Assembly (NCBI GenBank): GCA_013334765.1
Contig: JAAXWW010000001.1
Span: 39,816 to 103,815 of the forward strand
DNA from: Candidatus Moraniibacteriota bacterium
GTDB taxonomy: Bacteria; Patescibacteriota; Minisyncoccia; Moranbacterales; UBA2206
Direction of reading: 5' to 3'
DNA: 64,000 nucleotides
Notes under the pieces: generated by a model
Databases searched by the model: none
What the model saw: only the letters and a program-made list of their open reading frames with translations
What the model was told of the DNA's origin: nothing
Program-made: the position numbers and the translations under genes
Shown here: piece by piece, positions 1 through 64,000 of the stretch
Layout: each line of letters begins with the position of its first letter
How positions within the stretch are numbered: position 1 is the first letter of the stretch

Positions 1-66
1 ATAAGCTGGGGAAGGCTGACTTGTTTCTCTTTTTTTTCTATCATTATGAGTTGTCAATTGGATGAA

Positions 67-585
67 TTATTGCTCTATTTTGCTTCCTTGCGTCATGGCA
101 AGCTTGATGACCTGCTTTTCTTCTTCTGTTAGGGGATATTTTTCCGATTTGCCGCTGGAAATCGATTTCGAATATACCCTGGTCCCTTCGCGAGTATATA
201 GTGAAGTGATTACGACCCCGTTGTTTTTCCCGTCAAGCATGGCGATGGCGAAGCTCTGGTCGCCCCCGACATCTTTGAACGGATTGAAGCGCAGCGACGC
301 GAATTTGTGCAATCCGCTGAATGCCAAACTGTGGATCTGGTTGGATATGTTGTATAGCTCCTGAATATCCCTGTCAAGTATCTTGATGCTTTCCCCGTGG
401 CTCAATAGCAGTTCTTCGAGATTAGGCTGCTTTTTGCCAGTGAATATTTTCCTGAGGATTTCATGGGTGGAATTTATCTTCTTCCTTGAAATGATGATCC
501 AGATGATGAGGACAATAAAAAAAAGGACATTCCCGAGAATGGATATCAGGGCGAGCAGATTCGGATTCATTATTATGCTGGTCAT
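67..585 (-). CDS. hypothetical membrane-anchored protein, N-terminal TM helix; possibly DUF4446-like
   Basis: 172-aa ORF with hydrophobic N-terminus (LLALISILGNVLFFIVLIIWII) followed by a soluble domain. No catalytic motif recognised. Confidence 0.5.
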   Translation of the reverse strand: MTSIIMNPNLLALISILGNVLFFIVLIIWIIISRKKINSTHEILRKIFTGKKQPNLEELLLSHGESIKILDRDIQELYNISNQIHSLAFSGLHKFASLRFNPFKDVGGDQSFAIAMLDGKNNGVVITSLYTREGTRVYSKSISSGKSEKYPLTEEEKQVIKLAMTQGSKIEQ

Positions 586-786
586 AGGCCTTTGTCATTC
601 TAGACCAAGGCTAGCATTTATATAGGCTCGTGTAAAGGGATAAATGGGCGGAAATACGGCGGGCGAATCTCGCCTTCGCGTATCCATGGCGGACTTCTTC
701 GCGACATGGATCGCTTCAACGGACGAATCCCGCTTTCGCAGGCTAGGCGGACTTCGTCCGCCGTAGCCCGCTTCAGCGGGCGAAGG

Positions 787-873
787 CGGAAGAGGTGGGA
801 TTTGAACCCACGAAGACATTTCTGCCTTGCAGCTTTTCGAGAGCTGTGCCTTCAACCACTCGGCCACTCTTCC
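787..873 (-). tRNA. tRNA-Ser (anticodon CGA), class II with long variable arm
   Basis: Reverse complement gives acceptor stem GGAAGAG/CTCTTCC with discriminator G. Anticodon stem CAGCT/AGCTG with loop CTCGAAA, so anticodon CGA. Long variable arm. T-arm GTGGG-TTCAAAT-CCCAC. Confidence 0.8.
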
Positions 874-1018
874 ATATGTTTCATTTTCACTATTCCAAGT
901 TATAGGATTTTCGGGATATTCGCAAATGCATGCAAATCGATATTTGTTGATTTCAATATTTTATTGTAGAATTGGGCTATAGAAAAAGATAGTATGTAAA
1001 TTTTTTTCAAAGAACAAA

Positions 1019-1591
1019 ATGGAGGAGATAAAGAATGTTTCAATAGAGGGGGGTAGCCTCGGAGCTAAATTCATAGATCCTGAAAAAGTGATTGAGAGCT
1101 TGGAAATACTGCCCGGAATGTCCGTTGCGGAATTCGGATGCGGAACCGGATTTTTTGTTTTTCCGGTTTCCAAGAAGGTATCGGAGAGCGGACGCGTGTA
1201 TGCTCTTGATATCCTGAAAGAGAAGCTGGAAGCAATCGAGTCTCAGGCCAAAATAAACGGGATGAGCAACATAATCGTCAAAAGGGCTAATCTTGAGGCG
1301 GTGGGCGGATCGAAGCTGGAAGAAAACAGCATAGATTGGGTTTTTATGGTCAATATGCTTTTTCAAAACAAGCAAAAGGATCTGATTATCGCTGAGGCCA
1401 AGAGGGTCTTGAAGCCGAAAGGCAAGATGCTCATAATCGAATGGAATGGAAATGATTCTTCTTTCGGTCCGGCAAGGGATATAAAGCTTTCCAAAGAGGA
1501 ATTGCTTGCCCTTGGAGAAGATAGCCAGATGGCCTTTATAAAGGACATCGAAATAAGCGATTTCCATTACGGCCTAATATTCGCAAAATGA
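1019..1591 (+). CDS. class I SAM-dependent methyltransferase
   Basis: Motif I VAEFGCGTGFF and a Rossmann-type layout; 190 aa. Confidence 0.75.
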   Translation: MEEIKNVSIEGGSLGAKFIDPEKVIESLEILPGMSVAEFGCGTGFFVFPVSKKVSESGRVYALDILKEKLEAIESQAKINGMSNIIVKRANLEAVGGSKLEENSIDWVFMVNMLFQNKQKDLIIAEAKRVLKPKGKMLIIEWNGNDSSFGPARDIKLSKEELLALGEDSQMAFIKDIEISDFHYGLIFAK

Positions 1592-2949
1592 AAAAGGAAA
1601 TAAAAACAATCCTGTTGGTTTTCTTCGTTTTCGGAACGCTATTGGTTTCCGGATGCGGATGCAAGCAGTCGTCAAACAATTATCGGATGAACCTCGAGGT
1701 GTGGGGTTTTTTGGATGACAGGGAGGCTCTCTCGGCCGTTTTTGACAATTATAAAAAGATAAACAAGAACATTGCTGGGATAACATATAGGAAGCTCTCT
1801 ACTGATACATACAAGAAAGAGCTGATCGAAGCTTTAGCTTCCGGTCAAGGGCCTGATATTTTCATGATCAGCAATTCGTGGCTTCCTAGCTTTCAGAACA
1901 AGCTCGTCTCTGCTCCAGCCGATATCTTCAACGAGCAGACCTATCGGAACAATTTCGTCGATACGGCTTCTGATGACTTCATTTCTCAAGGATCGATTTG
2001 GGCAGCGCCGCTCAGTGTCGATTCCCTGGGTCTCTACTACAATAAGGACATGTTCAATGTTGCCGGGATAACCTCTCCTCCGAAAACATGGAATGAATTC
2101 CTGAGCGATGTCAAGCTGCTGACAAGAGTGGATAGCGACGGGGAGATAACCCAGTCCGGTGTCGCCATGGGCACGGCATACAACATCAATCGTTCGACCG
2201 ACCTGCTTGGCATGCTCATGCTGCAAAGCGGAACGAAGATGTCCAATGAGGATCTCCAAGTGACTTTCAATAGCGATAACGGAAGAAACGCTCTTAATTT
2301 CTATACCCAATTCGCGAAATCAGCTTCTCCCACTTATTCATGGAACCCCAAGATGCATTATTCCATCGACGCTTTCTCAGAAGGCAAGACGGCTATGATG
2401 TTCAATTATTCATGGCACATCCAGACGATCAGGAGCAAATCCCCGAAGCTGAATTTCGCCGTTGCCAAAATCCCCCAATTCTCGGAATCCGCCCCGGTAA
2501 ACTACTCCAATTATTGGGCGATGACCGTCGCTAAGAACAAGATAGCGAGCGTGCCGTCAGGCAATCCGGCTGTTTCCAACGACATTCGCGTCAAGGAAGC
2601 TTGGAAGTTCATCAGATATTTGACTGCCAAGCCGGACGGGACTTTGGCGGCAGCAGATCAAAGCATCGGAAGCGTGACCGATAAGAATTTCGATCCGGCA
2701 GCGACCTATCTTGAAAAGGACAAGAGCCCCGCGGCCAGGAAAGACCTCATCGAAGCCCAGAAGACCGATCCCGATCTCGGCGCGTTCGCTTGGGGAAACC
2801 TGATTGCGAGGAATTGGAAGCAGGCCGATCCTGAATCGGTCGAACTGATAATGAGCGAAATGATCGATCAGGTCAATAAAGGGAATGCCGGCGTCGATGA
2901 GGCGATAAATGCCGCAGTTTCGAAAATAAACAAATCGATATCGAAATAA
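1588..2949 (+). CDS. ABC transporter extracellular solute-binding lipoprotein (sugar-type SBP)
   Basis: Signal peptide plus lipobox (LLVSGCGC). 453 aa with SBP_bac_1-like composition. ATGA overlap with the upstream gene suggests coupling. Confidence 0.7.
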   Translation: MKKEIKTILLVFFVFGTLLVSGCGCKQSSNNYRMNLEVWGFLDDREALSAVFDNYKKINKNIAGITYRKLSTDTYKKELIEALASGQGPDIFMISNSWLPSFQNKLVSAPADIFNEQTYRNNFVDTASDDFISQGSIWAAPLSVDSLGLYYNKDMFNVAGITSPPKTWNEFLSDVKLLTRVDSDGEITQSGVAMGTAYNINRSTDLLGMLMLQSGTKMSNEDLQVTFNSDNGRNALNFYTQFAKSASPTYSWNPKMHYSIDAFSEGKTAMMFNYSWHIQTIRSKSPKLNFAVAKIPQFSESAPVNYSNYWAMTVAKNKIASVPSGNPAVSNDIRVKEAWKFIRYLTAKPDGTLAAADQSIGSVTDKNFDPAATYLEKDKSPAARKDLIEAQKTDPDLGAFAWGNLIARNWKQADPESVELIMSEMIDQVNKGNAGVDEAINAAVSKINKSISK

Positions 2950-2970
2950 AATAAATAAAAAATATTTTTT

Positions 2971-3723
2971 ATGAAAAAGGGATATTTATTTCTGGGAATC
3001 GTTTTTTCGCTAGGTGTTTTCTTTGGAAGCTTTTCGGTGGCGAAGGCGGCTGAACAATGCTGCATGACATATAACTCTTCCACTGGCTCCTGGGATCTTA
3101 GTAGCGATGTAACTAACTGTACTGGAACAGTAGTTGATTATAGCTGTTCTGGCTCTTCATCAAGTTCCGATGCGTCCAGCGACAGCTCTTCCAGTATGAC
3201 TTTTGCTAATCCCCTCAAATACGATTCCATAAGCGCTTTCCTGACAGCCTTCCTGGAAAACCTGCAGGGGATAGTGGCGACGATCGCGGTTATCTTCATC
3301 ATCATCGGCGGCATCATGTATATGCTTTCAGCGGGAGATCCGAAGATGATTACCCGTGCCAAGGACGCTATTTTCGCTGCCATAATCGGATTAGCAATCG
3401 TTCTAGCTGCTCCGACATTCTTGAAAGAAGTAAGGAATATTCTGGGTGCGAAAAGCAGTTCTTCAGGCGATCAATCTGTCGACTCAGCCCTCAGTCTCCT
3501 GGATATCGCTAACAACGTCCTTACTTTTCTGTTGTCGATTGTCGGTATCCTTGCTATAATATCGATGGTGATTGGAGCGATAATGTATCTGACGGCATAC
3601 GGGGATGAGGACAGGACCAAGACGGGGAAGAAGATCATAACATATTCCCTGATCGGCATAGCGGTTGCGCTGGCCGCGCTCATTCTGGTCCAGCAAGTCG
3701 GGACGCTTCTGGGGAACAGTTGA
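2971..3723 (+). CDS. T4SS-pilin-like (VirB2/TrbC-like) membrane protein, two tandem pilin-like domains, Cys-rich N-terminal region
   Basis: Signal peptide, a Cys cluster (EQCCM..NCTG..YSCSG) and a Ser-rich linker. Two repeats of the TM-hairpin module carry the conserved motif (..MYMLSAGDP..RAKDAIFAAIIGLAIVLAA / ..MYLTAYGDED..GKKIITYSLIGIAVALAA) shared with the next three genes. Confidence 0.6.
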   Translation: MKKGYLFLGIVFSLGVFFGSFSVAKAAEQCCMTYNSSTGSWDLSSDVTNCTGTVVDYSCSGSSSSSDASSDSSSSMTFANPLKYDSISAFLTAFLENLQGIVATIAVIFIIIGGIMYMLSAGDPKMITRAKDAIFAAIIGLAIVLAAPTFLKEVRNILGAKSSSSGDQSVDSALSLLDIANNVLTFLLSIVGILAIISMVIGAIMYLTAYGDEDRTKTGKKIITYSLIGIAVALAALILVQQVGTLLGNS

Positions 3724-3796
3724 TGAAAAAGATAGAATTTGGATAAAAAACAATTTATGCCATGGGCAAGCGCCCATGATCGGAAGGAGGTGTTAT

Positions 3797-4159
3797 ATGA
3801 CGAATAAAACAAAAAAGGTTGCTTATTTCATCGGATCCCTGGCTCTGACTGCTCCTTTTGCTGTTCTTGCCGCCGGTCTCGATCCGACAGCTGGAGGTAG
3901 CACGGGATTGCCGGACAGTTCCCTTACTGATATAGTGAAGAGCATCATGAACTGGCTCCTGATGATGATCGGAGTGTTCGCAGTCATCGGATTCGCTATC
4001 GCTGGAGTGCTGTATCTCACTGCTGCTGGCAATGAGAAGCAAGTCGATAGGGCGAAAAGCGCTATGACCTATTCCATTATCGGAGTTATCGTGGCTATTG
4101 CCGGATTAGTGGCTCTTAAAGTCGCCAATAATATTCTGGGAAGTTCGAACAATTTCTAG
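3797..4159 (+). CDS. T4SS-pilin-like (VirB2/TrbC-like) small membrane protein
   Basis: AGGAGG sits 7 nt upstream of the ATG at 3797. Signal peptide and two TM helices. Motif LYLTAAGNEKQVDRAKSAMTYSIIGVIVAIAG is paralogous to its neighbours. Confidence 0.65.
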   Translation: MTNKTKKVAYFIGSLALTAPFAVLAAGLDPTAGGSTGLPDSSLTDIVKSIMNWLLMMIGVFAVIGFAIAGVLYLTAAGNEKQVDRAKSAMTYSIIGVIVAIAGLVALKVANNILGSSNNF

Positions 4160-4185
4160 CAAGGAAAAACCAAAATAAAAATAAG

Positions 4186-4210
4186 AATCCCCGGAACGGG
4201 ATTTTTATTT
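4186..4210 (+). terminator. rho-independent terminator
   Basis: Hairpin AATCCC-CGGAAC-GGGATT followed by a T-run. Confidence 0.6.
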
Positions 4211-4303
4211 TTACCTAAAAGCAGTCGGGTATATTAGCAAAAAGAGAGGCATGATTTGTCGCTGATACTATCCGTGGTATAATATATTCATCAAATCTAA
4301 ATA

Positions 4304-4705
4304 ATGAATAAAAAAATGAAAAACAAAAATGGGATGCGGTTTCTTGGTTTGGCTGTTTCTTTGCCTATGGGATTGCTGTCGGCTTTTGATGCCGCGAAAG
4401 CCTATGGAGAAACCTATGGCGGTTGGAGCATTGATGATATGACTGGCTATGGGCTTCCAGATTCTACCATTACGCAAATAATCATCGGTATCCTTTCTTG
4501 GCTGCTGGCTATCTTCGGGGTTCTGGGCGTTGTCGGATTCCTTGTCTCGGGAGTCATGTATCTGATTTCTTTCGGCGATGATGATATGATGAAGAGGGCT
4601 AAGAATGGGATGATGTATTCTATCTACGGAATAATAGTCGGTCTTGCCGGACTGGTTGTCATCAGGGCGGCATACACTCTTTTGAATGGAGGAGCTTTCT
4701 TTTAA
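4304..4705 (+). CDS. T4SS-pilin-like small membrane protein
   Basis: Signal peptide, two TM helices, motif MYLISFGDDDMMKRAKNGMMYSIYGIIVGLAG; paralog of its neighbours. Confidence 0.6.
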   Translation: MNKKMKNKNGMRFLGLAVSLPMGLLSAFDAAKAYGETYGGWSIDDMTGYGLPDSTITQIIIGILSWLLAIFGVLGVVGFLVSGVMYLISFGDDDMMKRAKNGMMYSIYGIIVGLAGLVVIRAAYTLLNGGAFF

Positions 4706-4715
4706 ATCAGTGAAT

Positions 4716-5066
4716 ATGAAAAAAACAAAAAAGATAATCCTGACATTATCCTTGGCGGCGCTTCTTTTTTCCTTGAAGGCTCACGCCATAGATTATCCGG
4801 AAGAGACCGGCCTTCCCGAGGGGACCGATATCCAAGGGATTCTGGAAAACATCCTCAGCTGGCTGCTGGGGATAGTCGGAACGCTGGCGCTCATCAGTTT
4901 TGTCATTTCCGGCATGCAGTATTTTCTTGCGACCGGAGACGACAAGGCGATGGGGACAGCCAAGAAAACGATGATGTATTCGATTATCGGCATCATCGTG
5001 GCGCTTTCCGGCTTCATCGCTATTCAGGCAATAAATTCGCTTCTGACGGGAGGGTATTCAGTGTAG
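4716..5066 (+). CDS. T4SS-pilin-like small membrane protein
   Basis: Start at MKKTKKII. Signal peptide ending LKAHA. Motif MQYFLATGDDKAMGTAKKTMMYSIIGIIVALSG. This is the fourth tandem paralog. Confidence 0.6.
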   Translation: MKKTKKIILTLSLAALLFSLKAHAIDYPEETGLPEGTDIQGILENILSWLLGIVGTLALISFVISGMQYFLATGDDKAMGTAKKTMMYSIIGIIVALSGFIAIQAINSLLTGGYSV

Positions 5067-5090
5067 CTTTGTTTTTATGAAAAAAAGAAA

Positions 5091-5126
5091 GGCGCTTGCG
5101 GAACTGATGTCCGCAAGCGCCTTTTG
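5091..5126. terminator. bidirectional intrinsic terminator between convergent genes
   Basis: Perfect 12-bp stem GGCGCTTGCGGA..TCCGCAAGCGCC followed by TTTTGT. It lies between the + gene ending at 5066 and the - gene ending at 5137. Confidence 0.7.
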
Positions 5127-5136
5127 TGATGCCTCC

Positions 5137-6309
5137 CTACTTCTTGAAAATCTGAAGCGGAGAGCATGTTCCCTGACCGCATCTTAGTCTGATGCACATC
5201 TTATTTTCCAGAGAAAAAGAAGGTCCTTTCTTGAAGCTCCTCCCTTCGTCAAAAGAAACTTCTGCGAAGTAAGGGTTTAGGATGTAATTTCCTGGCTGAA
5301 GATCACAGACAACCGTTGCATAGCCATTTTCCAATTTCATGGGCAGGCTTTTCACGGGATCTTCATTTTTTTGATTAACATCCGATTTTGCTTTTTCGGC
5401 AGATGCTTTATCCGAAAGAGCCTGTTGCTCCTTTTGCCATCGATGATATTCATCGACAGTCATATTTTTCTGCGCTGCGGAAATCGCATCGCTATATTCA
5501 GCAGGAAGCTTTTTGCCTGGATTGGCCTTTTGCCATCCTAATGCTTCAGCCAATAATTGGTTATTAGCCGCTTCGGTCTGTTGTGATTGAACATCGCGGA
5601 TCTTGTTTATCAGCTGAGCTGTTGAACGCGGAGTGAAGCTGAGACTATTCAATCCGAGGAACTCCCTTGCTTGAGGAAATCCTATAGATACGCCGGATAG
5701 TATGTAAAACATCAGCGTAGCCGTTATTATCCATCGGAGCAAAACTTTGGACAATGACCATTTCCCAAGCAATGCTAATACTGTTGTTGTCATTAATACT
5801 ATCGTCATGACAACGCTGGAGCTGGCAAAAGCCTCCAGTCCGCATAGATAGTTTTGAAATATGACCAGGAAAAGCAATTGGATCGCTAATACCCACCTGA
5901 TCATGTCGAGGTATAATCTCGTTGCTGGATTGTCTAGGATCCCCGTTGCGGTTGCTGTTTTCGAACTGCCGAACAGCTGAAACGCTGCGCCTGAAAACTC
6001 GATAACTTCGCCGGCAATATGTACCTGCAGTGTCCTCCATGAAAAAACGAGACGCACTGCTGATGCGGCAACTACGGCCACGATGATAACCGATGACCAG
6101 CAAAACAACCTCGCCGATCCACCGATCATAAAGAAATGAAAGCTAGCAATAGTGGCCATTCCCAGTAGGGTTGCCATTGCTACAAAAAGCATTGCCCAAA
6201 ACAGTCTAGCTGTGAATCCCTTAAGCATGCTGCGCAGGGAATTAATCATATATCCAAACATAGCCTTCTCCTCAGAGATTCGCGTTAGGAGCGGAAAAGC
6301 TTTTTCCAC
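5137..6309 (-). CDS. polytopic membrane protein with hydrophilic C-terminal domain (hypothetical)
   Basis: 390 aa. Several hydrophobic helices in the N-terminal 230 aa, then a Q/A-rich linker and a Cys-containing C-terminal domain. Confidence 0.55.
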   Translation of the reverse strand: MEKAFPLLTRISEEKAMFGYMINSLRSMLKGFTARLFWAMLFVAMATLLGMATIASFHFFMIGGSARLFCWSSVIIVAVVAASAVRLVFSWRTLQVHIAGEVIEFSGAAFQLFGSSKTATATGILDNPATRLYLDMIRWVLAIQLLFLVIFQNYLCGLEAFASSSVVMTIVLMTTTVLALLGKWSLSKVLLRWIITATLMFYILSGVSIGFPQAREFLGLNSLSFTPRSTAQLINKIRDVQSQQTEAANNQLLAEALGWQKANPGKKLPAEYSDAISAAQKNMTVDEYHRWQKEQQALSDKASAEKAKSDVNQKNEDPVKSLPMKLENGYATVVCDLQPGNYILNPYFAEVSFDEGRSFKKGPSFSLENKMCIRLRCGQGTCSPLQIFKK

Positions 6310-6914
6310 CAGGGCCGATTTCTGAATTCTTCATCATAATCCCTGGTTGTGTCACTGGCATCCTTCAACATCTGTTCGATCAATGCCTTGAATCCAGCGA
6401 CGTTTTCACACAGGAATGGGAGAACGGATTCCTTCATGAGCCTTTGGAATTTTTCTAGGCTAGTGGACGAATCCACTGCTCCACCAACTGCAATTATATA
6501 CAATATGACCTGTGCCTTATTGGAACAACGCATTCCGATTTCTCTTAGAATCGTTATTCCGGCTCTGACTTTCCCAGGCTCAACATCGTCCTTATCCTTG
6601 AAGGTTACAAGGAGTCTAAAACTCCTTGCGAAATGAGTTCCTTTTCTTGCATCAAAGTATGCCAGATCTAGCATGGCATCCAGCAGCATCTCTTTTTGGT
6701 AGCTGGACAGTCCGCACTCGGCAAGATCTTTCGCGAAAAAGTTTTCATCTTCCCACGATTTGCCGTCGACGAGTCTCTGCTTTATTGCCTCTTGAATCGG
6801 GCTACTGAGCCCTAGGGTTGTATACATCTTTTTGGCTCCGTCCCAAATCTTCTTCAGGAGGACAAAAAGGGCACCCTCGGCCAACGCCTCAGTGAAAAAA
6901 CCAATTATGGACAT
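6285..6914 (-). CDS. hypothetical protein, probably co-transcribed with the downstream membrane protein
   Basis: 209-aa ORF overlapping the next gene by 25 nt. No recognisable motif. Confidence 0.5.
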   Translation of the reverse strand: MSIIGFFTEALAEGALFVLLKKIWDGAKKMYTTLGLSSPIQEAIKQRLVDGKSWEDENFFAKDLAECGLSSYQKEMLLDAMLDLAYFDARKGTHFARSFRLLVTFKDKDDVEPGKVRAGITILREIGMRCSNKAQVILYIIAVGGAVDSSTSLEKFQRLMKESVLPFLCENVAGFKALIEQMLKDASDTTRDYDEEFRNRPWWKKLFRS

Positions 6915-7128
6915 GACGGTATCCCCTCTCGTTTTAAATTGTCAAAGAGCCTAGAGGCTCTCATTTGCCTCATTCTTGCAGGAACATCCTGCAACACCTG
7001 ATACTAGCACAAAACAAGAAAAAAGTCAATGATTGCGATGGCTTGTCTGAGCCAATTTTCCGGCTGTTTTTTTGCGAGCGCAAGCAGGAAACGGAAAATC
7101 CGGCTGATAGCGCCTATTTGAGCCGAAA

Positions 7129-7157
7129 TTGACATAATCGCCTCCAGCTGATATAAT
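7129..7157 (+). promoter_or_regulatory. sigma70 consensus promoter upstream of nusA
   Basis: TTGACA, a 17-nt spacer, then TATAAT, all exact. A leader hairpin GAAGTTCGC-ggga-GCGAACTT follows at about 7185-7207. Confidence 0.65.
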
Positions 7158-7235
7158 GACCCAAGATGAATGTTTGCTAATGGAAGTTCGCGGGAAGCGA
7201 ACTTTGTTTATTAATAAGGATAAAACCATAAAACT

Positions 7236-8537
7236 ATGCCAAGAAAAAAGGTACAGAAGGAAGAAGAGAGCCAGCCAGGAAAGATGGGTGATTTCGGTTC
7301 AGCTATAACCCAGATCTGCGAAGAGAAAGGGATCTCCAAAGATCGCGTGATCGAAACCATCGAAGCGGCTCTGGCTGCCGCATACAAGAAAGACTATGGA
7401 AAGAAAGGGCAGAACATCCGCGCCGCTTTCAACGAAGTCGACGGCGGAACCAAATTCTATTTAGTCAAAGAGGTCGTTGATGAGACCATGCGGGAATTCG
7501 TTGAGGAAGAAGAAATAGAGGAAGGACAAGAACAATCTGAGAGTGGGCATGTTCATGTTGCGGCAGAGCCCGCCTCCATCCCGCTTAGCGGGACTACGGC
7601 GGGTGAAAACGAGGAAGAAAAACTGCCTCGCTTCAATCCTGAGCGAGATCTGACCATGGACGAAGCCAAGGAAATCAAAGCCGATTCCAAAGTCGGAGAC
7701 ATAATCGAAATCGAACTTCCTGAAGAGAAGGATTATGGCCGAGTTGCAGCACAGACTGCCAAGCAGGTCATTATCCAAAGGATCCGCGAAGCCGAAAGGG
7801 ATTCCATGTATGACGAATACAAGAACAAGGAAGGCGAAATAGTGAGCGGCATCGTTCAAAGAGTCGAAGGCAGGAATGTTTTTATTGATCTCGGAAAATC
7901 TGTCGGCGTGCTCTTCCCTAATGAGCAGATGGAGAGGGAAAACTACCGCATCGGGCAAAGAGTGAAGGTATATCTCATGAAAGTCGATTCAGGTAGCAAA
8001 GGTCCCGGCATAACGCTGAGCCGCGTGCATCCCGAAATGGTCAAGCGCCTTTTCGAGCTTGAAGTCCCTGAGATATTCGCTGGAACAGTCGAAATCAAAT
8101 CCATCGCGAGAGAAGCCGGAGAGCGCACCAAGATTGCCGTCTCGTCGACTGAAGAAGGAATCGATCCGATCGGATCATGCGTCGGGCAGAAGGGAACGAG
8201 AGTGCAGGCCATTATCGACGAGCTGGGCGGGGAGAAGATCGATATTGTGCTTTGGAATGATGACATCTCGAAATTCATTTCAGCTGCGTTGAGCCCTGCC
8301 AAAGTCCTTAATGTCAACATAAACGAAGACAAGAAAGAAGCTATCGTGAACGTTCCTGAAGACCAGCTGTCGCTTGCCATCGGAAAACGCGGACAGAACG
8401 TCCGGCTGGCCGCCAAGCTGACCGGATGGAAGATCGATATTTCCGGCGTGGGAGCGGATGAAAGCAAGACTGAAGAAGAAGCTGAAACTGAAGCAGGATC
8501 CGATGCTCAGGAAGCGGAAGATTCCACTGAAGAATAA
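7236..8537 (+). CDS. nusA: transcription termination/antitermination factor NusA
   Basis: N-terminal NusA domain, S1 and two KH domains (GQRVKVYL.., IGSCVGQKGTRVQAIIDELGGEKIDIV, AIGKRGQNVRLAAKLTGWKIDI) and an acidic tail. The start may be the internal M at 7284. Confidence 0.9.
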   Translation: MPRKKVQKEEESQPGKMGDFGSAITQICEEKGISKDRVIETIEAALAAAYKKDYGKKGQNIRAAFNEVDGGTKFYLVKEVVDETMREFVEEEEIEEGQEQSESGHVHVAAEPASIPLSGTTAGENEEEKLPRFNPERDLTMDEAKEIKADSKVGDIIEIELPEEKDYGRVAAQTAKQVIIQRIREAERDSMYDEYKNKEGEIVSGIVQRVEGRNVFIDLGKSVGVLFPNEQMERENYRIGQRVKVYLMKVDSGSKGPGITLSRVHPEMVKRLFELEVPEIFAGTVEIKSIAREAGERTKIAVSSTEEGIDPIGSCVGQKGTRVQAIIDELGGEKIDIVLWNDDISKFISAALSPAKVLNVNINEDKKEAIVNVPEDQLSLAIGKRGQNVRLAAKLTGWKIDISGVGADESKTEEEAETEAGSDAQEAEDSTEE

Positions 8538-8547
8538 TAACTACTTG

Positions 8548-9489
8548 ATGTCAAAAGATATGGCAAAGACTATTATTATAGGGCACAAAAATCCTGACAC
8601 CGATTCGGTTGTCGCGGCTTTGGCTGCTGAAAGATACTATAAGGAAGTCCTCAAGATAGACGCGAAGGCTTATAGTGCCGGAGAGATCAACAACGAGACC
8701 AAGTTCGTTCTGAAAACGCTTTCATTGAAGGCCCCGAGCCTCTTGAAAGCTGTCAAAAAAGATGACGCAGTTGTCCTGGTCGATCATAACGAATCCGGCC
8801 AGATCGCAGACGGGATATCCGCCTCTCAGATCGCGGGACTGATCGATCATCACAAGATTATTTTCGAAACCGAGCGCCCGATATCCATTCGCGTGGAACC
8901 GATCGGAAGCACCTCATCCCTGATTGCGAAGATGTATTTCGAATCAGGCAGGAAGGTATCCGCAAGCCTTGCCAAACTGCTTCTTTCGGGAATATTGTCT
9001 GACACGCTGGGACTATCCGGACCGACTACGACCGATGAGGACAGGAAAATCGTGAAAGCACTCAATAAGATCGCCAATATCGATATCAAGGAATTCGTCA
9101 GCGAGCTGTTCGCTGCCAAATCCAGCCTCAAAGGGATTTCGATCGAGACGCTGATCACCCAGGATTACAAACTGTTCGAAATGGGGCGCAGCAAGGTCGG
9201 TATCGGAGTCTGGGAGACCACCGATCCTGAAAGCGTGAATGCCGAGAAGGCGAAAATCCTCAAACTACTTTTCGAAAAGAAATTCAAAGAGAATCTGGAT
9301 TACATCTTCTTCTTCGTGGTGGATATCATCAAGCAGGGAAGCGTCCTGTATCTCATAAGCGATAACGAAAGCGAGCTTGCCAAGAAGGTTTTCAAGGGAA
9401 AGATCGAGGATAACGGAATGGTTCTTGAGGGAATAGTTTCCAGAAAGAAGCAGATGGCTCCGGTTCTGACCGCGGCATTAAGCAAATAA
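8548..9489 (+). CDS. ppaC: DHH-family phosphoesterase, most like family II (Mn-dependent) inorganic pyrophosphatase
   Basis: IIIGHKNPDTDSVVAALA N-terminus, DHN and DHH motifs (VVLVDHNE, GLIDHH) and a DHHA2-like C-terminal region. Confidence 0.7.
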   Translation: MSKDMAKTIIIGHKNPDTDSVVAALAAERYYKEVLKIDAKAYSAGEINNETKFVLKTLSLKAPSLLKAVKKDDAVVLVDHNESGQIADGISASQIAGLIDHHKIIFETERPISIRVEPIGSTSSLIAKMYFESGRKVSASLAKLLLSGILSDTLGLSGPTTTDEDRKIVKALNKIANIDIKEFVSELFAAKSSLKGISIETLITQDYKLFEMGRSKVGIGVWETTDPESVNAEKAKILKLLFEKKFKENLDYIFFFVVDIIKQGSVLYLISDNESELAKKVFKGKIEDNGMVLEGIVSRKKQMAPVLTAALSK

Positions 9490-9493
9490 TTTT

Positions 9494-10792
9494 TTGAGTC
9501 TTATTATGATAAAGAAACTGACAGGATCGAAAGTCGAAATAACAAGGGAAATCCCGAGCGCTGTTTGGGAGAAATATATCGCGTCAGCTGTCAGCGACGC
9601 AGCCAGCGAATTCAAGTTCCAGGGGTTCCGCCCAGGGAAAGCTCCGAGGCATCTTGTGGAGCAGAAGGTCGGCAAGGACATCATCCTCAACAATGCCGCT
9701 GAAAAAGCTATCAGGAAAGACTATGTCGATTATGTCGTCGCTGAAAAGATGGACGTGATCGGAATGCCGGAAGTGAAGATCGTGAAGCTTACTGAAGGAG
9801 AGCCAATGACATATGAAGCACGGGTTGCGGTTATGCCGGAAATAAAGATCGATGCCAAATATAAGGACGAAGTGAAGAAGGTCAACGCTGAATTTTCCGG
9901 AAAGACTTTCGAAGCTGACGAAAAGGAAGTGGAGCTTGAGCTGGAAAGGCTTGCCAACAGCAGGGCGAAGCTGGTGACTGTCATGCGCGAGGCAAAAAAT
10001 GAAGACGCGGTCGAGATCGATTTCTCTGTCTTGGTCGGCGGCGTTCCTATTGAAGGAGGAACCAGCAAGAACCACGCGTTAGTTATCGGCAAAGGAGTTT
10101 TCATTCCTGGATTCGAAGAGAACCTGATCGGCATGAAAGAAGGGGATGAGAAAGAATTCGAACTCAGCTTTCCGAAAGACTATCACAAAGAAGATCTCAA
10201 GGGGAAACTCGCTACTTTCAAAGTGAAGATGAATATGGTTCAGGAGCGCGAGATTCCGAAAGTCGATGACGAGTTCGCCAAATCGCTCGGCAATTTCGAG
10301 AATCTTGAGGCGATCAAGAAGAATATGCGGGAAGGCATGGCGCATGAGAACGAGCATCGCATCAAAGAGGAAAGGAATGCCAAATATATCGAAGCCATGA
10401 TTGCCAATTTCAAAGGCGAGCTGCCGGAGACCATGATTTCCGAGGAGCTCAAGAAAATGATGCACGAATTCGAGCATCAAGTGGGCTCGATGGGCATGAC
10501 TATGGATGAATATCTTGCGCGCATCGGAAAGAAGAAATCGGACATGGAAAAAGACTGGAAGCCGCAGGCGGAGAAGAGGGTGAAATCAGCCTTGGCTCTT
10601 CGTGAAATCTCCAAGGAAGAATCGATCGAAGTCCCTCATGAAGAGATCGAAGCCGAGATGAATAAGACACTTCAATATTACAAGAGCGTCAAGAACGTCG
10701 AGAAGGACATCGATCTGGAAAGGCTCTATAATTACACGAAAGTGACTCTTGAAAACGACAAGGTGTTCGAAATGCTCGAGAAACTGAAATAG
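9494..10792 (+). CDS. tig: trigger factor
   Basis: GFRPGKAP ribosome-binding signature, central PPIase region, 432 aa. Confidence 0.85.
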   Translation: MSLIMIKKLTGSKVEITREIPSAVWEKYIASAVSDAASEFKFQGFRPGKAPRHLVEQKVGKDIILNNAAEKAIRKDYVDYVVAEKMDVIGMPEVKIVKLTEGEPMTYEARVAVMPEIKIDAKYKDEVKKVNAEFSGKTFEADEKEVELELERLANSRAKLVTVMREAKNEDAVEIDFSVLVGGVPIEGGTSKNHALVIGKGVFIPGFEENLIGMKEGDEKEFELSFPKDYHKEDLKGKLATFKVKMNMVQEREIPKVDDEFAKSLGNFENLEAIKKNMREGMAHENEHRIKEERNAKYIEAMIANFKGELPETMISEELKKMMHEFEHQVGSMGMTMDEYLARIGKKKSDMEKDWKPQAEKRVKSALALREISKEESIEVPHEEIEAEMNKTLQYYKSVKNVEKDIDLERLYNYTKVTLENDKVFEMLEKLK

Positions 10793-10852
10793 GCGCAGGA
10801 AATAGCAACGGATTGCATATAGAAACGCATAATCCATAACTGAATAAAAAAT

Positions 10853-11437
10853 ATGCAGAATCAATACCTTATCCCGACAGTCATCGAAAAAACCGGCTAT
10901 GGGGAGCGGGCCTATGACATATATTCGAGGCTTCTCAAGGACAGGATAATTTTTCTTGGCGGTCCGATCGATGATGTCTCGGCCAATAGCGTGATAGCTC
11001 AGCTGCTGTTCCTGGACTCCCAGAACGGCAAGGAAGATATCAAGCTCTATATCAATTCGCCAGGCGGATCAGTCACTTCAGCGCTCGCCATATATGACAC
11101 TATGCAATATGTGAGGGCTCAGGTCTCGACGATCTGTATCGGCATGGCAGCGTCGGCTGCAGCGCTTCTCCTGGCGTCAGGCGCCAAGGGGAAAAGGATA
11201 ATCCTGCCGAACGGGGAAGTCATGATCCATCAGGTGATGGGCGGAGCCCAGGGGCAAGCGACGGATATCGATATCCAAGCCCGCCATATCCTGAAGATCA
11301 AGGAGCGGCTCAATGAGATATTGTCCAAACACACCAAGCAATCGGTTGCCAAGGTGGCCAAAGATGCCGAGCGCGATTATTTCATGAGCGCCGAAGAGGC
11401 GAAAAAATACGGAATAGTGGACAAGATCATCAAATAG
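10853..11437 (+). CDS. clpP: ATP-dependent Clp protease proteolytic subunit
   Basis: [37 protein letters not shown] with the catalytic Ser/His/Asp context; 194 aa. Confidence 0.9.
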
Positions 11438-11462
11438 CCTTCATTGCTGTTCAGAATAAAAA

Positions 11463-11491
11463 AAGCTTCCTTTCTTAAGGAAGCTTTTTTT
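11463..11491. terminator. bidirectional intrinsic terminator (clpP / gpmI convergent)
   Basis: AAGCTTCCTT-tctt-AAGGAAGCTT followed by T6. Confidence 0.7.
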
Positions 11492-11509
11492 ATGTCTTGT
11501 TGCGAAGGG

Positions 11510-13069
11510 TTATTCCAATGCCTCGAGCAGGCTCTCCCCGGTCATTTCCTTGGGTTTTTCTATTTGCATGATGTCCAGGATGGTCGGGGATATATCGCTC
11601 AGGAGGCCGATTACTTTCGGTTCTCCCTGATCCCTTTTCTTTTCGGAATGGTTCTCGTTGGTGATGAACCAAAGCGGGACCGGGTTGGCGGAATGTTCGG
11701 TATCTTTCTCTCCAGTGTGGCGGTTTATCATCTCTTCGGCATTGCCATGGTCGGCCGTTATGAGCAGGCACCCGTTTTTCAAGAGGATCTCTTTGATCAA
11801 TCTCTCAAGGCAGGAATCGATCGTTTCGACGGCTTTTATAGCGGCCTGTTCGTTTCCGGTATGGCCGACGATATCGGCGTTGGCGAAATTGACCAAGACG
11901 AAATCGTATTTGTCTTTTTCCACCAGGCCGATGATCTTGTCGGTTATTTCATTCGCGCTCATTTCCGGCGCTTCGTCGAAGCTGCCCACGTTCTTCGACG
12001 GGATGATGACCCTGTCTTCTCCGGGATACGGTTCTTCGTTGCCTCCGTTGAAGAAATATGTGACATGGGCGAACTTTTCCGTCTCAGCGATTCTCAGCTG
12101 CTTCATCTTGTGATCAGCTAGGACTGACGCGAGGCACACCTTGACTTCGATAGGAGGGAAAGCGACTTCTGTCGGGAGGTCTTCCTCGTATTGGACCATT
12201 GTCGCGAACAGGATGTTCTTTCTCCGGCTGCATTTGAATTTGTCGAACCCCGGAACAACGAAGGCTTTCGTCATCTGACGCGCCCGGTCTTCGCGGAAGT
12301 TGAAGAAGATAACCGCGTCATTGTCTTTTATCTCTCCGATCGGCTGGCCGTTTTCAGTAACGGCAGCTGGCTCTATGTATTCGTCGAATATTTCCTTGGC
12401 ATATGACTTCTGGAGATAATCTATCGGGTCCTCGGTTGTCGGACCTTTGCCTTCGACTATGGAACAATACGATTTCTCGACCCTGTCCCAGTTGTTGTTG
12501 CGATCCATGCCATAATATCTTCCGCCGATGGTCGCTATGCGTCCGACTTTGTATAATGCTGTCCTGTTCTGCAGCTCTCTTAGGGTTTCTACTCCCGAGG
12601 TCGGAGGGGAGTCCCGTCCATCGATGAAGGCGTGGATGAATACCCGTTCCAATTTCTGATCGCGCATAAGCTCAAGAAGGGCATACAGGTGATCCAAATT
12701 GGAATGGATGCTGCCTTTTCCGACAAGGCCCATGATATGGAGGGCGCTTTTATTATCCTTGGCGTGATTGATGGCTTTCAGGAAGGCCGGGTTCTTGAAA
12801 AACTCCCCGCTTTGGATGGACATAGTTATGCGGGGAAGGCTTTGGTATATGACTTGCCCGGTTCCGAGCGATATGTGCCCGACTTCCGAGTTTCCCGGCT
12901 CTCCCCAGGGAAGGCCGACTGAGATGCCGGATGCCTGAATGGCGGCATGCGGATAGAACTCGTTCATTTTTTCGATGGTAGGCAATTCGGCTTCGGCGAT
13001 GGCGTTTCCGCGATCCTTGTCTCCTAGTCCCCATCCGTCCAGGACAACCAATACGACAGGTTTTTGCAT
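11510..13069 (-). CDS. gpmI: 2,3-bisphosphoglycerate-independent phosphoglycerate mutase
   Basis: N-terminus MQKPVVLVVLDGWG; alkaline-phosphatase-like metalloenzyme layout; 519 aa. Confidence 0.9.
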   Translation of the reverse strand: MQKPVVLVVLDGWGLGDKDRGNAIAEAELPTIEKMNEFYPHAAIQASGISVGLPWGEPGNSEVGHISLGTGQVIYQSLPRITMSIQSGEFFKNPAFLKAINHAKDNKSALHIMGLVGKGSIHSNLDHLYALLELMRDQKLERVFIHAFIDGRDSPPTSGVETLRELQNRTALYKVGRIATIGGRYYGMDRNNNWDRVEKSYCSIVEGKGPTTEDPIDYLQKSYAKEIFDEYIEPAAVTENGQPIGEIKDNDAVIFFNFREDRARQMTKAFVVPGFDKFKCSRRKNILFATMVQYEEDLPTEVAFPPIEVKVCLASVLADHKMKQLRIAETEKFAHVTYFFNGGNEEPYPGEDRVIIPSKNVGSFDEAPEMSANEITDKIIGLVEKDKYDFVLVNFANADIVGHTGNEQAAIKAVETIDSCLERLIKEILLKNGCLLITADHGNAEEMINRHTGEKDTEHSANPVPLWFITNENHSEKKRDQGEPKVIGLLSDISPTILDIMQIEKPKEMTGESLLEALE

Positions 13070-13294
13070 ATGTTTGAATTGCTTGCGGCATTAATTCGGC
13101 TTATTGACCTAATGATACCATCCGGGAGCTTCTTTGACAAAACGGGTGCAGTATAATACCATATAAGGCGTATGTAATTCATAATAGCTGTCGGATTTAG
13201 TTGATAAATAATAAAGCAATTAGGCTAAAAAATGGAAATATTTGCTGAGGAAAGCTCGAAACTATGATTTATCAATTGAACAGAAAAAAAACAT

Positions 13295-14824
13295 ATGGGA
13301 ATAGCACTGATTCTTGGAATCGGCGTTTTGTCTTTGGCTATCGGTTCCGTTTCCGGTTATGCCATAAGGAAGTCGATTGCTAAAAAGCAGCTCGACACTG
13401 CCGAAGGTAAAGCGGAAAAGCTCGTAGACGAGGCAGAGAAGAAATCGAAGGAAATAGTCCTTGAAGCGAAGAACAAAGCTGTCGGAATACTTGAGGACAC
13501 GAAAAGGAAAGAAGAAGAGCGCGAGAAGCAGATTCTCCGCACAGAGGAGAGGTTGGAAAAAAGAGAGAGCGTGATCGACAGCAAGATGGCTGAAATCGAT
13601 CGCGGCAGGGCTGCTCTTGAGAAGAAGGCTGAGGAGATCAGGAATATCAGGAAGGAAGTAGAGCAGATAAAAGAACAGGAACTCAAAAGGCTTGAAAAAA
13701 TAGCCGGCCTTTCGCAGGAGGCGGCAAAGCAGATCCTTCTTCAGCTCACTGAAGAGGAAAATCGTGACCTGGTTGCCAAGAGAATGAAACAGCTGGAGGC
13801 GGCCGGAAGCATTGAGCTTGAGAAGAAAGCGCGTGACATAATGACCCAAGCGATTCAGAAATATGCTGGCTCGCACGCAGCGGATGTGACCACCAGCACG
13901 GTGGCTATCCCGTCTGACGAAGTCAAAGGACGAATTATCGGACGCGAAGGAAGGAATATCAAAGCACTTGAAAGGCTCACGGGAATCGAGATCATCGTCG
14001 ATGACACGCCGGAAGCGATTGTCATTTCAGGCTTCGATCCGGTGAGGCGCGAAATCGCCAGGATCGCTCTTGAGAAGCTGGTTTCGGACGGAAGGATCCA
14101 TCCGACCAAGATCGAAGAAGCGGTCGAGTTCGCCAAATCGGAAATCAACAACAAGGTCCGCGAGGCCGGAGAAGCGGCTGCCTATGATGTCGGAGTCGCC
14201 GGGCTGGATCCGAAGCTTGTCAGCATCCTCGGACGCCTTCGCTATAGGACAAGCTATGGACAGAACGCTCTCCTGCATTCTTTGGAGGTGGCTCACCTTT
14301 CAGGCGCGCTGGCAGCTGAGCTCGGAGCGGACGTCAATCTCGCCAAGCGGGCAGGGCTTCTCCATGACATCGGAAAAGCGGTAGATCATGAGGTGCAGGG
14401 CACGCATGTCGAAATCGGCATCAAGATCCTTGAGAAGTTCAAGATCGGCAAGGAAATCATCAACGCGATGAAATCCCATCACGAGGATTATCCTTTCGAG
14501 TCACCGGAATCCATGATCATCTCGGCGGCCGATGCGATTTCTGCCAGCCGTCCCGGAGCAAGGAAAGACACTCTTGAAAACTATCTGAAACGTCTGGGCG
14601 AGCTCGAAGGAGTCGCTAATTCTTTCGAAGAAGTGGAAAAAACCTATGCTATCCAAGCCGGGCGCGAAATCAGGGTGTTCGTGAAGCCGGAGAAGGTGGA
14701 TGATCTGGGCGCGATAAAGCTGGCCCGTTCCATCGCTGACAAGATCGAGAAAGAACTCAAATATCCAGGCGAAATCAAGGTCAATGTCATCCGCGAAACG
14801 AGGGTTACCGAGTTCGCCAGATAG
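13295..14824 (+). CDS. rny: ribonuclease Y
   Basis: N-terminal TM helix, coiled-coil, KH domain (GRIIGREGRNIKALE) and HD domain (LLHDIGKAVDHE); 509 aa. Confidence 0.9.
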   Translation: MGIALILGIGVLSLAIGSVSGYAIRKSIAKKQLDTAEGKAEKLVDEAEKKSKEIVLEAKNKAVGILEDTKRKEEEREKQILRTEERLEKRESVIDSKMAEIDRGRAALEKKAEEIRNIRKEVEQIKEQELKRLEKIAGLSQEAAKQILLQLTEEENRDLVAKRMKQLEAAGSIELEKKARDIMTQAIQKYAGSHAADVTTSTVAIPSDEVKGRIIGREGRNIKALERLTGIEIIVDDTPEAIVISGFDPVRREIARIALEKLVSDGRIHPTKIEEAVEFAKSEINNKVREAGEAAAYDVGVAGLDPKLVSILGRLRYRTSYGQNALLHSLEVAHLSGALAAELGADVNLAKRAGLLHDIGKAVDHEVQGTHVEIGIKILEKFKIGKEIINAMKSHHEDYPFESPESMIISAADAISASRPGARKDTLENYLKRLGELEGVANSFEEVEKTYAIQAGREIRVFVKPEKVDDLGAIKLARSIADKIEKELKYPGEIKVNVIRETRVTEFAR

Positions 14825-14914
14825 CCTTGGAATGCCATTTGCCTTATGTAAGGGAAAAGGAGTAAAATAGAAGGGTAGATAAGACAAAAATATTTTTTGA
14901 AAGGAGGTGAAGTT

Positions 14915-15199
14915 ATGGCTAAAAACATGAACAAGGATATGCTCGTGAGTTCGATCAATGAGAAGACCGATCTTTCCAAGAAGGACATCGAGTTGGTTAT
15001 CGACACTATGACTGACGTCATCACTAAAGCTCTTCAGGGAGGGGACAAGGTCACTTTCACAGGATTCGGCACTTTCAGGATTTCTGACCGCGCTGCCCGC
15101 GAAGGCATCAATCCTCAGACCAAAGAGAAAATCCAGATTCCTGCTATGAAAGTCCCTAAGTTTACTGCTGGGAAGGCTCTCAAGGAAGCTGTCAAATAA
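14915..15199 (+). CDS. hup: DNA-binding protein HU
   Basis: AGGAGG sits 6 nt upstream of the ATG at 14915. The sequence ..FTGFGTFRISDRAAREGINPQTKEKIQIPAMKVPKFTAGKALKEAV matches the HU family. Confidence 0.9.
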   Translation: MAKNMNKDMLVSSINEKTDLSKKDIELVIDTMTDVITKALQGGDKVTFTGFGTFRISDRAAREGINPQTKEKIQIPAMKVPKFTAGKALKEAVK

Positions 15200-15260
15200 T
15201 TTTCTGGGAAAGACGCGCTTTTGATCCGGAACCGCTTTGGCGGCCGGATGATAGAAACAA

Positions 15261-15295
15261 AAACCCGCCCCTATCGTTAGGGCGGGTTTTCGTTT
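15261..15295 (+). terminator. intrinsic terminator after hup
   Basis: AAACCCGCCC-tatcgtta-GGGCGGGTTT followed by a T-rich tail. Confidence 0.7.
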
Positions 15296-15421
15296 CCCGA
15301 TGCTTCTTCTGGAACGAAACGCCCGGGTTATTGACTTAAATATGATTTGCAGGTACCATATCTAGTGTTCGGGAAACAGGAAGGCAGGCGGCGATAGGCA
15401 TACTTTCTGGCCAGTGAACAG

Positions 15422-15492
15422 CGGGATGTGGTGTAGTGGTAGCACGATTGGTTTGGGACCATTTAGCCCGAGTTCGACTCTCGGCATCCCGA
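15422..15492 (+). tRNA. tRNA-Pro (anticodon TGG)
   Basis: Acceptor CGGGATG/CATCCCG with discriminator A. D-arm GTGT/GCAC. Anticodon loop TTTGGGA. T-arm CCGAG-TTCGACT-CTCGG. One U-U mismatch in the anticodon stem. No encoded CCA. Confidence 0.6.
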
Positions 15493-15539
15493 CAGGGGTT
15501 TGTGTTTATTGAAAAATGGTTTTTGGGTTTCTATGAAAG

Positions 15540-15680
15540 AAGTCGAGCTAAGGCTCGGCGAAAGTCTCCTTCGCGACCATCAGCGGGCTTTGCCCGCGTG
15601 CCGTCGCTGTGATGAGACGAAGGCCTCCTTCGCGCCTTCCTAGCGGGCTTTGCCCGCTGGAAGCCGCTACGGCGGCTGAA
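15540..15680. repeat. tandemly duplicated ~60-bp structured spacer between tRNA-Pro and tRNA-Gly
   Basis: Two copies of the hairpin GCGGGC-TTT-GCCCGC (15583-15597 and 15643-15657). Each is preceded by a CTCCTTCGCG-containing hairpin (GCGAA..TTCGC / CGAAGG..CCTTCG). Confidence 0.5.
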
Positions 15681-15681
15681 A

Positions 15682-15756
15682 GCGGGTGTCGTATAGTGGC
15701 TATTATATCAGCCTTCCAAGCTGAGGAGGGGGGTTCGATTCCCCCTACCCGCTCCA
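15682..15756 (+). tRNA. tRNA-Gly (anticodon TCC), CCA encoded
   Basis: Acceptor GCGGGTG/TACCCGC. Anticodon stem TCAGC/GCTGA with loop CTTCCAA. T-arm GGGGG-TTCGATT-CCCCC. Discriminator T followed by CCA. Confidence 0.75.
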
Positions 15757-17510
15757 AGGACAATTTCTTGCCCCGAAACACCTAGAACAGATTGAAGAAT
15801 ATCTTGGGGCAACTTCAATTTAATATGAAGACGGAAAGGGATCATTTGATCCTTTTTTCGTTTCCCAGCGATGATGTCGGCATTCTCTACTGGTCGAGAA
15901 TATACAACGATTTCATCAATGAGAGAATGCAGTAGCGTGTAAGTATCAGCTCTGTTTTCTGCTATGTTGTCGAGAGTATGGATATATTTTTGAGAAAACA
16001 GCTCCAGAGTCTTTTCATAACCCTGCGAAAGTGAATTTTCGGAAATTCGGCGGTCAATTTCTTCAATATCTTTTTTATATTTTATTTCAACATCATTCAA
16101 TTCCTTATATCGCCTGCCAAGTTCTGTTCCATCTATTACGCTCAAAGAGTGTTGCTCTCTCAATCTCTCCTTACGATTTGGAAGAGCATTTATCAATTTA
16201 GCCATTCCTTCACGTTGCATGCTTAACTGCTTCAATGCGACTCTTGATGATTGCAGTTTTCTTTGATGATTATAGGTTGCAAGAGGATTTGCCAAAAGCC
16301 TTTTACTGAAGCCTACTATATACTCTTCTATTTCTTTAGCAGGCAGTGGTATAGTATGACAAGTTGTTGAATACTTGCTAGGGTTTTTCTTTCCGCACTT
16401 ATATGAATATGTGAATTTATTACTGCCTTTTTTAAGTTCCTTTCTATCGCCAACCCAGTGCATCATTCCGGTTTTTTCTTCAGGGTTGTGGCATGCGTCG
16501 CAAGTCAAAAGGCCACTAAGAAGATAGATGTGTCCACTTTTTGTTTTTTTCTTTTCGTGTTTGGAAGACTTCAACAAACGTTGCGTTTTTTCAAATGTTA
16601 AAGGGTCGATAATTATTGGGAATTGAAATTCTCCAAGTTTCCATTCTTCTTTTGAAAGTTGTTTGCCTTTTTTCTTCTTATCATAATAGTATTTTCCGAT
16701 ATAAATTTCGTCTTGCAAAATCAATCTTATTCTTTCGGGTCTCCAAAAATTGTGCGGATTTTTCTTTTTTGTTTCACCGCTTTTTTTCTTGTGCAAAATT
16801 GCAGAGGCTTCTGGCGAAGGGTTTCCTGCGGAAGTCAGATGAGCTGCAATTTCATATGCACTTTTTTTCTCATTCAAAAACATATTGAAAATAAGCCTTA
16901 CAATAACTGCTTCCTCTTCAAGAATTTCCAAGTGCTTGTCCTTATTTTTAATGTATCCAAATACTGCAAACGAACCCATTGGGATCCCACTTTTTATTGC
17001 TTGGTTTCTGCCATCCTGAGTGCGTTGCTTTATGGTCTCAACTTCAAGCTCTGCTATTATTCCGACAATGCCAAAAATTGCCTTACCAAAAGGTGTTGTG
17101 GTGTCTATGCTTTCATTTGCTGAAATAAATTTAACACCAATTTCATCAAAAAAATCAACGATATTCAAAAGGATTTTTAGTCTTCTGGCAAAACGATCTA
17201 TTTTATATACTGCTACAACATCAAATGGCCTGTTGTCTTTCGGTGCCATTGTTAAATCCTCCATGAGCTGTGCAAAGGCTGGTCTTTCTTCGATGGGAAT
17301 TGTTCCGCTAACTCCATCGTCAATATAGATATGCTTTTCTCCTGCAAGGCTCCAAACTCCACTGCCATCTTCAAGTTTACCTTTTGACTTAATAAGATTC
17401 AAAAGGGCTTCTTTTTGCATATCTAAGCCATATTTTTCAGCCTGTTCATCGGTTGATACTCTAATATAAAGAGCGACTCTTAGGCTTTCTGGATTTGTAT
17501 TTGTTTGCAT
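15708..17510 (-). CDS. large serine recombinase (phage-type serine integrase)
   Basis: N-terminal resolvase catalytic domain (RVALYIRVSTDEQ.., catalytic Ser context). A 600-aa protein with a Cys-containing recombinase/zinc-ribbon region. The 3' end overlaps tRNA-Gly by about 49 bp. Confidence 0.85.
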   Translation of the reverse strand: MQTNTNPESLRVALYIRVSTDEQAEKYGLDMQKEALLNLIKSKGKLEDGSGVWSLAGEKHIYIDDGVSGTIPIEERPAFAQLMEDLTMAPKDNRPFDVVAVYKIDRFARRLKILLNIVDFFDEIGVKFISANESIDTTTPFGKAIFGIVGIIAELEVETIKQRTQDGRNQAIKSGIPMGSFAVFGYIKNKDKHLEILEEEAVIVRLIFNMFLNEKKSAYEIAAHLTSAGNPSPEASAILHKKKSGETKKKNPHNFWRPERIRLILQDEIYIGKYYYDKKKKGKQLSKEEWKLGEFQFPIIIDPLTFEKTQRLLKSSKHEKKKTKSGHIYLLSGLLTCDACHNPEEKTGMMHWVGDRKELKKGSNKFTYSYKCGKKNPSKYSTTCHTIPLPAKEIEEYIVGFSKRLLANPLATYNHQRKLQSSRVALKQLSMQREGMAKLINALPNRKERLREQHSLSVIDGTELGRRYKELNDVEIKYKKDIEEIDRRISENSLSQGYEKTLELFSQKYIHTLDNIAENRADTYTLLHSLIDEIVVYSRPVENADIIAGKRKKDQMIPFRLHIKLKLPQDILQSVLGVSGQEIVLGAGRGNRTPLLSLEG

Positions 17511-17750
17511 AAAGTTATAACAAGTAAAAGGTACGAATAGGTATAAGTAACGGAGGGAGGCATTTTTTGTATTTATAGCTTAACCGCCTTTGCCTAAGAA
17601 ATTGAAAAATGAATATAAAAAACAGCCAAAAAGACTGACGGGATAAAGACTAAAATTTTATAGTTTTTCCAAAACATTCAATTACAACTAAAATATAAAC
17701 CTACTTTTAAAGTAAGACTTATCTTAGATAAATGCAAGACCCCACAGATC

Positions 17751-18374
17751 TTAATACTTTATGATTTTGTTAATGGCAGCAGAAGAATCATCAACACCTT
17801 TTAAATAAATTGAAAATTGATGAAATCCAGTGTTGGCATTTTTAATATATTCTCCCACAAAGTGCTTGCCGACATAAGCAGAATCCGCATTCGTAGCATT
17901 AGCAATATTTGGCTGTATCGTTGCTGATTTTTTGTCCGTATGAATAAAAATAAAAGCACTGCGTTCATTTTGCATATCATCTTTGATTGTTTGCCCCAAA
18001 GCTGTCATATCGTCAAAATTGAGATATTTAGGATCAATGACTATCCTTTCGCCAGTTCCGCCGTCGGGAATGCTCCATTTTTGAACCACTTCGTAAGGAA
18101 TTTTTTTGCTGGCCTGGGTTATAGGATTGCTGCTTTTATTATTGTTTGCTTGTGGCCGATTGGGTTGGCTTTTTGTTGCAGCTATAATTGAAGATATTAT
18201 TGGAATCCCAATCAAAATAACCAAAATTAGGACAAGCCAAGGCAGACAACCTTTTTTCTTTTTTATTACCACTTCCATTGGCTGCTGATTTTTTCCGGAA
18301 AGATCGCTTCCGCAATGTTTGCATTTGATTGCTTCGTCCTGAATTTCTTCAGAACAAAAAGAACACTTTTTCAT
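17751..18374 (-). CDS. zinc-ribbon membrane protein (hypothetical)
   Basis: N-terminal CxxC-x12-CxxC ribbon (CSFCSEE..CKHCGSD), one TM helix and a 140-aa extracytoplasmic domain. Confidence 0.5.
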   Translation of the reverse strand: MKKCSFCSEEIQDEAIKCKHCGSDLSGKNQQPMEVVIKKKKGCLPWLVLILVILIGIPIISSIIAATKSQPNRPQANNNKSSNPITQASKKIPYEVVQKWSIPDGGTGERIVIDPKYLNFDDMTALGQTIKDDMQNERSAFIFIHTDKKSATIQPNIANATNADSAYVGKHFVGEYIKNANTGFHQFSIYLKGVDDSSAAINKIIKY

Positions 18375-18933
18375 AGACTTTTCGTTTAATTTTTAAAGTG
18401 CTGGTCGGGATACACAAAACCCCGTGCCAGCTAGGTCTTGCGACCCTATATCCGTTTCCAGATATAGCCCAATCACGAGTTGCTGAACGCGGGGTTCAGT
18501 GTCGTGATTGGGTCTTGTATGCCATACCGTAAAATTTTACTTCTACGGGTTAGGCAAATTAAATTGTAACCTTATTATGCCTTATAACTGCCGAAAAGGC
18601 AAAATTTGGCTATTTTTTGACTGCTAAGAAAGGAAATGCTCTAATATGGGCAATCCTACCAAATTACTGATTAGCTCCCTTAAGGCCTAGTCAGGGAGTC
18701 TAGGAGTGAAAAACAGACGGTAATTTTTATCCAAACAAATAGTTTATTTTTGTCCGCTCGTGTCCGTTTATTTTTTTCCAAATCTGTCCCTCTTGATCCG
18801 TTTTTATTTTATACTAAATTAGGCTTATCTTGGCTCAACTCAGGGATTATTAGCACATTTTACTAAATTGAATTATTTTACTGTCCAAATGAACAAAGGA
18901 ACATAAAAAAATGATGTAAAACTGGATAAAAAT

Positions 18934-18980
18934 AGGGCGGAAGTTTTTTCTGACAACTCTGTCAAATTGACTTCCGCCCT
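18934..18980 (-). terminator. intrinsic terminator for the 19024..19467 gene (nested hairpin)
   Basis: On the - strand the 11-bp stem AGGGCGGAAGT/ACTTCCGCCCT, with an inner 5-bp stem TGACA/TGTCA, is followed by ATTTTTAT. It lies 44 nt downstream of the stop. Confidence 0.55.
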
Positions 18981-19023
18981 ATAATATTTACAAATATGAT
19001 GTCTGCTATACTGGCAACATCGT

Positions 19024-19467
19024 TTAGTCTTTGGATTTATCAAATAGAAAGTGGAGCAGCTGTTCATTTTCCTCCTCCATTGAACTGATTGCTACACTAA
19101 GGGGCTGTCTTTTTGGACCAAGATCTATAACAGGATTAACTGAACCATAAAAATAAAAACCTATATTATTATCAGACTTTTTCTTGCTAGCATCCTTTCT
19201 AAAATAAACCTCAAGACCTTCTTCTTCAATTTTGTGTTTTTTAGCAAAATTATCGAATGTCTTAATTATAAAATCAGAAAATTCCAGTTGAGTTATGCCC
19301 CCTTCTAAACTTATAACAAATCTTCTTCTAGTCTTAGGTTTAAGATTATCAGATGAAAAATTCACCAGTTCTTCGTTAGAACTATATTTTTCAATAGCTT
19401 CACTGGTATCATTTGGTTTTTTATTATCTAAATGCTTACTATTTCGACTGTGTTGCGTTTTTGCCAT
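19024..19467 (-). CDS. hypothetical protein
   Basis: 147-aa ORF, K/E-rich, no recognised motif. Confidence 0.45.
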   Translation of the reverse strand: MAKTQHSRNSKHLDNKKPNDTSEAIEKYSSNEELVNFSSDNLKPKTRRRFVISLEGGITQLEFSDFIIKTFDNFAKKHKIEEEGLEVYFRKDASKKKSDNNIGFYFYGSVNPVIDLGPKRQPLSVAISSMEEENEQLLHFLFDKSKD

Positions 19468-19543
19468 AAAAGTGACGATTTTATGCGATTTGATTATTAA
19501 CGCCTATACGGTGAATTTCTTTGTCTATATTGTAGCATATCAA

Positions 19544-19598
19544 GATTAAATTGTATTTTTCATTGATATTTATATTGTGGGGTAGAAATTTGCCGATC
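19544..19598. repeat. ~55-bp direct repeat, copy 1 (second copy at 21447..21500)
   Basis: AAGATTAAATTGTATTTTTCATTGATATTTATATTGTGGGGTAGAAATTTGCCG versus AAGACTAAATTGTATTTTTCATTGATATT-ATATTTCGGGGTAGGAATTTGCCG. Confidence 0.7.
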
Positions 19599-19761
19599 CA
19601 AAAATTTCTCATTTTGCAACCTAACGAAGCCTAACTTTTTTAATATAAAAATTCTATTTTAATTGTATTATGTCATACAACGTCAAGATATTATTGGAAT
19701 GTTGATTTTTTAGTATAGCTGTGCTTTATTAGATTAAGGTCTTGGTAAACACATTATAATA

Positions 19762-20550
19762 ATGTATAATAATAATATGGCAAAAGCGAAAAAAGAAACA
19801 AGAAAGAAATCTTTTAAATACGGAAAAAACTACCTTTCTAAGGTAATTTTGAGGTTGGATTTTGATAAAATAGAATTGGGATCACTCGAAAATTTTCATA
19901 ATGATGAGTTAAAGAAATTCTTTCCATTATTTGCTGAGAAAAAAGATCTTGAAATTGGTCTTTCGGGAGATTTAGTTTCTAATAAAATAAGTCAGACCAG
20001 AAATGAATCCGTATCCTATGTCTTTGAAAACTCGGAGAAAACGAAACGCTTTAGAGTTGGAGAAAGATATGTTTTTATTGAATATGACAAGTATAGTAAT
20101 TCCGAAGAATTATACAAAGATATAAAAGTAGTTATTGATAGATTTATTTTAACTTTTGGTGTAAAAACAATAAACAGGTTGGGATTAAGGTATATAAATG
20201 AGATAAAATTGAAAGAACCGAATGCTTTAGATTGGAAAAATTACATAAATAAAGATCTGCTAGGTGGTTTAAATTTTTCCAAAAATGAAATTCTTTCCCG
20301 TTCTTTAAGTCAGCTCGTTTTTAAAAAAGACAAGGGTGATATGTCTTTTACCTATGGAGTATTTAATAAAGAATTTCCAAGCGAGATAAACATTAAAGAG
20401 TTCATACTTGATTTTGATTGCCATTCAATCTTGCCTTTTGAGCTTTTAGAAGAAAACATTCTAAATAGAATAGAACTATATCATTCTCATATAGAGGACT
20501 TATTTGAAAAGTGTATAACGCAGAAATTTCGTGATTTTTTAAATAAATAA
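19762..20550 (+). CDS. hypothetical protein (island cargo)
   Basis: 262-aa ORF with a basic N-terminus and an internal GLRYIN segment. I half-recall this signature from an uncharacterised protein family but cannot confirm it. Confidence 0.5.
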   Translation: MYNNNMAKAKKETRKKSFKYGKNYLSKVILRLDFDKIELGSLENFHNDELKKFFPLFAEKKDLEIGLSGDLVSNKISQTRNESVSYVFENSEKTKRFRVGERYVFIEYDKYSNSEELYKDIKVVIDRFILTFGVKTINRLGLRYINEIKLKEPNALDWKNYINKDLLGGLNFSKNEILSRSLSQLVFKKDKGDMSFTYGVFNKEFPSEINIKEFILDFDCHSILPFELLEENILNRIELYHSHIEDLFEKCITQKFRDFLNK

Positions 20551-20563
20551 CTAGCTAGCTATT

Positions 20564-20761
20564 ATGTTAGGAAAATCATCTTCTGAAAATTACAGAGATA
20601 TCTTTGAAGATAAGGCTGATGAATACTCCAAAAAAGATAATTCTGAAACAAGGGATTTTTCTGGAACCATAAATTTATTTACATCTGGAACAAACAAAGA
20701 GAGGTATGTAATTAGAAAGGCTACTGTTGAAAAACATCTTTATGTTCGAAAGTCAAATTAA
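20564..20761 (+). CDS. small ORF (65 aa), overlaps the start of the next ORF in another frame; possibly the N-terminal part of a frameshifted gene
   Basis: ORF track only. It overlaps 20727..21374 by 35 nt (20727-20761), or 20 nt if the downstream gene starts at 20742. Confidence 0.3.
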   Translation: MLGKSSSENYRDIFEDKADEYSKKDNSETRDFSGTINLFTSGTNKERYVIRKATVEKHLYVRKSN

Positions 20762-21374
20762 GAAAAAGTATCAGATTTGTGGCATAAGAACTTGCCAGGG
20801 TGACATTCTTAGGGATGTCACTATTGCATTTGGGCTAGAATTGAGTGATAGCAGTGAGGGCGAAAGTGAAATTGAATTAGAACATAGGTATTATAACTAT
20901 GCAGTAGTATTGAGTCAGGACTGTGATTTAAGTAGTGATTATAATGAGAGAAATAAAAATGCAGAAATCAAGGAAAAAATAAAAAATAACGAACTGGAAG
21001 AAGAAAAAGCGATTATAAGCAATGATAAGTATTTGCCTGCTATTTTAATATGCCCAGCTTATTTATTATCTGATTTTGTAAACGGATCGCATATAACTTC
21101 TTGGAGTATGAATAGTGAGCTAAAAAACGAAAATAATCAAAAAAAGTTAAAAAGTAATAATGAATTTAAACGATATCATTACATAAGAGGCGATAGTGAT
21201 CTTGGGATACCCGAGTTAGTATTGGATTTCAAGCACTTTATGTCGGTGCCAAGGGATACTTTATATAAAATACATAATCAAGTTTATATAGCCACAATAA
21301 GCGAATTGTTCCGAGAGGAGTTGTCTCAGCGATTTTCAAACTATATTTCAAGAATAGGCTTACCAGAAATTTGA
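20727..21374 (+). CDS. hypothetical protein (island cargo)
   Basis: 215-aa ORF; alternative start at 20742 (MFESQ..). No recognised domain. Confidence 0.45.
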   Translation: MKNIFMFESQIKKKYQICGIRTCQGDILRDVTIAFGLELSDSSEGESEIELEHRYYNYAVVLSQDCDLSSDYNERNKNAEIKEKIKNNELEEEKAIISNDKYLPAILICPAYLLSDFVNGSHITSWSMNSELKNENNQKKLKSNNEFKRYHYIRGDSDLGIPELVLDFKHFMSVPRDTLYKIHNQVYIATISELFREELSQRFSNYISRIGLPEI

Positions 21375-21446
21375 GAGCTTGTTAGTTTCTGATTAAGTTA
21401 TTTGTGCCTATTCGCTGAATCTTCTTGTCTAAATCACAACAAATAA

Positions 21447-21500
21447 AGACTAAATTGTATTTTTCATTGATATTATATTTCGGGGTAGGAATTTGCCGCC
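21447..21500. repeat. ~55-bp direct repeat, copy 2
   Basis: See copy 1. It lies immediately upstream of the long palindrome. Confidence 0.7.
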
Positions 21501-21549
21501 CTCAGAAAACAAAAAACAGCCCTTAACGGGCTGTTTTTTGTTTTCTGAG
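21501..21549. terminator. 22-bp perfect inverted repeat / bidirectional terminator-like hairpin upstream of the R-M cassette
   Basis: CTCAGAAAACAAAAAACAGCCC-ttaac-GGGCTGTTTTTTGTTTTCTGAG. A degenerate direct copy lies at 23790..23830. Confidence 0.6.
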
Positions 21550-21748
21550 CGGCATCTATCTATGGCTGGGATACGGGGTCAAAATATGAGAAATAAAAAT
21601 GCGTTGGGTAATTCTGGCGGCAAAAGTCTCAATGATTGTAGGTTAGTTGAAAGATGCCTTTAATTGTGAATTTTTTGATTTTGATGATAAGATAAACATA
21701 GGAAATCATTATAAAAAGCATAGCTTATCCCTTTAGAAGAAAGATCAT

Positions 21749-22585
21749 ATGGCTAAAAAAACTCAATCAAAAAGATTAACGAATCAGCATAAAAAATCTC
21801 AAGGCGTGGTTGGTATATTTGGAAATGAAGCAAGGTCGCATGATATAACAGTTGGTAAGATTTCACATCTTGTAACCGAACAGCTTGAAAAGGAATTTCC
21901 TCGATTATCTTTTAGATATAGAACGGGTATAAAAAAGAAAGAAATAAACGAAGCCTTAAAGAAAGTTGATTCAGAATTAGGGCAAACCATTTTTGTATTA
22001 AATTCAAGCATTAAGCCTGATGGAGGAATAATAGAAGTGAAAGACGATAATGGTATTTGGAGAGTAGTACTCGTAACGGAAGCTAAACATCAAGGAAAAG
22101 ACATTGAAAATATCCAAAAAGGAAATCTGGTTGGCAAGAATAACGATCAAGATTTGATGGCTGCTGGCAATGCAATAGAAAGATCGCATAAAAACATATC
22201 AGAAATTGCCAACTTTATGCTGCATGAATCCCATTTTCCTTACATCTTATTTCTGGAAGGATCAAATTTTATTACTGAAACCATTTCAATTAAAAGACCT
22301 GACGGAAGAGCAGTTACCCTTGATTATAACTCAGGCATGCTGAATAGATTAGACAGATTGACTTCTGCGAATTATGGAATGCCAATTAATACCAATTTAT
22401 GCAAAAATAAATTTGTTAAGCATAAAGATAAAACAATTATGCTTCAAGCAGCTTCGATATATACACAAGGCAATGGAGGAAAATGGGATAAAAAAGAAAT
22501 GTTCGACATTATGGTGGAAACTTCAAAAGTCTCTCTTCAGGTACTGGGAAGTGAAATATTTAAACAAATAACCAAGCGCAAATAA
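21749..22585 (+). CDS. ecoRIR: type II restriction endonuclease, EcoRI family (predicted GAATTC specificity)
   Basis: 278 aa, alignable from memory along its whole length with R.EcoRI: SQGVVGIFG, LSFRYR, EINEALKK, SSIKPDGGIIEVKDD, EAKHQGKD (the PD..D/ExK active site), DQDLMAAGNAIERSHKNISEIANFML, SHFPY.LFLEGSNF, NSG.LNRLDRLT.ANYGMPIN, IMLQAASIYTQG. Confidence 0.85.
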   Translation: MAKKTQSKRLTNQHKKSQGVVGIFGNEARSHDITVGKISHLVTEQLEKEFPRLSFRYRTGIKKKEINEALKKVDSELGQTIFVLNSSIKPDGGIIEVKDDNGIWRVVLVTEAKHQGKDIENIQKGNLVGKNNDQDLMAAGNAIERSHKNISEIANFMLHESHFPYILFLEGSNFITETISIKRPDGRAVTLDYNSGMLNRLDRLTSANYGMPINTNLCKNKFVKHKDKTIMLQAASIYTQGNGGKWDKKEMFDIMVETSKVSLQVLGSEIFKQITKRK

Positions 22586-22622
22586 TCAAAACCAAGAGAT
22601 TTATTAATTTTTTAAATATAAT

Positions 22623-23723
22623 TTGATAATGGCAAGGAACGCAACAAACAAATTATTGCAAAAAGCTAAAGAGTCAAAGAGTGACGAGTTTTACACTCAA
22701 CTTTCAGATATAGAAAGCGAATTGCAATATTATAAAGATCATTTTAAAGGCAAGGTGGTTTTTTGTAATTGTGATGATCCTGGAACTAGCAACTTTTTTA
22801 AGTATTTTGCCTCAAACTTCAAAGAATTAGGACTTAAAAAATTAATATCTGCTTGTTATAGAAGACAAGAAAGAAATTTATTCAATACTAAAGAATATGA
22901 AAGCGGTTTTTTTTATGAATATTCAGGTGCTAAAGTCGAAAAAACTAAGCCAAGTTTAAATGAGGTTGTTCATTTTAAAGGGGACGGGGATTTCCGTAGC
23001 GCTGAAAGCATTGAGCTGCTGAAACGATCCGATATAGTTGTCACTAATCCGCCATTTTCATTATTCAGGGAATACGTAGAACAATTAATTAGATACGATA
23101 AGAAATTTTTGGTAATCGGTAATATTAATGCTATTACCTATAAAGAAATTTTTAAATTAATCAAGGGAAACAAAGCGTGGTTGGGAATAAATCTAGGTAG
23201 GGGAATTTCAGGTTTTATTGTGCCGGAACATTATGAGCTTTACGGTACAGAAGCTCGTATTGATAATCTTGGGAATAGGGTAGTTTCACCGAATAATTGT
23301 TTATGGCTAACAAATCTAGACACCCCCAAAAGGCATGAGGACATGACTCTTGCAAAAAGCTATTTTGGAAACGAAATTGAGTATCCTCGTTACGATAACT
23401 ATGATGGAATCAATGTGAATAAAACAAAAGACATTCCTTCGGATTATTCAGGTGTTATGGGTGTGCCTATAACCTTTTTGCATAAATACAATCCAGAACA
23501 GTTTGAAATAATCAAATTCAGAAAAGGAAATGATGAAAAGGATTTATCAATAAATGGAAAATGTCCATATTTTAGGATTCTAATCAAAAATAAGCGGATA
23601 CAGGAAAGTGAAAAAAAGAATCGCCGAGGTGAAAGGGAAATTGAGAGGTATCTTAAAAATCCTATTGAAATTACTGTAAGAGGTAATGCTTATGATTTTG
23701 AAGGTCCCTTATTGAGTTTGTAG
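22623..23723 (+). CDS. ecoRIM: N6-adenine DNA methyltransferase, M.EcoRI-like
   Basis: The N-terminus MARNATNKLL.KAK.SKSDEFYTQ, CNCDDP, SNFFKYFA.NFK.LGLKKLIS, DIVVTNPPFSLFREY (the NPPF motif), GRG.SGFIVPEHYELYGTEARID and KCPYFRILIKNKR all match my recollection of M.EcoRI. The probable start is the ATG at 22629. The gene lies about 40 bp downstream of R, on the same strand as in the EcoRI system. Confidence 0.8.
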   Translation: MIMARNATNKLLQKAKESKSDEFYTQLSDIESELQYYKDHFKGKVVFCNCDDPGTSNFFKYFASNFKELGLKKLISACYRRQERNLFNTKEYESGFFYEYSGAKVEKTKPSLNEVVHFKGDGDFRSAESIELLKRSDIVVTNPPFSLFREYVEQLIRYDKKFLVIGNINAITYKEIFKLIKGNKAWLGINLGRGISGFIVPEHYELYGTEARIDNLGNRVVSPNNCLWLTNLDTPKRHEDMTLAKSYFGNEIEYPRYDNYDGINVNKTKDIPSDYSGVMGVPITFLHKYNPEQFEIIKFRKGNDEKDLSINGKCPYFRILIKNKRIQESEKKNRRGEREIERYLKNPIEITVRGNAYDFEGPLLSL

Positions 23724-23798
23724 TCTGTCGGACAGCTTTTGTTGAAGAGGTTGGGTTCTAGTTTACCCTAACCGCATTAACTAACCAGCTCACAAAAC

Positions 23799-23827
23799 AA
23801 AAAACAGTCCTTTGAGGGCTGTTTTTC
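23799..23827 (+). terminator. intrinsic terminator after the methyltransferase gene; degenerate copy of the 21501 palindrome
   Basis: AAAAACAGTCC-tttga-GGGCTGTTTTT with one G-U pair. The left flank CTCACAAAACAAAAAACAG matches CTCAGAAAACAAAAAACAG. Confidence 0.6.
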
Positions 23828-23903
23828 ATTCTTTATTGACAGCGGCCTTCTTGAGTGATAATACTGAATCAGTTCCTGAACCCTTAAATGCGAGGAGGCA
23901 TAT

Positions 23904-24092
23904 ATGCAAGTCGAATTGACTGTTTTCAAGGATTCAACCGGAAGCATTACCGGTTTTCGAATTAAGCTTCCCCGAGACGCGTGTCCTGAGGACAAGAGTG
24001 CTTTAGGCGCGTTGAGCCAAGTCATTGGCAATCAGCCGAATATTGCGGCTGAGAAAATCGGGGCAGGCTTTGTTGATTTTTGCACTTTATAA
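23904..24092 (+). CDS. small hypothetical protein (62 aa)
   Basis: Strong SD GAGGAGG 7 nt upstream of the ATG. A TTGACA-N17-TAATAC promoter-like element lies at 23836-23864. Confidence 0.4.
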   Translation: MQVELTVFKDSTGSITGFRIKLPRDACPEDKSALGALSQVIGNQPNIAAEKIGAGFVDFCTL

Positions 24093-24259
24093 CATAACTG
24101 CACGCCGCCAAGATTTTCAACGGGCGCCGAAAGATATCTTCCGGCGCCCAACTACTTTCAAATCCTTGATTTTTAGGATCGGATATGCTATAATGACGGT
24201 AATAGAGATGAGTAGGAGACGGGTTTTGCCCGCCTTTTTTCTTTATTCAAAGCCAAGAA

Positions 24260-24868
24260 ATGGAAAAAAACACAAAAAAACAGAAAATAAGGCTGTCCCT
24301 GCCGGATATCGATTCGCCAAGGTTGCGGGATTTTTTTCTCGGTTTCCTGATCGCTCTTTTCCTGCTTTATGACATCCTGTTTTTCATGCTCGGAAGATCG
24401 ATGCAGCGAGAGGATTACGGCTTGAGATCAGGAGCGAGTCCGGTTCTCTTTGAGAACAAGGAATACAAGAATCTAGTCAGCGGACATCCTATCGAAAGGA
24501 TGATCCCATATATTTCCAGGCAGAACGGGCAAGTGGCCTCTTTCATAATCGCGATCGCCAAGAAAGAAAGCGACTGGGGAAAATATGCTCCGCAAAAAAA
24601 CGGGCGCGACTGCTATAACTACTGGGGATACCGCGGGTCATATAATCAGACCGATTCAGGGTATAGCTGTTTCGATTCCCCGCGGCAGGCGGTGGCCGTT
24701 ATCGGAAGCCGGATCGAGGATCTTATCGCGCAGGATATCGACACGCCCAAGGAAATGATCGTCTGGAAATGCGGTTCGAACTGTCGCGGGCATAGCCGCT
24801 ACGATGTCAGGAAATGGATCAGCGATGTCGATCTGTATGTCGCCAAGGTCGATAACGGCAATTCATAA
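24260..24868 (+). CDS. hypothetical membrane-anchored protein, possibly lysozyme-like/lytic transglycosylase-like
   Basis: N-terminal TM helix. AIAKKESDWGKY.. is reminiscent of the catalytic Glu region of a lysozyme-like fold. This is a weak call. Confidence 0.4.
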   Translation: MEKNTKKQKIRLSLPDIDSPRLRDFFLGFLIALFLLYDILFFMLGRSMQREDYGLRSGASPVLFENKEYKNLVSGHPIERMIPYISRQNGQVASFIIAIAKKESDWGKYAPQKNGRDCYNYWGYRGSYNQTDSGYSCFDSPRQAVAVIGSRIEDLIAQDIDTPKEMIVWKCGSNCRGHSRYDVRKWISDVDLYVAKVDNGNS

Positions 24869-24884
24869 CCGTTTCAGGATAAAA

Positions 24885-24913
24885 AAACCTCTCCCGATAA
24901 AGGAGAGGTTTTT
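24885..24913. terminator. bidirectional intrinsic terminator
   Basis: AAACCTCTCC-cgataa-GGAGAGGTTT followed by TTT. It lies between convergent genes. Confidence 0.65.
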
Positions 24914-24927
24914 GCGCGGATATCCGC

Positions 24928-25281
24928 TTAGGGTATCCTTTTGAAAGTGATCTTATATACCGGTTCGTAGGGGTTTTCGTATTGGTCTTTGATTTCGATA
25001 CTTTTGCCTTCGGCAAGCGTCGCCATGGCGACGTCAGTCATCATCTGATTGATTTCGTCGATCGTGTTCTTGAGCTCTTCCAGTTTCTCATAGCGCGCTC
25101 CCATGCGGTTCTGGGCTATGGTTTCGATCCGCTTCTTCTTTTCACGGAGTTTCTTGAGCTCTTCGGCGGTTTCTTCGTATTCATTGGTGTTGGCAAGAGT
25201 GTCATTGTATTCCCTCTTGATTTCCTTCTGCTCCTTCTTGACGGCTTGGAGTTTGTCGAACAGTTCCTGGATGCTTTGCAT
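24928..25281 (-). CDS. coiled-coil hypothetical protein
   Basis: 117 aa, K/E-rich heptad-like sequence. Confidence 0.45.
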   Translation of the reverse strand: MQSIQELFDKLQAVKKEQKEIKREYNDTLANTNEYEETAEELKKLREKKKRIETIAQNRMGARYEKLEELKNTIDEINQMMTDVAMATLAEGKSIEIKDQYENPYEPVYKITFKRIP

Positions 25282-25369
25282 AGGTTTTTGTTATTTGGTG
25301 ATTATGAACAACAAGAGAAATTCTATCATATTTTCCCGGAAGGGAGAAATCCTTTGCCGGTATGCTATA

Positions 25370-26191
25370 ATGCAAGCATCTAAACATGCCAAGCATATGA
25401 CTTTAGTCAGCAAAAAAGCGGCTTATAGTGCAATTGTAGTCCTTTTTCTTGCCGGGGGAGCGGTTTTTTATGCGAACTCGAAAAAGCAGGGCAAGGTCGT
25501 CATTTCCAGCCCAGCCGATTTGGAAAACTCAGGGAATATTGAGGAAGCGAGCCATTCAAGCGAGCCGGCTTCTCAGAATGACTTTAGCAGCGCTTCAACA
25601 AGTGACAGTATCGAGGCAGAGGAAGGTGCTGGTGCCAGTTCGTCTTCCCAATCGTCCTCGTCATCGGCAAGCAGCGTGAAAAGCCAAAGCGAGGATGATT
25701 CTGATGACAGCAACACTCAAGCGCCTGATTTCAAAATAATAAACAAGCTGGTCAGCTTCGGTTTCCAAAAGAGCAGCGGAAGGGATATAGATACGCTCAT
25801 CGTGCATTCGTCATATGATGCTATCGGAAGCGATCCGTACAGCGTTTCAGGACTGATTGCAGAATACAAAAGCTATGGCGTCTCTCCCCACTATCTCATC
25901 GACCGGGAAGGGAATGTCTATCGCCTTGTCGAGGACCGGAATATCGCCTATCATGCGGGGGACAGCAAAATGCCGGACGGCAGGACGGGCGTGAACAATT
26001 TCTCGATCGGGGTGGAAATCATGACGACGAAGACTGACAAGCCGACTGGCGCGCAATATGACGCGCTGAACGGTCTTATTGATTATCTCAAGGGCAAATA
26101 CAAGATGAAATATATCCTCGGTCATGACGATATCGCTCCGGGAAGGAAGGATGACCCTTGGAATTTCGATTGGGGGAAAGTGGATAAATAA
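25370..26191 (+). CDS. N-acetylmuramoyl-L-alanine amidase (Amidase_2/PGRP-type), membrane anchored
   Basis: TM anchor, a Ser/acidic low-complexity linker and a C-terminal amidase domain (HSSYD.., HYLIDREGNVY.., AYHAG.., GVEI.., LGHDDIAPGRKDDP). The start (25370 or 25397) was chosen inside the long ORF to avoid overlap with the antisense gene. Confidence 0.7.
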   Translation: MQASKHAKHMTLVSKKAAYSAIVVLFLAGGAVFYANSKKQGKVVISSPADLENSGNIEEASHSSEPASQNDFSSASTSDSIEAEEGAGASSSSQSSSSSASSVKSQSEDDSDDSNTQAPDFKIINKLVSFGFQKSSGRDIDTLIVHSSYDAIGSDPYSVSGLIAEYKSYGVSPHYLIDREGNVYRLVEDRNIAYHAGDSKMPDGRTGVNNFSIGVEIMTTKTDKPTGAQYDALNGLIDYLKGKYKMKYILGHDDIAPGRKDDPWNFDWGKVDK

Positions 26192-26204
26192 CCTTGATAA
26201 TCAC

Positions 26205-27125
26205 ATGCCTAAGGAAGCTACTCATATATCTTTTGCTGATAGGGTTGAAAAAGGACTAGGTTCTGAGATCAGGAACGAGATTGCTGATAACTTGCAATTC
26301 TTTCGTCTCGGAAGCATAGCCCCAGACATGTTTTATTATTCCAAGATAGGAAAAATAATAGAGGTGTCCGATTATATGCACGGCAAGGATGGCAATCTTA
26401 CCAATGAAATCATCCTTGATTTCCTGGTGTCTTTGAAAAGAGATTTTAGTTCGGAAGGCTTTTCCTTTGTTTCCGGATTCATTACTCACTGCTGTTTGGA
26501 TATCGCTCTGCATCCGGTCGTATATTATTTTTCAGGAAATTATTACAATGAAGATCCGGCAGAGATGTTGAAGGCCAGATATCTGCACCGTCAGCTGGAG
26601 ACAGCCTTGGTTTCGGAAAAGGAAAGAAAGCTGATACTTTCAGATGCTATTGATTTATCCAGCGCAGTTGATTTTCTCAAGAGGAGCCGTTTTTTCGATA
26701 AGTTCGATATTCCCGACGCGGATATCCGCAATTCCCTCAAGAGGCAATTTTCAATGGACAAGCTTTTCAGGAATCCGGCGGCCTATCTGGTGATGCGATT
26801 GCTCAGCGGAGCAGGGATAATCAAGGGAGGCGATCTCTTGGGCTTGTCATTCTCTAATCTCTCAATGGACCAAAGGAAGTTGCCGGAAGAAATCGTCTAT
26901 AAGGATCTTGTTTCCGGGGATGCTATTAAAACCAGTTTGAAAGAACTGTTTTCCATTGCGGAATCGACGGCGTCGGACAGGATCAAGGCGGCATTCGATT
27001 TCGCCAAGGGAGCGATAGGGATGGAGGAATGTTCTGGCATAATCAAAGGCGAGAGTTTGGATATGGGTAGGGAGGGCGTGCCTATCGATGACATTAGGTT
27101 CGCATCTCCCATTGCTGACAAATAG
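26205..27125 (+). CDS. hypothetical protein, possibly zinc-dependent phospholipase C-like fold
   Basis: N-terminal HISFADR and HCCLDIALHP His/Asp motifs; about 306 aa. Start chosen at MPKEATH downstream of the amidase stop. Confidence 0.35.
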   Translation: MPKEATHISFADRVEKGLGSEIRNEIADNLQFFRLGSIAPDMFYYSKIGKIIEVSDYMHGKDGNLTNEIILDFLVSLKRDFSSEGFSFVSGFITHCCLDIALHPVVYYFSGNYYNEDPAEMLKARYLHRQLETALVSEKERKLILSDAIDLSSAVDFLKRSRFFDKFDIPDADIRNSLKRQFSMDKLFRNPAAYLVMRLLSGAGIIKGGDLLGLSFSNLSMDQRKLPEEIVYKDLVSGDAIKTSLKELFSIAESTASDRIKAAFDFAKGAIGMEECSGIIKGESLDMGREGVPIDDIRFASPIADK

Positions 27126-27152
27126 ACAGATTATCTTTATAATATTGGAATT

Positions 27153-27428
27153 ATGACAATAACTATTGAAATAAAGAACAAAGTCGCTAAAATCATTCTG
27201 AAAGACGGGGGCAAGGTTCTTGATGAACTTGTTTTTCCTGATGAATACCGGATATCCAAGGAACTTCTGCCTGGCATCGAGAGCCTTTTGCGAAAAAACT
27301 CCTTGGAAGCGGCGGATATTGAAAAAGTCGATGTGGAAACCGATTTGGGCGAAACTTTCACCTCCAGGAGAATCGCCGAGGCTACGGCGAATGCTTTCAA
27401 TTGGGATTTGAGGAAAGCTTCGGTTTGA
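27153..27428 (+). CDS. short TsaB/YeaZ-like N-terminal-domain protein (possibly a degenerate fragment)
   Basis: 91 aa. Its pattern MTITIEIK..VAKIILKDGGKVLDE...ELLPGIESLL..NSL..ADIEKVDV..DLGETFTSRRI parallels the TsaB N-terminus (ILAIDT..VALL.DG.VL.E....ERLLP.IDELL.E.GL.L.DLDAI.V..GPGSFTG.RIG), but the GPGSFTG motif and the C-terminal half are missing. Confidence 0.3.
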   Translation: MTITIEIKNKVAKIILKDGGKVLDELVFPDEYRISKELLPGIESLLRKNSLEAADIEKVDVETDLGETFTSRRIAEATANAFNWDLRKASV

Positions 27429-27456
27429 GGGCGTTTTTTGCCGAATGCCGGCTGAT

Positions 27457-27484
27457 TTGACGGCGATTCCAAGCGTGGTATAAT
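27457..27484 (+). promoter_or_regulatory. sigma70-type promoter upstream of rpoB (extended -10)
   Basis: TTGACG, a 16-nt spacer, then TGgTATAAT. Confidence 0.5.
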
Positions 27485-27775
27485 GGACATACAATTTAAT
27501 CTCTTCTTGGGAGCCTGTTTGAAAGCCTGTTTTGCTGGCATTTCAGCTAAATTATCTTTCAAACAGTCTCCATCTAATCAAACCAATCTGCCGGTCAAGG
27601 CAGAAGATTTGCATTATTTTTTGTTTTGTGTATAATACTTTATACATCCGAAAAAACCTGCCTTTTGAGGCGGGTCGTAAACTTCTGAGAGAAAATTCCA
27701 TATAAATTTAAATACTTTAATTAGAGAATCTCATTTAAATTGCTTATTTAGTCATCCGAAGAGGTAAGCAAGGTA

Positions 27776-30700
27776 ATGAGCATTATTTTTATGCTTAAAG
27801 TCGAAAAAGACCAGAAGATAAAAAGCACTTTCGGTTCAGGATCATCTCTCTCGAAAAGGAAGTTTTTCAAGCCCATGTCTACGGTATCGCTCCCGAATCT
27901 CATCGAGATCCAGATCGATTCGTATGATTGGTTCCTAGAGAAGGGACTCAGGGAACTTTTGGACGAAATCGACAAGGTCAGCGACTTTACGGAAAAGGAT
28001 CTAGAGCTCCATTTCAAGGAATATTATCTGGATGAGCCGAAATACGATGAAGTAACGGCTAAGAACAAGAACATATCATACGAAGCGCCTCTTCGCTGCA
28101 AGGTCCAGCTGATTATCAAGAAGACCGGAGAAGTGAAGGAGCAGGAAATATACCTCGGCGACTTCCCGCTGATGACGGACAGAGGGACATTCATCATAAA
28201 CGGAGTCGAAAGGGTCGTAGTGAGCCAGATCATCAGGAGCCCGGGCGTTTTCTTCACGATGGAATATCAGAAAGGAAGGAAGCTGTTCGGCGCCAAAGTG
28301 ATCCCGAACCGCGGAGCCTGGCTGGAACTCGAGACTGACTTCGAAGGAGCTATATATGTGAAAATCGATCGCAAGAGGAAGGTGGCTGTCACCTCCCTTC
28401 TTCGCGCTTTCGGATATTCGAGCGACAAGGAACTTCTCGCTCTTTTTGATTCGGTCGATAAGGGCGATATTTCATATATCGAAAAGACTATCGAGAAAGA
28501 CATCGCTAAGAGTCAGGGAGAAGGATACAAAGAAGTGTATAAGAGGATTCGTCCGGGAGATCTCGCGACTGAATCCAACGCCAAGCAGGTAATCGACGCG
28601 ATGTTCTTCAATTTCGAGAAATACGACTTCGGTGCGGTCGGACGATACAGGTTGAACCAGAGATTGGAGACCGAGCTTCCGAATGACGAAGAGCACAGGG
28701 TTCTCACACGTGAAGATCTGATTTTGATTATCAAGGAAATAATCCGGCTTAACAATGATCCTCAGGCGATGTCTGACGATATCGACCACCTTGGAAACAG
28801 GCGTGTCCGCAGTGTCGGCGAATTGGTTCAGAACAAGCTCCGTGTCGGAATCGCAAGGACAGTGAGGAATATCAAGGACAGGATGAGCACATGCGATATC
28901 GCAACCGTGGTTCCTGGACAATTGGTCAATCCTCGTCCGATTGCGGCTTCCATCAAGGAGTTCTTCGCTTCTTCCCAGCTGTCTCAATTCATGGACCAGG
29001 TCAATCCTTTGGCCGAGCTTGAACACAAGAGAAGGATTTCCGCGATGGGTCCCGGAGGGCTCACCCGCGAACGGGCCGGATTCGAAGTGCGCGATGTCCA
29101 TCAATCCCATTACGGAAGGATCTGCCCAGTGGAAACTCCGGAAGGACCGAATATCGGGTTGGTCGGCCATTTGGCTACATATACCAAGATCAACGAATAC
29201 GGATTTTTGGAGACTCCTTACAGGAGGGTTTATAAAGAAATAGAAAATACCCAAGAGAAACTGGTCGGCAAAATCCTAAATGAAGATGTTGCTGGAATTG
29301 CTGCCGGAACGAAAATAGATGAGGCAGCGGCAAAAATCATTTCCAAGGAAAAGAGCAGGAAAACGATCGCTATCAAGCCCTGGATCAGCCAGGAAATAGA
29401 CTATATCAATGCAACGGTTGAAGACAGGAAGAGCATAGCTCATGCTGGAATAAACATAGATGAAGACGGCAACATCCTGGATGAATCCGTCGGAGCGAGA
29501 GTGAAAGGGAAGACTACCGAAGCGGAAGCCGCGACTCTTGATTATGTCGACGTCTCGGCCAAGCAGTGTATCTCAGTGGCTACTTCGCTCATTCCGTTCT
29601 TGGAACACGATGACGCGAACCGCGCCCTCATGGGATCGAACATGCAGAGGCAGGCTGTCTCTTGCGTGAAGCCGCAGTCTCCGCTGGTCGGAACCGGAAT
29701 CGAAGACAAGGCTGCTGCCGACTCGGGACAGGTTGTCATAGCGAGAGCTCCTGGAGAGGTCGTCGAAGTCGATGCTGATCATATCATTGTCAAAGAAGAA
29801 GCTCCGGCCGGAGCCAAGAAGCCATATATCAAGAGGGAATACCGGATGCAGAGTTTCGCCAAATCGAACGCCTTCACTTCGATGAATCAAGTGCCGCGCG
29901 TCAAGAAAGGCGATATGGTCAAGAAGGGCCAACTTCTGGCTGACGGCGCTTCGACTGATCATGGCGAATTGGCGCTGGGTCAGAATATAGTCGTCGCTTT
30001 CATTCCATGGGAAGGATCGAATTATGAGGACGCCATCATCATTTCAGAGCGTCTGGTTCAGGACGACCGATACAGCTCCATTCATATCGAAGATTTCTCG
30101 ATCGATGTCCGTGACACCAAGCTCGGCGCGGAAGTCGTTACTCGCGACATCCCGAATATCGGAGAGGAGAGGCTTAAGAATCTGGACGAAACAGGAATCA
30201 TCCGCATCGGAGCGGAAGTTTCATCCGGCGATATCATGATCGGGAAGATCACTCCGAAAGGAGAAGGGGATCTTACGGCTGAAGAGAGATTGCTTCGCGC
30301 GATTTTCGGAGAGAAATCCCGCGATGTCAAAGACAGCTCGCTCTATCTTCCTCATGGAGAATATGGGAAAGTGGTTGATATTAAGATATTTTCAAGGGAA
30401 CAGGGAGACAAGCTGCCGACTGGCGTGATCCAGCAGATCCAGGTTTCAGTCGCTCAGCTCAAAAAGATCTCCGTCGGAGACAAGCTCGCCGGACGTCATG
30501 GAAACAAGGGTGTCATTTCGAAAGTGGCCGCAGTGGAAGATATGCCGTATCTGCCGGATGGAACCGCTGTTGACATGATCCTCAATCCTCTCGGAGTCGC
30601 CAGCCGTATGAATATCGGACAGATCTTGGAAACCCATCTTGGATGGGCAGCACTGAAACTCGGATACAAAGCGGCAACGCCGGCTCTTGAAGGAGTGACC

Positions 30701-31231
30701 GAACCGCAGATCAAGGCAGAACTTAGGAAAGCCGGACTTCCGGAAGACGGAAAGGTCAACCTCGTGAATGGAAGAACCGGAGAGAAATTCGATAACAAAT
30801 CCACTGTCGGAGTCATGTATGTCATGAAGCTTCATCATTTGGTTGATGACAAGATTCACATGCGCTCGATCGGGCCGTATTCCCTTATCACCCAGCAGCC
30901 GTTGGGAGGAAAGGCTCAGTTCGGAGGACAGAGGTTCGGAGAAATGGAAGTGTGGGCATTGGAAGGCTATGGCGCCGCCTATACTCTTCAGGAAATGCTG
31001 ACGATCAAATCGGATGACCAGATGGGAAGATCGAAAGCTTATGAATCGATCATCAAGGGAGAACAGATAAAGAGCCCGAATATCCCGGCTTCGTTCCATG
31101 TCTTGGTGAGCGAGCTCAAGGGTCTGGGACTCAATGTCGAATTGGTGGAAAAGAAAAACGACGGTACGTCGGACATCGATTCCGAAGAAGACGGAGAAAA
31201 GAAACCGGAGGAAGATGTAGATACTGTTTAA
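27776..31231 (+). CDS. rpoB: DNA-directed RNA polymerase subunit beta
   Basis: LPNLIEIQIDSYDWFL, the Rif-cluster region, NMQRQAVSC and the C-terminal GGQRFGEMEVWALEGYGAAYTLQEMLTIKSDD; 1151 aa. The start may be the internal ATG at 27875. Confidence 0.95.
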   Translation: MSIIFMLKVEKDQKIKSTFGSGSSLSKRKFFKPMSTVSLPNLIEIQIDSYDWFLEKGLRELLDEIDKVSDFTEKDLELHFKEYYLDEPKYDEVTAKNKNISYEAPLRCKVQLIIKKTGEVKEQEIYLGDFPLMTDRGTFIINGVERVVVSQIIRSPGVFFTMEYQKGRKLFGAKVIPNRGAWLELETDFEGAIYVKIDRKRKVAVTSLLRAFGYSSDKELLALFDSVDKGDISYIEKTIEKDIAKSQGEGYKEVYKRIRPGDLATESNAKQVIDAMFFNFEKYDFGAVGRYRLNQRLETELPNDEEHRVLTREDLILIIKEIIRLNNDPQAMSDDIDHLGNRRVRSVGELVQNKLRVGIARTVRNIKDRMSTCDIATVVPGQLVNPRPIAASIKEFFASSQLSQFMDQVNPLAELEHKRRISAMGPGGLTRERAGFEVRDVHQSHYGRICPVETPEGPNIGLVGHLATYTKINEYGFLETPYRRVYKEIENTQEKLVGKILNEDVAGIAAGTKIDEAAAKIISKEKSRKTIAIKPWISQEIDYINATVEDRKSIAHAGINIDEDGNILDESVGARVKGKTTEAEAATLDYVDVSAKQCISVATSLIPFLEHDDANRALMGSNMQRQAVSCVKPQSPLVGTGIEDKAAADSGQVVIARAPGEVVEVDADHIIVKEEAPAGAKKPYIKREYRMQSFAKSNAFTSMNQVPRVKKGDMVKKGQLLADGASTDHGELALGQNIVVAFIPWEGSNYEDAIIISERLVQDDRYSSIHIEDFSIDVRDTKLGAEVVTRDIPNIGEERLKNLDETGIIRIGAEVSSGDIMIGKITPKGEGDLTAEERLLRAIFGEKSRDVKDSSLYLPHGEYGKVVDIKIFSREQGDKLPTGVIQQIQVSVAQLKKISVGDKLAGRHGNKGVISKVAAVEDMPYLPDGTAVDMILNPLGVASRMNIGQILETHLGWAALKLGYKAATPALEGVTEPQIKAELRKAGLPEDGKVNLVNGRTGEKFDNKSTVGVMYVMKLHHLVDDKIHMRSIGPYSLITQQPLGGKAQFGGQRFGEMEVWALEGYGAAYTLQEMLTIKSDDQMGRSKAYESIIKGEQIKSPNIPASFHVLVSELKGLGLNVELVEKKNDGTSDIDSEEDGEKKPEEDVDTV

Positions 31232-31316
31232 GTTTGATTTTTTTCTTTCATAAATATTAGCTCGGTTTGCAATCGGTGATGAAAGAGTCGCTACTTGCAA
31301 ACTGCCGATCAACCAG

Positions 31317-34300
31317 ATGGATCCAATTACAAATACTAAGACCAGCAATTTCTCAAGCGTCCAGCTCAAGATTGCGAGCCCGGATGAGATATTGGAGTGG
31401 TCCCACGGCGAAGTAACGAAGCCGGAAACCATAAATTACAGGACTCAGCGCTATGAGAAGGACGGTCTTTTCTGCGAAAAGATTTTCGGTCCGAGCCGCG
31501 ACTGGGAATGCTATTGCGGCAAATACAAAAGAATCAGGTATAAGGGGATAGTTTGCGACAAGTGCGGAGTCGAAGTGACCAGGAGCGTGGTTCGCCGCGA
31601 AAGGATGGGACACATCAAGCTGGCCGTCCCGGTTTCGCATATCTGGTTCCTGCGCGGAGTACCTTCCAAAATCGGAATGGCTCTCGGAATCGGAGTACAG
31701 GACCTTGAAAAGGTCATTTATTTCTCAAGCTATGTCGTGACCAGCGTCGATGAGAAGGAGCGCGAAAAATGCCTCAGCCAGCTGGAACAGGAATACAAAG
31801 GGAAGCAGAAGGAAATCACCAGGAATTTCGAAGGCGATGCCGACGGGGATAAGGATAAGAACGAAGAGCTGAAGAGCGCCTATCGTATCTATAAGGACAA
31901 ACTCAAGAATCTTGCCAAGTTCCAGATCATTTCTGAGATTGAATATTTCAATCTCTCATCCCGCTATGGACAGGTTTTCACTGCCGGAATCGGAGCCGAA
32001 GCAATCAGGAAGCTTCTCGAGAACATTGTCTTGGAAGATGAGATTGCAAATCTGAAGACTCTTTTGGAGGGTGATGAGGATGTTCCGGACAGGAAGAAAG
32101 TGATGCGAAGAGCCAAGCTCTTCAAGGGCCTTCTGGCTGCCAAGATCAGGCCGGAATGGATGCTTCCGACAGTTATTCCCGTTATTCCGCCAGACCTTAG
32201 GCCGATGGTGGCATTGGATGGAGGACGTTTTGCGACATCCGATCTTAACGATCTGTATAGGAGAATCATCAATAGGAACAACCGTCTCAAGAAACTGCAG
32301 GAAATCGGAGCTCCGGAAGTCATTACCAGGAATGAGAAAAGAATGCTCCAGGAAGCTGTGGATGCTCTTTTCGACAACAGTGCAAGACGCAGCCAAGTGA
32401 GCGTTGCTGCCTCAACAGGACAGCGCCGTGCTCTTCGTTCTCTTGCAGACACATTGAAAGGAAAGCAGGGACGTTTCCGCCAGAATCTTCTTGGAAAGCG
32501 TGTTGATTATTCAGGACGAAGCGTTATCGTCGTCGGACCGAAATTGAAACTTCATCAGTGCGGTCTTCCGAAAAAGATGGCGTTGGAACTTTTCAAACCG
32601 TTCATCATCAACAAGCTCATTGAAAGGGAATTAGCATATAACGTCAGAAGCGCCGGAAAGATGGTCGAAGCTGAATTGGAGGCGGCCTATGAGATATTGG
32701 ACGAAATCATCAGCCATCATTACGTGCTTCTCAATCGCGCTCCGACCCTGCACCGCCTCTCGATCCAGGCTTTCCAGCCGGTGCTTATCGAAGGAAAAGC
32801 TATTCAGGTTCATCCGATGGTCTGCTCCGCTTTCAACGCGGACTTCGACGGAGACCAGATGGCAGTGCATGTCCCATTGACTGACAAAGCCAGATGGGAG
32901 AGCGCTAACTTGATGCTGAGCGCCAAGAACCTGCTGAAACCGGCGAGCGGCGAGCCGATCACTACTCCGACTCTTGATATGGTGCTCGGCTGCTATTACA
33001 TAACGCATCTTTCTCCTGAAGCTAAGGGACAAGGAAAGGTTTTCGGCAGCATCGAGGAAGCTATTTTGGCTGAGGAACTCGGACATGTCGACATCCGCGC
33101 CAAAGTGAAGATAAGAATCAAAGGAGAACTGGTTGAAACATCAGTCGGAAGAGTGAGACTCAACGCGATCATTCCGGATGAACTCGGATTCCAGAATTAT
33201 GAAATGACCAAGAAAGAGCTGAAGCAATTGGTGGCGAAAGTCCTTGAGGAATGCGGACAGGAAGAGACAGCTTTGTTTGTCGATAAGATCAAGAACCTCG
33301 GATTCGCTTCGGTCACCAAATCCGGAATCAGTTGGGGAATGGATGACCTTAATATCCCAGTGGAAAAGAAGGAATACCTGAAAAATGCTGAGGAGAAAGT
33401 CGAAGCGATCAAGAAGCAATATAACATGGGTCTTCTTACTGAAGACGAAAGGAAGAGCAAGGTGATCGAGATTTGGAACGATGCTAAAAACAGGATTACC
33501 GACAGCATGCGTGACGCGATGGACAAGGAAGGTTCCGTGTATTCCATGGTTTATTCCAAGGCGAGAGGTTCCGAATCGGTTGTTGCTCAGATGGCTGGAA
33601 TGAAAGGCCTCATGGCCGGTCCGACCGGAGAGACCATCGAACTTCCGATCAAGAGCTGTTTCAAAGAAGGTCTTAATGTGTTGGAATATTTCATCTCGAC
33701 TCATGGAGCGAGAAAAGGTATGGCTGATACGGCGCTTCGAACAGCGACTGCCGGATATCTGACTCGCCGTCTTGTTGATGTCGCTCAGGATGTCATTATC
33801 CGTGAAGAGGATTGCAAAGATACGGAAGGAGCTTATATATACAAAGAGGATTCTGACCGTATCGGACAGAACTTCGCGACCAGGGTTGTCGGCAGAGTGC
33901 TGGTTGAAGACATAAAAGATCCGAAGACGAATGAGATCCTTGTCAAGAAAGACATCATGGTGACGAAAGAGGACGGAGAAAAGATCGAAAAAGCCGGAAT
34001 CGAAAAAGCGAAGATCAGGACGATTGTTACTTGCAAATCTTCCAGGGGAGTCTGTCAGAAATGCTATGGTTTGGATCTTGGGCGCGGGCACATGGTTGAT
34101 CTCGGTCAGGCTGTTGGAATCGTGGCGGCTCAAGCGATCGGAGAGCCGGGAACCCAGCTCACGATGCGTACCTTCCATATCGGAGGAATCGCCGGATCAG
34201 ACATCACTCAGGGGCTTCCTCGTGTGGAGGAAATCTTCGAGTCCCGCCCTCCTAAGGGAGAATCCATGATTTCGGAAATCGATGGAAAAGTCATCGGAAT

Positions 34301-34904
34301 CGAAAGCACTGATAAGGCGATGATCGTCAAAGTGGCTTCTCAAGGAAAAGAAGAGATCGTGAAGGAATACCAGATTCCTGCCGGCGCGACCATCAAGGTT
34401 GCCGAAGGGGATTTGGTTGCCAAGGGCACCCAGCTGTCAGAAGGTCATATCGATCTTAAGAAGCTATATGATGTCAAAGGCTGGGAAGAAGTGCACCGAT
34501 ATATCGTCAGCGAAATCCAGGAAGTGTATGCTTCTCAGGGTGAGGCGATCAATGACAAGCATGTCGAAGTGATCATCCGTCAGATGTTCAGCCGTCTCTC
34601 GATCATCAAGGAGGGGGATTCTACATTCCTTGCCGGAGACGTAGTCGAAGCTGATGAGTTCAATGAGGCTAATGACAATATCCGGAAAGCCGGAGGAGAG
34701 GAAACTGAGGGAGAAAGGATGCTGCTTGGAATCACCAAGGTGGCTCTCTCGACCGAATCGTTCCTTTCAGCTGCTTCTTTCCAGGAAACAGCCAGGGTTC
34801 TTATCAACGCCGCTGTCCAAGGTAAGGAAGACAAGCTCCGCGGTCTCAAGGAAAACGTGATCATCGGAAAACTGATCCCAGCCGGGACAGGATTCGGGAA
34901 ATAG
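31317..34904 (+). CDS. rpoC: DNA-directed RNA polymerase subunit beta'
   Basis: Zn-binding [31 protein letters not shown], the G-loop/trigger-loop regions and a C-terminal [10 protein letters not shown]; 1195 aa. Confidence 0.95.
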
Positions 34905-34956
34905 CGATCATGGGTTGACTTTTCTGTTCAGATAGTGTATACTGATGAGGTAATAA

Positions 34957-34987
34957 GAAAGCGGGTGAACCCCGCTTTCTTTTTTTA
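34957..34987 (+). terminator. intrinsic terminator after rpoC
   Basis: GAAAGCGGG-tgaac-CCCGCTTTC followed by T7. Confidence 0.7.
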
Positions 34988-35058
34988 TCGCTTAATTTAT
35001 TAATCAAAAAATCCTCGGTAATCGAGCGCTAAGCCCGAGCTGAGGCAAAAACAAAAAA

Positions 35059-35217
35059 ATGGAAAAGGAAAAAATGCAGGAAGCCCCTTGCGAGTGTCCG
35101 GAGTGCAAAAGAAGGGCCGAGGCTGAAAAAGAGCATGAAGAGATGAATTTTGCCATCCTTCTGGCTCTCGTTCCGGCATTGGTAATAACCTTCTTCGGAA
35201 ACGCAGGACTTTTCTAA
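35059..35217 (+). CDS. candidate small protein (52 aa): CxC-x2-C ribbon-like N-terminus plus C-terminal TM helix
   Basis: Reads MEKEKMQEAPCECPECKRRAEAEKEHEEMNFAILLALVPALVITFFGNAGLF. It is below the ORF-track cutoff. The only alternatives in this gap are two low-complexity antisense ORFs. Confidence 0.3.
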   Translation: MEKEKMQEAPCECPECKRRAEAEKEHEEMNFAILLALVPALVITFFGNAGLF

Positions 35218-35307
35218 GCAAAATAGCGCATCCAAAATAATCATAACCAAGCAAAGAGTCCCCTTAGGGGATTTTTTGCTTTTCACAAATTATGTTAAAA
35301 TAGTCCC

Positions 35308-37707
35308 ATGGGAAGAAAAAAAAATACAGGCACAGCAAATAAGAGAGGAAGGAAAAGGAAAGAAGAGGTAGAAGTCGAGGAAGACGAGACCTCCTTTCTG
35401 TCCATAGGATCCGATGCTAAGAGAAGCGTGGCAGCGGTTTTTTTGTTCGCGCTGGGGCTTATTTCGGCACTCGGTTTTTTTGGCGCGTCCGGCGTCATCG
35501 GCAGTTCTCTTAATGGTGCGGTGGGAACGGCGGTCGGCTGGGTGAAATTCATTTTCCCGCTATTCTTGGTCTTGGCTGGGATAATCTTGTTGTTCAGGAA
35601 AGAGACGTCTTTCTATGTGGTCAAGATCCTGGGGCTGCTGATCGTCTTCGTGGCACTCACCGGTTTTTTTCATTGGTTCTATACTGTCAAAGAAATGTCG
35701 AAGTTCGCGTCGCTGGGCGAGGGCGGAGGATATCTTGGATTCGGAGTGGCATATCTGCTGACGAAATATTTGGGAAGCGCCGGAAGCCTGATCATGATAG
35801 TATGCCTTATCATTATCGGTGTCATCGTGGCGTTCGAATTCTCTCTGGCTGATTTCATAATGAAATTCAAGCGCGCTGCCAATCAGAAAGATGAAGTTTT
35901 GGAGAATGGGGATGAGGATGGCATGGAGGATGCTGAAGAATCTTTCGAGGAGGAGGAAAATATCGAAGTTAAAAGCGAGCAGCCTGCTGAAGAGAGCGAT
36001 ATGGACGCAAACATAGCGAAAATAGAATTCGTGGAAGGACGCGATAGGTTCGTAGATAAGAGGCTTCTGAGCGATAAGCATAGCGCGGATTTCAATCAGG
36101 AGAAGAAGCCCGATAATCCGAGCGCCGGTAGGAGTATCTTTTCCCGTCGTTCCAAATGGAAGATGCCTCCGTTCAATCTGCTTGAGAATACGACCGGAGA
36201 GGCCAAAGGCGGGGATGTGGAGCGGAACGCTGAGATTATTAAGAATACCTTGCATAATTTCGGGATCGAGGTCGAGCGGGGAGACATAAAGACTGGTCCG
36301 TCGGTAACGCAATACAGTTTCCGTCCGGCGGTCGGAGTGAAGATCTCAAAGATATTGTCGCTTCAGAATGACCTGGCTTTGGCGCTGGCAGCGCATCCTA
36401 TAAGGATAGAGGCTCCGATTCCTGGCAAGTCCATGATCGGTATCGAAGTCCCGAACAAATCATCATCCATAGTCGGGCTCCGGGGGATTCTTGAAAGCAA
36501 GGATTTCAAGAACCGCTCTTCTAACCTCACTTTGGCACTCGGGGAGGATGTAAGCGGCAGCTATCTTTTCGATTCGCTCGACAGGATGCCTCATCTCATG
36601 ATCGCGGGATCTACCGGAACAGGGAAATCGGTCTCGGTGAACGCTATCATAACCGCGCTGCTTTATCAGAATTCCCCTGATGATCTGAAATTCATCATGG
36701 TCGATCCTAAGCGTGTCGAACTGTCGCTCTATAACGGAATCCCGCATCTCCTGACGGACGTTATCGTCGAGAACAACAAAGTGGTCAATGCCCTCAAGTG
36801 GGCGGTCGGGGAAATGGAAAGGAGATACAAGCTTCTTCAGGAGTCTGGTTCGCGCGACGTCATTTCCTATAAGGAAAAGATAAAGAACGGCGAGAAGAAG
36901 AAATGCGTCGACAAGGAAACCGGGGAAGTAAGTGAAGAGGAATATGAATATTTGCCGTATATCGTCATCCTTATCGACGAGCTTGCTGATCTTATGGGAA
37001 GCCATGGCAAGGAAGTGGAGGGCGCGATCGTGCGTATCGCTCAAATGGCCCGCGCGGTCGGGATCCATCTGATCGTTTCCACTCAGCGTCCTTCGGTCGA
37101 AGTCATTACCGGGCTTATCAAAGCCAACATAGCAACCCGCATAGCCTTCCAGGTGGCATCCCAGATCGACTCGAGGACGATTATCGATATGGCAGGCGCT
37201 GAGAAGCTCCTGGGGCGCGGTGACATGCTCTACGCGAGCGCTAGCTCTCCGAAGCCTGTTCGCATCCAAGGAGTCTATGTGAGCGAAACAGAAGTCAAGA
37301 AAGTGGTCAATTTCATAAAAGAGCAGAAAGAGGCTCTTGGTATTGGGAAAGATGACGGAGAGGATGATGAGGCGATAACCGACAACGGTGGTCAGAAATC
37401 GGACGGGGCCCAGTCTTTCAGCCTTGATGCCATAACATCCGATTCGGATCAGGAGGATAGCCTGTATGAGGCAGCGAAAGCCGAAGTCATGCGCGCGAAG
37501 AAAGCTTCCGCCTCGCTTCTTCAAAGGCGCCTCCGCGTCGGATACGCGAGAGCGGCGAGGCTTCTTGATATCCTTGAAGACAACGGGGTTGTCGGACCTT
37601 CCGAAGGGGCGAAGCCTCGCGAGGTATACGGAGCGGACGGGCCTTCCGAAATCAGCTATGATGATTCGATAGATGATCAAGAGAAGAGGGATAAATGGAA
37701 TATGTAG
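35308..37707 (+). CDS. ftsK: DNA translocase FtsK/SpoIIIE
   Basis: N-terminal TM helices, an acidic linker, a motor domain with Walker A GSTGTGKS and IVIDELADLM, and a C-terminal gamma domain; 799 aa. Confidence 0.9.
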   Translation: MGRKKNTGTANKRGRKRKEEVEVEEDETSFLSIGSDAKRSVAAVFLFALGLISALGFFGASGVIGSSLNGAVGTAVGWVKFIFPLFLVLAGIILLFRKETSFYVVKILGLLIVFVALTGFFHWFYTVKEMSKFASLGEGGGYLGFGVAYLLTKYLGSAGSLIMIVCLIIIGVIVAFEFSLADFIMKFKRAANQKDEVLENGDEDGMEDAEESFEEEENIEVKSEQPAEESDMDANIAKIEFVEGRDRFVDKRLLSDKHSADFNQEKKPDNPSAGRSIFSRRSKWKMPPFNLLENTTGEAKGGDVERNAEIIKNTLHNFGIEVERGDIKTGPSVTQYSFRPAVGVKISKILSLQNDLALALAAHPIRIEAPIPGKSMIGIEVPNKSSSIVGLRGILESKDFKNRSSNLTLALGEDVSGSYLFDSLDRMPHLMIAGSTGTGKSVSVNAIITALLYQNSPDDLKFIMVDPKRVELSLYNGIPHLLTDVIVENNKVVNALKWAVGEMERRYKLLQESGSRDVISYKEKIKNGEKKKCVDKETGEVSEEEYEYLPYIVILIDELADLMGSHGKEVEGAIVRIAQMARAVGIHLIVSTQRPSVEVITGLIKANIATRIAFQVASQIDSRTIIDMAGAEKLLGRGDMLYASASSPKPVRIQGVYVSETEVKKVVNFIKEQKEALGIGKDDGEDDEAITDNGGQKSDGAQSFSLDAITSDSDQEDSLYEAAKAEVMRAKKASASLLQRRLRVGYARAARLLDILEDNGVVGPSEGAKPREVYGADGPSEISYDDSIDDQEKRDKWNM

Positions 37708-37790
37708 TCATGTGACACGGAACCGGTTTCATGTCCCATGAATCATGCTATATGGCAAGAAGCGGTTTTACAAAAAAAAGAGTCGGCACT

Positions 37791-38774
37791 ATGACTCTTG
37801 GGGAGAAGCTCAGACATCTTCGCGAGGACAGGCGTATCACTCTCCTTGAAGCCTCGCGCGGAACCAAGATCCAGGTCAGATACCTGGAGTTCCTAGAGGC
37901 TGGCGATTATGATTCTCTTCCGGCGGATGTCTATGTGCGGGGATTCCTGAGGAGTTATGGGGATTTCCTGGGCGTCGATGAACATATCCTAGTGAAGCTT
38001 TATGAAAAGGAAAAAGGCATCAAGGAGAATCTCGCCAAAAGCAGGAATGCCGGAGCCAATAACCGTTTCGTGAGTCCGGTCAATATCTCATCTTTCGTTT
38101 TCACGCCCAAAAAGCTGGCAATCGCGCTGCTTGGACTGCTGGTTGCTTCGGCGATATTCTATCTTTATAGGGAAGTGGGATCGTTTTCGAACGATCCGCG
38201 CCTGATTATTTTTTCTCCTTTGAACAATTCTGAAATCAGCGGCAACTCCGTTGTCGTCGATGGCGTGACTGATAAGGATTCGAAACTGTTCATAAACGGA
38301 CAGCCTATTCTGGTTGACGATGAAGGGCGGTTCCGCGAGGAGCTTACGCTCCAGTCAGGAGTGAATACTATAAGCGTGCATTCTGAGAACAAATTCGGGA
38401 AAGAGAAGACCGAGACGATTTCGGTCCAGGGAAAGCACGAGGAGGCATCTGATCCGGGTTCCGATTCGGGATCAGTGGATAATTCGCAAAGCTCTTCTTC
38501 GAGCTCTTCAAGCTCGGAAAACGGCAAGCTGCAGTTGGAGCTCCGGGTCGATCCGGGTCCGGTCTGGATGAATGTCGAGGCAGACGGGAAGCTGGTCTTT
38601 AGCGGAACGATGCTGGCAGGGGCCGTACAGAGTTTCAGCGCGGATGACAAGATAGTTGTCAATTCAGGGCGTGGAAACGCCACTTTCGTGAGATTCAACG
38701 GCAAGGATGCGGGAGCTCTCAGCGCTGATCCTGGCGTTGTGAAGGATGCGGTTTTTGATAAAAATACCAAGTAG
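37791..38774 (+). CDS. rodZ: RodZ-like cytoskeleton-associated protein (HTH + TM + DUF4115-like C-terminus)
   Basis: XRE-type HTH (LGEKLRHLREDRRITLLEAS), a TM helix, a Ser-rich linker and a C-terminal domain LELRVDPGPVWMNVEADGK..FVRFNGKD. Confidence 0.65.
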   Translation: MTLGEKLRHLREDRRITLLEASRGTKIQVRYLEFLEAGDYDSLPADVYVRGFLRSYGDFLGVDEHILVKLYEKEKGIKENLAKSRNAGANNRFVSPVNISSFVFTPKKLAIALLGLLVASAIFYLYREVGSFSNDPRLIIFSPLNNSEISGNSVVVDGVTDKDSKLFINGQPILVDDEGRFREELTLQSGVNTISVHSENKFGKEKTETISVQGKHEEASDPGSDSGSVDNSQSSSSSSSSSENGKLQLELRVDPGPVWMNVEADGKLVFSGTMLAGAVQSFSADDKIVVNSGRGNATFVRFNGKDAGALSADPGVVKDAVFDKNTK

Positions 38775-39084
38775 GAAATAAAAACTTGACAGTGATAATG
38801 GGTGGGTGATAAAATATCACTGTAATCGGTTTTTGATTCGTTGCGTATAATCAGCTTACTGCGATATCTTTGTTCGAATGATTGTTGTTCCTGATTTCAT
38901 ACGCCTTTATTTTTTGCCAAGGAGACTTCCGTCGTTTTTTATTTTTTGGATTTTTGAAGCATCCTAAGCCAAAAAATAAAGAGCCTTATGGTTGCCTCTG
39001 ATTGGTTTCCGGTTGTTCCTTTATTTTTATTTTAATTGCAGGCTGGTATAAATAAGTCATAATCATAATCGTTTTAGAAACGCT

Positions 39085-40143
39085 ATGGCAAACATAAAAA
39101 ACAAAGAGATGGACAAGAAAGTGGACAACGTTGTTTCCGAGATCCGTGAAAAATTCGGAGAGGGAATAATCATGAAGCTGGGGGATGTGAAGAAGGTCGA
39201 TGTGGAGTCGATTCCGACCGGATCGATTTCGCTTGATTTGGCGTTGGGAATCGGCGGAATCCCAAGGGGTCGCGCGATCGAAATATATGGACCGGAATCT
39301 TCCGGGAAAACAACGCTTACTCTTCACTTGATTGCCAATCTGCAGAAAACCGGTGGCGTGGCTGCCTTTGTGGATGCGGAGCATGCTCTCGATCCTGAAT
39401 ATGCCAGGAAAATAGGAGTGAATATCAATGACCTTCTAATTTCTCAGCCGGATTATGGCGAGCAGGCATTGGATGTGGTCGATGCTCTTGCGTCTTCCGG
39501 TCAGGTCGGATTGATCGTGGTCGACTCTGTGGCTGCTTTGGTTCCGAAAGCGGAAATCGAAGGCGATATGGGAGATCATCATGTCGGCAGGCAGGCGCGT
39601 CTTATGTCGCAGGCTCTCAGGAAGATAACGCCGACTCTTTCAAAAACGAATTGCACGGTTATCTTTATCAATCAGATAAGGATGAAAATCGGAGTGATGT
39701 TCGGAAACCCTGAGACGACAACCGGAGGAGAAGCGCTCAAATTCTATTCATCCGTCCGCATCGAAGTGCGGCGAAGCGCGCAGATCAAGAAAGGCGAGGA
39801 TATCGTCGGGAACCGTACCAAGATCAAGGTAGTGAAGAACAAGGTGGCGCCGCCTTTCAAAACGACTGAATTCGATATCATGTATAACGAAGGGATTTCT
39901 TCCGAAGGGGATGTTCTCGACACGGGAGTGAAATACGAAGTGGTCACCAAGAAGGGCAATTCCTATTCTTTCGGAGAGGAGAAACTGGGCGTCGGTCGCG
40001 AAGCGGCCAAGGCCTATCTCAAAGGACAAAAAGGAAAGGTGGATGAGATTGCCAAAAAGATCATGGAAAAGACCAAAGAGATAGAGGCCGGCGAGATGCT
40101 TCCGGAGGCATCTGAGGAGCCAGCGGAAGCCAAGAAAAAATAG
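39085..40143 (+). CDS. recA: recombinase RecA
   Basis: Walker [10 protein letters not shown], the L1/L2 loops, [32 protein letters not shown]; 352 aa. Confidence 0.95.
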
Positions 40144-40253
40144 TTAGAATTCTTACAGAAAAGCGTCCCGCCACGGTGAGGCGCTTTTCTTGATTTATTT
40201 CTCTTCTTTGGCTAGACTGGAAGAAAGTTAATTTTTTATGTTTTCTAAAGTTT

Positions 40254-40868
40254 ATGGAAAATCATCCAAAGAAAGAAAGGACGCTGGTTATCATCAAGCC
40301 GGACGGAGTGCAAAGAACCCTCATTGGGGAAATCATCAAACGCTATGAGAGAGTGGGGCTCAAAATGGTCGCCCTTAAGATGCTTGCCGCTACTGAAGAG
40401 ATGGCGACGAAGCACTATTATGAAGTGGGAGGAGATGAATGGCTCGAAGAAGTGGGAAGGAAAGCCGCGGCGGCTTATGAGAAGAAAGGGATGAAATCTC
40501 CGTATCCGACTTTCAAAGATAACGGAATCGCTATCATGAAAGCCAATGCGAAATATCTGAGTTCCGGTCCGGTCATCGCGATGATCTGGCAAGGGAACAA
40601 TGCGACCGCATTGGTCAGGAAAATCACCGGAAGCACCGAGCCGGCATCATCTGATATGGGAACAATCCGCGGAGATTTCACCTTGGATACATATATGATT
40701 GCCGATACTGATGAAAGAAGCATCAGGAACCTGATTCATGCTTCTGGAAACACGGAAGAGGCGGAAAAGGAAATTCCGATCTGGTTCAAACCGGAAGAAA
40801 TCCTGAGCTATCGCCTTATCGCCGATGAGATTCTTTACGATATCAATCTGGACGGGATATTGGAATAG
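40254..40868 (+). CDS. ndk: nucleoside-diphosphate kinase (long form with insertion)
   Basis: ERTLVIIKPDGVQR, IRGDF.., NLIHASGN (active-site His context). At 204 aa it is longer than the typical ~140 aa. Confidence 0.8.
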   Translation: MENHPKKERTLVIIKPDGVQRTLIGEIIKRYERVGLKMVALKMLAATEEMATKHYYEVGGDEWLEEVGRKAAAAYEKKGMKSPYPTFKDNGIAIMKANAKYLSSGPVIAMIWQGNNATALVRKITGSTEPASSDMGTIRGDFTLDTYMIADTDERSIRNLIHASGNTEEAEKEIPIWFKPEEILSYRLIADEILYDINLDGILE

Positions 40869-41013
40869 GTTAAGGCTCATACAAACGTTTGAAAAAATGC
40901 TCGCATTCTTCAGAAATGCGGGCATTTTTTATTTTCCATAGGCTGTAGGCAGATATTATTTTGCACATCATCTCATTTGATGTATAATAGGGTTGTTATT
41001 ATAGAAAATAAAA

Positions 41014-41304
41014 ATGTACTACGAGCCGAAAAAAATAAATTATAATAAACTAGTCATTCTCGTTATTGTTATTGTGACGCTGGCAATGTTTTTGATTATT
41101 GCTGTGCCGCTGATTGGCAATAAAAACAACAACAAAGAAACTGACTTGACAGCGCCGAACGATTATGAAAAAGATGAACGGCAGAAGAACTTGAGCGAGC
41201 AAGTGGATAAAATTGAAAGCATAAAATCAAGCATGACTGACAAGAACGACAAGACGCTTGAACAGCAAATGAAAGAGATGGACACAATTAGGAATGGCAA
41301 ATAA
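41014..41304 (+). CDS. hypothetical membrane-anchored protein
   Basis: 96 aa with an N-terminal TM helix and a charged tail. Confidence 0.45.
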   Translation: MYYEPKKINYNKLVILVIVIVTLAMFLIIAVPLIGNKNNNKETDLTAPNDYEKDERQKNLSEQVDKIESIKSSMTDKNDKTLEQQMKEMDTIRNGK

Positions 41305-41338
41305 ATGTTTAGGCGATAATAATTTTAAAATAATAAGC

Positions 41339-42064
41339 ATGAGAATGAAAATAAAAAAAGCGATACTAGCTATTCCGGCAGTGTCGTCATGGATGATTCT
41401 CGGAATAATTATCGGGGCATGGGTGCATTTTTCCAACGCATGGGTCGGGCCGACCGAGTCTCCTGCGGGCGGGAATGTCGGAGCTCCGATAAATACCAGT
41501 CAAAATACTCAGGTCAAATCCGGAGGATTGGGGATAGGCGGACTTCTTCAAGTAGCTGGAAATGGATTTTTTCAATTGAATAATAACGTAGCTCAAGCGG
41601 ATCTTACCCCGGCTCCGGTTGGTACTGCTCCTGAGCCAGGCTCAGTCCTTACAGCGGTTGATACGAATGGTACTGCTGCTTGGGTTAAAGGTGTAAGCGC
41701 TGTGGCTGGGAGTCCCGCTTTCACTCTAGTTAGCGCGGGTAATATCAGTTGTCCAAGTGGTTATACTACATTCAAATCACACAATGATGCTCTTGAAAAC
41801 TACACTGTCCATGTCTTGATTTGTGCTAGCTCAAATTCCCCTTCGTCCTATCAGGACGAGTGCTTTTCTAATATTCCTGGCGCTAACGACTATGGAAGCG
41901 GTACTGCCCCAAATGTCAATACGAAGTGTCCCGATAGCTGTGCTTCCGGGTATAAAGTTGTTGCGGATAGTAGCATGAAAACGGGAACTTGGTGGGGAAG
42001 CGGCGATTCTGTCAATAATCCTAAAATCAACGTGATGGCTACACGCGTTTGTGTCAAGGAATAA
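41339..42064 (+). CDS. secreted/membrane-anchored Cys-rich hypothetical protein
   Basis: Signal/TM segment. Gly-rich and Cys-containing C-terminal region. Start chosen at MRMKIKK after the upstream stop. Confidence 0.45.
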   Translation: MRMKIKKAILAIPAVSSWMILGIIIGAWVHFSNAWVGPTESPAGGNVGAPINTSQNTQVKSGGLGIGGLLQVAGNGFFQLNNNVAQADLTPAPVGTAPEPGSVLTAVDTNGTAAWVKGVSAVAGSPAFTLVSAGNISCPSGYTTFKSHNDALENYTVHVLICASSNSPSSYQDECFSNIPGANDYGSGTAPNVNTKCPDSCASGYKVVADSSMKTGTWWGSGDSVNNPKINVMATRVCVKE

Positions 42065-42090
42065 GAAAGAGTTTGTATTCCAGACTTCGA

Positions 42091-42130
42091 ATAATAGAAA
42101 ATCCCGCTTTTGGCGGGATTTTCTATTATT
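42091..42130. terminator. bidirectional terminator (17-bp stem)
   Basis: ATAATAGAAAATCCCGC-ttttg-GCGGGATTTTCTATTAT between convergent genes. Confidence 0.7.
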
Positions 42131-42302
42131 CAGCTTTCTTGTTCATGGTCTTCAGGCAGCGGGTGCAGATTTTCTTCCTTTCCCCTTCAACCTTCTTGCT
42201 TTGGAGGTTTATGCTGAATTTCCTAAGTGTTTTGACGTTGGAATGGCTGACGGCGTTTCCGGTCTGGGAACCGCGGCCGCAGATGTCGCATACTCGGCTC
42301 AT
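42126..42302 (-). CDS. rpmB: 50S ribosomal protein L28 (zinc-binding C+ form)
   Basis: MSRVCDICGRGSQTGNAVSHSNVKTLRKF..KKICTRCLK. Start taken at the internal MSRVC. Confidence 0.8.
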   Translation of the reverse strand: MSRVCDICGRGSQTGNAVSHSNVKTLRKFSINLQSKKVEGERKKICTRCLKTMNKKAE

Positions 42303-42429
42303 AGTCATGAAACATGGAGCACGAAGCATAGAACGGAGTGGAACGAAATATTGTTCCATGTTCCATGTTATGTGTTACATGAGGTGGTTGATTTATTACA
42401 GAATATACGTTAGCATGGGATAGTAATAT

Positions 42430-43140
42430 TTGCAAGAAACTGCCATGGCGAACGAAATAGTCCTAGTCGTGTTCTATGTTATCATCCTGCTTTATTCGGT
42501 GATCATCCACGAGGTTTTTCATGGCATCGCGGCGATGTGGATGGGGGACAATACGGCCAAATATGCCGGACGCATCACTTTCAATCCTCTGAAACACATT
42601 GATCCGTGGCTGACTATCGGCATGCCGATGCTGATGCTTTTCCTGACCGGCGGTAAATTCGCCTTCGGTTCCGCCAAACCGGTGCCATATAACCCGTATA
42701 ATCTCAAGAATCAGAAATGGGGACCGGCGCTGGTGGCTCTTGCTGGGCCTGGCATAAATATCCTGATCGCCCTTATTGCGGCTATTGCAGCCAAGCTGAT
42801 AACCCTGCCTTTGGCTTCCAAAGTGGATATCATCTCCAATTTCAATGAATGGGGCAACATTTCCTATGCGATTTCCGGGTCTGTCGGAGCCATATTCTAT
42901 GAATTGCTGGTCATTATCATATTCTGGAACGTTTTTCTGGCCTTTTTCAATCTGATCCCGATTCCGCCGCTGGACGGTTCCAAGCTTCTTTTCGCGATTA
43001 TTCCAGTGAGTGTCGAAACCATGGCAATGCTTGAGCAATTCGGTTTCATTCTTCTGCTTTTCGCGATCTTCTTCTTTTCGGGACCGCTTGGCGCATTCCT
43101 GAACCTGATGCTCAATCTCTTTTTAGGGATAGCGATATAG
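42430..43140 (+). CDS. site-2 protease-family (M50) zinc metalloprotease
   Basis: HEVFHG (HExxH) within a TM helix; a polytopic 236-aa protein. Confidence 0.65.
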   Translation: MQETAMANEIVLVVFYVIILLYSVIIHEVFHGIAAMWMGDNTAKYAGRITFNPLKHIDPWLTIGMPMLMLFLTGGKFAFGSAKPVPYNPYNLKNQKWGPALVALAGPGINILIALIAAIAAKLITLPLASKVDIISNFNEWGNISYAISGSVGAIFYELLVIIIFWNVFLAFFNLIPIPPLDGSKLLFAIIPVSVETMAMLEQFGFILLLFAIFFFSGPLGAFLNLMLNLFLGIAI

Positions 43141-43156
43141 GAAATACGGTAAAATA

Positions 43157-43185
43157 TTGACAGTTTATCCATTATCCTATATGAT
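43157..43185 (+). promoter_or_regulatory. sigma70-type promoter for the str operon
   Basis: TTGACA, a 17-nt spacer, then TATGAT, about 60 nt upstream of rpsL. Confidence 0.55.
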
Positions 43186-43243
43186 TATTTTGCTAGTTTT
43201 CTAGCGTCTTTTTTTGTTAATTCTACAACCTACAATCATTGTT

Positions 43244-43663
43244 ATGCCAACGATCAATCAATTGAAACGCCGTCCGAGAAAGCCTCTTAGTGAAAAATCC
43301 AAAGCGCCTGCTTTCGGACATGTTTTTAATACCATAAAGAACAAGCCGATTTCGACTGAAAGCCCGTTCAAGCGAGGGGTGTGTCTCAAGGTTTCGACTA
43401 CCACCCCGAAGAAACCTAACTCGGCTCTTAGAAAGATCGCGAGGGTTCGCCTCACCAATGGAATGGAAGTTACCGCTTATATTCCAGGAATCGGGCATAA
43501 TCTTCAGGAACACTCAATCGTCATGCTGCGCGGAGGAAGAGTGAAAGACCTTCCGGGTGTGAGATATCACATCGTTCGCGGAGTGCTCGACACGGCCGGA
43601 ACTGCCGGAAGGAAAAGAGGACGCAGCAAATACGGAGCGAAGAAGGAAAAAGCGAAAGAATAA
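43244..43663 (+). CDS. rpsL: 30S ribosomal protein S12
   Basis: [51 protein letters not shown] with a basic C-terminal extension. Confidence 0.95.
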
Positions 43664-43716
43664 TCATAAAGTAAAGAACAGAGGTTTATAGATGGCTTAT
43701 AAACTTCCAACCAATT

Positions 43717-44184
43717 ATGGCACGAAGAAAAAGGACATTCGAAAAGCATGTAAAGCCGGACACCAAATACGGCAATTTGCTGGTGGGGAAATTCATCAAC
43801 AATATCATGCAGGAAGGAAAGAGGACCACAGCTGAAAAGATCATCTATGATTCATTCGACATAATCCATGAAAGGACCAAAAAGGGAGGGCTCAATATTT
43901 TCGAACAGGCCCTCAAGAACGTTTCTCCGCTGGTAGAGCTCAAAAGCCGCCGCGTCGGAGGAGCCAACTATCAGGTTCCTGTTCCGGTTGCCGGAGAAAG
44001 AAGGACGACGCTGGCTATCCGCTGGATAAAGGCTGCCGTCAAGAACAAGAAAGGCAAGAAAATGGCTGAGAAGCTGGCTGATGAGCTGATCGACGCTTCG
44101 AACAAGATCGGGGCTTCAATGAAGAAACGCGAAGATGTTCACAGGATGGCTGACGCTAACAAGGCGTTCGCTCACTTTGCATAA
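43717..44184 (+). CDS. rpsG: 30S ribosomal protein S7
   Basis: MARRKR..KYGN..V.KFIN..M..GKR..AEKI.Y; 155 aa. Confidence 0.95.
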   Translation: MARRKRTFEKHVKPDTKYGNLLVGKFINNIMQEGKRTTAEKIIYDSFDIIHERTKKGGLNIFEQALKNVSPLVELKSRRVGGANYQVPVPVAGERRTTLAIRWIKAAVKNKKGKKMAEKLADELIDASNKIGASMKKREDVHRMADANKAFAHFA

Positions 44185-44355
44185 AAGAGCACGAAAAGAA
44201 TTTGGGATTTTGAATTCAGAATTCGGAATGGGAATATAGGGACTGGAATCTGGAATGCTATTTCGGGTTTCTCCATTCTTTATTCTCGTTCTTGATTCTG
44301 AATACTTCGATCCCAGATTCTTTTTTTAATATTTTTAAACAAGTAACAAAAAATA

Positions 44356-46443
44356 ATGGCAAGAAAGGAACCGATTGAAAAATATCGAAATATCGGAATC
44401 ATCGCGCATATCGATGGCGGGAAAACGACCACCACGGAGCGCATTTTGTTTTACACAGGAATAACCCACAAGATCGGAGAAGTGCATGAAGGCGCGGCTA
44501 CTATGGACTGGATGGAGCAGGAAAGGGAGCGCGGAATCACTATAACTTCTGCTGCTACGACCTGTTTTTGGAAAGATCACCAGATCAACATCATCGATAC
44601 CCCGGGACATGTCGACTTCACAGTCGAAGTGGAGAGATCCCTTCGCGTGCTTGACGGCGCCGTCGTCATTTTCGATGGGAAGGAAGGAGTCGAGCCGCAA
44701 TCGGAAACGGTTTGGAGGCAGGCTGACAAATACAATGTTCCAAGGATCTGCTTCGTGAACAAGATCGACAAAGAAGGTGCCGACTTCTATTTTGTCTTGA
44801 AAACCATCTGGGATCGTCTCACCCCGAATGCCATCGCTCTCCAGATTCCGATCGGAGAAAGAGGCGACTTTTCCGGTGTTGCGGATCTCGTCAAGATGAA
44901 AGCCTATTCATTTGAAGGCGATATGGGAGAAAAGGTTGTCGAAGGAGAAATCCCTGCCGAGCTCATGGACAAGGCCAAGGAGTGGAGAGAGAAAATGATC
45001 GAAAAGATTTCTGAGACTGACGAAGCCTTGACTGAGAAATATCTGAGCGGGGAAGAAATAACCGAGGCCGAATTGAAAGCGGCTCTGAGGCGCGCGGTCA
45101 TCGACGTCAAGCTCATCCCGGTTTTCACGGGAACGGCTCTTCGCAACAAAGGGGTGCAATTAGTGCTGGATGCAGTGGTTGACTATCTGCCGGCTCCGAC
45201 CGATGTGGCCGCTCCCCACGCGACCGATGTCAAAGATGAAACCAAGGATATCGAAATCAAGCAGGCCGATGAAGCGCCTTTTGCCGCTTTGGCTTTCAAA
45301 GTCGCAACCGATCCTTTTGTCGGGCAGTTGACATTCTTCCGGGTATATTCAGGAGTATTGAAAGCCGGATCATATATCCTCAACTCGTCGAAGGGAGAAA
45401 AGGAAAGGGTAGGACGCATCATGCAGATGCATTCCAATCACAGGGAGGAAATTTCCGAGATATATGCCGGCGGAATCGGCGCATTGGTCGGAATGAAAAA
45501 CACGACTACCGGAGACACGCTTTGCGATATCGACAAGCCGGTTCTTCTCGAGTCGATTACTTTCCCGGAACCGGTCATCTCGATCGCGATCGAACCGAAA
45601 ACCAAAGCCGACCAGGAAAAGATGGGCGTGGCGCTCAGGAAGCTTGCAGAGGAAGATCCTACTTTCAAAGTCCACACTGACGAAGAAACTGGGCAGACGA
45701 TCGTTTCCGGGATGGGCGAGCTTCATCTGGACATCATTGTCGACCGCATGAAGCGCGAATTCAAAGTTGAAGCCAATATCGGACAGCCTCAGGTCGCATA
45801 TCGCGAAACCATCAGAACGAAAGCGGAAGCGGAAGGGAAATATATCAAACAGTCCGGTGGACGCGGGCAATACGGTCATTGTTGGATCCGCTTGGAACCG
45901 CAAGAGCCGGGCGAAGGATTCGAATTCGTTGATGAGATCAAAGGAGGAGTCATTCCTCAGGAATATATCACTCCGATCGGAAAAGGAGTCAAGGAGGCTA
46001 TGGACAACGGAGTCGTGGCAGGATACCCGATGGTGGATATCAAAGCGACCGTGTATGACGGATCGTTCCATGAAGTCGACTCATCCGAAGCGGCCTTCAG
46101 GATTTCCGGATCCATGGCTTTCAAGGAAGCGGCTCGTCGAGCCAACCCGGTCCTTCTGGAGCCTATCATGAAGGTCCAGGTGACTACTCCGGAACAGTTC
46201 ATGGGTGATGTCGTCGGAGACTTGAATTCCAAGCGCGGAATCATCAGGGAGATGAATGACCGCGGCGAAGGGAACGCCAGAGTCAAGCTTATCGATGCCG
46301 AAGTGCCGCTTTCCGCGATGTTCGGCTATACCACTACTCTTCGTTCCATGACCCAGGGTCGCGCGACATCCTCGATGGAGTTCGGTCATTATGCCGAAGT
46401 TCCGAGGAATGTAGCGGAGGAAATCGTCGGAGGGAAGAAATAA
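44356..46443 (+). CDS. fusA: elongation factor G
   Basis: [28 protein letters not shown] and domains II-V; 695 aa. Confidence 0.95.
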
Positions 46444-46528
46444 CAAGGTGAAACACGTTTCAAATAGAAAGACAACCCCGAGCAATCGGGGTTGTTTCTA
46501 TCTTGTTTTTATGCTAGAATAAGGACAT

Positions 46529-46756
46529 ATGAATTTTAGACAAGCCCTATTTTGGGATACGAATCCCTCTAAAATAGACCCGAAGAAAAACGCCGGATAT
46601 GTAATTGAGCGGGTTTTGGATTTGGGCAATGACAAAGAGGTCAAGTGGGTGCTGAAAAATTATAGCAAAGCAACACTCAAAAAAACGGTTGCTAAATCAA
46701 GGTCTTTATCTCCGCGAACAAAATCATTATGGAAGTTGATACTCAAAATGAAATAA
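46529..46756 (+). CDS. small protein translationally coupled to the AbiEii-like gene (candidate antitoxin/partner)
   Basis: 75 aa. It overlaps the downstream gene start by 28 nt. No recognised fold. The antitoxin role is inferred from the operon arrangement only. Confidence 0.4.
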   Translation: MNFRQALFWDTNPSKIDPKKNAGYVIERVLDLGNDKEVKWVLKNYSKATLKKTVAKSRSLSPRTKSLWKLILKMK

Positions 46757-47403
46757 GCTGGCATCTTTCCGCTTTGCCGCCAAAAACCAAAAAAGCCCTG
46801 GACTTTTTGTCCGCTCAGAAATGGCTGGAAAAATCAAGTTGGTATTTGGCGGGCGGCACTGCGCTTGCCCTTCAAGCAGGCCACAGAAAGTCCGTTGACT
46901 TGGATTTTTTTACTCAAGAAAGAGATTTCAATGATGTCACATTGCTGAATCATTTTGCTGGAAATAATGACTGGAAGATCACCATCAATCAAGAGGGTAC
47001 GGTTTATGGGGAATTGTTCGGGGCTAAGATCAGTTTTATTGCGTATCCCTTTTTTATTCCTGAGGGTTATGCAAAATACGGTTCATTGAAAGTGATCCGA
47101 TCTGTCGATGTTGCAGTGATGAAAATCATTGCGATTTCCCAGCGCGGCCGCAAGCGCGACTTCTTTGATCTTTACTGGTGCGCGAAAAATGTCGAACCTC
47201 TTGAGATAACGGCGAAGCGTCTTAAAAAACAATATCCGGCAGTGGCGCATGACTATCATCATATATTGAAAAGCTTGGTATATTTTGCCGATGCTGAGGA
47301 CGATCCGATGCCGGAAATAAAATTTAAGGCAAACTGGAGCGAAGTGAAGAAGTTCTTTATGAGGGAGGTCCCGGAGCTAGCGCATAAATTACTGGCGCCA
47401 TAA
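46729..47403 (+). CDS. nucleotidyltransferase, AbiEii/AbiGii toxin family (DUF1814-like)
   Basis: NTase signature AGGTALALQAGHRKSVDLDFF (hG[GS]..DhD) and a downstream Asp/charged cluster; 224 aa. Confidence 0.65.
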   Translation: MEVDTQNEISWHLSALPPKTKKALDFLSAQKWLEKSSWYLAGGTALALQAGHRKSVDLDFFTQERDFNDVTLLNHFAGNNDWKITINQEGTVYGELFGAKISFIAYPFFIPEGYAKYGSLKVIRSVDVAVMKIIAISQRGRKRDFFDLYWCAKNVEPLEITAKRLKKQYPAVAHDYHHILKSLVYFADAEDDPMPEIKFKANWSEVKKFFMREVPELAHKLLAP

Positions 47404-47579
47404 ACTAAACTCCAGTCAACTCAGAAGTCCTGCCACGGCGCTTTTCTTGCACGTTTTTCATATTGTGATAAAATATCTTCATAAAACAAAAAATCCATGA
47501 TTTCCGATATCAAAAAAAATCCGATAAGAAAAACTTCCATGACAGCCGGCCGGCTTCCGGTTTTTTGCGCGGATATGCC

Positions 47580-47590
47580 GGGGGGGGGGG
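47580..47590. repeat. homopolymeric G tract (about 11 G)
   Basis: CCG GGGGGGGGGG CTT read directly. It lies 140 nt upstream of the start of the large surface protein gene. The 12-nt palindrome AGCCGGCCGGCT lies just upstream. Confidence 0.8.
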
Positions 47591-47728
47591 CTTAAAAGCG
47601 GAGCTTTCGGATTTTCAGCTGAAATAAGGGATTTTTTCGAATCAGGATATTTAACCATATAGGAACCGTCATCCGGTTCTTTTTTTTGTTTTCAAAAATA
47701 AAAATAATCCAAGATATCGACAAAAAAT

Positions 47729-50404
47729 ATGAATCGGAAAATCACATTGATCGCTGCCGGTGTTCTCATGATCCTGGCCACCGGGATTTTCTTCATGAAA
47801 AAGGGAAATGGGAATGCGAGTTCGAATCTTGCAATCCCGCAGGAACCGCAAAGCTCTGATCCATCCGGCATCGTCGCGGGGGTGGAGGATTCTTCGCAAA
47901 ACGATCCGGTCGCTTCCGAAGGAAGCGGATCTTTGGATCCGGCAGCCCAACCCGAGCCCGACGGAGGATTCCTCGGCAAGCTGACTTCCGTTTTCGATGA
48001 GATAGCCAGCCTCAAGAAGAAGCTGGGAAAACTGGACGACAAATACGGCGACGGATACCTGGAACTCCGAAGCGATTCGATCACGAACGACAACATAAAG
48101 AAGAACGCGGTCAATTCGAGCAGCATCGAGAACAAATCGATCCGGGAGGAAGACCTGAAAGACGGAAGCATCTCCGATCCGCGACTGATTCCGGACGGCT
48201 TCATCGAATCGCTGAAAATAAAGGACGCCACCATCACCGATGCCGATATATCGCCGGACGCGCAGATCGATTCTTCAAAAATAAACCTGGGCGGATACGC
48301 GCTTGCTAACCTGCCGACCGACGAAGAAAAAGCCAAATTGGGCGAGATCGTCGATGACGCCCAGACCAGTATCGCGATCGGTGACAAGAACATCAGTCAG
48401 ATTCACAATCAAAACACGGACACGGGCACGAATTCCAATACATTCACGATCGGCAACTCCGGGCACGATCTCTCCCTGGTTTTCGGCGCTTCTTCAGAAA
48501 AACTGACCTATGACGATTCATCCGGCGCTTTTGCCCTTTCCGACAAACTAAGCCTTTCTTCTAATAAGCTGACCGATCTTGGGGTTCCGACTGCCGACAC
48601 GGACGCGGCTACTAAGGGATATGTGGACAACCAGCTTTCGACAGAAATCGGCAATCTCAAATGGAAGGATCCGGTCGGCTCGTTTTCCGACTTGTCCGAT
48701 TGCGACGACAGCCATGATGGGCAGGCCAGACTAGTGAAGGACGAAAACTGGATCTATCGCTGCGACAAGGACGATTCGGTTTGGCACAAGGTGGCCAATG
48801 TGGCGTCGGTCGATCACAATGATCTCAAAAACAGGGACGCGTCCGGTTCTCACCCGGCTTCGGCCATCAGCTTTTCCGATCATGGCACGCTCAATTCGGA
48901 CGATGTCCAGGATGCGATCAATGATCTTGACGACAATACCTTAAAGCTCAACCCGACAGGCAGCCAGACCATCGACTATGATTCGAACATATCGACGGTC
49001 ATCAAGATGTATTCCAGTCAGGCCGATGCTCCTTTCAGGATCGAAAATTCCAGCGGAAGCAGCAAATTCGCGATCACAAAGGACGGACTTGTTTCCACTC
49101 CGTCGGTCACGAATGATTCCATCGTTGACGCTTCGATCACAGGAACCAAGCTGGCTTCGAACATCTCCATAGCGACTACCGGCTCTGTTTCGGCCAGCAC
49201 CGTCGCTTCGACTATCGCGACCGGAACCAAGCCGTTCACGGTCGCTTCCGTCACCAAGGTGGACAATCTGAACGCCGACCTTATCGACGGGATGAACTCG
49301 TCGCTTGCGGGAGGAGCGAGCGTCATCCTGGCCACCGATACCAGCGGCAACCTGACCCTTGCCAATGGGAAGATTTCGGTCGAAACGATCAGGTTCGAGG
49401 CGGAAACGACCGCTCCGACCGCCGAGGAAGGGAAGGCCTACTATGATTCCAATGACAAGACTTTCAAAGTATACAATTCCCAGGGAGACGGATATATCGA
49501 TCTGGTAGCTGACCCGCACATAGCGCCGTCGCACTGTCCCGACGGGTACGTCCCTGTTCCAGGCGATGCCAGATACGGCACGGCGGGCGGATTCTGCGTC
49601 ATGAAATATGAGGCGAAATGCGCCGCCACAAGCGATGCCGCTACCGGTCTCATGACTCCGGCGACCGCCTATCAGACCTATGACAATGCCACAACCGCCT
49701 GCACCTCGGCCAACTCGAAACAGGTGGTTTCGACCGCTTCGGGCTATCCGATCGCCAATATCAATCAAACCAACGCCAAGGCCTACTGCGTTTCCTCCGG
49801 CGGCCATCTCATCACCAACAACGAATGGATGACTATCGCCAGGAATATGGAAAAACAGCCTTCCAACTGGACCGGCGCCTCGGTCGGCACCGGCGGGCTT
49901 TATCGGGGACATAGCGACAACAGTCCGGCAACCGCGCTCTCCGCCAGCACGGATGACGGAGACGGCTATTCGGGAACGGGGGATTCCGGGACATCGGAAG
50001 AACGGAGGACGATGACGCTCAGCAATGGGGAAACGGTGTGGGACATGTCGGGCGATGTCTGGGAATGGGCCAGCGATACCATCCGGCGGAAAGATCAGCC
50101 GCATTCGACGGCCGGATCGGGCAATTCTTTCGGTTGGAAGGAGTTCACCACTTTGGACGACTATGGGCAGATGAGCTACGCCAATCTCCGTCCGGGCAAC
50201 CCGGCCTGGAATTCCAGCCAGAATGCGGGTCAGATCTATACTTACAATCCGAGCGGGGATACGGGCAATACGGTCTACGCTTTCTTACGGGGCGGCGATT
50301 GGGTCTATGGGTCGAATACGGGGCTGTTCGGGCTGAATCTGGGCTATGCCCCCGCCAACACGTACAGCAGCTTCGGTTTCCGTTGCGTTTCCCCAGGGGA
50401 TTAG
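47729..50404 (+). CDS. large membrane-anchored surface protein with fibre-like repeats and C-terminal FGE-sulfatase/C-type-lectin-like domain
   Basis: N-terminal TM anchor, an 891-aa Ser/Thr/Asp/Gly-rich beta-rich body and C-terminal motifs GDVWEWASD, LRGGDWVYGS, FGFRCVS typical of the SUMF1/FGE-sulfatase fold. Confidence 0.6.
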   Translation: MNRKITLIAAGVLMILATGIFFMKKGNGNASSNLAIPQEPQSSDPSGIVAGVEDSSQNDPVASEGSGSLDPAAQPEPDGGFLGKLTSVFDEIASLKKKLGKLDDKYGDGYLELRSDSITNDNIKKNAVNSSSIENKSIREEDLKDGSISDPRLIPDGFIESLKIKDATITDADISPDAQIDSSKINLGGYALANLPTDEEKAKLGEIVDDAQTSIAIGDKNISQIHNQNTDTGTNSNTFTIGNSGHDLSLVFGASSEKLTYDDSSGAFALSDKLSLSSNKLTDLGVPTADTDAATKGYVDNQLSTEIGNLKWKDPVGSFSDLSDCDDSHDGQARLVKDENWIYRCDKDDSVWHKVANVASVDHNDLKNRDASGSHPASAISFSDHGTLNSDDVQDAINDLDDNTLKLNPTGSQTIDYDSNISTVIKMYSSQADAPFRIENSSGSSKFAITKDGLVSTPSVTNDSIVDASITGTKLASNISIATTGSVSASTVASTIATGTKPFTVASVTKVDNLNADLIDGMNSSLAGGASVILATDTSGNLTLANGKISVETIRFEAETTAPTAEEGKAYYDSNDKTFKVYNSQGDGYIDLVADPHIAPSHCPDGYVPVPGDARYGTAGGFCVMKYEAKCAATSDAATGLMTPATAYQTYDNATTACTSANSKQVVSTASGYPIANINQTNAKAYCVSSGGHLITNNEWMTIARNMEKQPSNWTGASVGTGGLYRGHSDNSPATALSASTDDGDGYSGTGDSGTSEERRTMTLSNGETVWDMSGDVWEWASDTIRRKDQPHSTAGSGNSFGWKEFTTLDDYGQMSYANLRPGNPAWNSSQNAGQIYTYNPSGDTGNTVYAFLRGGDWVYGSNTGLFGLNLGYAPANTYSSFGFRCVSPGD

Positions 50405-50567
50405 GGTTTGATCAGGAATCTTGAATCTGATAATCTATAATCTTTTTTTTCGCCGAATTTTCGCAGAGAGCGGAAATTTTGCGTTTAAGTGAGGAATCTT
50501 GACATTGACATGAAACAGTAACTGCATTATTATTTTTCTATAAAACAAAAAAGAAAATCCATTTATT

Positions 50568-50849
50568 ATGCTCGACAAAAAGATTAAAGAGGCCCTCGAG
50601 CTTCTCGGAGGCAAAGCCGTAATAAAAGACTGTGAAGAATGCTATATCCTGCTCACACTGGACGAGTTCAGGAGGATGAAGCAGGAAGGCGTTTCGGGCT
50701 TGACAAAGGAGGAACTGATTGATAAGATAAACAATGACATCGCAAGCTGGAAGTTTTCCCAGGAAGAGAAGAAAGTGGAGGCATTCGACCCGGAAGCGGT
50801 GCTGGATGAAAAGGAAAACGAAGTGAAATACGAGAAGGTCAGCGACTAG
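50568..50849 (+). CDS. small protein, Phd/YefM antitoxin-like pattern (orphan)
   Basis: 93 aa. KAVIKDCEECYILLTLDEFRRMKQ resembles the ILITRNGE.AVLMSLEEYESL core of Phd/YefM. This is a weak call. Confidence 0.35.
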   Translation: MLDKKIKEALELLGGKAVIKDCEECYILLTLDEFRRMKQEGVSGLTKEELIDKINNDIASWKFSQEEKKVEAFDPEAVLDEKENEVKYEKVSD

Positions 50850-50982
50850 TTTCGCAATATAAATATAATCAAGCTAATAAAAAATCGCAGATGTGCTATG
50901 GCTGCCCTCGGCTGAATGTCGCGGGTGTGACTGGTTGTTCCGGTCAAATGCTATAGGATTTGCGCATTAAGCCTAAAAAAAT

Positions 50983-52176
50983 ATGGCAGCAGAACAATTT
51001 CAAAGGACGAAGCCGCACGTCAATGTCGGAACCATCGGTCATGTCGACCACGGAAAAACCACTCTGACAGCAGCTATCCTGCACGTGCTTGCTTTCCAGG
51101 GGAAAGCTAAGGAGAAAGGAATCGATGAAATCGACAAGGCTCCTGAAGAAAGGGATCGCGGAATCACTATCGCGACCGCTCATTGCGAATACGAATCAGA
51201 CAAGCGCCACTACGCTCATGTGGACTGCCCAGGACATGCTGATTATATCAAGAACATGATTACTGGTGCGGCTCAGATGGACGGAGCGATCCTGGTTGTT
51301 GCCGCTACTGACGGCCCTATGCCTCAGACCCGCGAGCACATCCTTCTTGCCAAGCAGGTCGGAGTTCCTGAAATCGTCGTTTTCCTCAACAAAGTCGACA
51401 TGGTTGATGATCCTGAATTGGTTGACTTGGTCGAAGCTGAAGTCCGCGAACTTCTCACCAAATATGAATTCGATGGAGACAACGCCAAAGTCATCAAAGG
51501 TTCAGCTCTCAAGGCTCTTGAATCCAAATCTGCCGATGACGAGGCCGCCAAGCCTGTTCTGGATCTTATCAATGCTTTGGATGAGAAGATTCCTGAGCCG
51601 GTCCGCGAAACTGACAAGCCTTTCCTTATGCCGATCGAAGATATCTTCACGATTGAAGGAAGAGGAACAGTGGTTACCGGAAGAATCGAAAGAGGAACCA
51701 TCAATGTCAATGAGGAAGTTGAAATCGTCGGACTCAGGCCAACCCAGAAGACTGTCGTTACCGGAATCGAGATGTTCAACAAGACTCTTGACAAGGGAAC
51801 AGCTGGAGACAATGCCGGAGTGCTTATCCGCGGAATCAAGAAAGAAGACGTGGAAAGAGGACAGGTTCTGGCTAAGCCGGGCTCAATCACCCCTCACACC
51901 GAATTCGAATGCGAAGTATATATCCTAACCAAGGAGGAAGGCGGAAGGCACACTCCATTCTTCAAAGGATACAAGCCTCAATTCTATGTCAGGACGACTG
52001 ACGTTACCGGAGAAGTGATTCTGCCGGAAGGATCTGAAATGGTGATGCCTGGAGATACGGTAAGCTTCCAAGTGAAGCTCGGCTCCCCTGTCGCCATGGA
52101 AGAGGGAATGAGATTCGCTATCCGCGAAGGAGGAAGGACTGTGGGCGCTGGAGTCGCGACTAAGATCCTGAAATAA
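50983..52176 (+). CDS. tuf: elongation factor Tu
   Basis: [26 protein letters not shown] and a C-terminal beta-barrel; 397 aa. Confidence 0.95.
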
Positions 52177-52242
52177 ATCCCAAGAATCATTAGTTTTTTC
52201 TTCGTACAGCGCTTGGTTCAGAGAGACAAAAACACCCGAAAT

Positions 52243-52271
52243 TTGACGTAAAAAAGAATGGGTGCTACAAT
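52243..52271 (+). promoter_or_regulatory. sigma70-type promoter for the S10 operon
   Basis: TTGACG, a 17-nt spacer, then TACAAT, about 85 nt upstream of rpsJ. Confidence 0.55.
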
Positions 52272-52354
52272 GTTTTTCTATGAGGCCAAGAGCTGTACTA
52301 TAGAGAAAAATTAGTATGCAATAAGGTCATTAAGGCATTTTGCAAAAAAATTAA

Positions 52355-52681
52355 ATGATCAAGAAGGAAGAAGAAGCAAAAACAAGAATAAGGATAAGGA
52401 TCAAGGCATACGACCACAAGATCATCGACCAATCCGCCCGCCAGATCGTTGAAACGGCCGAGCGCACGGGAGCGAACATCACGGGACCGGTTCCTCTTCC
52501 GACTGAAGTGAGAAGGTTCACTGTCAACAAATCCACTTTTGTTCACAAGGATTCTCGCGATCAATATGAAATGAGAGTGCACAAGAGACTCATAGATATC
52601 CTGAATCCTACTCCTAAGACGATCGAAAGCCTCACAAGCCTTGATTTGCCTGCCGGAGTCGATATAGAGATAAAGATGTGA
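52355..52681 (+). CDS. rpsJ: 30S ribosomal protein S10
   Basis: [33 protein letters not shown]. Confidence 0.95.
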
Positions 52682-52841
52682 TAATCTCTACGAACTACGA
52701 ATTTTTACGAATATACGAATAGAATATCAGATAGATACTAGTTAAAGTCTTCCGCTTGGCGGGAGATACTCAGCTAGCCAGTCCAGTTTGATCTGGGTTT
52801 TCGGCTGGTTGCGACGGCCGATTTTTTATTTTACTAAAGAC

Positions 52842-53402
52842 ATGAAATTTATCCTGGGAAAAAAAATAGGAATGACAACCATTTATGGCGACATGGGAGC
52901 GTTGAATGTGACGCTGGTTGAATGCGCGCCTAATAAGGTTTCCATGATCAAGACTGAAGAAAAGGACGGATATGCTGCGACTCAGCTTGAAATCGCCAAA
53001 ACCAAAAACAAAGTCATCAAGAAAGAGTTCAGGGCTGGTTCAGCCGAACTGAAGGAGGGCGATAACATAGACGTATCGATTTTTGAAATAGGAGAAGAAA
53101 TCAAAGTGAGCGGCATAACCAAGGCCAAAGGATTCCAGGGCGTAGTGAAAAGGCATGGTTTCAAAGGAGCTCCTAAGACTCACGGACACAAGCACGATCT
53201 TCGCGCTCCTGGTTCAATCGGAAGCGGGTTTCCTGAGCATGTTGTCAAAGGAAAGAGAATGGCAGGAAGAATGGGCGGCGAGAGATCCACTACTGGGAAC
53301 ATCAAGATCGTTTATATAGACAAAGAAAAGAACGTTTTGGGGCTCAAAGGCGCAGTGCCTGGAATTCCTGGAAACATAGTCGAAATAAGATCAATGGCAT
53401 AA
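52842..53402 (+). CDS. rplC: 50S ribosomal protein L3
   Basis: MKFILGKKIGMTTIY start inside the longer ORF; FKG..KRHGF.GAP.THG. Confidence 0.9.
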   Translation: MKFILGKKIGMTTIYGDMGALNVTLVECAPNKVSMIKTEEKDGYAATQLEIAKTKNKVIKKEFRAGSAELKEGDNIDVSIFEIGEEIKVSGITKAKGFQGVVKRHGFKGAPKTHGHKHDLRAPGSIGSGFPEHVVKGKRMAGRMGGERSTTGNIKIVYIDKEKNVLGLKGAVPGIPGNIVEIRSMA

Positions 53403-53422
53403 AGAGAATCATAATTACCGAC

Positions 53423-54046
53423 ATGAAAATCGCAATTCAAAATCTGGAAGGAAAGCAAGTTGAGGAAATCGAAGTTTCCGAAAACGTTTTCGGCCTCAAA
53501 AGGAATGACGAGCTTGTTCACCAAGTCATGGTGGCCATATCTTCCAATAATAGGCAAGTGATCGCTGATACGAAGACAAGAGGCGAAAGGGCCGGATCTG
53601 GAATCAAGCCTTGGAAACAGAAAGGAACCGGACGCGCCAGAGTCGGATCGGTCAGGACTCCTGTTTGGAGAAAAGGAGGAGTCGTCTTCGGACCGAACAA
53701 TGACAGGAATTTCAAGAAGAAGATCAATAAGAAGATGAACCAGAAAGCTATCGCCATAGTCCTTAGCGCGAAGCTCAAGGATAGTGAGATAATCGTTGTC
53801 GATAAGTTCGAATTCAAAGATAAGAAGACCAAGGAAGTGGCCAAGACGGTTGCCAACTTGAAGATAAAAGGAAAGACCCTGATGGCATTTTCCGATAATG
53901 AAAAGGATTTGCGCTCTGCTAGCCGGAATATCGAAAAGATGGAGAACATCCTGACATCCCAGCTGAATGTCCTCGATATGCTCAGCAACAAAAACCTGCT
54001 GCTCACGAAGGAATCGATCATGTATTTGAATGAGAAATATAAGTAA
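53423..54046 (+). CDS. rplD: 50S ribosomal protein L4
   Basis: KQKGTGRAR.GS.R.P.WR.GG..FGP; 207 aa. Confidence 0.9.
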   Translation: MKIAIQNLEGKQVEEIEVSENVFGLKRNDELVHQVMVAISSNNRQVIADTKTRGERAGSGIKPWKQKGTGRARVGSVRTPVWRKGGVVFGPNNDRNFKKKINKKMNQKAIAIVLSAKLKDSEIIVVDKFEFKDKKTKEVAKTVANLKIKGKTLMAFSDNEKDLRSASRNIEKMENILTSQLNVLDMLSNKNLLLTKESIMYLNEKYK

Positions 54047-54100
54047 AACCAGATCAAAAGGATGAAAAAGAACGAAAATCCGCCGGCTGGCGGAGGGAAA

Positions 54101-54385
54101 ATGAATATTTCGCACAAGATTCTCTTGGAACCTGTGATAACGGAAGCTGCGACTGTTGCTGCTGAGATGGATAAATACGTTTTCAAGGTTGCAAAGGGAT
54201 CTTCCAAGAAGGAAATAAAGACATCCATCAAGGAAGTATATGACGTGGAAGCCAAGAAAATCAATGTGGTCAACCTTCCGACGAAAGCAAGAAGCAGAGG
54301 AAGGATTCCAGGATGGAAGTCGGGATACAGGAAAGCGATAGTAACGCTTAAGAAAGGGGACAAGATAGACGTATTCGGAGAATAA
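54101..54385 (+). CDS. rplW: 50S ribosomal protein L23
   Basis: ILLEPVITEAA..; GGAGG sits 4 nt upstream of the ATG at 54101. The ORF could extend to 54062. Confidence 0.85.
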   Translation: MNISHKILLEPVITEAATVAAEMDKYVFKVAKGSSKKEIKTSIKEVYDVEAKKINVVNLPTKARSRGRIPGWKSGYRKAIVTLKKGDKIDVFGE

Positions 54386-54481
54386 TCAGTTCGAATTAAA
54401 GAAATAAGCACCCACCTTCGCTAAGGCTACGGTCATACGCCGCCAAAGGCTATGCTGACGGAGCGCGGGCAAGTAAGAAAG

Positions 54482-55315
54482 ATGGCGATCAAAGTATATA
54501 AAAGGAATACCGCAGGAAGGAGAAACATGTCGGTCGTGAAGTCCGACACGGTGACCAATAAGAAACCAGAGAAATCTTTGGTTGAGGGTCAATCCAGAAA
54601 AGCGGGGAGATCTGGCGGAAAGATTTCTGTGCGCCACCAAGGAGGCGGCCACAAGCAGAAATACCGTATCGTTGATTTCCATCAGGAGAAGATCGGAATT
54701 CCGGGACGCATTTCGGCTATCGAAAAAGACCCTAACAGAAGCGCCTTCATCGCTCTTGTCGTGTATGCTGACGGAGAAAAGGGATACGTATTGGCAAGCG
54801 ATGGAATGAGGACAGGAGAAACGATAATTGCCGGTCCTGACGCTCCAGTGAAGAACGGCAACAGGACGATGGTTAAGAATATCCCGACAGGAACTGTCAT
54901 TTCAAATATAGAATTGTTCCCAGGACATGGCGGACAGATCGTGAGAAGCGCCGGATCCGGTGCTATGCTCACCGCAGTTGATGAGAAAAACGCCCAAGTG
55001 AAACTGCCATCAGGAGAAATAAGAATGATCAGCAATACCTGCTATGCGACAGTAGGGCAGATGAGCAATTTTGAACACAGCGCCGTGACTATCGGAAAAG
55101 CCGGAAGAAGCAGATGGATGAACAAACGTCCGACTGTTCGCGGAAGCGCGATGAATCCGGTTGACCATCCGCATGGAGGAGGAGAAGGACGCCAGGGAAT
55201 CGGTCTCAAACATCCGAAGACTCCTTGGGGCAAGCCGGCTCTCGGAAAGAAGACAAGAAAGAAAGCGAAATATAGCAACAAGTTCATAATCAAGAGGAGA
55301 ACTAAAAGGAAGTAG
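54482..55315 (+). CDS. rplB: 50S ribosomal protein L2
   Basis: [14 protein letters not shown].., ..[12 protein letters not shown]. Confidence 0.95.
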
Positions 55316-55324
55316 TATATAAAT

Positions 55325-55666
55325 ATGACAAGAAGTTTGAAAAAAGGTCCTTATGTGGACGAAAGACTGCTCAAGAAAATAGGGAATCTGAAAGCTGGAG
55401 ACAGGAAGGTTATCAATATCTGGGCTCGCGCTTCAGTGATTTCTCCAGAAATGATAGGATTCACTTTCGGAGTGCATAACGGAAAGATATTCATACCCGT
55501 TTTCGTTACTGAAGAGATGGTAGGACATAGGTTCGGAGAGTTCTCTGCTACGAGGAAGTTCACAAGGCACGGAGGAAAGATGCAGAAAGAAATGGAAGCA
55601 TCAGCCAAGCAGAAAGAGGCAGAAGCCGCTAAAGCTGCAAAAGCCTCTCCTCAAAAGAAGAAATAA
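55325..55666 (+). CDS. rpsS: 30S ribosomal protein S19 (C-terminal K/A/E extension)
   Basis: [12 protein letters not shown]..; ..VHNGK.FIPV.V.EEMVGH.FGEF. Carries a 20-aa tail extension. Confidence 0.95.
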
Positions 55667-55701
55667 TATCCGTTTTTAGAAGATTCATAAGATCAATCAA
55701 G

Positions 55702-56271
55702 ATGAAAGTATCGGCTAAACTGAACAATATAAGAATAGCTCCCAGAAAGACTAAGCTGGTGGCGGATCTGATCAGGGGATTGGATGCTTCGAAAGCTCTC
55801 GAGCAGCTCGGCGCTACCATAAAGCGCACAAGCCCTGAGATGAAGAAGCTGCTGGATAGCGCTTTGGCTAATGCTGAAAACAATTTCGGTCTTGCCCGCG
55901 ACAATATGTATGTCTATGATGTCGTGATCGGAGCTGGTCCGACACTCAAGAGGTGGATGCCGAAGGCTTTCGGACGCGCTGGGAAGATCATGAAAAGGAC
56001 ATCCAAGATAGAGATCATCCTGGAAGAGAGAGTCGAAGGAAAAGACAGAAAGAGCAAGGAAGAAATGGAAAAGGAAAAAGCAGCCCGCGCCAAGGCGAAG
56101 GAAAAGGAAGAGAAGGCGAGGAAGAAGGAAATGGAAGCTGCCCAGAAGGAAGAGAAAGCTGAGAAAGTCATTGAAAAAAGCGATAAGAGTTCCAAGATAG
56201 AAGAGAAAGGCAATAAGGAAGTGAAGGAAAAGGCCTGGTCGAACAGGATATTCAGAAGGAAGTCGATGTAG
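55702..56271 (+). CDS. rplV: 50S ribosomal protein L22 (long K/E-rich C-terminal extension)
   Basis: The L22 core covers 1-115, followed by about 70 aa of KE-repeat tail. Confidence 0.9.
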   Translation: MKVSAKLNNIRIAPRKTKLVADLIRGLDASKALEQLGATIKRTSPEMKKLLDSALANAENNFGLARDNMYVYDVVIGAGPTLKRWMPKAFGRAGKIMKRTSKIEIILEERVEGKDRKSKEEMEKEKAARAKAKEKEEKARKKEMEAAQKEEKAEKVIEKSDKSSKIEEKGNKEVKEKAWSNRIFRRKSM

Positions 56272-56317
56272 GGTATTTAAAAAATAATGATAAGTCGGGA
56301 ATTAGCTAAAATTATTT

Positions 56318-56965
56318 ATGGGACATAAAGTAAACCCAGTTGGATTCAGGATCGGAATAACGCAGACCTGGAAATCCAAATGGTTCGGAAAAAAAGAATA
56401 CAAGGACAACCTGAAGCAGGATATCGGAATCAGGACGGAAGTGATGAAGAAATGGAAAGCTGCTTTTATCGCCGATGTCGAGATCGAAAGATCCCAGGCT
56501 GCAATCAGGATTATCATAAGGACAGCCAGGCCGGGCGTGCTTATCGGACGCGGCGGCAGCGGAGTGGAAGATATCAAGAAGCATATCATGGATAATTTCT
56601 TCCGCGGCAAGAGGGTCAACCTGCGCATCGATATCCAGGAAGTCAAGAGCATGGAGGAAAGCGCGATGATCATGGCTCAGAATGTCACGGAGCAGATTGA
56701 GAAAAGGATGCCATTCAGGAGAATATTGAAATCCACCATAGAGCAGGCGATGAAGAACGGCCTCATCAAAGGAGTGAAAGTGGAAATGTCAGGACGCCTC
56801 GGAGGAGCTGAAATGTCCAGGCGCGAATGGCTTTCGAAAGGAACGCTTCCGCTTCACACTCTTCGCGCCAATATCGATTTCGCCAAGGCGACTGCCAACA
56901 CTACATACGGAGCGATAGGAGTCAAAGTGTGGCTGTATAAGGGAGATGTTTTCGAGAAAAAATAG
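56318..56965 (+). CDS. rpsC: 30S ribosomal protein S3
   Basis: MGHKVNPVGFRIGI...W and KH domain. Confidence 0.95.
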   Translation: MGHKVNPVGFRIGITQTWKSKWFGKKEYKDNLKQDIGIRTEVMKKWKAAFIADVEIERSQAAIRIIIRTARPGVLIGRGGSGVEDIKKHIMDNFFRGKRVNLRIDIQEVKSMEESAMIMAQNVTEQIEKRMPFRRILKSTIEQAMKNGLIKGVKVEMSGRLGGAEMSRREWLSKGTLPLHTLRANIDFAKATANTTYGAIGVKVWLYKGDVFEKK

Positions 56966-57063
56966 GAGTATTTTTTATAAAAACAGTAGTAAAGATTAAG
57001 TCTCATCTGTGAATTGTTGCGGGTTGCAATCAAGCTCTCGCCCTTCTTACGGACAAAACCGGC

Positions 57064-57477
57064 ATGTTGATGCCCAAGAAAGTAAAACATAGAAAGATTC
57101 AAAGAGGCGGAGCTATCCGTGGTGTTTCGAAGCGGGGAACTGAAATCAGTTTCGGAAGCTTTGCTCTCAAGTCAGTCGAATCCAATCTTATTTCCGCTCG
57201 TCAGATCGAATCTGCTCGTCGCGCGATGACCAGATACATCCAAAGAGGCGGAAAGATCTGGATCAGGATTTTCCCGGACAAGCCGATGACCAAGAAAGGC
57301 GATGAAACTCCGATGGGTAAAGGAAAAGGATCAGTCGATCATTTCGTAGCTGTTGTGAAGCCAGGAAAAATCCTTTTTGAGATGGATGGAGTCAAGAGAG
57401 AAATAGCCAAAGAAGCCATGAGGCTTGCATCGTATAAACTGAACGTGAAGACTAAATTCGTAGCCAAAGAAGACTAG
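57064..57477 (+). CDS. rplP: 50S ribosomal protein L16
   Basis: [14 protein letters not shown]; 137 aa. Confidence 0.95.
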
Positions 57478-57501
57478 TTTTATAAGCACAAGAAAGAAGA
57501 T

Positions 57502-57684
57502 ATGAAAATCAGCGAAATTAGAGAAAAGAATAAAGAAGAGCTCAAGAAGATTCTTGTTGAGAAGCAAGGGCTGACTCGCAAGCTGAGGTTCGATTTGGCG
57601 ACCAAACAGGTGAAGAACACGAAAGAGCTCCGAACCGCGAAGAGAGACATCGCGAAAATACTAACCAAGCTGGCGAAGAAATAA
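57502..57684 (+). CDS. rpmC: 50S ribosomal protein L29
   Basis: 60 aa, ..EL...ELK.LRFDLATKQ. Confidence 0.85.
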   Translation: MKISEIREKNKEELKKILVEKQGLTRKLRFDLATKQVKNTKELRTAKRDIAKILTKLAKK

Positions 57685-57692
57685 TTAAATCA

Positions 57693-57947
57693 TTGAAATC
57701 AATGGAGAATAAGGATAAAAATAAGATAGCTGCAAAGAGAAAAGGGATTGTCGTAAGTGACAAGATGGACAAGACTATCGTCGTTGCGATAGACACCCTG
57801 AAGACGCACTCCAAATACAAGAAGAAATACAAATCCACCAAGAAATACAAGGTGCATGACGAGAGCAACAAATATAAGGAAGGCGATAAGGTGGAGTTCG
57901 TTTCCTCGAAGCCGTTCAGTGGAGGTAAGAAATTCATAGCAGTGTAA
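57693..57947 (+). CDS. rpsQ: 30S ribosomal protein S17
   Basis: KRKGIVVSDKMDKTIVV..HSKYKK..K..KYKVHDE.N.YK.GD.V. Confidence 0.9.
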   Translation: MKSMENKDKNKIAAKRKGIVVSDKMDKTIVVAIDTLKTHSKYKKKYKSTKKYKVHDESNKYKEGDKVEFVSSKPFSGGKKFIAV

Positions 57948-57981
57948 ATGACCCGCATATAAATGCGATTCACGAATCATT

Positions 57982-58347
57982 ATGATACAAGCAGAATCAA
58001 AATTGAAAGTTGCCGATAACTCAGGAGCGAAAATGATCAAGTGCTTCAAGGTTCTTGGCGGAACAAGAAGGCGTTTCGCTCAGATAGGCGATATAATAGT
58101 CGCGTCAGTCAAGACTGCCGAACCTCGCGGAATAGTGAAGAAAGGCGACAAAGTGAGGGCTGTCATAGTGAGGCAGAGAAAGGAATTCAGAAGGAAGGAC
58201 GGTTCATATATACGTTTCGACGAGAATGCCGCTGTCATCCTGGATGGCAAGGAGCCTAAGGGAACCAGGATTTTCGGTCCGGTCGCAAGGGAGATCCGCG
58301 ACAAGGGATACAACAAGATAGTTTCTCTCGCCCCGGAAGTATTGTAA
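57982..58347 (+). CDS. rplN: 50S ribosomal protein L14
   Basis: [17 protein letters not shown]...C.KVLGG. Confidence 0.95.
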
Positions 58348-58392
58348 GGAAACAAGGTTTATAACATATAACACGAATCGTAATAACAAGGT

Positions 58393-58698
58393 ATGAAGAT
58401 CAAAAAGAACGATACAGTCAAGATGCTTTCAGGGAAAGACAAATCCAAAACCGGCAAGGTCTTGAGTGTCGTTCCTAGCGATTTGAAAGTGGTTGTTGAA
58501 GGTTTGAATATAGTCAAGAAGCACGTCAAGCCGAGAAGGGAAGGTGAAACGGGACAAAGGGTGGAGATTCCAAGGCGCGTCGATGTTTCAAAGGTAATGC
58601 TTATCTGCCCGAAATGCTCGAAGCCGGCGAGAGTCGCTATCAAGATGGAAGGCGGCAAGAAGCTGAGAATCTGCAAGAAGTGCAAAGGAGAAATATAA
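58393..58698 (+). CDS. rplX: 50S ribosomal protein L24 with C-terminal zinc-ribbon (CPKC..CKKC)
   Basis: KOW motif MKIKKNDTVKMLSGKDKSKTGKVL. The C-terminus carries LICPKCSKP...ICKKCKGEI. Confidence 0.9.
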   Translation: MKIKKNDTVKMLSGKDKSKTGKVLSVVPSDLKVVVEGLNIVKKHVKPRREGETGQRVEIPRRVDVSKVMLICPKCSKPARVAIKMEGGKKLRICKKCKGEI

Positions 58699-58721
58699 TA
58701 GCAAATTCACCAATCAAGATT

Positions 58722-59261
58722 ATGGCATCAATCAAGCAAAAATATAATAAGGAGACTATCGCCGCGATCAAGAAGGAGTTCAAGCTCAAGAATGATTTCG
58801 AAGTTCCGAGAATAGAGAAGGTGGTTGTCAATGTCGGAATCGGAAGGCATCTTAAGGACGCCAATTTGGTGAAGGAGATTTTTGAAACCATAACGGCGAT
58901 TACCGGACAGAAGCCGGTTATGACCAAATCGAAGAAATCAATAGCAGGATTCAAGACTCGCGAAGGACAGGAAATAGGAATGCGAGTGACTATAAGAGGA
59001 AGGCGCAAGTGGGATTTCATAGAGAAGCTGATCGGCGCGGCTGTTCCTCGTATCAGGGACTTCCATGGAATCAAGAAAACATCAGTCGATGAAGGAGGAA
59101 ATTTCAATCTGGGAATCAAGGAGCAGATCATTTTCCCTGAAATAAACCCTGAACATGTCAGGAACACGTTCAGTTTCCAGGTCAATGTGGTGACTAACGC
59201 CAAGAATCGGGAGACAGGAATGGCATTGTTCAGGTTATTGGGATTCCCAATTGAGAAATAA
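58722..59261 (+). CDS. rplE: 50S ribosomal protein L5
   Basis: [23 protein letters not shown] start inside the longer ORF. Confidence 0.9.
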
Positions 59262-59278
59262 GTAATTATAAAGTTATT

Positions 59279-59464
59279 ATGGCGAAATTATCTGTTGAAG
59301 TAAGGGCGCAAAAAAAGCCGAAATTCTCTTCTCGTGAAGTCAGGCGTTGCTGGAGATGCGGAAGGAAACACGGTTATATGCGCGAATTCGATATTTGCAG
59401 GATATGCTTCAGAGAGTTGGCAAGTACCGGACAGATCCCTGGCGTGAGAAAGGCCAGCTGGTAA
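59279..59464 (+). CDS. rpsN: 30S ribosomal protein S14, zinc-binding type (S14 type Z)
   Basis: 61 aa, [23 protein letters not shown]. Confidence 0.9.
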
Positions 59465-59545
59465 AGAAAAAAAGTTTGATTTAAATTGATAACTCCATCA
59501 GCCCTAGGGCTGACCGCCACTGGCGGAAATTTAAGCGAAGCGATT

Positions 59546-59950
59546 ATGTTAGATCCAATAGCAGAAATGTTAACAAGAATCAGGAACGCTCAGAGCGCGG
59601 GAAAGAAATCCGTCACTTTCGGTGCCTCCAAATTAAAGATGGCTGTCGCTTCTATCCTGGAGCGAGAGGGCTTTGTCGAATCGGTCGCTAAGGAAAACGA
59701 CGGCAAGTTCGATATGATAAGGATAGGCCTGAAATATTATACCGTATCGAACACCAAGAAGCTTCCTGCTATCAAGGGAATCAGGCGTATCAGCAAGGAA
59801 GGACAGAGGATCTATGTCGGAAAAAAGGAAGTGCATGGCGTGAAGAACGGATACGGAATCGGAATCATATCGACCTCCAAGGGAGTCATGACTGACAATG
59901 AATCAAGGAAAGCAGGTCTGGGAGGCGAATATATCTGCGAAGTCTGGTAA
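59546..59950 (+). CDS. rpsH: 30S ribosomal protein S8
   Basis: MLDPIAEMLTRIRNA start inside the longer ORF. Confidence 0.9.
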   Translation: MLDPIAEMLTRIRNAQSAGKKSVTFGASKLKMAVASILEREGFVESVAKENDGKFDMIRIGLKYYTVSNTKKLPAIKGIRRISKEGQRIYVGKKEVHGVKNGYGIGIISTSKGVMTDNESRKAGLGGEYICEVW

Positions 59951-59993
59951 TATTGAAAACAGCGGAATTTTTATAGATTAAATTATAGCGACT

Positions 59994-60536
59994 ATGTCTA
60001 AAATCGGAAAAAAGCCAATTGAAATACCGGAGGGTGTCGAAATAAGACTCGAAGGGGATATCCTATTCGCCAAGGGTCCGAAAGGAGAACTGAATGTGAA
60101 GGTTCTTCCTGAGGTTAAGCTGGAAATCGACAAGGCTCAGATCATCGTCAAGAAGGCTGATGAGCAGGCTTCTACCAATGCTTTCTGGGGACTCATGCGC
60201 GCTCTTATCAATAACATCATTGTCGGAGTGAAGGACGGATACGAAAAGAAGCTCGAGCTTCAGGGAGTCGGATTCAGGATGTCGGTTCAGGGCAGCAAGA
60301 TCAATATGGCGCTCGGCTTTTCCCATCCTGTCGAAGCGGAAGTCCCAGCCGGGCTGACCGCGAAGATCGAAGATAACAATATCCTGGTCATAAGCGGAAT
60401 AGACAAGCAGGCTGTCGGGCAGTTCGCTGCTGACGTGAGATCGCTCAAGGAAGTCGAACCGTATAAAGGCAAAGGTTTCAGATATGTCGGCGAGAAGGTA
60501 AGAAGAAAAGCCGGAAAGAAAGCCGGAACTAAATAA
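59994..60536 (+). CDS. rplF: 50S ribosomal protein L6
   Basis: MSKIGKKPIEIPEGVE..; two L6 repeats. Confidence 0.9.
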   Translation: MSKIGKKPIEIPEGVEIRLEGDILFAKGPKGELNVKVLPEVKLEIDKAQIIVKKADEQASTNAFWGLMRALINNIIVGVKDGYEKKLELQGVGFRMSVQGSKINMALGFSHPVEAEVPAGLTAKIEDNNILVISGIDKQAVGQFAADVRSLKEVEPYKGKGFRYVGEKVRRKAGKKAGTK

Positions 60537-60548
60537 ACTTGTATCAAT

Positions 60549-60893
60549 ATGAAAGAGAGCAGAAACAATTTGAGATTGAAGAGGAAGAAGCGCGTACGGG
60601 CTAAGGTTTCGGGTACTTCTTCAAGGCCTCGCCTCAGCGTTTTCAGGAGCCTTAGAGCTATAAGCGCTCAGGTTGTCGATGACGAAGCAGGAAAGACATT
60701 GGCTTTCGCCAGCTCGCGCGAAGGGAAAAACAAGAACGACATGGATGGAGCCAAGAATGTCGGGATTGCTATTGCTAAGAAATGCATGGAAAAGAAAATA
60801 GAAGAAGTTTCTTTTGATCGCTCGGGATACAAATATCACGGAAAAGTGAAAGCCGTGGCTGAGGGAGCGAGAGAAGGCGGACTTAAATTTTAA
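60549..60893 (+). CDS. rplR: 50S ribosomal protein L18
   Basis: RLKRKKRVRAK..G...RPRLSVFRS.. Confidence 0.9.
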   Translation: MKESRNNLRLKRKKRVRAKVSGTSSRPRLSVFRSLRAISAQVVDDEAGKTLAFASSREGKNKNDMDGAKNVGIAIAKKCMEKKIEEVSFDRSGYKYHGKVKAVAEGAREGGLKF

Positions 60894-60908
60894 CTTTAGG
60901 AAGCGATT

Positions 60909-61409
60909 ATGCCTAGGAATGATAAAAAATTCAGAGTAAAAAAGGAGAAGCCTGAGTTCGATCAGAAACTTCTCGACTTGGCGAGAGTCACCCGTGTCGT
61001 TAAGGGAGGACGCCGTTTCAGATTCCGCGCCACTTTGGTGATCGGGAACAGGAAAGGCAAAGTCGGTGTGGGAGTCGGAAAGGGATCGGATGTCACTGAT
61101 GCTATCAGGAAGGCTTTTGATGATGGAAAGAAGAACCTGATCAACGTTCCTATTCATGGAAACACCATAAGCCACGACATAGAATACAAATCAGGAAGCG
61201 CCAAGGTGCTTCTGAAGCCGGCTCCGGAAGGAAGAGGGATCGTTGCCGGAGGAGCAGTGAGAGCCGTTGTCGATTTTTCGGGAATAAAAGACATCGTTTC
61301 CAAATCTTTCGGAACATCCAACAAGCTCAATGTGGCCCGCGCGACTGCCGAGGCTCTTGAAAGTCTGAATTATTCGAGGAACAAGAAGGAAAGAACAGTC
61401 AAAGCCTAA
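60909..61409 (+). CDS. rpsE: 30S ribosomal protein S5
   Basis: ..RVTRVVKGGRRFRFRATLVIGNRKGKVGVGVGKG; 166 aa. Confidence 0.95.
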   Translation: MPRNDKKFRVKKEKPEFDQKLLDLARVTRVVKGGRRFRFRATLVIGNRKGKVGVGVGKGSDVTDAIRKAFDDGKKNLINVPIHGNTISHDIEYKSGSAKVLLKPAPEGRGIVAGGAVRAVVDFSGIKDIVSKSFGTSNKLNVARATAEALESLNYSRNKKERTVKA

Positions 61410-61438
61410 ATAAGAATATAACTACTTTTCTTTATACT

Positions 61439-61879
61439 ATGCAGCTACATGAATTAAAATTGAAAACCCCCAGGAAGTCCCGAAAGACTATCGGACGAGG
61501 AGGAAAAAAAGGTACTTATTCCGGAAGGGGAAATAAAGGACAGAAGGCTAGAAGCGGCGGGAATGTCAATCCTCTTTTTGAAGGCGGACGCTCGACTTTG
61601 GTTGATCACATGAAAAAGAAGAGGGGCTTCAAATCCCTTGTCGTGAAGAAGAATGTCATAGACTCGGCTGATCTTGAGAAGAAATTCCCGAAAGGCGGCG
61701 AAATAAGCAAGGAAACCCTTATCGCGGCTGGCATGGTCACTAAGGCCAAAGCGGAAAACGGAATCAAGATTCTTGGAAAAACGGAACTCAAGCAGAAATT
61801 TTCTATTGCTAAGGGCATCCTTCTTAGCTCTTCAGTCAAAGACGCTATCGCAAAGGCTGGCGGAGAGATAGCTTCTTAG
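61439..61879 (+). CDS. rplO: 50S ribosomal protein L15
   Basis: MQLHELK....RKSRKTIGRG...G..SGRG.KGQK.R. Confidence 0.9.
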   Translation: MQLHELKLKTPRKSRKTIGRGGKKGTYSGRGNKGQKARSGGNVNPLFEGGRSTLVDHMKKKRGFKSLVVKKNVIDSADLEKKFPKGGEISKETLIAAGMVTKAKAENGIKILGKTELKQKFSIAKGILLSSSVKDAIAKAGGEIAS

Positions 61880-62097
61880 GGAAATATTTCAGGACTTTCA
61901 TGTATTTATTTTTTGTCATCTCGAGCGCAGCGTAGCGAAGTCGAGAGATCTGTTGATGATTGTCAGGATTCTTTCAGGACATGGTATAATTTACAGGGTA
62001 TTGCTGGCAGATCCTTCGACTGCGTAAATATTCGCTTTGCTCATATTTACTCCGCTCAGGATGACATAAGTAAAATCAGTATAAAGGTCCTGATACT

Positions 62098-63375
62098 ATG
62101 AAAGATAAATTCACTCAAATATTCCGTGTACCGGAACTTAGGAACAAGATATTTTTTGTCTTGTCTCTTTTGATTGTCTTCAGGATCGTTGCTAATATTC
62201 CTGTTCCGGGCATAGATCAGGAAAGATTGCGGATATTCTTTCAAGGAAATCAGTTTTTCGGATTGCTTAATCTTTTTTCAGGACGCGGTCTCACTAGCAT
62301 TTCGATAGTCATGCTGGGAGTGGGCCCGTATATTACGGCGTCGATTATCATGCAGCTTCTCACTATGATCGTTCCGAAGTTGGAACAGATCCAGAAGGAG
62401 GAAGGGGAAGCGGGCAGGCAGAAGTTCAACCAATGGACTAGGTGGATCACTGTTCCTTTGGCGGCAATGCAGACTTTCGCCATGGTGGCGCTTTTGAAAT
62501 CCCAGGGGATACTGCTTCCTACGATCAGTAGTTTCGATGTCTTATCCATAGTCATTGTTGCTGTTGCAGGAACGGTTTTCCTTATGTGGCTCGGTGAGCT
62601 TATTACGGAAAAGGGCATTGGGAACGGGGTTTCTCTTATCATATTCGCTGGAATCGTTTCGGGCCTTCCGTCTTCGTTCACCAAGGTCTATTCAACGATG
62701 GACACGTCTCAGCTTTTCACTTATATCATTCTCCTAGCGCTTATTGTCGTAGCTATTGCGGCGGTGGTTTTCGTTACGGAGGGACAGCGAAATATCCCGG
62801 TGGCTTATGCGAAAAGGATCAGAGGCGACAAGACATATGGCGGATCGTCTTCGCATCTGCCGCTCAGGATCAATCAGGCGGGAGTGATTCCGATCATCTT
62901 CGCTTTGTCGATCATGCTTTTTCCTGGAATGATCGCTAATTTTCTGGCGAAGAGTTCCAATGCCGGCCTTGCTGATGTTGCTACGAAAATAAGCGTTTTC
63001 TTTTCTCCGACTAGCTGGAGCTATTGGGCTATATATTTCATTCTTGTGGTGGCTTTTACGTATTTCTATACGGCGGTCGTTTTCGATCCGAATAAGATTT
63101 CGGAAAATCTTCAGAAGCAAGGTGGATATATTCCGGGAATTCGTCCAGGAAAGAACACTTCGGATTATCTGTATAAGATAATGAACCGGGTCACTCTTTC
63201 GGGGGCGACTTTCTTGGGGCTTATCGCTATTTTGCCTTTCATTATTCAGTCTTTTACGAATATCGGTTCTATTTCTGTGGGCGGCACCGGTCTTCTTATC
63301 GTCGTTTCGGTTGTTATCGATACGATGAAACAGGTCGAATCCCAGCTTGTGATGCGAAACTACGAAGGATTCTAG
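62098..63375 (+). CDS. secY: preprotein translocase subunit SecY
   Basis: 10-TM profile, ..GVGPYITASIIMQLL.., the plug and hinge regions; 425 aa. Confidence 0.95.
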   Translation: MKDKFTQIFRVPELRNKIFFVLSLLIVFRIVANIPVPGIDQERLRIFFQGNQFFGLLNLFSGRGLTSISIVMLGVGPYITASIIMQLLTMIVPKLEQIQKEEGEAGRQKFNQWTRWITVPLAAMQTFAMVALLKSQGILLPTISSFDVLSIVIVAVAGTVFLMWLGELITEKGIGNGVSLIIFAGIVSGLPSSFTKVYSTMDTSQLFTYIILLALIVVAIAAVVFVTEGQRNIPVAYAKRIRGDKTYGGSSSHLPLRINQAGVIPIIFALSIMLFPGMIANFLAKSSNAGLADVATKISVFFSPTSWSYWAIYFILVVAFTYFYTAVVFDPNKISENLQKQGGYIPGIRPGKNTSDYLYKIMNRVTLSGATFLGLIAILPFIIQSFTNIGSISVGGTGLLIVVSVVIDTMKQVESQLVMRNYEGF

Positions 63376-63677
63376 CGTTGTTGTTTTTCATGATTTTTGA
63401 ATCCGGAAATTATACAGTCCAAAGGAAGCATTGTTATTGATTGAGTCGAGATATCATACATTTGCAAAAGAATTACTATTGTTTCTCTGAGGTAAGGCAT
63501 AATCCTAAAGATTTAGCAGGTCCGGAAATTATACGGTCCAGAAGAATTACTATTGCGACCGCGATGAGGGTAAGATTACTCTTGAGGCTGTTGAGACATA
63601 GTGATTTCTGTGTTGCGCTCAGTGAGTAATTCTCCTGTCCCGCATAATTTCCTCGGCATATAATTTATATATTATTT
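63376..63677. repeat. 300-bp secY-adk spacer with direct repeats
   Basis: TCCGGAAATTATACAGTCCAAAGGAAGCATTGTTATTG and TCCGGAAATTATACGGTCCAGAAGAATTACTATTG, plus a third partial copy GAATTACTATTG. Confidence 0.5.
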
Positions 63678-64000
63678 ATGAACATCGTCATTCTTGGCCC
63701 TCAGGGTTGCGGCAAAGGAACGCAAGCGGAAATGCTGGCTGAAAAGTTCGATTTGGAACATTTCGATATGGGCAAATCTCTTCGGAGAGTAGCTGAGGAA
63801 GATACTCCGCTAGGCAAAGAGATCTGGGAGATTCAGAATGTTTCCAGGACCTTGGTTCCCAAGAGGATAATGCAGGAGGTTTTCGCTTTGAAAATGAACT
63901 CAATCCCAAGGGAACAGGGCGTGGTTTTCGATGGGATGCCGAGGAATCTTGATCAGGCTCTGTATTTCGAAGAGGCGGTCAGGGAATTCGGCAGGAAGAT
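63678..64000 (+). CDS. adk: adenylate kinase (5' partial, runs off window)
   Basis: MNIVILGPQGCGKGTQAEMLAEKF... P-loop and NMP-binding region; truncated by the window end. Confidence 0.9.
   Translation, partial: MNIVILGPQGCGKGTQAEMLAEKFDLEHFDMGKSLRRVAEEDTPLGKEIWEIQNVSRTLVPKRIMQEVFALKMNSIPREQGVVFDGMPRNLDQALYFEEAVREFGRK

Follow-up and report, generated by a model that had tools for sequence, protein, structure and literature searches.

Four adjacent genes on the + strand, pil1 to pil4, most probably represent the VirB2/TrbC-type pilin set of the host's chromosomal type IV secretion system (T4SS), a reading to which we assign a probability of roughly 0.75. They lie in a 64,000-nucleotide stretch of Moranbacteria DNA that was analysed as a whole (the window). 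The four co-oriented open reading frames (ORFs) contain five copies of one module and form a four-gene cassette that is conserved throughout the lineage, in which a single two-module pilin precedes three distinct single-module ones. The host is an ultra-small bacterium of the Candidate Phyla Radiation. Uncultured bacteria consist in large part of Patescibacteria, whose members seem to live on other cells. Divergent VirB2-like pilin arrays of Patescibacteria have already been published (Wang 2023; Quinonero-Coronel 2025). The present array is therefore a typical member for the phylum, and the Moranbacteria locus leaves the existing picture of the Patescibacteria T4SS unchanged. This study adds the chromosomal synteny of the array, the old positional orthologs, a conserved two-module subfamily and the linkage of array and T4SS in relatives.

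All four proteins exceed the curated Pfam gathering cut-off of the T4SS_pilin family (PF18895, 26.6 bits). The cut-off of TrbC/VirB2 (PF04956, 27.9 bits) is exceeded by pil1 and pil4, and this profile has no match in pil2 and pil3. Thus, profile search above curated thresholds bears out the original prediction of four tandem VirB2/T4SS-pilin-like paralogs. In the NCBIfam family of Mbov_0395 pilin-like conjugal transfer proteins (NF045849) pil1 lies at the threshold (40.8 vs 40), and pil2, pil3 and pil4 stay under it with 22-31 bits. The five modules align over 80 common columns with a pairwise identity of 26-50% and share the motif Y..(A/S/T)xG(D/N)......(A/G)K. Homologs of the array proteins, from Moranbacteria, carry the names pilin or TrbC/VirB2. 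Patescibacterial VirB2-like pilin arrays were defined as 2-11 pilin genes of a Patescibacteria genome, in tandem or split by one non-pilin gene (PMC12102498), and the four adjacent genes belong here with respect to number, spacing and identity. Two gene starts were revisited: pil2 most likely begins with the ATG at 3797 behind GGAGG rather than with the TTG at 3665, start and ribosome-binding site being read from the sequence, and pil4 most likely begins at 4716; its in-frame alternative at 4686 would overlap pil3.

Table 1. Features of the pilin array and its surroundings (nucleotide positions within the window; aa, residues of pil1).
Feature	Position	Strand	Description
Solute-binding lipoprotein (SBP_bac_1)	1588-2949	+	Pfam SBP_bac_1 105.7 bits; lipobox-like VSGC
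pil1	2971-3723	+	250-aa two-module pilin; T4SS_pilin 73.1 bits (2 stretches), TrbC 40.6 bits
pil1 signal peptide	aa 1-26, nt 2971-3048	+	predicted cleavage after AKA
pil1 Cys-containing head	aa 27-59, nt 3049-3147	+	C30, C31, C50, C59
pil1 Ser-rich linker	aa 60-75, nt 3148-3195	+	
pil1 module A	aa 76-157, nt 3196-3441	+	invariant FxNP motif at its start
pil1 inter-module linker	aa 158-175	+	
pil1 module B	aa 176-250, nt 3496-3720	+	
pil2	3797-4159	+	120-aa single-module pilin; T4SS_pilin 38.7 bits; GGAGG ~8 nt before ATG
Internal palindromic hairpin	4176-4213	.	between pil2 and pil3; A-run and U-run flanks; terminator-like
Promoter-like site	4256-4283	+	ahead of pil3; TTGTCG, 16 nt spacer, TG-TATAAT
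pil3	4304-4705	+	133-aa single-module pilin; T4SS_pilin 39.4 bits
pil4	4716-5066	+	116-aa single-module pilin; T4SS_pilin 46.0 bits, TrbC 29.9 bits
Strong hairpin	5087-5125	.	array end; common to convergent - strand gene 5137-6309

Hydropathy analysis revealed an N-terminal hydrophobic segment and two long hydrophobic helices per module, the N-terminal segment of pil3 being under the threshold of 1.6. Candidate cleavage sites, recognized by eye and hydropathy only, are AKA↓A, LAA↓G, AKA↓Y and AHA↓I. An AlphaFold (AF2) model of pil1, of moderate confidence (pLDDT 67.6) and with the head outside the model, contains four long helices (87-119, 124-157, 176-208 and 213-248). Together, hydropathy and the modelled helices of pil1 support the proposed signal peptide and two helices per module. 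A small pre-protein of this architecture, with a short charged loop between the two hydrophobic helices behind the signal peptide, is what characterizes the T4SS_pilin/TrbC family. Comparing fold and sequence with pilins of known structure gave no information, since a helical hairpin matches thousands of structures.

In pil1 our own module HMM recognizes two domains (aa 68-163 and 168-249, E ~1e-30 each). The originally proposed double-domain fusion therefore stands, supported by Pfam and the module HMM, but it is no peculiarity of one genome. Rather, pil1 belongs to an old and conserved subfamily, to which 301 clusters (50% identity) match at E<=1e-30, and exactly one two-module pilin is present per locus in 80 of 84 loci. 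The cysteine cluster and poly-Ser linker that had been described for this protein are indeed present (Table 1), and F78, N80 and P81 are invariant among 32 orthologs. In relatives the double module is always C-terminal and preceded by heads of 2 to 751 residues. These N-terminal heads are variable and mostly cysteine-rich, and Pfam scans of the long ones detected no domain. One relative, P0343, has six modules in one protein. A two-module Cys-headed pilin is not described in the published Patescibacteria T4SS literature that we searched. It is tempting to speculate, as a tentative proposal, that this double pilin forms a separate component of the Patescibacteria T4SS: a covalent pilin dimer in the filament or its base, with a modular disulfide-rich head (~six-cysteine units; ~30 to 750 residues in relatives), which might act as host-recognition subunit in place of the absent VirB5-type tip adhesin, its coupling to the solute-binding protein (SBP) hinting at uptake from the host. 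As the single head-bearing two-module subunit per genome it would be the obvious candidate for host recognition.

The gene order DUF4446, methyltransferase, solute-binding lipoprotein, pilin array and then NusA is kept in ~80 Moranbacteria genomes, and the 80 related loci and the homologs are labelled almost all Moranbacteria, Parcubacteria or Patescibacteria. The lipoprotein, which shares 53% identity with the syntenic ortholog of locus L003, is a conserved neighbour and not a pilin. Its gene ends 21 nt 5' of pil1, and in 50 of 69 related loci the gap to the first pilin gene is at most 100 nt (median 28 nt). Scans found no promoter-like or terminator-like site between the SBP gene and pil1, and the two are probably co-transcribed.

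This chromosomal setting makes it very improbable that the pilins belong to a conjugative plasmid or integrative element for DNA transfer. The GC content of the array equals that of the chromosome, its housekeeping flanks are conserved, and neither relaxase nor coupling protein nor VirB4 is encoded within the window. Relaxases are altogether rare in Patescibacteria, with 109 homologues in 103 of 3,035 genomes, and the T4SS of the phylum is generally without one (PMC12102498). The nearest named families, TrbC/VirB2 and the pilin-like family of Mycoplasma integrative conjugative elements (ICEs), do point towards conjugation, and a mobile island with a serine recombinase is present in the window (15.7-24 kb). 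This low-GC island was considered as owner of the pilins and rejected: it lies 10 kb off and carries an EcoRI-type restriction-modification pair beside the recombinase instead of transfer genes. A conjugative mating-pair-formation system would reside on a plasmid or ICE with relaxase and coupling protein; here, conserved chromosomal synteny was found. The wording "conjugative" for these pilins was consequently abandoned. Two genes downstream of the array were likewise tried as hidden T4SS parts, e.g. VirB6. The first (5137-6309, - strand, convergent) encodes a 390-aa polytopic membrane protein and the second (6285-6914) is convergent as well. Neither matches a Pfam family, L001 and L003 have no homolog of either at the corresponding position, and elsewhere only matches of 22-27% were obtained; both are treated as a variable region outside the system.

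Accounting for every ORF of at least 350 aa revealed no VirB4, VirD4 or relaxase within the 64-kb window, and tblastn of the window with Moranbacteria T4SS proteins returned nothing, in line with the earlier observation that a VirB4/VirD4 ATPase is missing there. The only FtsK-family protein of the window is the chromosomal FtsK with gamma domain. The absence of VirB4 says little about the left side, because the array sits only 3 kb from the left edge of the window. As the window holds no T4SS machine gene, the partner ATPase is assumed for the host genome and not seen. Also in most related loci no T4SS machine gene occurs within the fetched flanks (up to 10 kb). In eight loci (L027, L047, L051, L052, L053, L070, L071 and L076), the orthologous array is directly followed by the genes for PrgI (39.6 bits) and for a protein of 229 aa, and in all of them except L071 a VirB4-like ATPase (P-loop_TraG ~100 bits, AAA_10) comes next. 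In the source records, homologs of this array-linked ATPase bear the names VirB4 or TraC, and the homolog of the 229-aa protein in L084 has a PF26593 TraC-like match on record. L084 and L085 harbor full clusters (LysM-CHAP, TrbL_3, PrgI, TraC-like, VirB4) with pilin genes inside. The L084 cluster terminates immediately beside IF2 and DUF4446, which are the left-hand flanking genes of the present array. As PrgI, the TraC-like protein and the VirB4-type ATPase are thus direct neighbours of the orthologous array in some sister lineages, the array is tied to the secretion machine. Table S1 of PMC12102498 lists VirB4 for five of six Moranbacteria genomes that have this locus. In addition, the pilin P0095 and the VirB4 P0213, both on 17,755-bp contigs, are probably adjacent, the sole such pairing apart from the known 37,474-bp contig of L070.

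This linkage weighs against the proposal that the T4SS_pilin module is a mere membrane anchor displaying extracellular heads, in which case the array would encode surface or envelope proteins independent of a T4SS, perhaps acting with the upstream solute-binding lipoprotein. Such a role would fit most Moranbacteria arrays, which lie among housekeeping genes, tight behind the SBP gene and away from VirB4. It would also fit the strictly C-terminal position of the double module behind heads of very different length, and the six-module fusion of P0343 is odd for a filament subunit. However, three of the four proteins are single-module pilins with almost no head to display, and in the eight loci above the orthologous array is contiguous with PrgI and the TraC-like protein, in seven of them also with VirB4, with pilins inside the T4SS clusters of L084 and L085. 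Moreover, epibiotic growth of Southlakia epibionticum requires its pilin array (PMC10633639; PMC12857230); in strain ML1 (SEML1_0006-0019) this array belongs to the T4SS cluster, and the T4SS genes are essential too (PMC10633639). Overall, we consider a pure anchor function improbable.

For the pilin set of a T4SS, the following model is proposed. Each pilin would be exported by Sec (SecY is encoded within the same window), cleaved after an AxA-type site and would then remain in the membrane as a hairpin with both termini outside (N-out/C-out) and the conserved GD/N...AK loop on the cytoplasmic side. Extraction of the subunits and their assembly into a surface filament or conduit would be the task of a VirB4-type ATPase whose gene lies elsewhere in the genome, and the assembled structure might serve host-cell contact or exchange rather than conjugation. 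The N-out/C-out topology makes a head-to-tail fusion of two modules possible; pil1 would thus be a covalent pilin dimer that exposes the Cys-containing head and the Ser-rich linker on the cell exterior, potentially a specialized low-copy subunit such as an adhesive/tip subunit or initiator. As the most conserved paralog, pil2 would be the likeliest bulk subunit. That the array proteins assemble a pilus is inferred; for Patescibacteria a T4SS pilus is treated as a possibility and not as an observation (PMC12857230; PMC11665869). In the single patescibacterial species tested, epibiotic growth depends on the T4SS, whose role was called completely unknown (PMC11665869).

Transcription signals predicted from the DNA amend the earlier picture of a single array. 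The internal hairpin (dG -17.2 kcal/mol, z -4.8) was also flagged by a terminator scan, and the promoter-like site behind it has 10 of 12 consensus matches and an extended -10; the latter is a pattern match only, as the promoter scan yielded sites no more often than expected by chance. Together, both elements would split the array into two predicted units. At the array end the hairpin is strong (16-17 pairs, 15 in the terminator scan; dG -29.2 kcal/mol on the + strand and -27.5 kcal/mol on the - strand; z ~-6.8), and none of 200 shuffles folds as well. It looks like a bidirectional intrinsic terminator, with a clean U-tract on the - strand and a weaker one (UUUUGUG) on the + strand.

The four genes diverged long ago and represent an ancient paralogy with positional orthologs: the gene at position +1 corresponds to pil2 in 47 of 49 loci, that at +2 to pil3 in 32 of 43 and that at +3 to pil4 in 30 of 40. 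An own ortholog at the same array position argues for specialized roles over recent antigenic variation, and the fixed four-part set in conserved order predicts a filament of specialized subunits. The best conserved paralog, pil2, follows the double pilin in most arrays. In the closest relative pil2 (92% identity) and pil4 (90%) are level with housekeeping genes, and faster evolution than in neighbouring genes is confined to pil1 and pil3 (77-78% vs 90-97%, with 78% for pil3).

These values are also relevant to the idea that the array supplies interchangeable major pilins for antigenic or host-range variation, which would fit different host surfaces or escape recognition, as has been proposed for the several VirB2 genes of Bartonella and of Anaplasma and also suggested in the case of Patescibacteria. 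The faster evolution of pil1 and pil3 relative to the flanking housekeeping genes would agree with it, as would the low identity between paralogs, which is similar to that of published arrays (mean member identity 25%, maximum 54%; PMC12102498), the array size of 1 to 9 genes across genomes and the two predicted transcription units, which could permit differential expression. However, orthologs fixed in position across an order-level group are the pattern of specialized parts and not of recent duplicates, and pil2 and pil4 are conserved like housekeeping genes. We therefore regard variation as an unlikely function of the array. The strong diversification that had been read as a sign of selection represents ancient paralogy and does not count as evidence of recent diversifying selection.

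As probable specialized pilins of a chromosomal T4SS, the four proteins resemble the arrays known from Patescibacteria in several respects. A "Sec secreted array" was described in Nanosynbacter lyticus TM7x, and 441 arrays are known from 383 assemblies (PMC10633639; PMC12102498). Shared features are the phylum, PF18895 and PF04956, tandem small two-helix proteins with Sec signals, low identity between members, chromosomal location and the lack of a relaxase. In contrast to published arrays, which are most abundant in Microgenomatia and Saccharimonadia, the present one is from Paceibacteria (Moranbacteria); in this lineage it is separate from the T4SS cluster and has a constant place among housekeeping genes, following the gene of a solute-binding lipoprotein. 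It also includes a Cys-headed two-module pilin, whereas fused pilins, cysteine heads and SBP linkage are not mentioned in PMC12102498.

VirB2 of Agrobacterium tumefaciens and TrbC of RP4 (PF04956), the pilins of Gram-negative conjugative and effector T4SS, share with the array the signal peptide, the two hydrophobic helices and the short charged loop, and pil1 and pil4 score above their profile threshold. However, the host is monoderm here, and its relatives have a machine of Gram-positive (MPF-FATA-like) type that includes PrgI and TraC-like parts; the T4SS of Patescibacteria is the only one of Gram-positive type with pilin genes (PMC12857230). Several paralogs and a tandem two-module form also distinguish the locus, and a VirB5-type tip protein was not seen. 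The tandem VirB2 paralogs of Bartonella and Anaplasma phagocytophilum likewise comprise several divergent copies side by side, for which variation for host interaction was proposed (cited in PMC12102498). These belong to host-cell-targeting systems of Gram-negative intracellular bacteria, whereas the paralogs described here go back a long way and keep positional orthologs throughout an order, which fits division of labour better than variation. Mbov_0395 of Mycoplasma ICEs, whose family cut-off is reached by pil1, is a pilin-like two-helix protein in a wall-less/monoderm setting with a Gram-positive-type T4SS; its family belongs to a mobile conjugative element, whereas the present locus is chromosomal and conserved.

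The four pilin genes (pil1 to pil4) occupy positions 2971-5066 of the window on the + strand. All four products score above the curated cut-off of 26.6 bits for the Pfam family T4SS_pilin (PF18895), with 73.1 bits for pil1, 38.7 for pil2, 39.4 for pil3 and 46.0 for pil4, and this profile search bears out the original prediction of four tandem VirB2/T4SS-pilin-like paralogs. The TrbC/VirB2 cut-off (PF04956) is also exceeded by pil1 and pil4, and the best NCBIfam family is the 'Mbov_0395 pilin-like conjugal transfer protein' (Mycoplasma ICE), whose threshold is reached by pil1 only. The open reading frame listed for pil2 starts at TTG 3665, which would mean an unlikely 44-residue extension. As had been claimed, pil1 is a double-domain protein with two pilin modules (A and B), each of which is recovered as a separate Pfam stretch and as a module-HMM domain with E about 1e-30. 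In an alignment, the five modules of pil1-pil4 are 26-50% identical over 80 shared columns and have the inter-helix loop motif Y..(A/S/T)xG(D/N)......(A/G)K in common. Hydropathy analysis supports the proposed two transmembrane helices, as each module has two long hydrophobic helices, and also the proposed signal peptide, with an N-terminal hydrophobic segment that in pil3 scores under the threshold of 1.6. An AlphaFold model of pil1, with 32 orthologs as input, contains four long helices (87-119, 124-157, 176-208 and 213-248; pLDDT about 78-85), and the head, the part ahead of module A, is unmodelled. By analogy with the known VirB2/TraA topology the modules would be oriented N-out/C-out, so that a head-to-tail fusion of two modules would be topologically allowed.

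Coordinates of the pilin array, its transcription signals and other features of the window
Feature	Position	Strand	Remarks
DUF4446 gene	67-585		first gene of the window
SBP_bac_1 lipoprotein gene	1588-2949	+	
pil1	2971-3723	+	250 aa
pil2	3797-4159	+	most likely start ATG 3797, GGAGG ahead
Palindromic hairpin	4176-4213		3' of pil2; dG -17.2, z -4.8
Promoter-like site	4256-4283		extended -10
pil3	4304-4705	+	
pil4	4716-5066	+	most likely extent; MKKTKK start typical of signal
Strong hairpin	5087-5125		3' of pil4; dG -29.2 / -27.5 on the two strands; 0/200 shuffles fold as well
Two genes without Pfam match	5137-6914	-	between array and NusA
Island	15422-24000		GC 0.31-0.35
Serine recombinase (large)	15708-17510	-	overlaps tRNA-Gly 3' end
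LOOT RNA (RF03000)	18433-18556	-	79.9 bits
EcoRI-type endonuclease	21749-22585		
Methylase	22623-23723		
AbiEii-type nucleotidyltransferase toxin gene	46729-47403	+	
891-aa protein, FGE-sulfatase-like domain	47729-50404	+	

No promoter-like or terminator-like site was found in the 21-nt gap between the solute-binding protein (SBP) gene and pil1. The hairpin behind pil2 and the promoter-like site that follows it suggest that the array is probably read as two transcription units, (SBP)-pil1-pil2 and pil3-pil4. All of these signals are pattern matches and do not show function. The hairpin behind pil4 is common to the array and the convergent - strand gene and folds strongly on both strands, in agreement with the bidirectional terminator proposed for this site.

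A label of Candidatus Moranbacteria/Moraniibacteriota or of the Parcubacteria/Patescibacteria group is carried by the closest proteins and by almost all of the 80 related loci, which were drawn from genomes of species representatives. Together with two contigs reached through exact proteins, these loci were subjected to ORF calling and scanned with the module HMM and the proteins flanking the array in the window. A recurring order was observed: IF2(-), DUF4446(-), methyltransferase, SBP, pilin array, a variable stretch, NusA, (DHH), trigger factor and ClpP. The number of pilin genes per locus ranges from 1 to 9, most commonly 4 or 5, and 80/84 loci have exactly one two-module gene. The SBP gene lies at most 100 nt from the first pilin gene in 50/69 loci (median 28 nt); in the window it stands directly upstream of the array, with no permease or ATPase gene adjacent. 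Otherwise the window consists of core chromosome, with genes that include NusA, trigger factor, ClpP, RNase Y, RpoB/RpoC, FtsK, RecA, EF-G, EF-Tu, a ribosomal protein cluster and SecY. The view of these proteins as pilins of the conjugative kind is therefore not upheld: the array is chromosomal and not on a conjugative element, and the same gene order recurs in about 80 related loci. The stretch at 5137-6914, with genes for a polytopic membrane protein of 390 aa, whose C-terminal domain contains Cys, and for a second protein of 209 aa, varies even among close relatives, and L001, the locus of the closest relative, has a Band_7 protein there.

In loci with one double pilin, each pilin was assigned to the most similar paralog of the window. 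The gene right 3' of the double pilin is pil2-like in 47/49 loci, the second pil3-like in 32/43 and the third pil4-like in 30/40, and these positional matches argue that pil1-pil4 represent an ancestral cassette of distinct parts. Strong diversification among the four had been taken as a sign of selection. Compared with L001, pil1 and pil3 (77% and 78% identity) have indeed evolved faster than their neighbours NusA (93%) and ClpP (97%), but pil2 (92%) and pil4 (90%) have not. As only two of the four are faster, recent diversifying selection is weakened as an explanation, and old paralogy with a division of labour fits the divergence better.

Rather than a local fusion, the double pilin represents an ancient subfamily. 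A full scan of 1.84 billion representatives returned 12,880 proteins at E<=0.001 and 301 at E<=1e-30. In 241 two-module proteins gathered from two homolog searches, the double module is located at the extreme C terminus (median of 1 residue behind), preceded by a head of 2 to 751 residues (median 100). Cysteine counts of these heads peak at 6, 12 and 18, are even in 168 versus odd in 42 (31 heads have none), and increase with head length (r 0.75), which fits a repeatable, putatively disulfide-bonded unit of about six cysteines. The pil1 head is a trimmed version, because it has four cysteines and those of its closest relatives have six. All of 32 orthologs keep an FxNP motif directly ahead of module A, and a Pfam scan of the long heads of relatives found no domain. 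One homolog (P0343, 552 aa) contains six T4SS_pilin modules in one chain (Pfam 235.9 bits, 6 stretches); thus, pilin modules can be chained well beyond two.

The window has no VirB4 or VirD4, as originally noted, and no relaxase; tblastn of Moranbacteria T4SS proteins against it reached E 0.86 at best. Eight related loci (L027, L047, L051, L052, L053, L070, L071 and L076) harbor T4SS genes beside the array, in the order SBP, single pilin, double pilin, PrgI (VirB3-like; 39.6 bits vs 27) and a 229-aa protein, whose L084 homolog has a recorded TraC-like match (PF26593). In all except L071, the next gene encodes a 607-aa ATPase (P-loop_TraG, about 100 bits; AAA_10; DUF87), followed in six of these loci by a small membrane protein. 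The source records of ATPase homologs give the name 'type IV secretory pathway VirB4 component' or TraC, and the best 120 matches (P0121-P0240) are 75-94% identical, far above pilin conservation. Within the system, pilins fall to 40-58% identity at distances at which NusA retains 73-77%. Five of six Moranbacteria genomes with this locus are listed as VirB4-positive in Table S1 of a published survey (PMC12102498). In the sixth, L071, PrgI and the TraC-like protein follow the array, and the DNA examined for this locus yielded no VirB4 homolog. Two further loci, L084 and L085, contain full T4SS clusters in which one or two pilin genes accompany a LysM-CHAP hydrolase, TrbL_3 (VirB6-like), PrgI, the TraC-like protein, VirB4 and several unknowns. 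As the end of the L084 cluster adjoins IF2(-) and DUF4446(-), and DUF4446 is the first gene of the window, a T4SS cluster could lie just past the left edge. The L084 cluster also contains, flanked by PrgI and an unknown gene of 521 aa, a gene at 8211-8600 (+) with recorded matches to 23S_rRNA_IVP and bAvd, the latter an accessory protein family of diversity-generating retroelements.

The VirB2-like pilin array is a known kind of object, since such arrays in this phylum have been published by Wang et al. and by Quinonero-Coronel et al. Using the PF18895 and PF04956 profiles on 3,035 Patescibacteria genomes, Quinonero-Coronel et al. (2025; PMC12102498) detected VirB2-like pilins in 1,948 VirB4-positive assemblies, close to virB4 in 1,135 of these, and 441 arrays, each made up of 2-11 pilin genes (mean identity 25%), which were suggested to help in adaptation to host strains. 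According to a 2025 review, Patescibacteria systems are unique among monoderms in their potential to elaborate pili (PMC12857230). The earlier interpretation is essentially the published one; the array itself is confirmed, and its interpretation is supported with three corrections (chromosomal location, ancient subfamily, old paralogy). Fused pilins, cysteine-rich heads and the SBP neighbour are not mentioned in PMC12102498, and among the papers searched only two use the Pfam name T4SS_pilin. Two leads stand out as most useful, namely the two-module subunit with its head and the specialised paralogs with their fixed order.

Elsewhere in the window, directly after tRNA-Pro and tRNA-Gly, the island of low GC content (about 0.47 elsewhere) looks like an integrated mobile element with a restriction-modification system. 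Between EF-G and EF-Tu, the AbiEii-type toxin gene is followed by that of the FGE-sulfatase-like protein in a locally GC-rich stretch (0.547).

What the first reader, a model, noticed from the sequence alone, without database searches (positions are those of the whole stretch)
15682..23835. AT-rich ~8 kb integrated island at tRNA-Gly with serine integrase reading into the tRNA
Immediately 3' of tRNA-Gly(TCC) the sequence becomes markedly AT-rich. A 600-aa large serine recombinase is encoded antisense, its last about 16 codons overlapping the tRNA 3' half. About 8 kb of non-housekeeping cargo follows before GC and core-gene style resume near 23.85 kb. The cargo comprises a Zn-ribbon membrane protein, several unknown genes and an EcoRI-type R-M pair. 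The arrangement is that of a small integrative element or defence island inserted at a tRNA gene.
Basis: partly seen in the sequence, partly recalled or inferred. Interest (0 to 1): 0.7.

Follow-up and report, generated by a model that had tools for sequence, protein, structure and literature searches.

The report
Split-integrase mobile island at tRNA-Gly
The AT-rich stretch next to tRNA-Gly is a real foreign insert in a Candidatus Moranbacteria genome: a 5.75-kb element moved by a large serine integrase, plus a separate EcoRI restriction-modification cassette. The integrase gene runs into the tRNA because its attachment site lies inside its own coding sequence, so integration cuts off its normal tail.

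Summary
tRNA-Gly(TCC) lies at 15682-15756. A 600-aa large serine recombinase (LSR) ORF, 15708-17510 on the minus strand, overlaps it by 49 nt. GC is 0.33 from 15.76 to 23.79 kb and 0.47 in the flanks.

(1) A 5,749-bp LSR element spans 15755-21503. It has 23-nt inverted arms and a TC core on both sides. The core is tRNA position N73 plus C74.
(2) A 2.3-kb EcoRI R-M cassette follows. It sits between two copies of the tRNA terminator.

Relatives have only 0.4-7 kb of variable DNA between tRNA-Gly and the next conserved gene. In most, the terminator directly follows the tRNA.

The overlap with the tRNA is a family trait. Eleven elements from CPR bacteria end their LSR gene in, or in one case right through, an antisense tRNA. 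Nine different tRNA genes are used.

The cause is that attP lies inside the LSR ORF. In the reconstructed circle the ORF continues across attP into a conserved 35-42-aa tail (pN/pS 0.22) and abuts a conserved small gene. One circular 3.95-kb relative was found in exactly this form.

Cargo is a MazF-fold toxin paired with a TIGR04255 protein, and a LOOT RNA followed by a membrane protein.

Novelty: a new variant of a known kind.

The parts
15682..15756 (+). tRNA-Gly(TCC), the integration target. Positions 1-73 are host-derived.
   Evidence: ARAGORN and Rfam, 57 bits. It is 100% identical over 75 nt to tRNA-Gly of six relatives.
15730..15777 (.). attL. The B arm is the tRNA T-arm plus acceptor 3' strand (about 15730-15752). 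The core TC is at 15753-15754 (N73 + C74). The P' arm is at 15755-15777 and carries TTCGGGGCAAGAA on the minus strand, which encodes 'SGQE' of the LSR.
   Evidence: The arm/core rule holds only at register 23 in all five elements that have both ends. Motif hit at 15765-15779.
15708..17510 (-). Large serine recombinase, integrated form, 600 aa. The last 14 residues are antisense-tRNA sequence that replaces the native tail.
   Evidence: Pfam; phrog_95 integrase, E 4.4e-100; alignment A2; tail reconstruction.
17751..18374 (-). Zn-ribbon, single-pass membrane protein (207 aa). This is the gene downstream of the LOOT RNA.
   Evidence: Weak Zn-ribbon Pfam and PHROG hits at the N-terminus. A hydrophobic segment is visible in the sequence.
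18433..18556 (-). LOOT RNA (Rfam RF03000), 59 nt upstream of the membrane-protein gene.
   Evidence: 79.9 bits against a gathering score of 46.4. Further copies lie in elements L165, L167 and L088.
19024..19467 (-). p147, a conserved small core protein of the element family (C-terminal motif PLxVxxSSxExENxxLLHFLFxK). It is a candidate directionality factor or regulator.
   Evidence: Homologous to the small protein encoded near the far end of L165, L167, L164 and L169: the first gene there in L165, L167 and L164, and after an inserted minus-strand gene in L169. Only 5 representatives among 1.84 billion proteins.
19487..19595 (-). Copy A, an internal relic of an element end. It holds the tail-coding block (EKYNLILICYNIDKEIHRIGV) and a degenerate P arm, directly in front of p147.
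   Evidence: Direct repeat with copy B; alignment A3; translation.
19762..20550 (+). p262, a TIGR04255-family protein and partner of p215.
   Evidence: NCBIfam TIGR04255, E 2.3e-27, 96 bits against a cut-off of 30. The same gene pair is adjacent in an unrelated 3.2-Mb genome.
20727..21374 (+). p215, a protein with a MazF/CcdB/Kid-type toxin fold.
21382..21503 (-). attR element side (copy B). The P arm is at 21479-21501 and the core TC at 21502-21503. The native C-terminal tail of the LSR (39 codons) is read here only in the excised form.
21504..21549 (+). T1, the B' side of attR. It is a copy of the tRNA-Gly terminator (AAAACAAAAAACAGCCC...GGGCTGTTTTTT).
   Evidence: Perfect 22-nt inverted repeat. 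Matches the terminators that directly follow tRNA-Gly in relatives.
21749..23723 (+). EcoRI-type restriction endonuclease (21749-22585) and methyltransferase (22623-23723). The cassette lies outside the LSR element.
23748..23792 (+). Right-end relic. It holds a degenerate T-arm-like or P-arm-like stretch and the 24-nt motif TAACCGCATTAACTAACCAGCTCA.
   Evidence: Alignments. The motif recurs in L051, beside the stop of an rve transposase gene, and twice in L061.
23800..23826 (+). T2, the second copy of the tRNA-Gly terminator. Host sequence resumes here.
   Evidence: Terminator scan. 87% identical to T1 over 38 nt. GC of the next genes is 0.47-0.49.

Best explanation
The region holds two acquisitions downstream of tRNA-Gly(TCC) in a Candidatus Moranbacteria (CPR) genome.

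Unit 1 (15755-21503, 5,749 bp) is an integrative element moved by a large serine recombinase.
- Its attP is about 48 bp: two 23-nt imperfect inverted arms, each ending in TTCGGGG(C/T)AA, around a 2-nt core.
- Its attB is the 3' end of the tRNA gene. The core is the discriminator base plus C74.
- The B arm is the acceptor 3' strand and T-arm. The universal T-loop supplies the same CGAAC motif as the P arms, 4 nt closer to the core. From memory, LSR attB half-sites carry the zinc-ribbon-domain motif about 5 bp closer to the core than attP half-sites. I did not check this against a paper.
- The B' arm is only the A-rich start of the tRNA terminator.
- Integration leaves the tRNA body intact and moves its terminator 5.7 kb away.

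attP lies inside the LSR coding sequence.
- In the circle, the ORF (about 624 aa) runs across attP into a conserved 35-42-aa tail. It ends at the start of a conserved small gene (p147).
- Integration separates tail and p147 from the body. The integrated ORF instead runs on into antisense tRNA until the first stop.

Inferred, not shown: this tail swap, and the uncoupling of p147, act as a switch between the free and the integrated state.

Cargo of unit 1 is a TIGR04255 protein with a MazF-fold toxin, and a LOOT RNA with a membrane protein. An internal relic end (copy A) suggests that cargo was gained by tandem integration followed by deletion.

Unit 2 (about 21550-23788) is an EcoRI-type R-M cassette between two copies of the tRNA terminator. 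How it arrived is not resolved.
For: Insertion:
- GC is 0.336 and 0.333 in the two units and 0.47 in the flanks.
- Relatives have the terminator directly after tRNA-Gly and 0.4-7 kb to the amidase gene.

att sites:
- In five elements with both ends, the rule core(attL) = core(attR) holds in all five only at register 23. The core is TC for tRNA-Gly and AC for tRNA-Phe, Val and Pro. Arms are 15-18/23 identical.
- The attB predicted for L169 equals the empty site seen in L014 (CCCGCTC AGTCAAAAAAGTT).

Family trait:
- The LSR stop lies inside an antisense tRNA in WIN, L169, L164, L165, L167, L171-176 (one element), L085 and L086. In L084 the ORF reads through the whole tRNA.
- Of 103 more distant LSR loci, only 2 show this.
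- The arm motif is translated in three frames among 120 homologs: SGQ 46, FGV 36, VRG 4. The conservation is therefore at the DNA level.

Split gene:
- The ORF stays open across the reconstructed attP in 5 of 5 elements and gives an alignable tail, EKYNLTLICYNLDKEIRRIGV.
- Variable columns at codon positions 1/2/3 are 8/6/16. pN/pS is 0.22, against 1.14 and 0.73 in the other frames.
- In L169 a spacer 4 nt shorter compensates for the different arm frame.
- The ORF stop overlaps or abuts the p147-like start (ATGA in L165).
- Contig L324 (3,960 nt) shows this arrangement directly. It has a 661-aa LSR with the tail, an intact attP, no tRNA and a p147-like gene. A 13-nt terminal overlap and an ORF wrapping the ends indicate a circle.

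Cargo.
Against: - No empty site or junction read from the same species or sample was available. The closest relatives share only 84-89% RNase Y identity.
- The att sites are inferred by comparison, not by experiment.
- The tail block also resembles an extended -10 promoter (TGCTATAAT), so dual use cannot be excluded.
- The tail in copy B of this window departs from the consensus (VFICCDLDKKIQRIGT).
- The true end lacks an adjacent p147 gene, so this copy may be decaying.
- Circularity of L324 rests on a 13-nt overlap plus ORF continuity.
- The function of the tail and of p147 is unknown. The p147 model was unusable (pLDDT 42).
- The origin of the R-M cassette and of the T1/T2 duplication is unexplained.
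Confidence: 0.8

Rival explanations
1. One single 8-kb element. Its distal end would be at about 23.78 kb, and the copy B/T1 junction would be an internal relic.
For: GC is the same in both halves, 0.336 and 0.333. A degenerate tRNA-3'-like or P-arm-like stretch at 23748-23776 is followed by the native-type terminator T2.
Against: At T2 there is no TTCGGGG arm 23 nt from any TC. No register gives a matching core. An unrelated 24-nt motif sits where the arm should be. Copy B/T1 aligns end to end with the true far ends of four other elements and satisfies the core rule.
Confidence: 0.08
2. The overlap of the ORF with the tRNA and the open frame across attP have no function. The far-end block would be conserved as a promoter or operator and as the att arm, not as protein.
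For: The block contains TGCTATAAT-like sequence. The tRNA-derived tails vary in length and frame. The arm motif itself is conserved as DNA.
Against: Variation is dominated by the third codon position and pN/pS is 0.22, only in the LSR-continuous frame. Arg codons vary synonymously: CGA AGA, CGT CGT and CGC CGG. The frame is compensated in L169. The stop is coupled to the next gene. L324 has a contiguous 661-aa ORF.
Confidence: 0.12
3. The element is an old, fixed remnant that no longer moves. The LSR would be decaying or kept for another role.
For: The structure is composite, with a relic end (copy A). Tail B is divergent. No p147 gene lies next to the true end. No same-species empty site was found.
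Against: The LSR ORF is intact and its catalytic Ser motif RVSTDEQ is present. Both arms are intact with identical cores. The strong GC contrast has not been ameliorated. Two Logan contigs of the same sample break inside tRNA-Gly, which fits a branch in the assembly graph but does not prove one.
Confidence: 0.15
4. A small prophage or phage satellite.
For: LSRs are common phage integrases (phrog_95). The circular relative L324 carries a DUF5681 gene.
Against: No capsid, terminase, replication or lysis gene is present. No family member occurs in IMG/VR; the best match is 34% identity. The attP pattern was not found there.
Confidence: 0.03

Closest known systems
Phage and ICE large serine integrases (phiC31, Bxb1, A118/LI, TP901-1, SPbeta SprA)
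   Same: Same three-domain protein: resolvase, recombinase, and zinc ribbon with four invariant Cys. Short attP with inverted arms and a 2-nt core. The motif in the B arm lies closer to the core than in the P arms.
   Different: The target is the 3' terminus of tRNA genes, at N73/C74. attB is strongly asymmetric, with no motif in B'. attP lies inside the integrase ORF. The host range is CPR bacteria. Sequence relation to solved LSRs is remote (best E 1e-13, catalytic domain only). Mageeney et al. 2020 (PMC7192596) state that use of a t(m)RNA gene by a serine integrase had not been reported before, and saw it in 14 of 297 cases.
SSV-type 'suicidal' tyrosine integrases of archaeal viruses and plasmids
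   Same: attP is inside the integrase gene and the target is a tRNA gene. Integration therefore splits the gene.
   Different: Those are tyrosine recombinases, described as exclusive to archaea (PMC8371274). The split there removes the catalytic part. Here only the last 35-42 residues are exchanged, and all catalytic and DNA-binding domains stay together.
SCC/SCCmec cassettes (Ccr serine recombinases)
   Same: Small LSR-moved cassettes without transfer genes. They integrate at the 3' end of a conserved gene. They carry defence and other cargo. They build tandem or composite arrays with relic att sites (PMC11470126).
   Different: The target is rlmH, not a tRNA. The Ccr proteins are only distant relatives (NCBIfam 99 bits against a cut-off of 900). 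attP is not inside the gene.
Tycheposons and tRNA-linked genomic islands (Islander type)
   Same: Cargo-carrying elements that pile up at tRNA genes of streamlined genomes. A minority of tycheposons use an LSR: the rest after 910 of 937 with a tyrosine recombinase (bioRxiv 10.1101/2020.12.28.424599).
   Different: Most use tyrosine integrases and leave a direct repeat of the tRNA 3' part. Here only 2 nt are shared. No replication genes are present.
Tn4451/Tn4453 (TnpX), from memory
   Same: The state of the LSR gene depends on whether the element is circular or integrated.
   Different: There the circle joint creates a promoter. Here it completes the coding sequence. This comparison rests on recall only and was not checked in the library.

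Membership tests
Large serine recombinase (serine integrase) | N-terminal resolvase catalytic domain with the Ser nucleophile | tested here: met
   PF00239, E 6.7e-33, residues 12-175. S19 in RVSTDEQ is invariant in 33 homologs.
Large serine recombinase (serine integrase) | Recombinase domain plus zinc-ribbon domain | tested here: met
   PF07508, E 1.9e-18. PF13408 scores 24.6 bits, just under the 25.3 cut-off. Four Cys (C337, C340, C372, C384) are invariant. phrog_95 integrase, E 4.4e-100.
Large serine recombinase (serine integrase) | Short attP and attB with imperfect inverted arms around a 2-nt core that is identical in attL and attR | tested here: met
   23-nt arms, 15-18/23 identical. The core rule holds in 5 of 5 elements only at register 23. 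An intact attP is seen in L324. This is computational evidence only.
Large serine recombinase (serine integrase) | Unidirectional integration, with excision needing a directionality factor | not testable with these tools
   p147 is a candidate only by position and conservation. Other elements carry an HTH_17 gene next to the LSR.
Tyrosine-integrase tRNA island (Islander type) | Tyrosine integrase, and a direct repeat of the tRNA 3' segment at the far end | tested here: not met
   There is no Phage_integrase domain. Only the 2-nt core is shared. The stretch at 23748-23776 is degenerate and lies outside the element.
SSV-type split ('suicidal') integrase | attP inside the integrase ORF, so that integration splits the gene | tested here: met
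SSV-type split ('suicidal') integrase | Tyrosine recombinase, with the split separating the catalytic domain | tested here: not met
   This is a serine recombinase. Only the last 35-42 residues are separated.
SCC (Ccr) cassette | CcrA/B/C-type recombinase and integration at rlmH | tested here: not met
   CcrC 99 bits and CcrB 90 bits, against cut-offs of 900. The target is a tRNA.
EcoRI-type Type II R-M system | Full-length EcoRI endonuclease and EcoRI methylase families, adjacent to each other | tested here: met
   PF02963 covers 257/257 model positions, E 1.4e-148. PF13651, E 3.9e-131. About three quarters of aligned residues are identical to EcoRI, judged by eye from the alignment. GAATTC specificity is inferred, not tested.
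MazF/CcdB-fold toxin of a toxin-antitoxin pair (p215) | MazF/CcdB/Kid fold | tested here: met
MazF/CcdB-fold toxin of a toxin-antitoxin pair (p215) | Sequence membership in PemK/MazF, and a cognate antitoxin | tested here: inconclusive
   No Pfam, PADLOC or NCBIfam hit. A conserved TIGR04255 partner is adjacent, but its role is unknown.
LOOT RNA (RF03000) | Covariance-model score above the gathering threshold over the full model | tested here: met
   79.9 bits against 46.4, model positions 1-121.

The most novel reading that the evidence does not exclude
CPR bacteria harbour a large, so far undescribed family of serine-integrase elements with three linked properties.
(a) They use the universal T-loop and acceptor end of any tRNA gene as the single strong attB half-site, with the crossover at N73/C74.
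(b) They carry attP inside the integrase ORF. The free circle therefore makes a full-length enzyme translationally coupled to p147, and the integrated copy makes a tail-swapped enzyme uncoupled from p147. This would be a built-in switch of recombination direction or activity, and a bacterial, serine-recombinase counterpart of the archaeal split integrases.
(c) Because the tRNA-proximal attL keeps the strong half-site, it can be re-used. Cargo would then build up by tandem integration.
The LOOT RNA would be a component of these elements.
Probability: 0.3. Interest if true: 0.85.

Novelty: new variant of a known kind. Interest (0 to 1): 0.7.

Why it matters
Serine integrases are valued genome-engineering tools, and their natural targets are almost never tRNA genes. 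This family appears to read a universal tRNA feature and to cut at a defined nucleotide of the acceptor end. It has moved between at least nine different tRNA genes. That makes the long-standing question of how these enzymes change target directly testable.

A coding sequence that is completed only in the free circle would be a very simple way to make recombination depend on the state of the element. So far this is described only for archaeal tyrosine integrases.

The result also gives CPR/Patescibacteria a concrete, widespread vehicle for defence and toxin genes. Little is known about mobile DNA in these bacteria. It further gives the orphan LOOT RNA a genomic context.

Tried and rejected
- **Direct repeat of the tRNA 3' half at the far end.** Only a degenerate stretch at 23748-23776 exists. 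It turned out to lie outside the element.
- **Full pseudo-tRNA at the right end.** No Rfam hit at E <= 1.
- **attP form in IMG/VR.** The strict pattern gave 0 hits. The loose pattern gave 65 hits, all unrelated hairpins with no LSR nearby.
- **Family members in IMG/VR.** None; the best match is 34% identity.
- **Metagenome scan with the LSR alignment.** The patterns chosen were generic catalytic motifs, so only 4 close relatives were returned.
- **Look-up of P0001 (NCBI HGB08_00345).** Not on record.
- **nhmmer search for LOOT.** Nothing found. A covariance model was needed.
- **p147.** The word-index search found 2 proteins and the exhaustive search 5. The AF2 model had pLDDT 42, so no fold search was run.
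- **Promoter scan.** It did not flag the far-end block, and the total count was no higher than in shuffles. I first read the block as a promoter. The frame analysis then showed it is coding.
- **Literature.** There was no paper on TIGR04255, and nothing on LOOT function beyond 'metagenomic-based RNA'.
- **p65 (20564-20761).** It is probably not a gene. The homologous pair in L322 has no ORF called between its two genes.

Full report
**1. The observation**

ARAGORN and Rfam find tRNA-Pro(TGG) at 15422-15493 and tRNA-Gly(TCC) at 15682-15756. A 600-aa ORF on the minus strand (15708-17510) has Resolvase, Recombinase and a borderline Zn_ribbon_recom domain. It matches PHROG integrase phrog_95 at E 4e-100. 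It overlaps the tRNA 3' part by 49 nt.

GC drops to 0.28-0.37 between about 16.0 and 23.8 kb. By segment it is 0.336 and 0.333 inside and 0.476 and 0.472 outside. About three quarters of its aligned residues are identical to the E. coli enzyme, judged by eye from the alignment.

**2. Host and empty sites**

A scan with the flanking RNase Y returned 80 loci, nearly all Candidatus Moranbacteria or Parcubacteria. Their synteny is iPGM-RNaseY-HU-tRNAPro-tRNAGly-[0.4 to 7 kb, variable]-amidase-rpoB.

In the window the distance from tRNA-Gly to the amidase gene is 9.3 kb. In most relatives tRNA-Gly is followed within a few bases by a terminator of the type AAAACAAAAAACAGTC...GCTGTTTTT. In the window this terminator occurs twice: T1 at 21504-21549 and T2 at 23800-26.

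The site downstream of tRNA-Gly is therefore a variable hot spot, and the window carries an insertion. No genome of the same species was available; the best relatives share 84-89% RNase Y identity.

**3. Reading into a tRNA is a trait of the family**

The LSR has more than 400 homologs, and the best 120 are 46-68% identical. All that carry a name come from CPR bacteria.

Their C-termini share KLKLPQDIL...SGQ. Many then run on as GNRTP, GIRTH, GFEPW or DSNP, which are antisense translations of a tRNA T-arm.

I fetched DNA for homologs. In every case the stop codon lies inside an antisense tRNA:
- Gly(TCC) in two elements
- Pro(TGG)
- Val(GAC)
- Val(TAC)
- Phe(GAA)
- Lys(CTT)
- Glu(CTC)

In L084 the ORF reads through the whole of tRNA-Cys. 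Among 103 more distant LSR loci from metagenomes and IMG/VR, only two do this.

**4. The attachment sites**

Just before the tRNA, all close relatives carry GGTTCGGGG(C/T)AA(G/A)AA. The far ends of four elements, and the window repeat 'copy B' (21391-21498), carry the inverted copy. In the four other elements and in copy A of the window it is followed by a conserved block of about 100 nt and a small gene; copy B has the block but no such gene.

Counting from the first T of TTCGGGG, the arms are 23 nt long. The dinucleotide at positions 24-25 is the same in attL and attR in all five elements that have both ends. No other register satisfies this in all five.

On the tRNA strand the core is TC for tRNA-Gly and AC for tRNA-Phe, Val and Pro. 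This is the discriminator base plus C74. In the window the cores are at 15753-15754 and 21502-21503, so the element is 5,749 bp.

The attB predicted for L169 is identical to the empty site in L014 for 12 nt past the core.

In the B arm, the T-loop places CGAAC at positions 16-20 from the core. In the P arms the same motif is at positions 20-24. This reading is taken directly from the sequences. From memory, LSR attB half-sites carry the zinc-ribbon-domain motif about 5 bp closer to the centre than attP half-sites. I did not check this against a paper.

The B' arms share only A-richness.

The arm motif is translated as SGQ, FGV or VRG in different homologs (46, 36 and 4 of 120). It is therefore conserved as DNA, not as protein.

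**5. The integrase gene is split by integration**

I joined the two ends in silico. The LSR ORF stays open across attP in all five elements and reads the far-end block as an alignable peptide...EKYNLTLICYNLDKEIRRIGV... The tail is 35-42 residues past the core.

Evidence that this block is coding in the frame continuous with the LSR:
- Variable columns at codon positions 1, 2 and 3 are 8, 6 and 16 of 21.
- pN/pS is 0.22, against 1.14 and 0.73 in the other two frames.
- Arg codons vary synonymously: CGA AGA, CGT CGT and CGC CGG.
- In L169 the arm is read in another frame, and a spacer 4 nt shorter restores the frame of the block.
- The extended ORF ends at the start of the p147-like gene. There is an ATGA overlap in L165, an 8-nt overlap in L167 and a 14-nt gap in L164.

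p147 and its counterparts are homologous.

One database homolog, P0113 (661 aa), carries this tail. Its contig L324 has the following features:
- an intact attP, TTCAGGGTAAAAATCCGTTATTT-GT-GAGAAACAGGTTTTCACACGGAA
- no tRNA
- a p147-like gene overlapping the LSR stop
- a 13-nt terminal overlap
- an ORF that wraps around the contig ends

I read this contig as a free circle of about 3.95 kb.

The ORF in the window therefore reads into the tRNA because integration has replaced its native 39-residue tail, now encoded at 21382-21501, with host sequence. Whether the swap changes enzyme activity is inference only.

**6. The island is composite**

Copy B plus T1 aligns from the terminator through the arm and block with the far ends of four other elements. 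It is the only partner that fits attL.

Copy A (19487-19595) keeps a consensus-like tail block directly in front of p147. Its arm is degenerate and its core does not fit. I take it as the relic end of a younger element that integrated at the tRNA-proximal attL of an older one, followed by deletion. This is inferred. It requires that attL can act as a pseudo-attB, which the asymmetric attB makes plausible. SCC elements give a precedent for tandem LSR cassettes (PMC11470126).

The EcoRI pair lies between T1 and T2. These two are 87% identical over 38 nt, with weaker similarity for about 65 nt. Its right end holds a degenerate arm-like stretch and a 24-nt motif. That motif recurs in L051, beside the stop of an rve transposase gene, and twice in L061, always downstream of tRNA-Gly. 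How this cassette arrived is not resolved.

**7. Cargo**

- p262 is a TIGR04255-family protein.
- The same gene pair lies between transposase genes in a 3.2-Mb genome. I read it as a toxin-antitoxin or abortive-infection type module.
- Other family members carry Tsp45I and type I R-M systems, AbiTii, AAA_15/21, SLFN and SNase genes.

**8. LOOT RNA**

Rfam finds LOOT (RF03000) at 18433-18556 (-) with 79.9 bits. It also finds LOOT in elements L165 and L167.

A model built from these three, searched over 1.6 Mb of fetched loci, found only one further copy. That copy lies 6 kb upstream of a distant LSR in L088.

Each copy sits 58-74 nt upstream of a small gene. Three of these genes encode non-homologous membrane proteins. 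The fourth, in L088, was not examined. The library holds nothing on LOOT function.

**9. Comparison with what is known**

The protein is a large serine integrase by domain content and by site architecture.

- Mageeney et al. 2020 write that use of a t(m)RNA gene by a serine integrase had not been reported before. They saw it in 14 of 297 cases (PMC7192596).
- 910 of 937 tycheposons and cryptic elements carry a tyrosine recombinase, and the rest an LSR.
- Integrase genes that contain their own attP and are split on integration are described for archaeal tyrosine recombinases. They are called exclusive to archaea (PMC8371274).
- I found no report of this arrangement for a serine recombinase or for CPR bacteria. 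The library is incomplete, so absence there is weak evidence.

**10. Verdict**

This is a real, composite insertion. Its core is a member of a large CPR family of tRNA-end-targeting serine-integrase elements whose integrase gene spans attP.

It is a new variant of a known kind. Interest is 0.7.

The main uncertainty is functional: whether this copy still moves, and whether the tail swap matters.

Noticed in passing
window 18433-18556 (-); L165 3929-4048 (-); L167 8303-8432 (-); L088 3647-3765 (+): The LOOT RNA (RF03000), of unknown function, was found only inside elements that carry a serine recombinase, in 1.6 Mb searched. Each copy lies 58-74 nt upstream of a small gene. Three of these genes encode non-homologous membrane proteins. 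It may be a leader or a toxin-control RNA of mobile elements in CPR bacteria.
   Followed up: partly
L324 (Logan SRR6837571 contig, 3,960 nt): An apparently circular molecule of about 3.95 kb. It has a 13-nt terminal overlap and an ORF that wraps the ends. It encodes a full-length LSR with intact attP, a p147-like gene, a DUF5681 protein and two membrane proteins. It is a free form of a family member.
   Followed up: partly
window 10472-35835: There is no GAATTC site in 25 kb, although the window has 29 sites in all (expected 47.6 +/- 7.0). The gap covers the island and also host genes, including rpoB and rpoC. It may reflect EcoRI-type selection or chance clustering.
   Followed up: no
L016, L033, L034, L041, L048, L057: 36-64 nt downstream of tRNA-Gly: An inverted T-loop motif (GGRAATYRAAC) lies just after the tRNA-Gly terminator in 6 of 32 relatives (about 0.17 expected). 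In L016 it is fused to a direct copy of the tRNA 3' end. These may be recombination scars or spare half-sites. Unexplained.
   Followed up: partly
window 23769-23792; L051 13415-13438; L061 8773-8796 and 10329-10352: The 24-nt motif TAACCGCATKAACTARCCAGCTCA closes gene cassettes downstream of tRNA-Gly in three genomes. In L051 it abuts the stop of an rve transposase gene, so it may be the end of an insertion sequence.
   Followed up: partly
window 19600-19645; L169 2400-2760: Iteron-like repeats of GT(T/G/A)AGGTT lie upstream of the p147-like gene in two elements. They may be an operator or binding sites.
   Followed up: no
window 15582-15608 and 15642-15668: Two copies of AGCGGGCTTTGCCCGC... 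lie 60 nt apart between tRNA-Pro and tRNA-Gly. A weaker third copy is at 24218-24244.
   Followed up: no
L114 (stop at 11638, tRNA-Pro) and L142 (stop at 11386, tRNA-Ala): Two distant LSRs (28-31% identity) also end 21 nt inside an antisense tRNA. Targeting of the tRNA end may therefore have arisen in other LSR clades too.
   Followed up: no
window about 15698-15709 (Logan contigs L002 and L003 of SRR11449211): Two independent contigs of one sample end and begin inside tRNA-Gly with a 12-nt overlap. This fits a branch in the assembly graph, such as an occupied and an empty site or a repeated tRNA. It does not prove one.
   Followed up: no
L165 9673-9876 (-); L172-L176, for example L172 9684-9878 (-): A 64-67-aa HTH_17/MerR-type (excisionase-like) gene lies divergently upstream of the LSR in several family members. 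The window has none. It is an alternative candidate for the directionality factor.
   Followed up: no

What the first reader, a model, noticed from the sequence alone, without database searches (positions are those of the whole stretch)
19544..21549. Direct repeats bracket individual gene modules within the island (mosaic assembly)
A ~55-bp sequence (AAGAYTAAATTGTATTTTTCATTGATATT(T)ATATTKYGGGGTAGRAATTTGCCG) occurs at 19544-19598 and again at 21447-21500, enclosing the two-to-three unknown genes at 19762-21374. Immediately after the second copy lies a perfect 22-bp-arm palindrome (21501-21549), and a degenerate direct copy of it lies at 23790-23830. Together these bracket the R and M genes. Modules flanked by direct repeats suggest stepwise insertion or recombination-mediated shuffling of cassettes. 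Alternatively a promoter or terminator unit is duplicated in front of each operon.
Basis: seen in the sequence. Interest (0 to 1): 0.6.

Follow-up and report, generated by a model that had tools for sequence, protein, structure and literature searches.

The report
Duplicated island ends bracket defence cassettes
The repeats are real: they are duplicated copies of a mobile island's end piece and of the host's tRNA terminator, left behind as three foreign gene blocks were added one after another at a single tRNA-Gly gene in a tiny-genome (CPR) bacterium.

Summary
The 55-bp repeat is the best-kept part of a ~110-bp direct repeat. E1 is 19487-19596 and E2 is 21391-21499. They are 79% identical with a 24-nt exact core, and no other copy exists in 64 kb.

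E is the right-end module of a 5.7-kb island run by a large serine recombinase that inserts at tRNA 3' ends in CPR bacteria. E holds the promoter and leader of a conserved small gene, a core, and the 23-bp P half-site of attP. The mirror half-site P' lies against tRNA-Gly.

In five islands where both ends are visible, the predicted crossover dinucleotide is the same at both junctions (TC here). Two sister genomes supply the empty site.

- **E2** is the intact attR.
- **The perfect palindrome** is the host tRNA-Gly terminator.
- **E1** keeps the promoter but its half-site has decayed.

Between E1 and E2 sits a three-gene TIGR04255 cassette with no recombinase. Elsewhere this cassette is flanked by duplicates of whatever local sequence it sits in. 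The EcoRI-type R-M pair lies outside attR, between two copies of [tRNA-Gly 3' half + terminator].

How the ~100-bp duplications arise is unresolved: long target duplication or tandem-island recombination.

The parts
15682..15756 (+). tRNA-Gly(tcc). Its T-arm and acceptor 3' strand (15730-15752) form the B arm of attB/attL.
   Evidence: ARAGORN and Rfam. Identical to the tRNA-Gly of the island-free sister genomes up to ...CCCGCTC.
15753..15754 (.). attL crossover dinucleotide TC (inferred).
   Evidence: Symmetry centre of the 23-nt half-site register. Homology with the sisters' empty site ends here.
15755..15777 (-). P' half-site of attP (reads TTCGGGGCAAGAAATTGTCCTTG on the minus strand). It lies inside the 3' coding end of the recombinase gene.
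   Evidence: Weight-matrix score 32.6. It is the only such site at this end. The same arm abuts a tRNA in L008, L009, L013, L044, L045 and L046.
15708..17510 (-). Large serine recombinase gene (600 aa). The ORF runs through attL into the antisense of the tRNA.
   Evidence: Pfam Resolvase + Recombinase + Zn_ribbon_recom. 324 CPR homologues at E<1e-30.
17751..18374 (-). Zn-ribbon protein (207 aa), island cargo of unknown role.
   Evidence: Weak Pfam zinc-ribbon hits and PHROG hits of unknown function.
18433..18556 (-). LOOT RNA (Rfam RF03000) inside the island.
   Evidence: 79.9 bits against a gathering score of 46.4. Also present in the L009 and L013 islands.
19024..19467 (-). Conserved small island gene (147 aa; C-terminal motif SSxEExNxxLLHFLFxKSK). 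It is the gene next to the island's right end in the single-E islands.
   Evidence: Homologues sit next to E or the P arm in L008, L009, L012, L013 and L046; the L036 and L047 homologues are separated from the att-proximal E copy by the cassette.
19487..19598 (.). E1, the gene-adjacent copy. It has an intact extended -10 (TGCTACAAT, minus strand, 19529-19537), the 24-nt core (19547-19570) and a decayed P half-site (19576-19598, TGTGGGG...).
   Evidence: 81% identical (left half; BLAST 94% over a 71-nt stretch spanning left half and core) to the single copy in L008. P-arm score is 13.8-14.7 against 31-32.5 for E2. The -10 box is conserved in all five gene-adjacent copies aligned; the partial L047 copy also carries it.
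19599..21390 (+). Three-gene cassette with no recombinase: TIGR04255 protein (19762-20550), a 65-aa protein (20564-20761) and a ~210-aa protein (20742-21374).
   Evidence: NCBIfam TIGR04255. The same trio occurs in L034, L036, L047 and L050. The C-terminus of the third ORF is conserved, so the right edge lies just after its stop codon.
21391..21501 (.). E2, the att-proximal copy. Its -10 box is degenerate (TGTTGTGAT), it has the 24-nt core (21451-21474), and it has an intact P half-site (21479-21501, TTCGGGGTAGGAATTTGCCGCCC).
   Evidence: P-arm score 30.9-32.5; 15/23 identical in register to rc(P'). The promoter contrast is shown.
21502..21503 (.). attR crossover dinucleotide TC (inferred).
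   Evidence: Same dinucleotide as at attL. Joining 15752|TC|21504 rebuilds a sequence colinear with the sisters' empty site.
21501..21549 (.). Perfect palindrome. It is the B' side of attR and the upstream copy of the tRNA-Gly intrinsic (bidirectional) terminator.
   Evidence: Colinear with the sisters' terminator up to ...GTTTTCT. Hairpin at -43.5 kcal/mol on both strands.
21546..23731 (+). EcoRI-type R-M unit (R 21749-22585, M 22623-23723). It lies outside the serine-recombinase att sites and holds no mobility gene.
   Evidence: Pfam EcoRI and EcoRI_methylase. Full-length phmmer match to E. coli EcoRI, E 4e-134, roughly three-quarters identical by eye. Absent from the sisters.
23732..23793 (+). 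Decayed duplicate of tRNA-Gly from the anticodon stem to the 3' end (with a ~13-nt insertion).
   Evidence: Best forward match to tRNA-Gly in the whole window (score 32; median 15, sd 3.2). Colinear with the sisters.
23789..23826 (+). Second copy of the tRNA-Gly terminator, continuous with host DNA (…TTATTGACA…).
   Evidence: Terminator scan, fold at -16.1 kcal/mol, alignment to the sisters.

Best explanation
**What is shown.** The window comes from a Candidatus Moranbacteria (CPR) chromosome. Sister genomes carry tRNA-Pro, tRNA-Gly, a terminator and then host genes. This genome has 8 kb of low-GC DNA inserted there.

The ~110-bp repeat (E) is the right-end module of a 5.7-kb integrative island (15755-21501). 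The island belongs to a CPR-wide family driven by a large serine recombinase that inserts at the 3' end of tRNA genes. E has three parts:
- the promoter and leader (extended -10, TGnTAYAAT) of a conserved small gene that reads toward the recombinase;
- a 14-24-nt conserved core;
- the 23-bp P half-site of attP.

The inverted partner P' lies at the other end, inside the 3' end of the recombinase gene and against the tRNA. The two arms are symmetric about a dinucleotide, which is the same at both junctions (TC here, AC in three relatives).

E2 is the intact attR. The perfect palindrome that follows it is host DNA: the tRNA-Gly terminator. E1 keeps the promoter, but its half-site has decayed. E2 is the reverse. 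The EcoRI-type R-M pair is a separate insertion outside attR. It sits between two copies of [tRNA-Gly anticodon stem to 3' end + terminator], and the downstream tRNA part has decayed.

**What is inferred.**
1. The R-M unit came first, because its duplicated target is contiguous in the downstream copy.
2. The serine island then integrated at the TC just past the functional tRNA-Gly.
3. The TIGR04255 cassette, which has no recombinase, was inserted into the island's right end with duplication of ~110-130 bp of local sequence. Each copy then kept only the half still needed.

I favour the process described for R-M units as 'insertion with long target duplication' for both cassettes.
For: **Host and empty site**
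- Backbone genes and the recombinase hit place the window in Moranbacteria.
- L038 and L041 are syntenic and read ...CCCGC TC AGAG...terminator...TTATTGACA.
- The rebuilt attB is colinear with them.

**att model**
- P versus rc(P') is 15-18/23 identical in one fixed register in the window, L008, L009 and L013; P(>=obs) is <=0.0003 against random 23-mers.
- The central dinucleotide is identical at attL and attR in all four and in L046.
- P' abuts a tRNA in all seven examined islands whose tRNA-proximal end lies in the fetched DNA: Gly x2, Pro, Val, Lys, Ala, Leu.
- Only three half-sites exist in the island: P' at 32.4, E2 at 30.9, E1 at 13.8. Shuffles give 0.15 hits >=10.

**E as an end module**
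- There is a single copy at the far edge of L008, L009, L012, L013 and L046, directly upstream of small-gene homologues.
- The -10 box is TGCTA(C/T)AAT in the five gene-adjacent copies and degenerate in the orphan copies E2 and L036.
- No RNA structure is predicted on either strand.

**The cassette is an independent unit flanked by local duplicates**
- The trio occurs in L034 between unrelated 86-nt direct repeats at 92% identity.
- In L047 it sits between two E-left copies of that island's own type.
- In L036 it lies between the small gene and E.
- E1 and E2 are each other's closest relatives along their whole length.

**R-M**
- The tRNA relic is the best match in 64 kb.
- The direct repeat is 69/105 identical with a 33/38 hairpin part.
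- It meets the criteria for long target duplication in PMC2853133.
Against: - No experiment or read-level evidence shows excision or integration; the att sites are inferred from symmetry and comparison.
- Part of the arm identity is forced, because I anchored on TTCGGGG/CCCCGAA. Outside that anchor it is 8-11/16.
- The E1/E2 homology ends 3 nt from the predicted crossover, and the E1 junction (GCCGA-TC-CAA) resembles attL (CCCGC-TC-CAA). That fits a recombinase-made junction better than an arbitrary target duplication.
- The 24-nt core is perfectly identical amid 10-30% divergence on either side. That needs selection or gene conversion.
- The duplication around R-M covers the tRNA anticodon stem to the 3' end. 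This is also the classic footprint of integrase-mediated insertion (a caveat raised in PMC2853133).
- The mechanism of long target duplication is itself unknown.
- The L047 contig ends inside its downstream E copy, so that case is incomplete.
Confidence: 0.7

Rival explanations
1. Tandem accretion of two related serine-recombinase islands. An incoming circular island recombined through its attP with the resident attR (or attL). This gave [island A ... E1 = P_A-TC-P'_B][island B ... trio-E2 = P_B-TC-B']. The recombinase and small gene of island B were later deleted. E1 is then a fossil attP-like junction.
For: - E1/E2 homology stops 3 nt before the predicted crossover centre.
- The E1 junction GCCGA-TC-CAAAAATTTCT resembles attL CCCGC-TC-CAAGGACAATTTCT.
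- The window's small gene and E1-left belong to the L008/L046 lineage, whereas the trio is shared with the L036/L047 lineage.
- In L036 the trio lies between the small gene and E, as a B-type donor would require.
- E2 and L036-E share changes in the old -10 box.
Against: - The weight matrix finds no P'-like half-site right of E1.
- The 165-nt spacer shows no significant similarity to a recombinase 3' end (z = 1.2) or to the L036 spacer (z = 0.7).
- E2 is of the same sequence type as E1 and L008 in both halves, not of the L036/L047 type.
- This route needs three events (cassette gain, tandem integration, precise deletion) against one.
- It does not explain the unrelated 86-nt direct repeat around the same trio in L034, nor the R-M duplication.
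Confidence: 0.2
2. E is a reusable docking site. The island's serine recombinase (or host homologous recombination at the conserved core) captures and swaps cassettes lacking a recombinase at the island's right end. This would be an integron-like acquisition platform, and each capture would leave an extra E copy.
For: - The same cassette sits at the same relative place (between the small gene and the P arm) in three islands of two lineages.
- The breakpoint lies at the att centre.
- The core is perfectly conserved in both copies.
- Islands of this family carry very varied defence cargo.
Against: - Most cargo in relatives lies between the recombinase and the small gene, not at E.
- Only one cassette type has been seen at E.
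- The flanking copies are local duplicates rather than hybrid sites.
- The cassette also occurs with no E at all (L034, L050).
- There is no second half-site next to E1.
Confidence: 0.08
3. Ordinary regulatory duplication: the same promoter/terminator unit was placed in front of each operon (trio and R-M) and is kept for expression.
For: E contains a good extended -10 promoter, and the palindrome is a strong terminator.
Against: - The promoter faces away from the trio and R-M and drives the small gene.
- It is degenerate in E2.
- E2 is followed immediately by a -43.5 kcal/mol bidirectional hairpin that would block read-through into R-M.
- No further copies exist in 64 kb or in 185,579 species-representative genomes.
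- The second hairpin is host DNA present in the island-free sisters.
Confidence: 0.02

Closest known systems
Integrative elements of large serine recombinases (phage Bxb1, phiC31 and A118 integrases; SCCmec Ccr; XisF)
   Same: The protein has Resolvase + Recombinase + Zn-ribbon domains. The attP is about 48-50 bp, made of two imperfect inverted half-sites around a non-palindromic 2-bp crossover. There is no long common core, and attL and attR are hybrids.
   Different: attB overlaps the 3' end of tRNA genes (at least six different tRNAs). [quoted passage not shown] The P' arm lies inside the recombinase's own coding 3' end. The host is CPR, and the cargo is defence genes plus a LOOT RNA.
R-M gene units inserted 'with long target duplication' (Furuta, Abe & Kobayashi 2010, PMC2853133)
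   Same: An R+M unit of 2.2 kb has no mobility gene. It is flanked by a direct duplication longer than 30 bp that is single-copy in the empty genome. The TIGR04255 cassette shows the same pattern in three contexts.
   Different: The duplicated target here runs from the tRNA anticodon stem through the 3' end plus the terminator. That is also the footprint of integrase-mediated insertion. In one case the pattern applies to a non-R-M cassette and duplicates a functional att/promoter module.
tRNA-linked genomic islands of tyrosine integrases, and their tandem accretion
   Same: The tRNA gene is a hot spot and stays intact after insertion. Several foreign blocks are stacked at one tRNA, with a decayed tRNA 3' fragment at the far edge.
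   Different: No tyrosine integrase is present. For the 5.7-kb island the shared core is 2 bp, not tens of bp. Accretion in tyrosine-integrase islands is recalled from general knowledge and was not tested here.
Integron gene cassettes separated by attC sites
   Same: Promoter-less or self-contained cargo modules are separated by repeated non-coding elements next to a site-specific recombinase gene.
   Different: There is no IntI-type tyrosine recombinase. E has no hairpin or attC-like structure. The repeats are duplicates of local sequence, and only one cassette lies between E copies.

Membership tests
Large serine recombinase integrative element | Recombinase with an N-terminal resolvase catalytic domain, a recombinase domain and a zinc ribbon | tested here: met
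   Pfam PF00239 (6.7e-33) and PF07508 (1.9e-18). PF13408 is just under its cutoff. NCBIfam gives partial hits to XisF and CcrB/C.
Large serine recombinase integrative element | An attP of ~40-50 bp built from two imperfect inverted half-sites | tested here: met
   The 23-nt arms are 15-18/23 identical in register in four islands. A weight-matrix scan finds exactly one P' and one strong P in the island.
Large serine recombinase integrative element | The same 2-bp crossover dinucleotide at attL and attR, with no long direct repeat | tested here: met
   TC/TC in the window and L046; AC/AC in L008, L009 and L013.
Large serine recombinase integrative element | An uninterrupted attB in a related genome | tested here: met
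   L038 and L041. The rebuilt attB is colinear with them.
Large serine recombinase integrative element | Demonstrated integration or excision activity | not testable with these tools
   This needs reads spanning attP/attB junctions or a recombination assay.
Insertion with long target duplication (criteria of PMC2853133) | The insert holds R and M, is shorter than 20 kb, and has no mobility gene | tested here: met
   The unit at 21546-23731 holds only R and M.
Insertion with long target duplication (criteria of PMC2853133) | A flanking direct duplication longer than 30 bp that is single-copy in the empty genome | tested here: met
   A direct repeat of about 91-101 nt, 69/105 identical. The sisters have one copy.
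Insertion with long target duplication (criteria of PMC2853133) | Not explained by site-specific integration into a tRNA | tested here: inconclusive
   The duplication begins at the tRNA anticodon stem. The source paper flags this as typical of integrases. No integrase is present now.
Integron / attC cassette array | An IntI tyrosine recombinase and attC sites that fold as imperfect hairpins | tested here: not met
   Only a serine recombinase is present. E has 0 predicted conserved pairs on either strand.
Intrinsic (rho-independent) terminator (the palindrome and its copy) | A GC-containing stem followed by a T run, placed at the end of a transcription unit | tested here: met
   The scan hits 23800-23826. 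Folds are -43.5 and -16.1 kcal/mol. In the sisters the homologous hairpin directly follows tRNA-Gly. Termination itself was not tested.
Sigma-70 extended -10 promoter (left half of E) | A TGnTATAAT-like box at a suitable distance upstream of a gene, conserved across relatives | tested here: met
   TGCTACAAT or TGCTATAAT is present in all five gene-adjacent copies and degenerate in the two orphan copies. The transcription start was not testable.
Known structured RNA family (E as an RNA gene) | A match to an Rfam model or a conserved secondary structure | tested here: not met
   The only hits are sub-threshold and driven by the hairpin. There is no consensus structure.

The most novel reading that the evidence does not exclude
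The right end of these CPR islands (E: core plus P half-site) may work as a cassette-docking site. The serine recombinase, or recombination at the conserved core, would capture defence cassettes that lack a recombinase there and leave an extra E copy each time. That would be an integron-like acquisition platform run by a serine recombinase, sitting at tRNA genes of bacteria with minimal genomes.
Probability: 0.1. Interest if true: 0.8.

Novelty: new variant of a known kind. Interest (0 to 1): 0.5.

Why it matters
- **A worked example of island assembly.** It shows base by base how a defence island is built in a CPR bacterium. At least three independent acquisitions occurred at one tRNA-Gly, and each left a readable scar.
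- **A new recombinase family.** It defines a widespread CPR family of large serine recombinases. I predict their ~50-bp attP, their tRNA-3'-end attB sites and their crossover dinucleotides. This target choice is contrary to the usual rule for serine integrases, and the predictions can be tested directly in vitro. Such enzymes are sought as genome-integration tools.
- **A wider reach for an unexplained process.** The poorly understood 'insertion with long target duplication' would extend from R-M systems to another cassette and to CPR.
- **A natural case of subfunctionalisation.** A duplicated regulatory/att module has split its roles: one copy keeps the promoter, the other keeps the recombination site.
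- **A context for the orphan LOOT RNA.** It now has a genomic setting that could make its function testable.

Tried and rejected
1. **Public genomes.** I scanned 185,579 species-representative genomes for the 21-mer core.
2. **Viral contigs.** An IUPAC E pattern gave nothing there. A recombinase-based scan gave one family member (L016) with no E-like DNA.
3. **E-right as a tRNA copy.** My first idea was that E-right is an inverted copy of the tRNA 3' half. Shuffle tests did not support it. The correct partner turned out to be the P' arm just past the tRNA.
4. **A second recombinase remnant.** I looked for one right of E1. Results were not significant (z = 1.2) and no half-site was found.
5. 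**Spacer homology with L036 or L034.** Not significant.
6. **Displaced tRNA fragments in L008 and L009.** None were found. This is expected once the crossover is placed at the tRNA's extreme 3' end.
7. **Cassette function.**
   - PADLOC and PHROGs gave no hits.
   - The best PDB sequence hit was BH3703 at E = 0.19.
   - The single-sequence model of the ~210-aa protein was unusable (pLDDT 32).
8. **GAATTC avoidance as a sign of R-M activity.** None was seen (29 observed, about 27 expected).
9. **E as a structured RNA.** Rejected.
Full report
**1. The observation**

The 24-mer TAAATTGTATTTTTCATTGATATT occurs exactly twice in the 64-kb window, at 19547 and 21451. No further match appears with up to three mismatches, and none is expected by chance.

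It spans 19487-19596 versus 21391-21499 at 88/111 = 79% identity. The left half is 70% identical and the right half 90%. The right edge is sharp, after TTTGCCG.

The palindrome at 21501-21549 has perfect 22-nt arms. It folds at -43.5 kcal/mol on either strand, with z about -11. Its relative at 23789-23826 is 33/38 identical. An independent assembly, L001, shows the same arrangement.

**2. Context**

The repeats lie in a low-GC block (about 33% against 47% for the host) that starts right after tRNA-Pro and tRNA-Gly. The backbone encodes trigger factor, iPGM, RNase Y, RpoB/RpoC, FtsK and EF-G. The recombinase is 100% identical to a Candidatus Moranbacteria MAG protein, so the host is a CPR bacterium.

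The genes in the block, in order, are:
- a 600-aa large serine recombinase;
- a Zn-ribbon protein;
- a LOOT RNA;
- a 147-aa small gene;
- a TIGR04255 protein plus two small partners;
- EcoRI-type R and M.

**3. Related islands show what E is**

The recombinase has hundreds of CPR homologues. The closest relative, L008 (68% identical), has one copy of E followed by a similar A/T-tract hairpin. This sits at the far edge of its island.

An IUPAC pattern built from the invariant columns pulled further copies out of metagenomes: L012, L013, and the contig already fetched as L009/L010. L046 has a variant copy.

In these islands E lies directly upstream of a homologue of the 147-aa gene, which has the C-terminal motif SSxEExNxxLLHFLFxKSK. 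On that strand E carries TGCTACAAT or TGCTATAAT, an extended -10 box. E has no conserved RNA structure and no credible Rfam match.

**4. The att model**

In all seven examined islands whose tRNA-proximal end lies in the fetched DNA, the 3' end of the recombinase gene abuts a tRNA. The tRNAs are Gly twice, Pro, Val, Lys, Ala and Leu. L016 also has a tRNA-Lys just past its recombinase gene, but no half-site was detected there.

The sequence just past the tRNA (...ATTT(C)TTGCCCCGAA) is the reverse complement of the right part of E (TTCGGGG(Y)A...). In one fixed register of 23-nt arms, P and rc(P') are 15-18/23 identical in the window (E2), L008, L009 and L013.

The dinucleotide at the symmetry centre is the same at both junctions of each island. 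It is TC/TC in the window and L046, and AC/AC in L008, L009 and L013. A weight matrix built from the confirmed arms finds only three sites in the island. These are P' (15755, score 32.4), E2's P arm (21479, score 30.9) and a decayed one in E1 (19576, score 13.8, TGTGGGG...).

This is the anatomy expected of an attP of about 50 bp for a large serine recombinase. The crossover falls at the extreme 3' end of the tRNA.

**5. The empty site**

Two sister genomes, L038 and L041, are syntenic with the window. The flanking 202-aa protein is 83-84% identical. Both carry tRNA-Pro, tRNA-Gly, a terminator and host genes, with no island.

Homology on the left ends at ...CCCGC|TC. Joining 15752 + TC + 21504 onward rebuilds a sequence colinear with the sisters up to ...GTTTTCT at 21545. 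The serine island proper is therefore 15755-21501. E2 is its attR. The perfect palindrome is the B' side, that is, the tRNA-Gly terminator.

**6. The R-M unit**

R and M lie outside attR. Just past the M stop codon there is a decayed forward copy of tRNA-Gly, running from the anticodon stem to the 3' end. It is the best match to tRNA-Gly in the whole window. It is followed by the second hairpin and then by host DNA, all colinear with the sisters.

R-M is therefore bracketed by a duplication of about 100 nt of [tRNA-Gly 3' part + terminator], 69/105 identical. In the downstream copy this target is contiguous. The duplication must therefore predate the serine island, which now splits the upstream copy.

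The R protein gives a full-length match to E. coli EcoRI (E 4e-134, roughly three-quarters identical by eye). Only the coding DNA resembles enterobacterial plasmids, at 70-72%. The unit meets the published criteria for 'insertion with long target duplication'. The source paper warns, however, that duplications of the tRNA anticodon loop to the 3' end are also typical of integrases (PMC2853133).

**7. The E1/E2 duplication**

The two copies have decayed in complementary ways:
- E1 has an intact promoter half (81% identical to L008 over the left half; BLAST 94% over a 71-nt stretch spanning left half and core) and a decayed P arm.
- E2 has a degenerate -10 box and an intact P arm.

Between them lies the TIGR04255 trio. 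This is a self-contained unit found in several other contexts:
- **L034**: no island, next to Fic and MazE, bracketed by an unrelated 86-nt direct repeat at 92% identity.
- **L036**: between a small-gene homologue and an E copy whose P arm is followed by TC and a terminator.
- **L047**: the closest trio, at 71% identity, lying between two E-left copies.
- **L050**: after a tRNA and its terminator.

The C-terminus of the third ORF is conserved, so the cassette ends just after its stop codon.

E1 and E2 are each other's nearest relatives in both halves. The copies flanking the trio in L047 and L036 are of those islands' own sequence type. In every case, then, the cassette is flanked by duplicates of local sequence. 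I therefore favour one insertion event that duplicated about 110-130 bp of the island's end, followed by loss of the unneeded half in each copy.

**8. The main rival**

The main rival is tandem integration of two related islands followed by deletion.

In its favour:
- E1/E2 homology ends 3 nt from the crossover centre.
- The E1 junction resembles attL.
- The small gene and the trio belong to different lineages.

Against it:
- There is no P' remnant or recombinase remnant.
- E2 is of the local sequence type.
- It does not account for the direct repeats in L034 or around R-M.

An integron-like docking model remains possible but thinly supported. The idea of a 'promoter/terminator in front of each operon' is contradicted by orientation, by decay, and by the hairpin directly after E2.

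**9. Comparison and novelty**

The phenomena themselves are known kinds: islands at tRNA genes, serine-recombinase att sites, and R-M insertion with long target duplication. Three things are new.
- A CPR-wide serine-recombinase family whose attB overlaps tRNA 3' ends. [quoted passage not shown] I found no paper in the held library that describes such CPR islands.
- A P' arm that lies inside the recombinase's own coding end.
- A duplicated att/promoter module that has split its two functions between the copies.

**10. Limits**

No activity data exist. The cassette's function is unknown: the fold hits are weak and there are no hits in the defence-system or phage-family libraries. The mechanism that produces the ~100-bp duplications is unresolved.

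Noticed in passing
window 18433-18556 (-); L009 3929-4048; L013 1492-1622: A LOOT RNA (Rfam RF03000) lies inside the serine-recombinase island and in two related islands, well above the gathering score. From memory, this sRNA has no known function and is known mainly from metagenomes. It may be a regular component of this CPR island family.
   Followed up: partly
window 15708-15777: The recombinase ORF contains the P' half-site, which encodes ..SGQEIVL. Once integrated, the ORF reads on through attL into the antisense of the tRNA, so the C-terminal ~16 residues depend on the integration state. The same overlap with a tRNA is seen in L008, L009/L010, L013, L044, L045 and L046.
   Followed up: partly
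window 15753-15756 versus L038 9541-9545: With the island inserted, tRNA-Gly ends ...CCCGCTCCA, an encoded CCA. In the island-free sisters it ends ...CCCGCTCAG. The island's P' arm therefore supplies the terminal CA of the tRNA.
   Followed up: no
window 21749-23610: The R gene product gives a full-length, near-gapless match to E. coli EcoRI (roughly three-quarters identical by eye). The R-M coding DNA is 70-72% identical to small Klebsiella and E. coli plasmids. This is a striking inter-phylum spread of the EcoRI gene pair into a CPR genome. GAATTC is not depleted in the host DNA.
   Followed up: partly
L034 8032-8111, 9397-9482, 11599-11759: In a Parcubacteria MAG, the same TIGR04255 trio (plus a MazE-like gene) is bracketed by an 86-nt direct repeat (92% identical) that contains a terminator hairpin. 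The downstream copy is preceded by an 80-nt segment whose other copy lies upstream of a Fic gene, as if Fic had split a ~160-nt element. There is no Rfam match at the gathering score. L034 also has a group I intron at 5218-5493.
   Followed up: partly
window 21501-21549 versus L038 9540-9600: The tRNA-Gly terminator is a 12-bp stem in the sister genomes and in the downstream copy. In the upstream copy it is a perfect 22-bp-arm palindrome, extendable to about 27 bp with GCCGC/GCGGC. Something has 'perfected' this inverted repeat; template switching is one possibility.
   Followed up: no
L008 7584-7689 and 7699-7804; L009 2500-2783: Two repeats inside related islands remain unexplained. L008 has a tandem pair of 106-nt units at 76% identity. 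L009 has five copies of a ~45-nt A/T-rich unit (ATTTTTATCCCACCATTTTTT...) near its E end.
   Followed up: no
window 15494-15681: The spacer between tRNA-Pro and tRNA-Gly is GC-rich and carries repeated hairpin-like units (…GCGGGCTTTGCCCGC…, …GCCGCTACGGCGGC…). It is about 90% conserved in sister L038 and much shorter in L041.
   Followed up: no
L009, L044, L045 (islands of the same recombinase family): Cargo in relatives is almost entirely defence-related. It includes Tsp45I R-M, a PDDEXK protein, DUF8370/8371 and SLFN/AlbA; a type I R-M with AbiTii; and Dcm, Vsr, HNH and a KAP NTPase. An HTH_17/MerR-like gene often sits next to the recombinase and could be an excision factor.
   Followed up: no

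Follow-up and report, generated by a model that had tools for sequence, protein, structure and literature searches.

A horizontally mobile three-gene operon of bacteria and archaea, encoding a TIGR04255 protein and a predicted enlarged MazF/CcdB-fold protein, as a candidate tripartite toxin-antitoxin module

We describe here three adjacent genes, referred to as A, B and C, within a 64,000-nucleotide stretch of a Candidatus Moraniibacteriota contig (JAAXWW010000001.1; hereafter the window), and show that they constitute one conserved, horizontally mobile operon of bacteria and archaea. The product of C is predicted to be an unannotated, enlarged member of the MazF/Kid/CcdB structural superfamily, A belongs to the family TIGR04255, and the small protein encoded by B is a candidate antitoxin or adaptor. 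On balance we lean towards reading the operon as a tripartite toxin-antitoxin or abortive-infection module.

The operon resides on an island with a GC content of 29-37%, compared with 45-51% in the flanks. One boundary of the island is a tRNA-Gly (15682-15756) and a degenerate copy of the tRNA 3' end (23743-23775) is present at the far end. A large serine recombinase on the reverse strand (15708-17510; Pfam Resolvase, Recombinase and Zn_ribbon_recom) overlaps the tRNA-Gly with its 3' end, and an EcoRI-family endonuclease (21749-22585; Pfam EcoRI, 1.4e-148; PADLOC REase_II) and methyltransferase (22623-23723; Pfam EcoRI_methylase, 3.9e-131; PADLOC MTase_II) are encoded on the forward strand, in agreement with an initial annotation that had placed the three genes in a tRNA-borne island next to a restriction-modification (R-M) system. 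The island also carries a zinc-ribbon membrane protein and an unknown 147-aa protein. The open reading frames listed in that annotation at 19762-20550 (A, 262 aa), 20564-20761 (B, 65 aa) and 20727-21374 (C, 215 aa) all exist on the forward strand, with the starts of A and C refined. Public annotation and homologues agree that A probably begins not at the upstream ATG at 19762 but at the ATG at 19777 (19777-20550, 257 aa), and that C probably begins at the ATG at 20742 (20742-21374; 210 aa, MFESQIK...), so that the TTG at 20727 probably lies 15 nt ahead of the true start. All of the C homologues begin with MF(E/K/R)SxIK, and the public protein HGB08_00375 is identical to C from ATG 20742. With this start, the last 20 nt of B are also the first 20 nt of C, read in another frame.

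Directly upstream of A is a promoter-like site on the forward strand (TTGGTA-17-TATAAT; 19742-19770) with a consensus score of 10 of 12, although such sites are not enriched relative to shuffled sequence and are weak evidence; if this one is used, the A mRNA would be almost leaderless. Between the A-B-C unit and the R-M pair there is a perfect 22-bp hairpin (21501-21549), an inverted repeat with 100% complementarity and A- and T-runs on either side that resembles a bidirectional terminator, and a hairpin of 90% similarity follows the R-M pair at 23788-23826. From the weak promoter-like site and the terminator hairpin, A-B-C is predicted to be a transcription unit of its own, and the EcoRI-like R-M pair (21749-23723) is a separate cargo module. 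The cassette is also bracketed by a direct repeat of ~110 nt on the forward strand, with the left copy at 19487-19598 and the right copy at 21391-21500, starting 17 nt after the C stop codon. Identity between the two copies is ~78% over their length and almost complete in a 3' core of ~55 nt; the window contains exactly two occurrences of the 23-nt repeat core, where none is expected. The right copy is retained downstream of C in a related island (L001), where the nucleotide alignment extends to window position 21494; a metagenome scan for a 21-nt repeat core gave five matches and was uninformative.

A scan of one genome per species identified C relatives in 228 of 185,579 species-level genomes, and the best 80 loci were analyzed for gene organization. 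Bacteria of more than 15 phyla and archaea of several orders are represented among these loci. An iterative profile search showed that a member of the A family lies directly upstream of C on the same strand in every locus with enough flanking sequence (74/74), that the order A-B-C is kept in all of them, and that C without A does not occur in this set. A small same-strand open reading frame occupies the gap between A and C in 79 of the 80 loci; A often overlaps it by 4-20 nt, and the spacing of B and C varies between 32 nt of overlap and a gap of 3 nt. The arrangement of ~250 aa, then 60-75 aa, then ~190 aa recurs in CPR bacteria, in a Ferruginibacter genome and on a Methylocystis plasmid. Over the 140 nt that follow the A stop codon one forward frame is free of stops in 70 of 73 loci, and the open frames number 72 of 219 in the forward direction versus 28 of 219 (13%) in reverse. 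This control, the C homologues and the TIGR04255 match of A establish that A, B and C are more than chance open reading frames. Mean column identity is 41% for C and 38% for A, and B keeps only a motif of ~20 residues; by analogy, conserved outer genes with a rapidly changing middle gene make a pattern typical of toxin-antitoxin modules.

The distribution of C is sporadic and very wide, including CPR bacteria, Proteobacteria, Bacteroidota, Planctomycetota, Nitrospirota, Spirochaetota, Acidobacteriota and, among the archaea, methanogens, ANME and Nanoarchaeota. A search of 50,697 phage records found no member of the family, and among 72,556 plasmids one carries it. The nearest relative, with 85% identity in C, is a syntenic serine-recombinase island that has the recombinase, A-B-C and the right-hand repeat, and contains a different gene where the window has the R-M pair. 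Elsewhere the cassette is found in serine-recombinase islands, with IS elements and an antitoxin, near AbiE or an AbiJ-like gene, near Fic and MazE, and beside prophage tail genes. One copy is inserted within a ribosomal-protein/secY operon, as would be expected for an autonomous addictive cassette. The 134 upstream neighbours are heterogeneous, with no family occurring more than twice (N6_Mtase in 2 of 134), and by raw count defence genes are a small minority of them. The absence of a recurrent R-M partner and the variety of contexts indicate that the link to R-M is incidental, and the cassette has the behaviour of a self-contained mobile unit.

The C family comprises 136 homologues at E ≤ 1e-3, nearly all of 180-215 aa, and these align over 90-98% of the query, showing that C is complete without B. 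Across 33 diverse sequences 21 positions are invariant, including those in QGDI, SQDCD, CP, RxH and DFK. The SQDCDL segment to which the initial annotation had drawn attention is the most conserved motif of all, with Q59, C61 and D62 invariant. By sequence C is elusive: it has no match in Pfam, PADLOC or PHROGs, its only NCBIfam match is a sub-threshold one to HypF (11.4 bits against a cutoff of 466), and its profile finds nothing among PDB sequences. PF02452 (PemK_toxin) does not match the 33 family members even at E ≤ 5, and the PADLOC profiles give a single marginal match among them, to AbiLii (E 0.05).

A fold search with the C model returned only MazF/CcdB-type barrels (the MazF, Kid, CcdB and ToxN toxins), and every solved protein that shares this predicted fold is a growth-arresting toxin. 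The barrel alignment takes in about half of C; the remainder consists of a helix of 22 residues that follows strand 2 as an insertion, together with additional helices towards the C-terminus. Aligned by eye with published MazF and Kid sequences, the C motifs are collinear with those of PemK/MazF, in that (R/Q)GD(I/V) precedes strand 1, VVLS closes strand 2 and strand 3 carries (C/V)P; the invariant D162 lines up with the acidic residue represented by Kid D75 and the MazF (D/E)Q. In the same by-eye alignment, where MazF has its catalytic arginine (in the loop before strand 2 or at its start) and a threonine or serine (after the strand-3 proline), C has a tyrosine or asparagine and an aromatic residue (CPAY/F), respectively. 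An hhalign comparison of the C family with five MazF, Kid and ChpBK sequences was not significant (probability 0.5%). Since by eye C does not retain the canonical catalytic Arg and Thr, and the hhalign score is not significant, the relationship of C to MazF is shown at the level of fold only. C is mildly acidic, with a median pI of 6.4 that is unusual for an RNA-binding toxin. The initial annotation had suggested a nuclease-like site, and a PD-(D/E)xK reading of D62...D162-F-K164 was considered and dropped on the outcome of the fold search; the predicted fold is neither that of a PD-(D/E)xK nor that of an HNH nuclease.

Across the loci the median length of B is 62 aa, in line with the 60-75 aa called by independent pipelines, and the protein has no match in Pfam, NCBIfam, PADLOC or PHROGs and no DNA-binding domain that we could find. 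Its N-terminal part is variable, compositionally biased and probably disordered, and the protein in the window ends in a conserved basic C-terminal motif, ...KERYVIRKATVEKHLYVRKSN. The last ~20 residues typically consist of a tyrosine followed by Lys or Arg alternating with hydrophobic residues, as in KERYVIRKATVEKHLYVRK, EKYIKTQVKVKTTEYEIKD and YGIGKPRRIVIRAKLIHD; the tyrosine lies 11-23 residues from the C-terminal end in 65 of 74 unique B sequences, and 57 of the 74 combine it with at least four K/R in the last 20 residues. The extreme C-terminus is not conserved. The median pI is 9.9 for the last 22 residues versus 5.1 for the N-terminal part.

The match of A to NCBIfam TIGR04255 is strong (96.4 bits, E 2.3e-27, with a cutoff of 30 bits) and nearly complete, spanning A residues 20-260 and positions 2-251 of the 252-position profile, and a public protein identical to A bears this name. 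A has no match in Pfam, PADLOC or PHROGs. The description of the three genes as uncharacterised thus stands insofar as those databases match none of them, and is amended by the recognition of A as TIGR04255. The profile and fold searches that had been proposed gave TIGR04255 for A as the only sequence-profile assignment, and the MazF/CcdB barrel for C. A profile built from A and its relatives matches 10,964 clusters (at 50% identity) at E ≤ 1e-3 and 735 at E ≤ 1e-30, and the C-linked members score at the latter, stronger level. The AF2 model of A (pLDDT 92, pTM 0.86) contains two copies of the order strand-helix-strand-strand-strand(-strand)-helix, which is the topology of the TBP repeat, and predicts an internally duplicated TBP-like alpha/beta fold without a close solved relative; in the structure search the fold matches score low, with kinase- or ligase-like folds and TBP/AdoMetDC comparable. 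The most conserved residues lie on two central strands, in RLGLRYINEI (R134, G136, R138, Y139 and N141) and FILDFD (D212 and D214). We found no nucleotide-binding motif in A, and PDB sequence profiles found nothing.

More distant TIGR04255 proteins are encoded first in operons whose downstream genes differ, and one of these downstream partners carries a sub-threshold hint of HEPN; the partner proteins of these alternative operons have no similarity to one another. These operons fit a role for A as a shared module with variable effectors, for which the evidence is thin. We therefore offer only as a tentative and rather doubtful generalization that TIGR04255 proteins may be the common sensor or regulator subunit of an unrecognised modular class of toxin or abortive-infection systems, in which A-B-C would be the best-defined type, coupled through the disordered B to the enlarged MazF/CcdB branch, and other TIGR04255 operons would employ different effectors. 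The literature that we searched has no mention of TIGR04255, and keyword searches gave analogies only.

Among known systems A-B-C would work most like MazEF/Kis-Kid or CcdAB, and it lies outside those families by sequence, by partner type and, as judged by eye, by catalytic residues. C is predicted to share the SH3-like barrel of MazF, Kid and CcdB, but in comparison with MazE-MazF and Kis-Kid (PemI-PemK) it is twice the size, with its inserted helix and C-terminal helices, and it has no PemK Pfam match and, by eye, no conservation of the catalytic Arg and Thr. The MazE and Kis antitoxins have an AbrB or RHH DNA-binding domain whereas B has none, and A-B-C adds an obligatory third gene, the TIGR04255 member. 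It differs from CcdA-CcdB, the gyrase poison system, in comprising three genes instead of two; the two systems are not similar in sequence, and no partner of the CcdA kind is present. The type III abortive-infection toxins ToxN, AbiQ and CptN are preceded by an antitoxin made of tandem-repeat RNA, whereas here the upstream stretch is protein-coding. An RNA antitoxin was sought and rejected: the repeats that TRF reports from 19000 to 22000 are all trivial and of low score, no Rfam family matches in the cassette, and the upstream region is a conserved open reading frame.

Omega-epsilon-zeta follows a logic in which the neutraliser is without a DNA-binding domain and the genes are arranged as a large first gene, a small neutraliser and a toxin. 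A-B-C is alike in gene order and in its DNA-binding-free putative neutraliser to this system, to PaaR2-PaaA2-ParE2 and to the HigB-HigA-SecB TAC system, but none of their components is homologous to A, B or C, and A (257 aa, TBP-like) is unlike omega (RHH), PaaR (HTH) and SecB. By analogy, two antiphage proteins are precedents for the predicted folds of A and C in such systems. RnlA has TBP-like domains beside its RNase domain (PMC8266594), and GajC of 'type II Gabija' is a defence effector with a split MazF-like domain containing a helical insertion (PMC13069673). However, RnlA (of RnlA/LsoA) is not among the structural matches of A, and the partner of GajC is a UvrD-type helicase whereas that of C is a TIGR04255 protein.

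The toxin-antitoxin or abortive-infection reading follows from the fold of C, shared with toxins only, together with the tight coupling of the genes, the sporadic spread across two domains of life, the location on islands and the fast-evolving middle gene. The initial annotation had anticipated a selfish or defence-type module, and the locus does look like one, since C has the predicted fold of the MazF, Kid, CcdB and ToxN toxins. The gene structure, linkage, conservation, folds and mobility of A-B-C are established here; the toxicity of C, the antitoxin role of B and the part played by A are inferred. In this scheme C would be the effector, arresting growth either through RNA cleavage, like MazF, Kid and ToxN, or through the poisoning of an essential enzyme, like CcdB. 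B would be the neutraliser, made just before C and translationally coupled to it, and its conserved basic C-terminal strand may dock onto C in the manner in which the tails of MazE, Kis and CcdA bind their toxins. A would be an obligatory third component that supplies the regulation or sensing that B cannot, by binding the operator or nucleic acid, or by responding to a signal of infection or stress and thereby releasing C. Several observations count against this scheme: C has no sequence-level tie to any toxin family, the basic tail of B might just as well bind to A or to nucleic acid, by eye C does not retain the catalytic Arg and Thr, C is mildly acidic, defence neighbours are few, and the family is absent from phages and rare on plasmids.

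Some of these same features could be accommodated by a non-toxic complex carried on mobile elements, handling nucleic acid or acting in regulation (for example in RNA processing, or in anti-defence or maintenance), in which the barrel of C would be only an SH3-like binding scaffold. The lack of conservation, by eye, of the MazF catalytic residues, the acidic to neutral character of C, the many loci amid housekeeping genes and the failure of defence and toxin-antitoxin profiles to match A, B or C all agree with such a complex, which we nonetheless regard as unlikely. We judge similarly improbable a type VII-like switch in which A is an ATP-using enzyme of the phosphagen-kinase or glutamine-synthetase-like fold class that turns the toxin on or off by covalently modifying C or B, for instance at the near-invariant tyrosine of the latter. 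The kinase- or ligase-like fold matches of A speak for this, but they score low and are equalled by TBP/AdoMetDC, A has no nucleotide-binding motif or family match, and its residues R138 and D214 may form a salt bridge with a structural role; the lack of conservation at the extreme C-terminus of B makes a Pup-like ligation unlikely.

Another proposal is that B and C form an ordinary two-gene type II toxin-antitoxin pair and that A is an unrelated passenger. A small antitoxin gene followed by a toxin gene with overlapping codons is just what the B-C order resembles, TIGR04255 proteins are found with other downstream partners, and the family is far larger than its C-linked subset, since of the 10,964 clusters only 735 reach the strong scores that C-linked members give. 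We consider it very unlikely, however, because A accompanies C in all of the testable loci in both domains of life and often overlaps B, C is never seen without it, and B, without a DNA-binding domain, would leave the pair missing its usual autoregulator. Most improbable, to the point of being nearly negligible, are the suggestions that B and C are a single gene split by a sequencing error or programmed frameshift, or that A-B-C serves the EcoRI-like R-M system as an accessory. The 20-nt overlap in different frames had prompted the idea of a frameshifted gene of about 280 aa, and the module lies only 375 nt upstream of the R gene. However, the homologues of C are full length with the same conserved N-terminus, B and C are separate in 79/80 loci, and their junctions are variable and include a 3-nt gap, which argues for translational coupling and not for a conserved frameshift site; such coupling, the other option raised in the initial annotation, is consistent with the overlap seen in the window. 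The proposed association with R-M fared no better when co-occurrence was checked, as the terminator hairpin intervenes between the two units, the closest relative lacks the R-M pair, as do almost all of the remaining loci, and no upstream family is seen more than twice among 134.

The toxin-antitoxin or abortive-infection reading of A-B-C provides the first testable functional hypothesis for TIGR04255, a large, NCBI-named but uncharacterised family, and the C sequences define a predicted, enlarged branch of the MazF/CcdB superfamily whose carriers belong to both bacteria and archaea, CPR bacteria and methanogens among them. Confirmation of this reading would extend the toxin-antitoxin and abortive-infection systems by a tripartite combination of a TBP-like protein, a disordered micro-protein and a MazF-fold effector. 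All three components are missed by defence-finding profiles and current annotation, and PADLOC-DB v2.0.0 has no profile that matches A, B or C. The hypothesis is directly testable in cultured carriers, which include Methylocystis iwaonis SD4, where the cassette occupies positions 29547-31075 of plasmid NZ_CP143318.1, as well as Duganella flavida FT135W and Desulfuromusa kysingii DSM 7343.

The island occupies approximately 8 kb (~15.72-23.78 kb of the window) and is integrated into a tRNA-Gly gene (15682-15756), its extent being defined by the overlap between this gene and the 3' end of a serine recombinase open reading frame (15708-17510, reverse strand), together with a degenerate repeat of the 3' end of the tRNA (23743-23775; ~80% identity over 33 nt) just beyond the methylase stop codon. 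Also within the island is a LOOT RNA (Rfam RF03000; 18433-18556, reverse strand), whose score of 79.9 bits (E = 3e-14) exceeds the gathering score of 46.4 and which lies directly upstream of a zinc-ribbon/transmembrane gene (17751-18374, reverse strand).

The three-gene A-B-C cassette is flanked on both sides by a direct repeat of ~110 nt (19487-19598 and 21391-21500), with the starts of the two copies 1904 nt apart. The right copy is also kept in the related serine-recombinase island L001, and a metagenome scan with the core of the repeat was uninformative. The repeat may mark a junction of the cassette or be a scar left by recombination; alternatively, it may be a shared regulatory element. 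Two long hairpins that are 90% similar to each other (AAAACAGCCC...GGGCTGTTTT, with A- and T-runs on either side) are present at 21501-21549 and 23788-23826, and there appears to be one common terminator element across the cargo modules of the island. The first hairpin ends the A-B-C unit and the second ends the restriction-modification unit.

A DUF4238 protein of 308-315 residues is encoded beside the cassette at 3615-4541 of L001 and at 6698-7645 of L097 (reverse strand in both), two different islands of CPR bacteria that each carry a serine recombinase, and this neighbour has no PADLOC match. The cassette is also inserted at 7083-8558 of the CPR contig L091, with genes for S5 and other ribosomal proteins on one side and secY on the other. 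This is an unusual site for a mobile module, and the assembly quality of the contig is doubtful because many of its ribosomal genes are called in pieces.

In two loci from Candidatus Gracilibacteria (L044 and L047), A and C are seen only as short fragments under table 11 translation, and no B reading frame was found in L047. Candidatus Gracilibacteria lineages read UGA as glycine (code 25), and the genes are therefore probably intact.

Distant TIGR04255 proteins, members of the family to which A belongs, also head tight operons of other kinds, and no mutual similarity was found among the partner proteins of the three operons concerned. In L096 (5001-6775) the TIGR04255 protein is followed by proteins of 212 and 122 residues, the smaller of which shows a weak sign of HEPN (E = 0.0095), and in L105 (1088-3123) by proteins of 299 and 122 residues. 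The third, L099 (3644-4946), encodes a 147-residue partner and is located on a Thermus brockianus megaplasmid, adjoining VapBC and Cas6.
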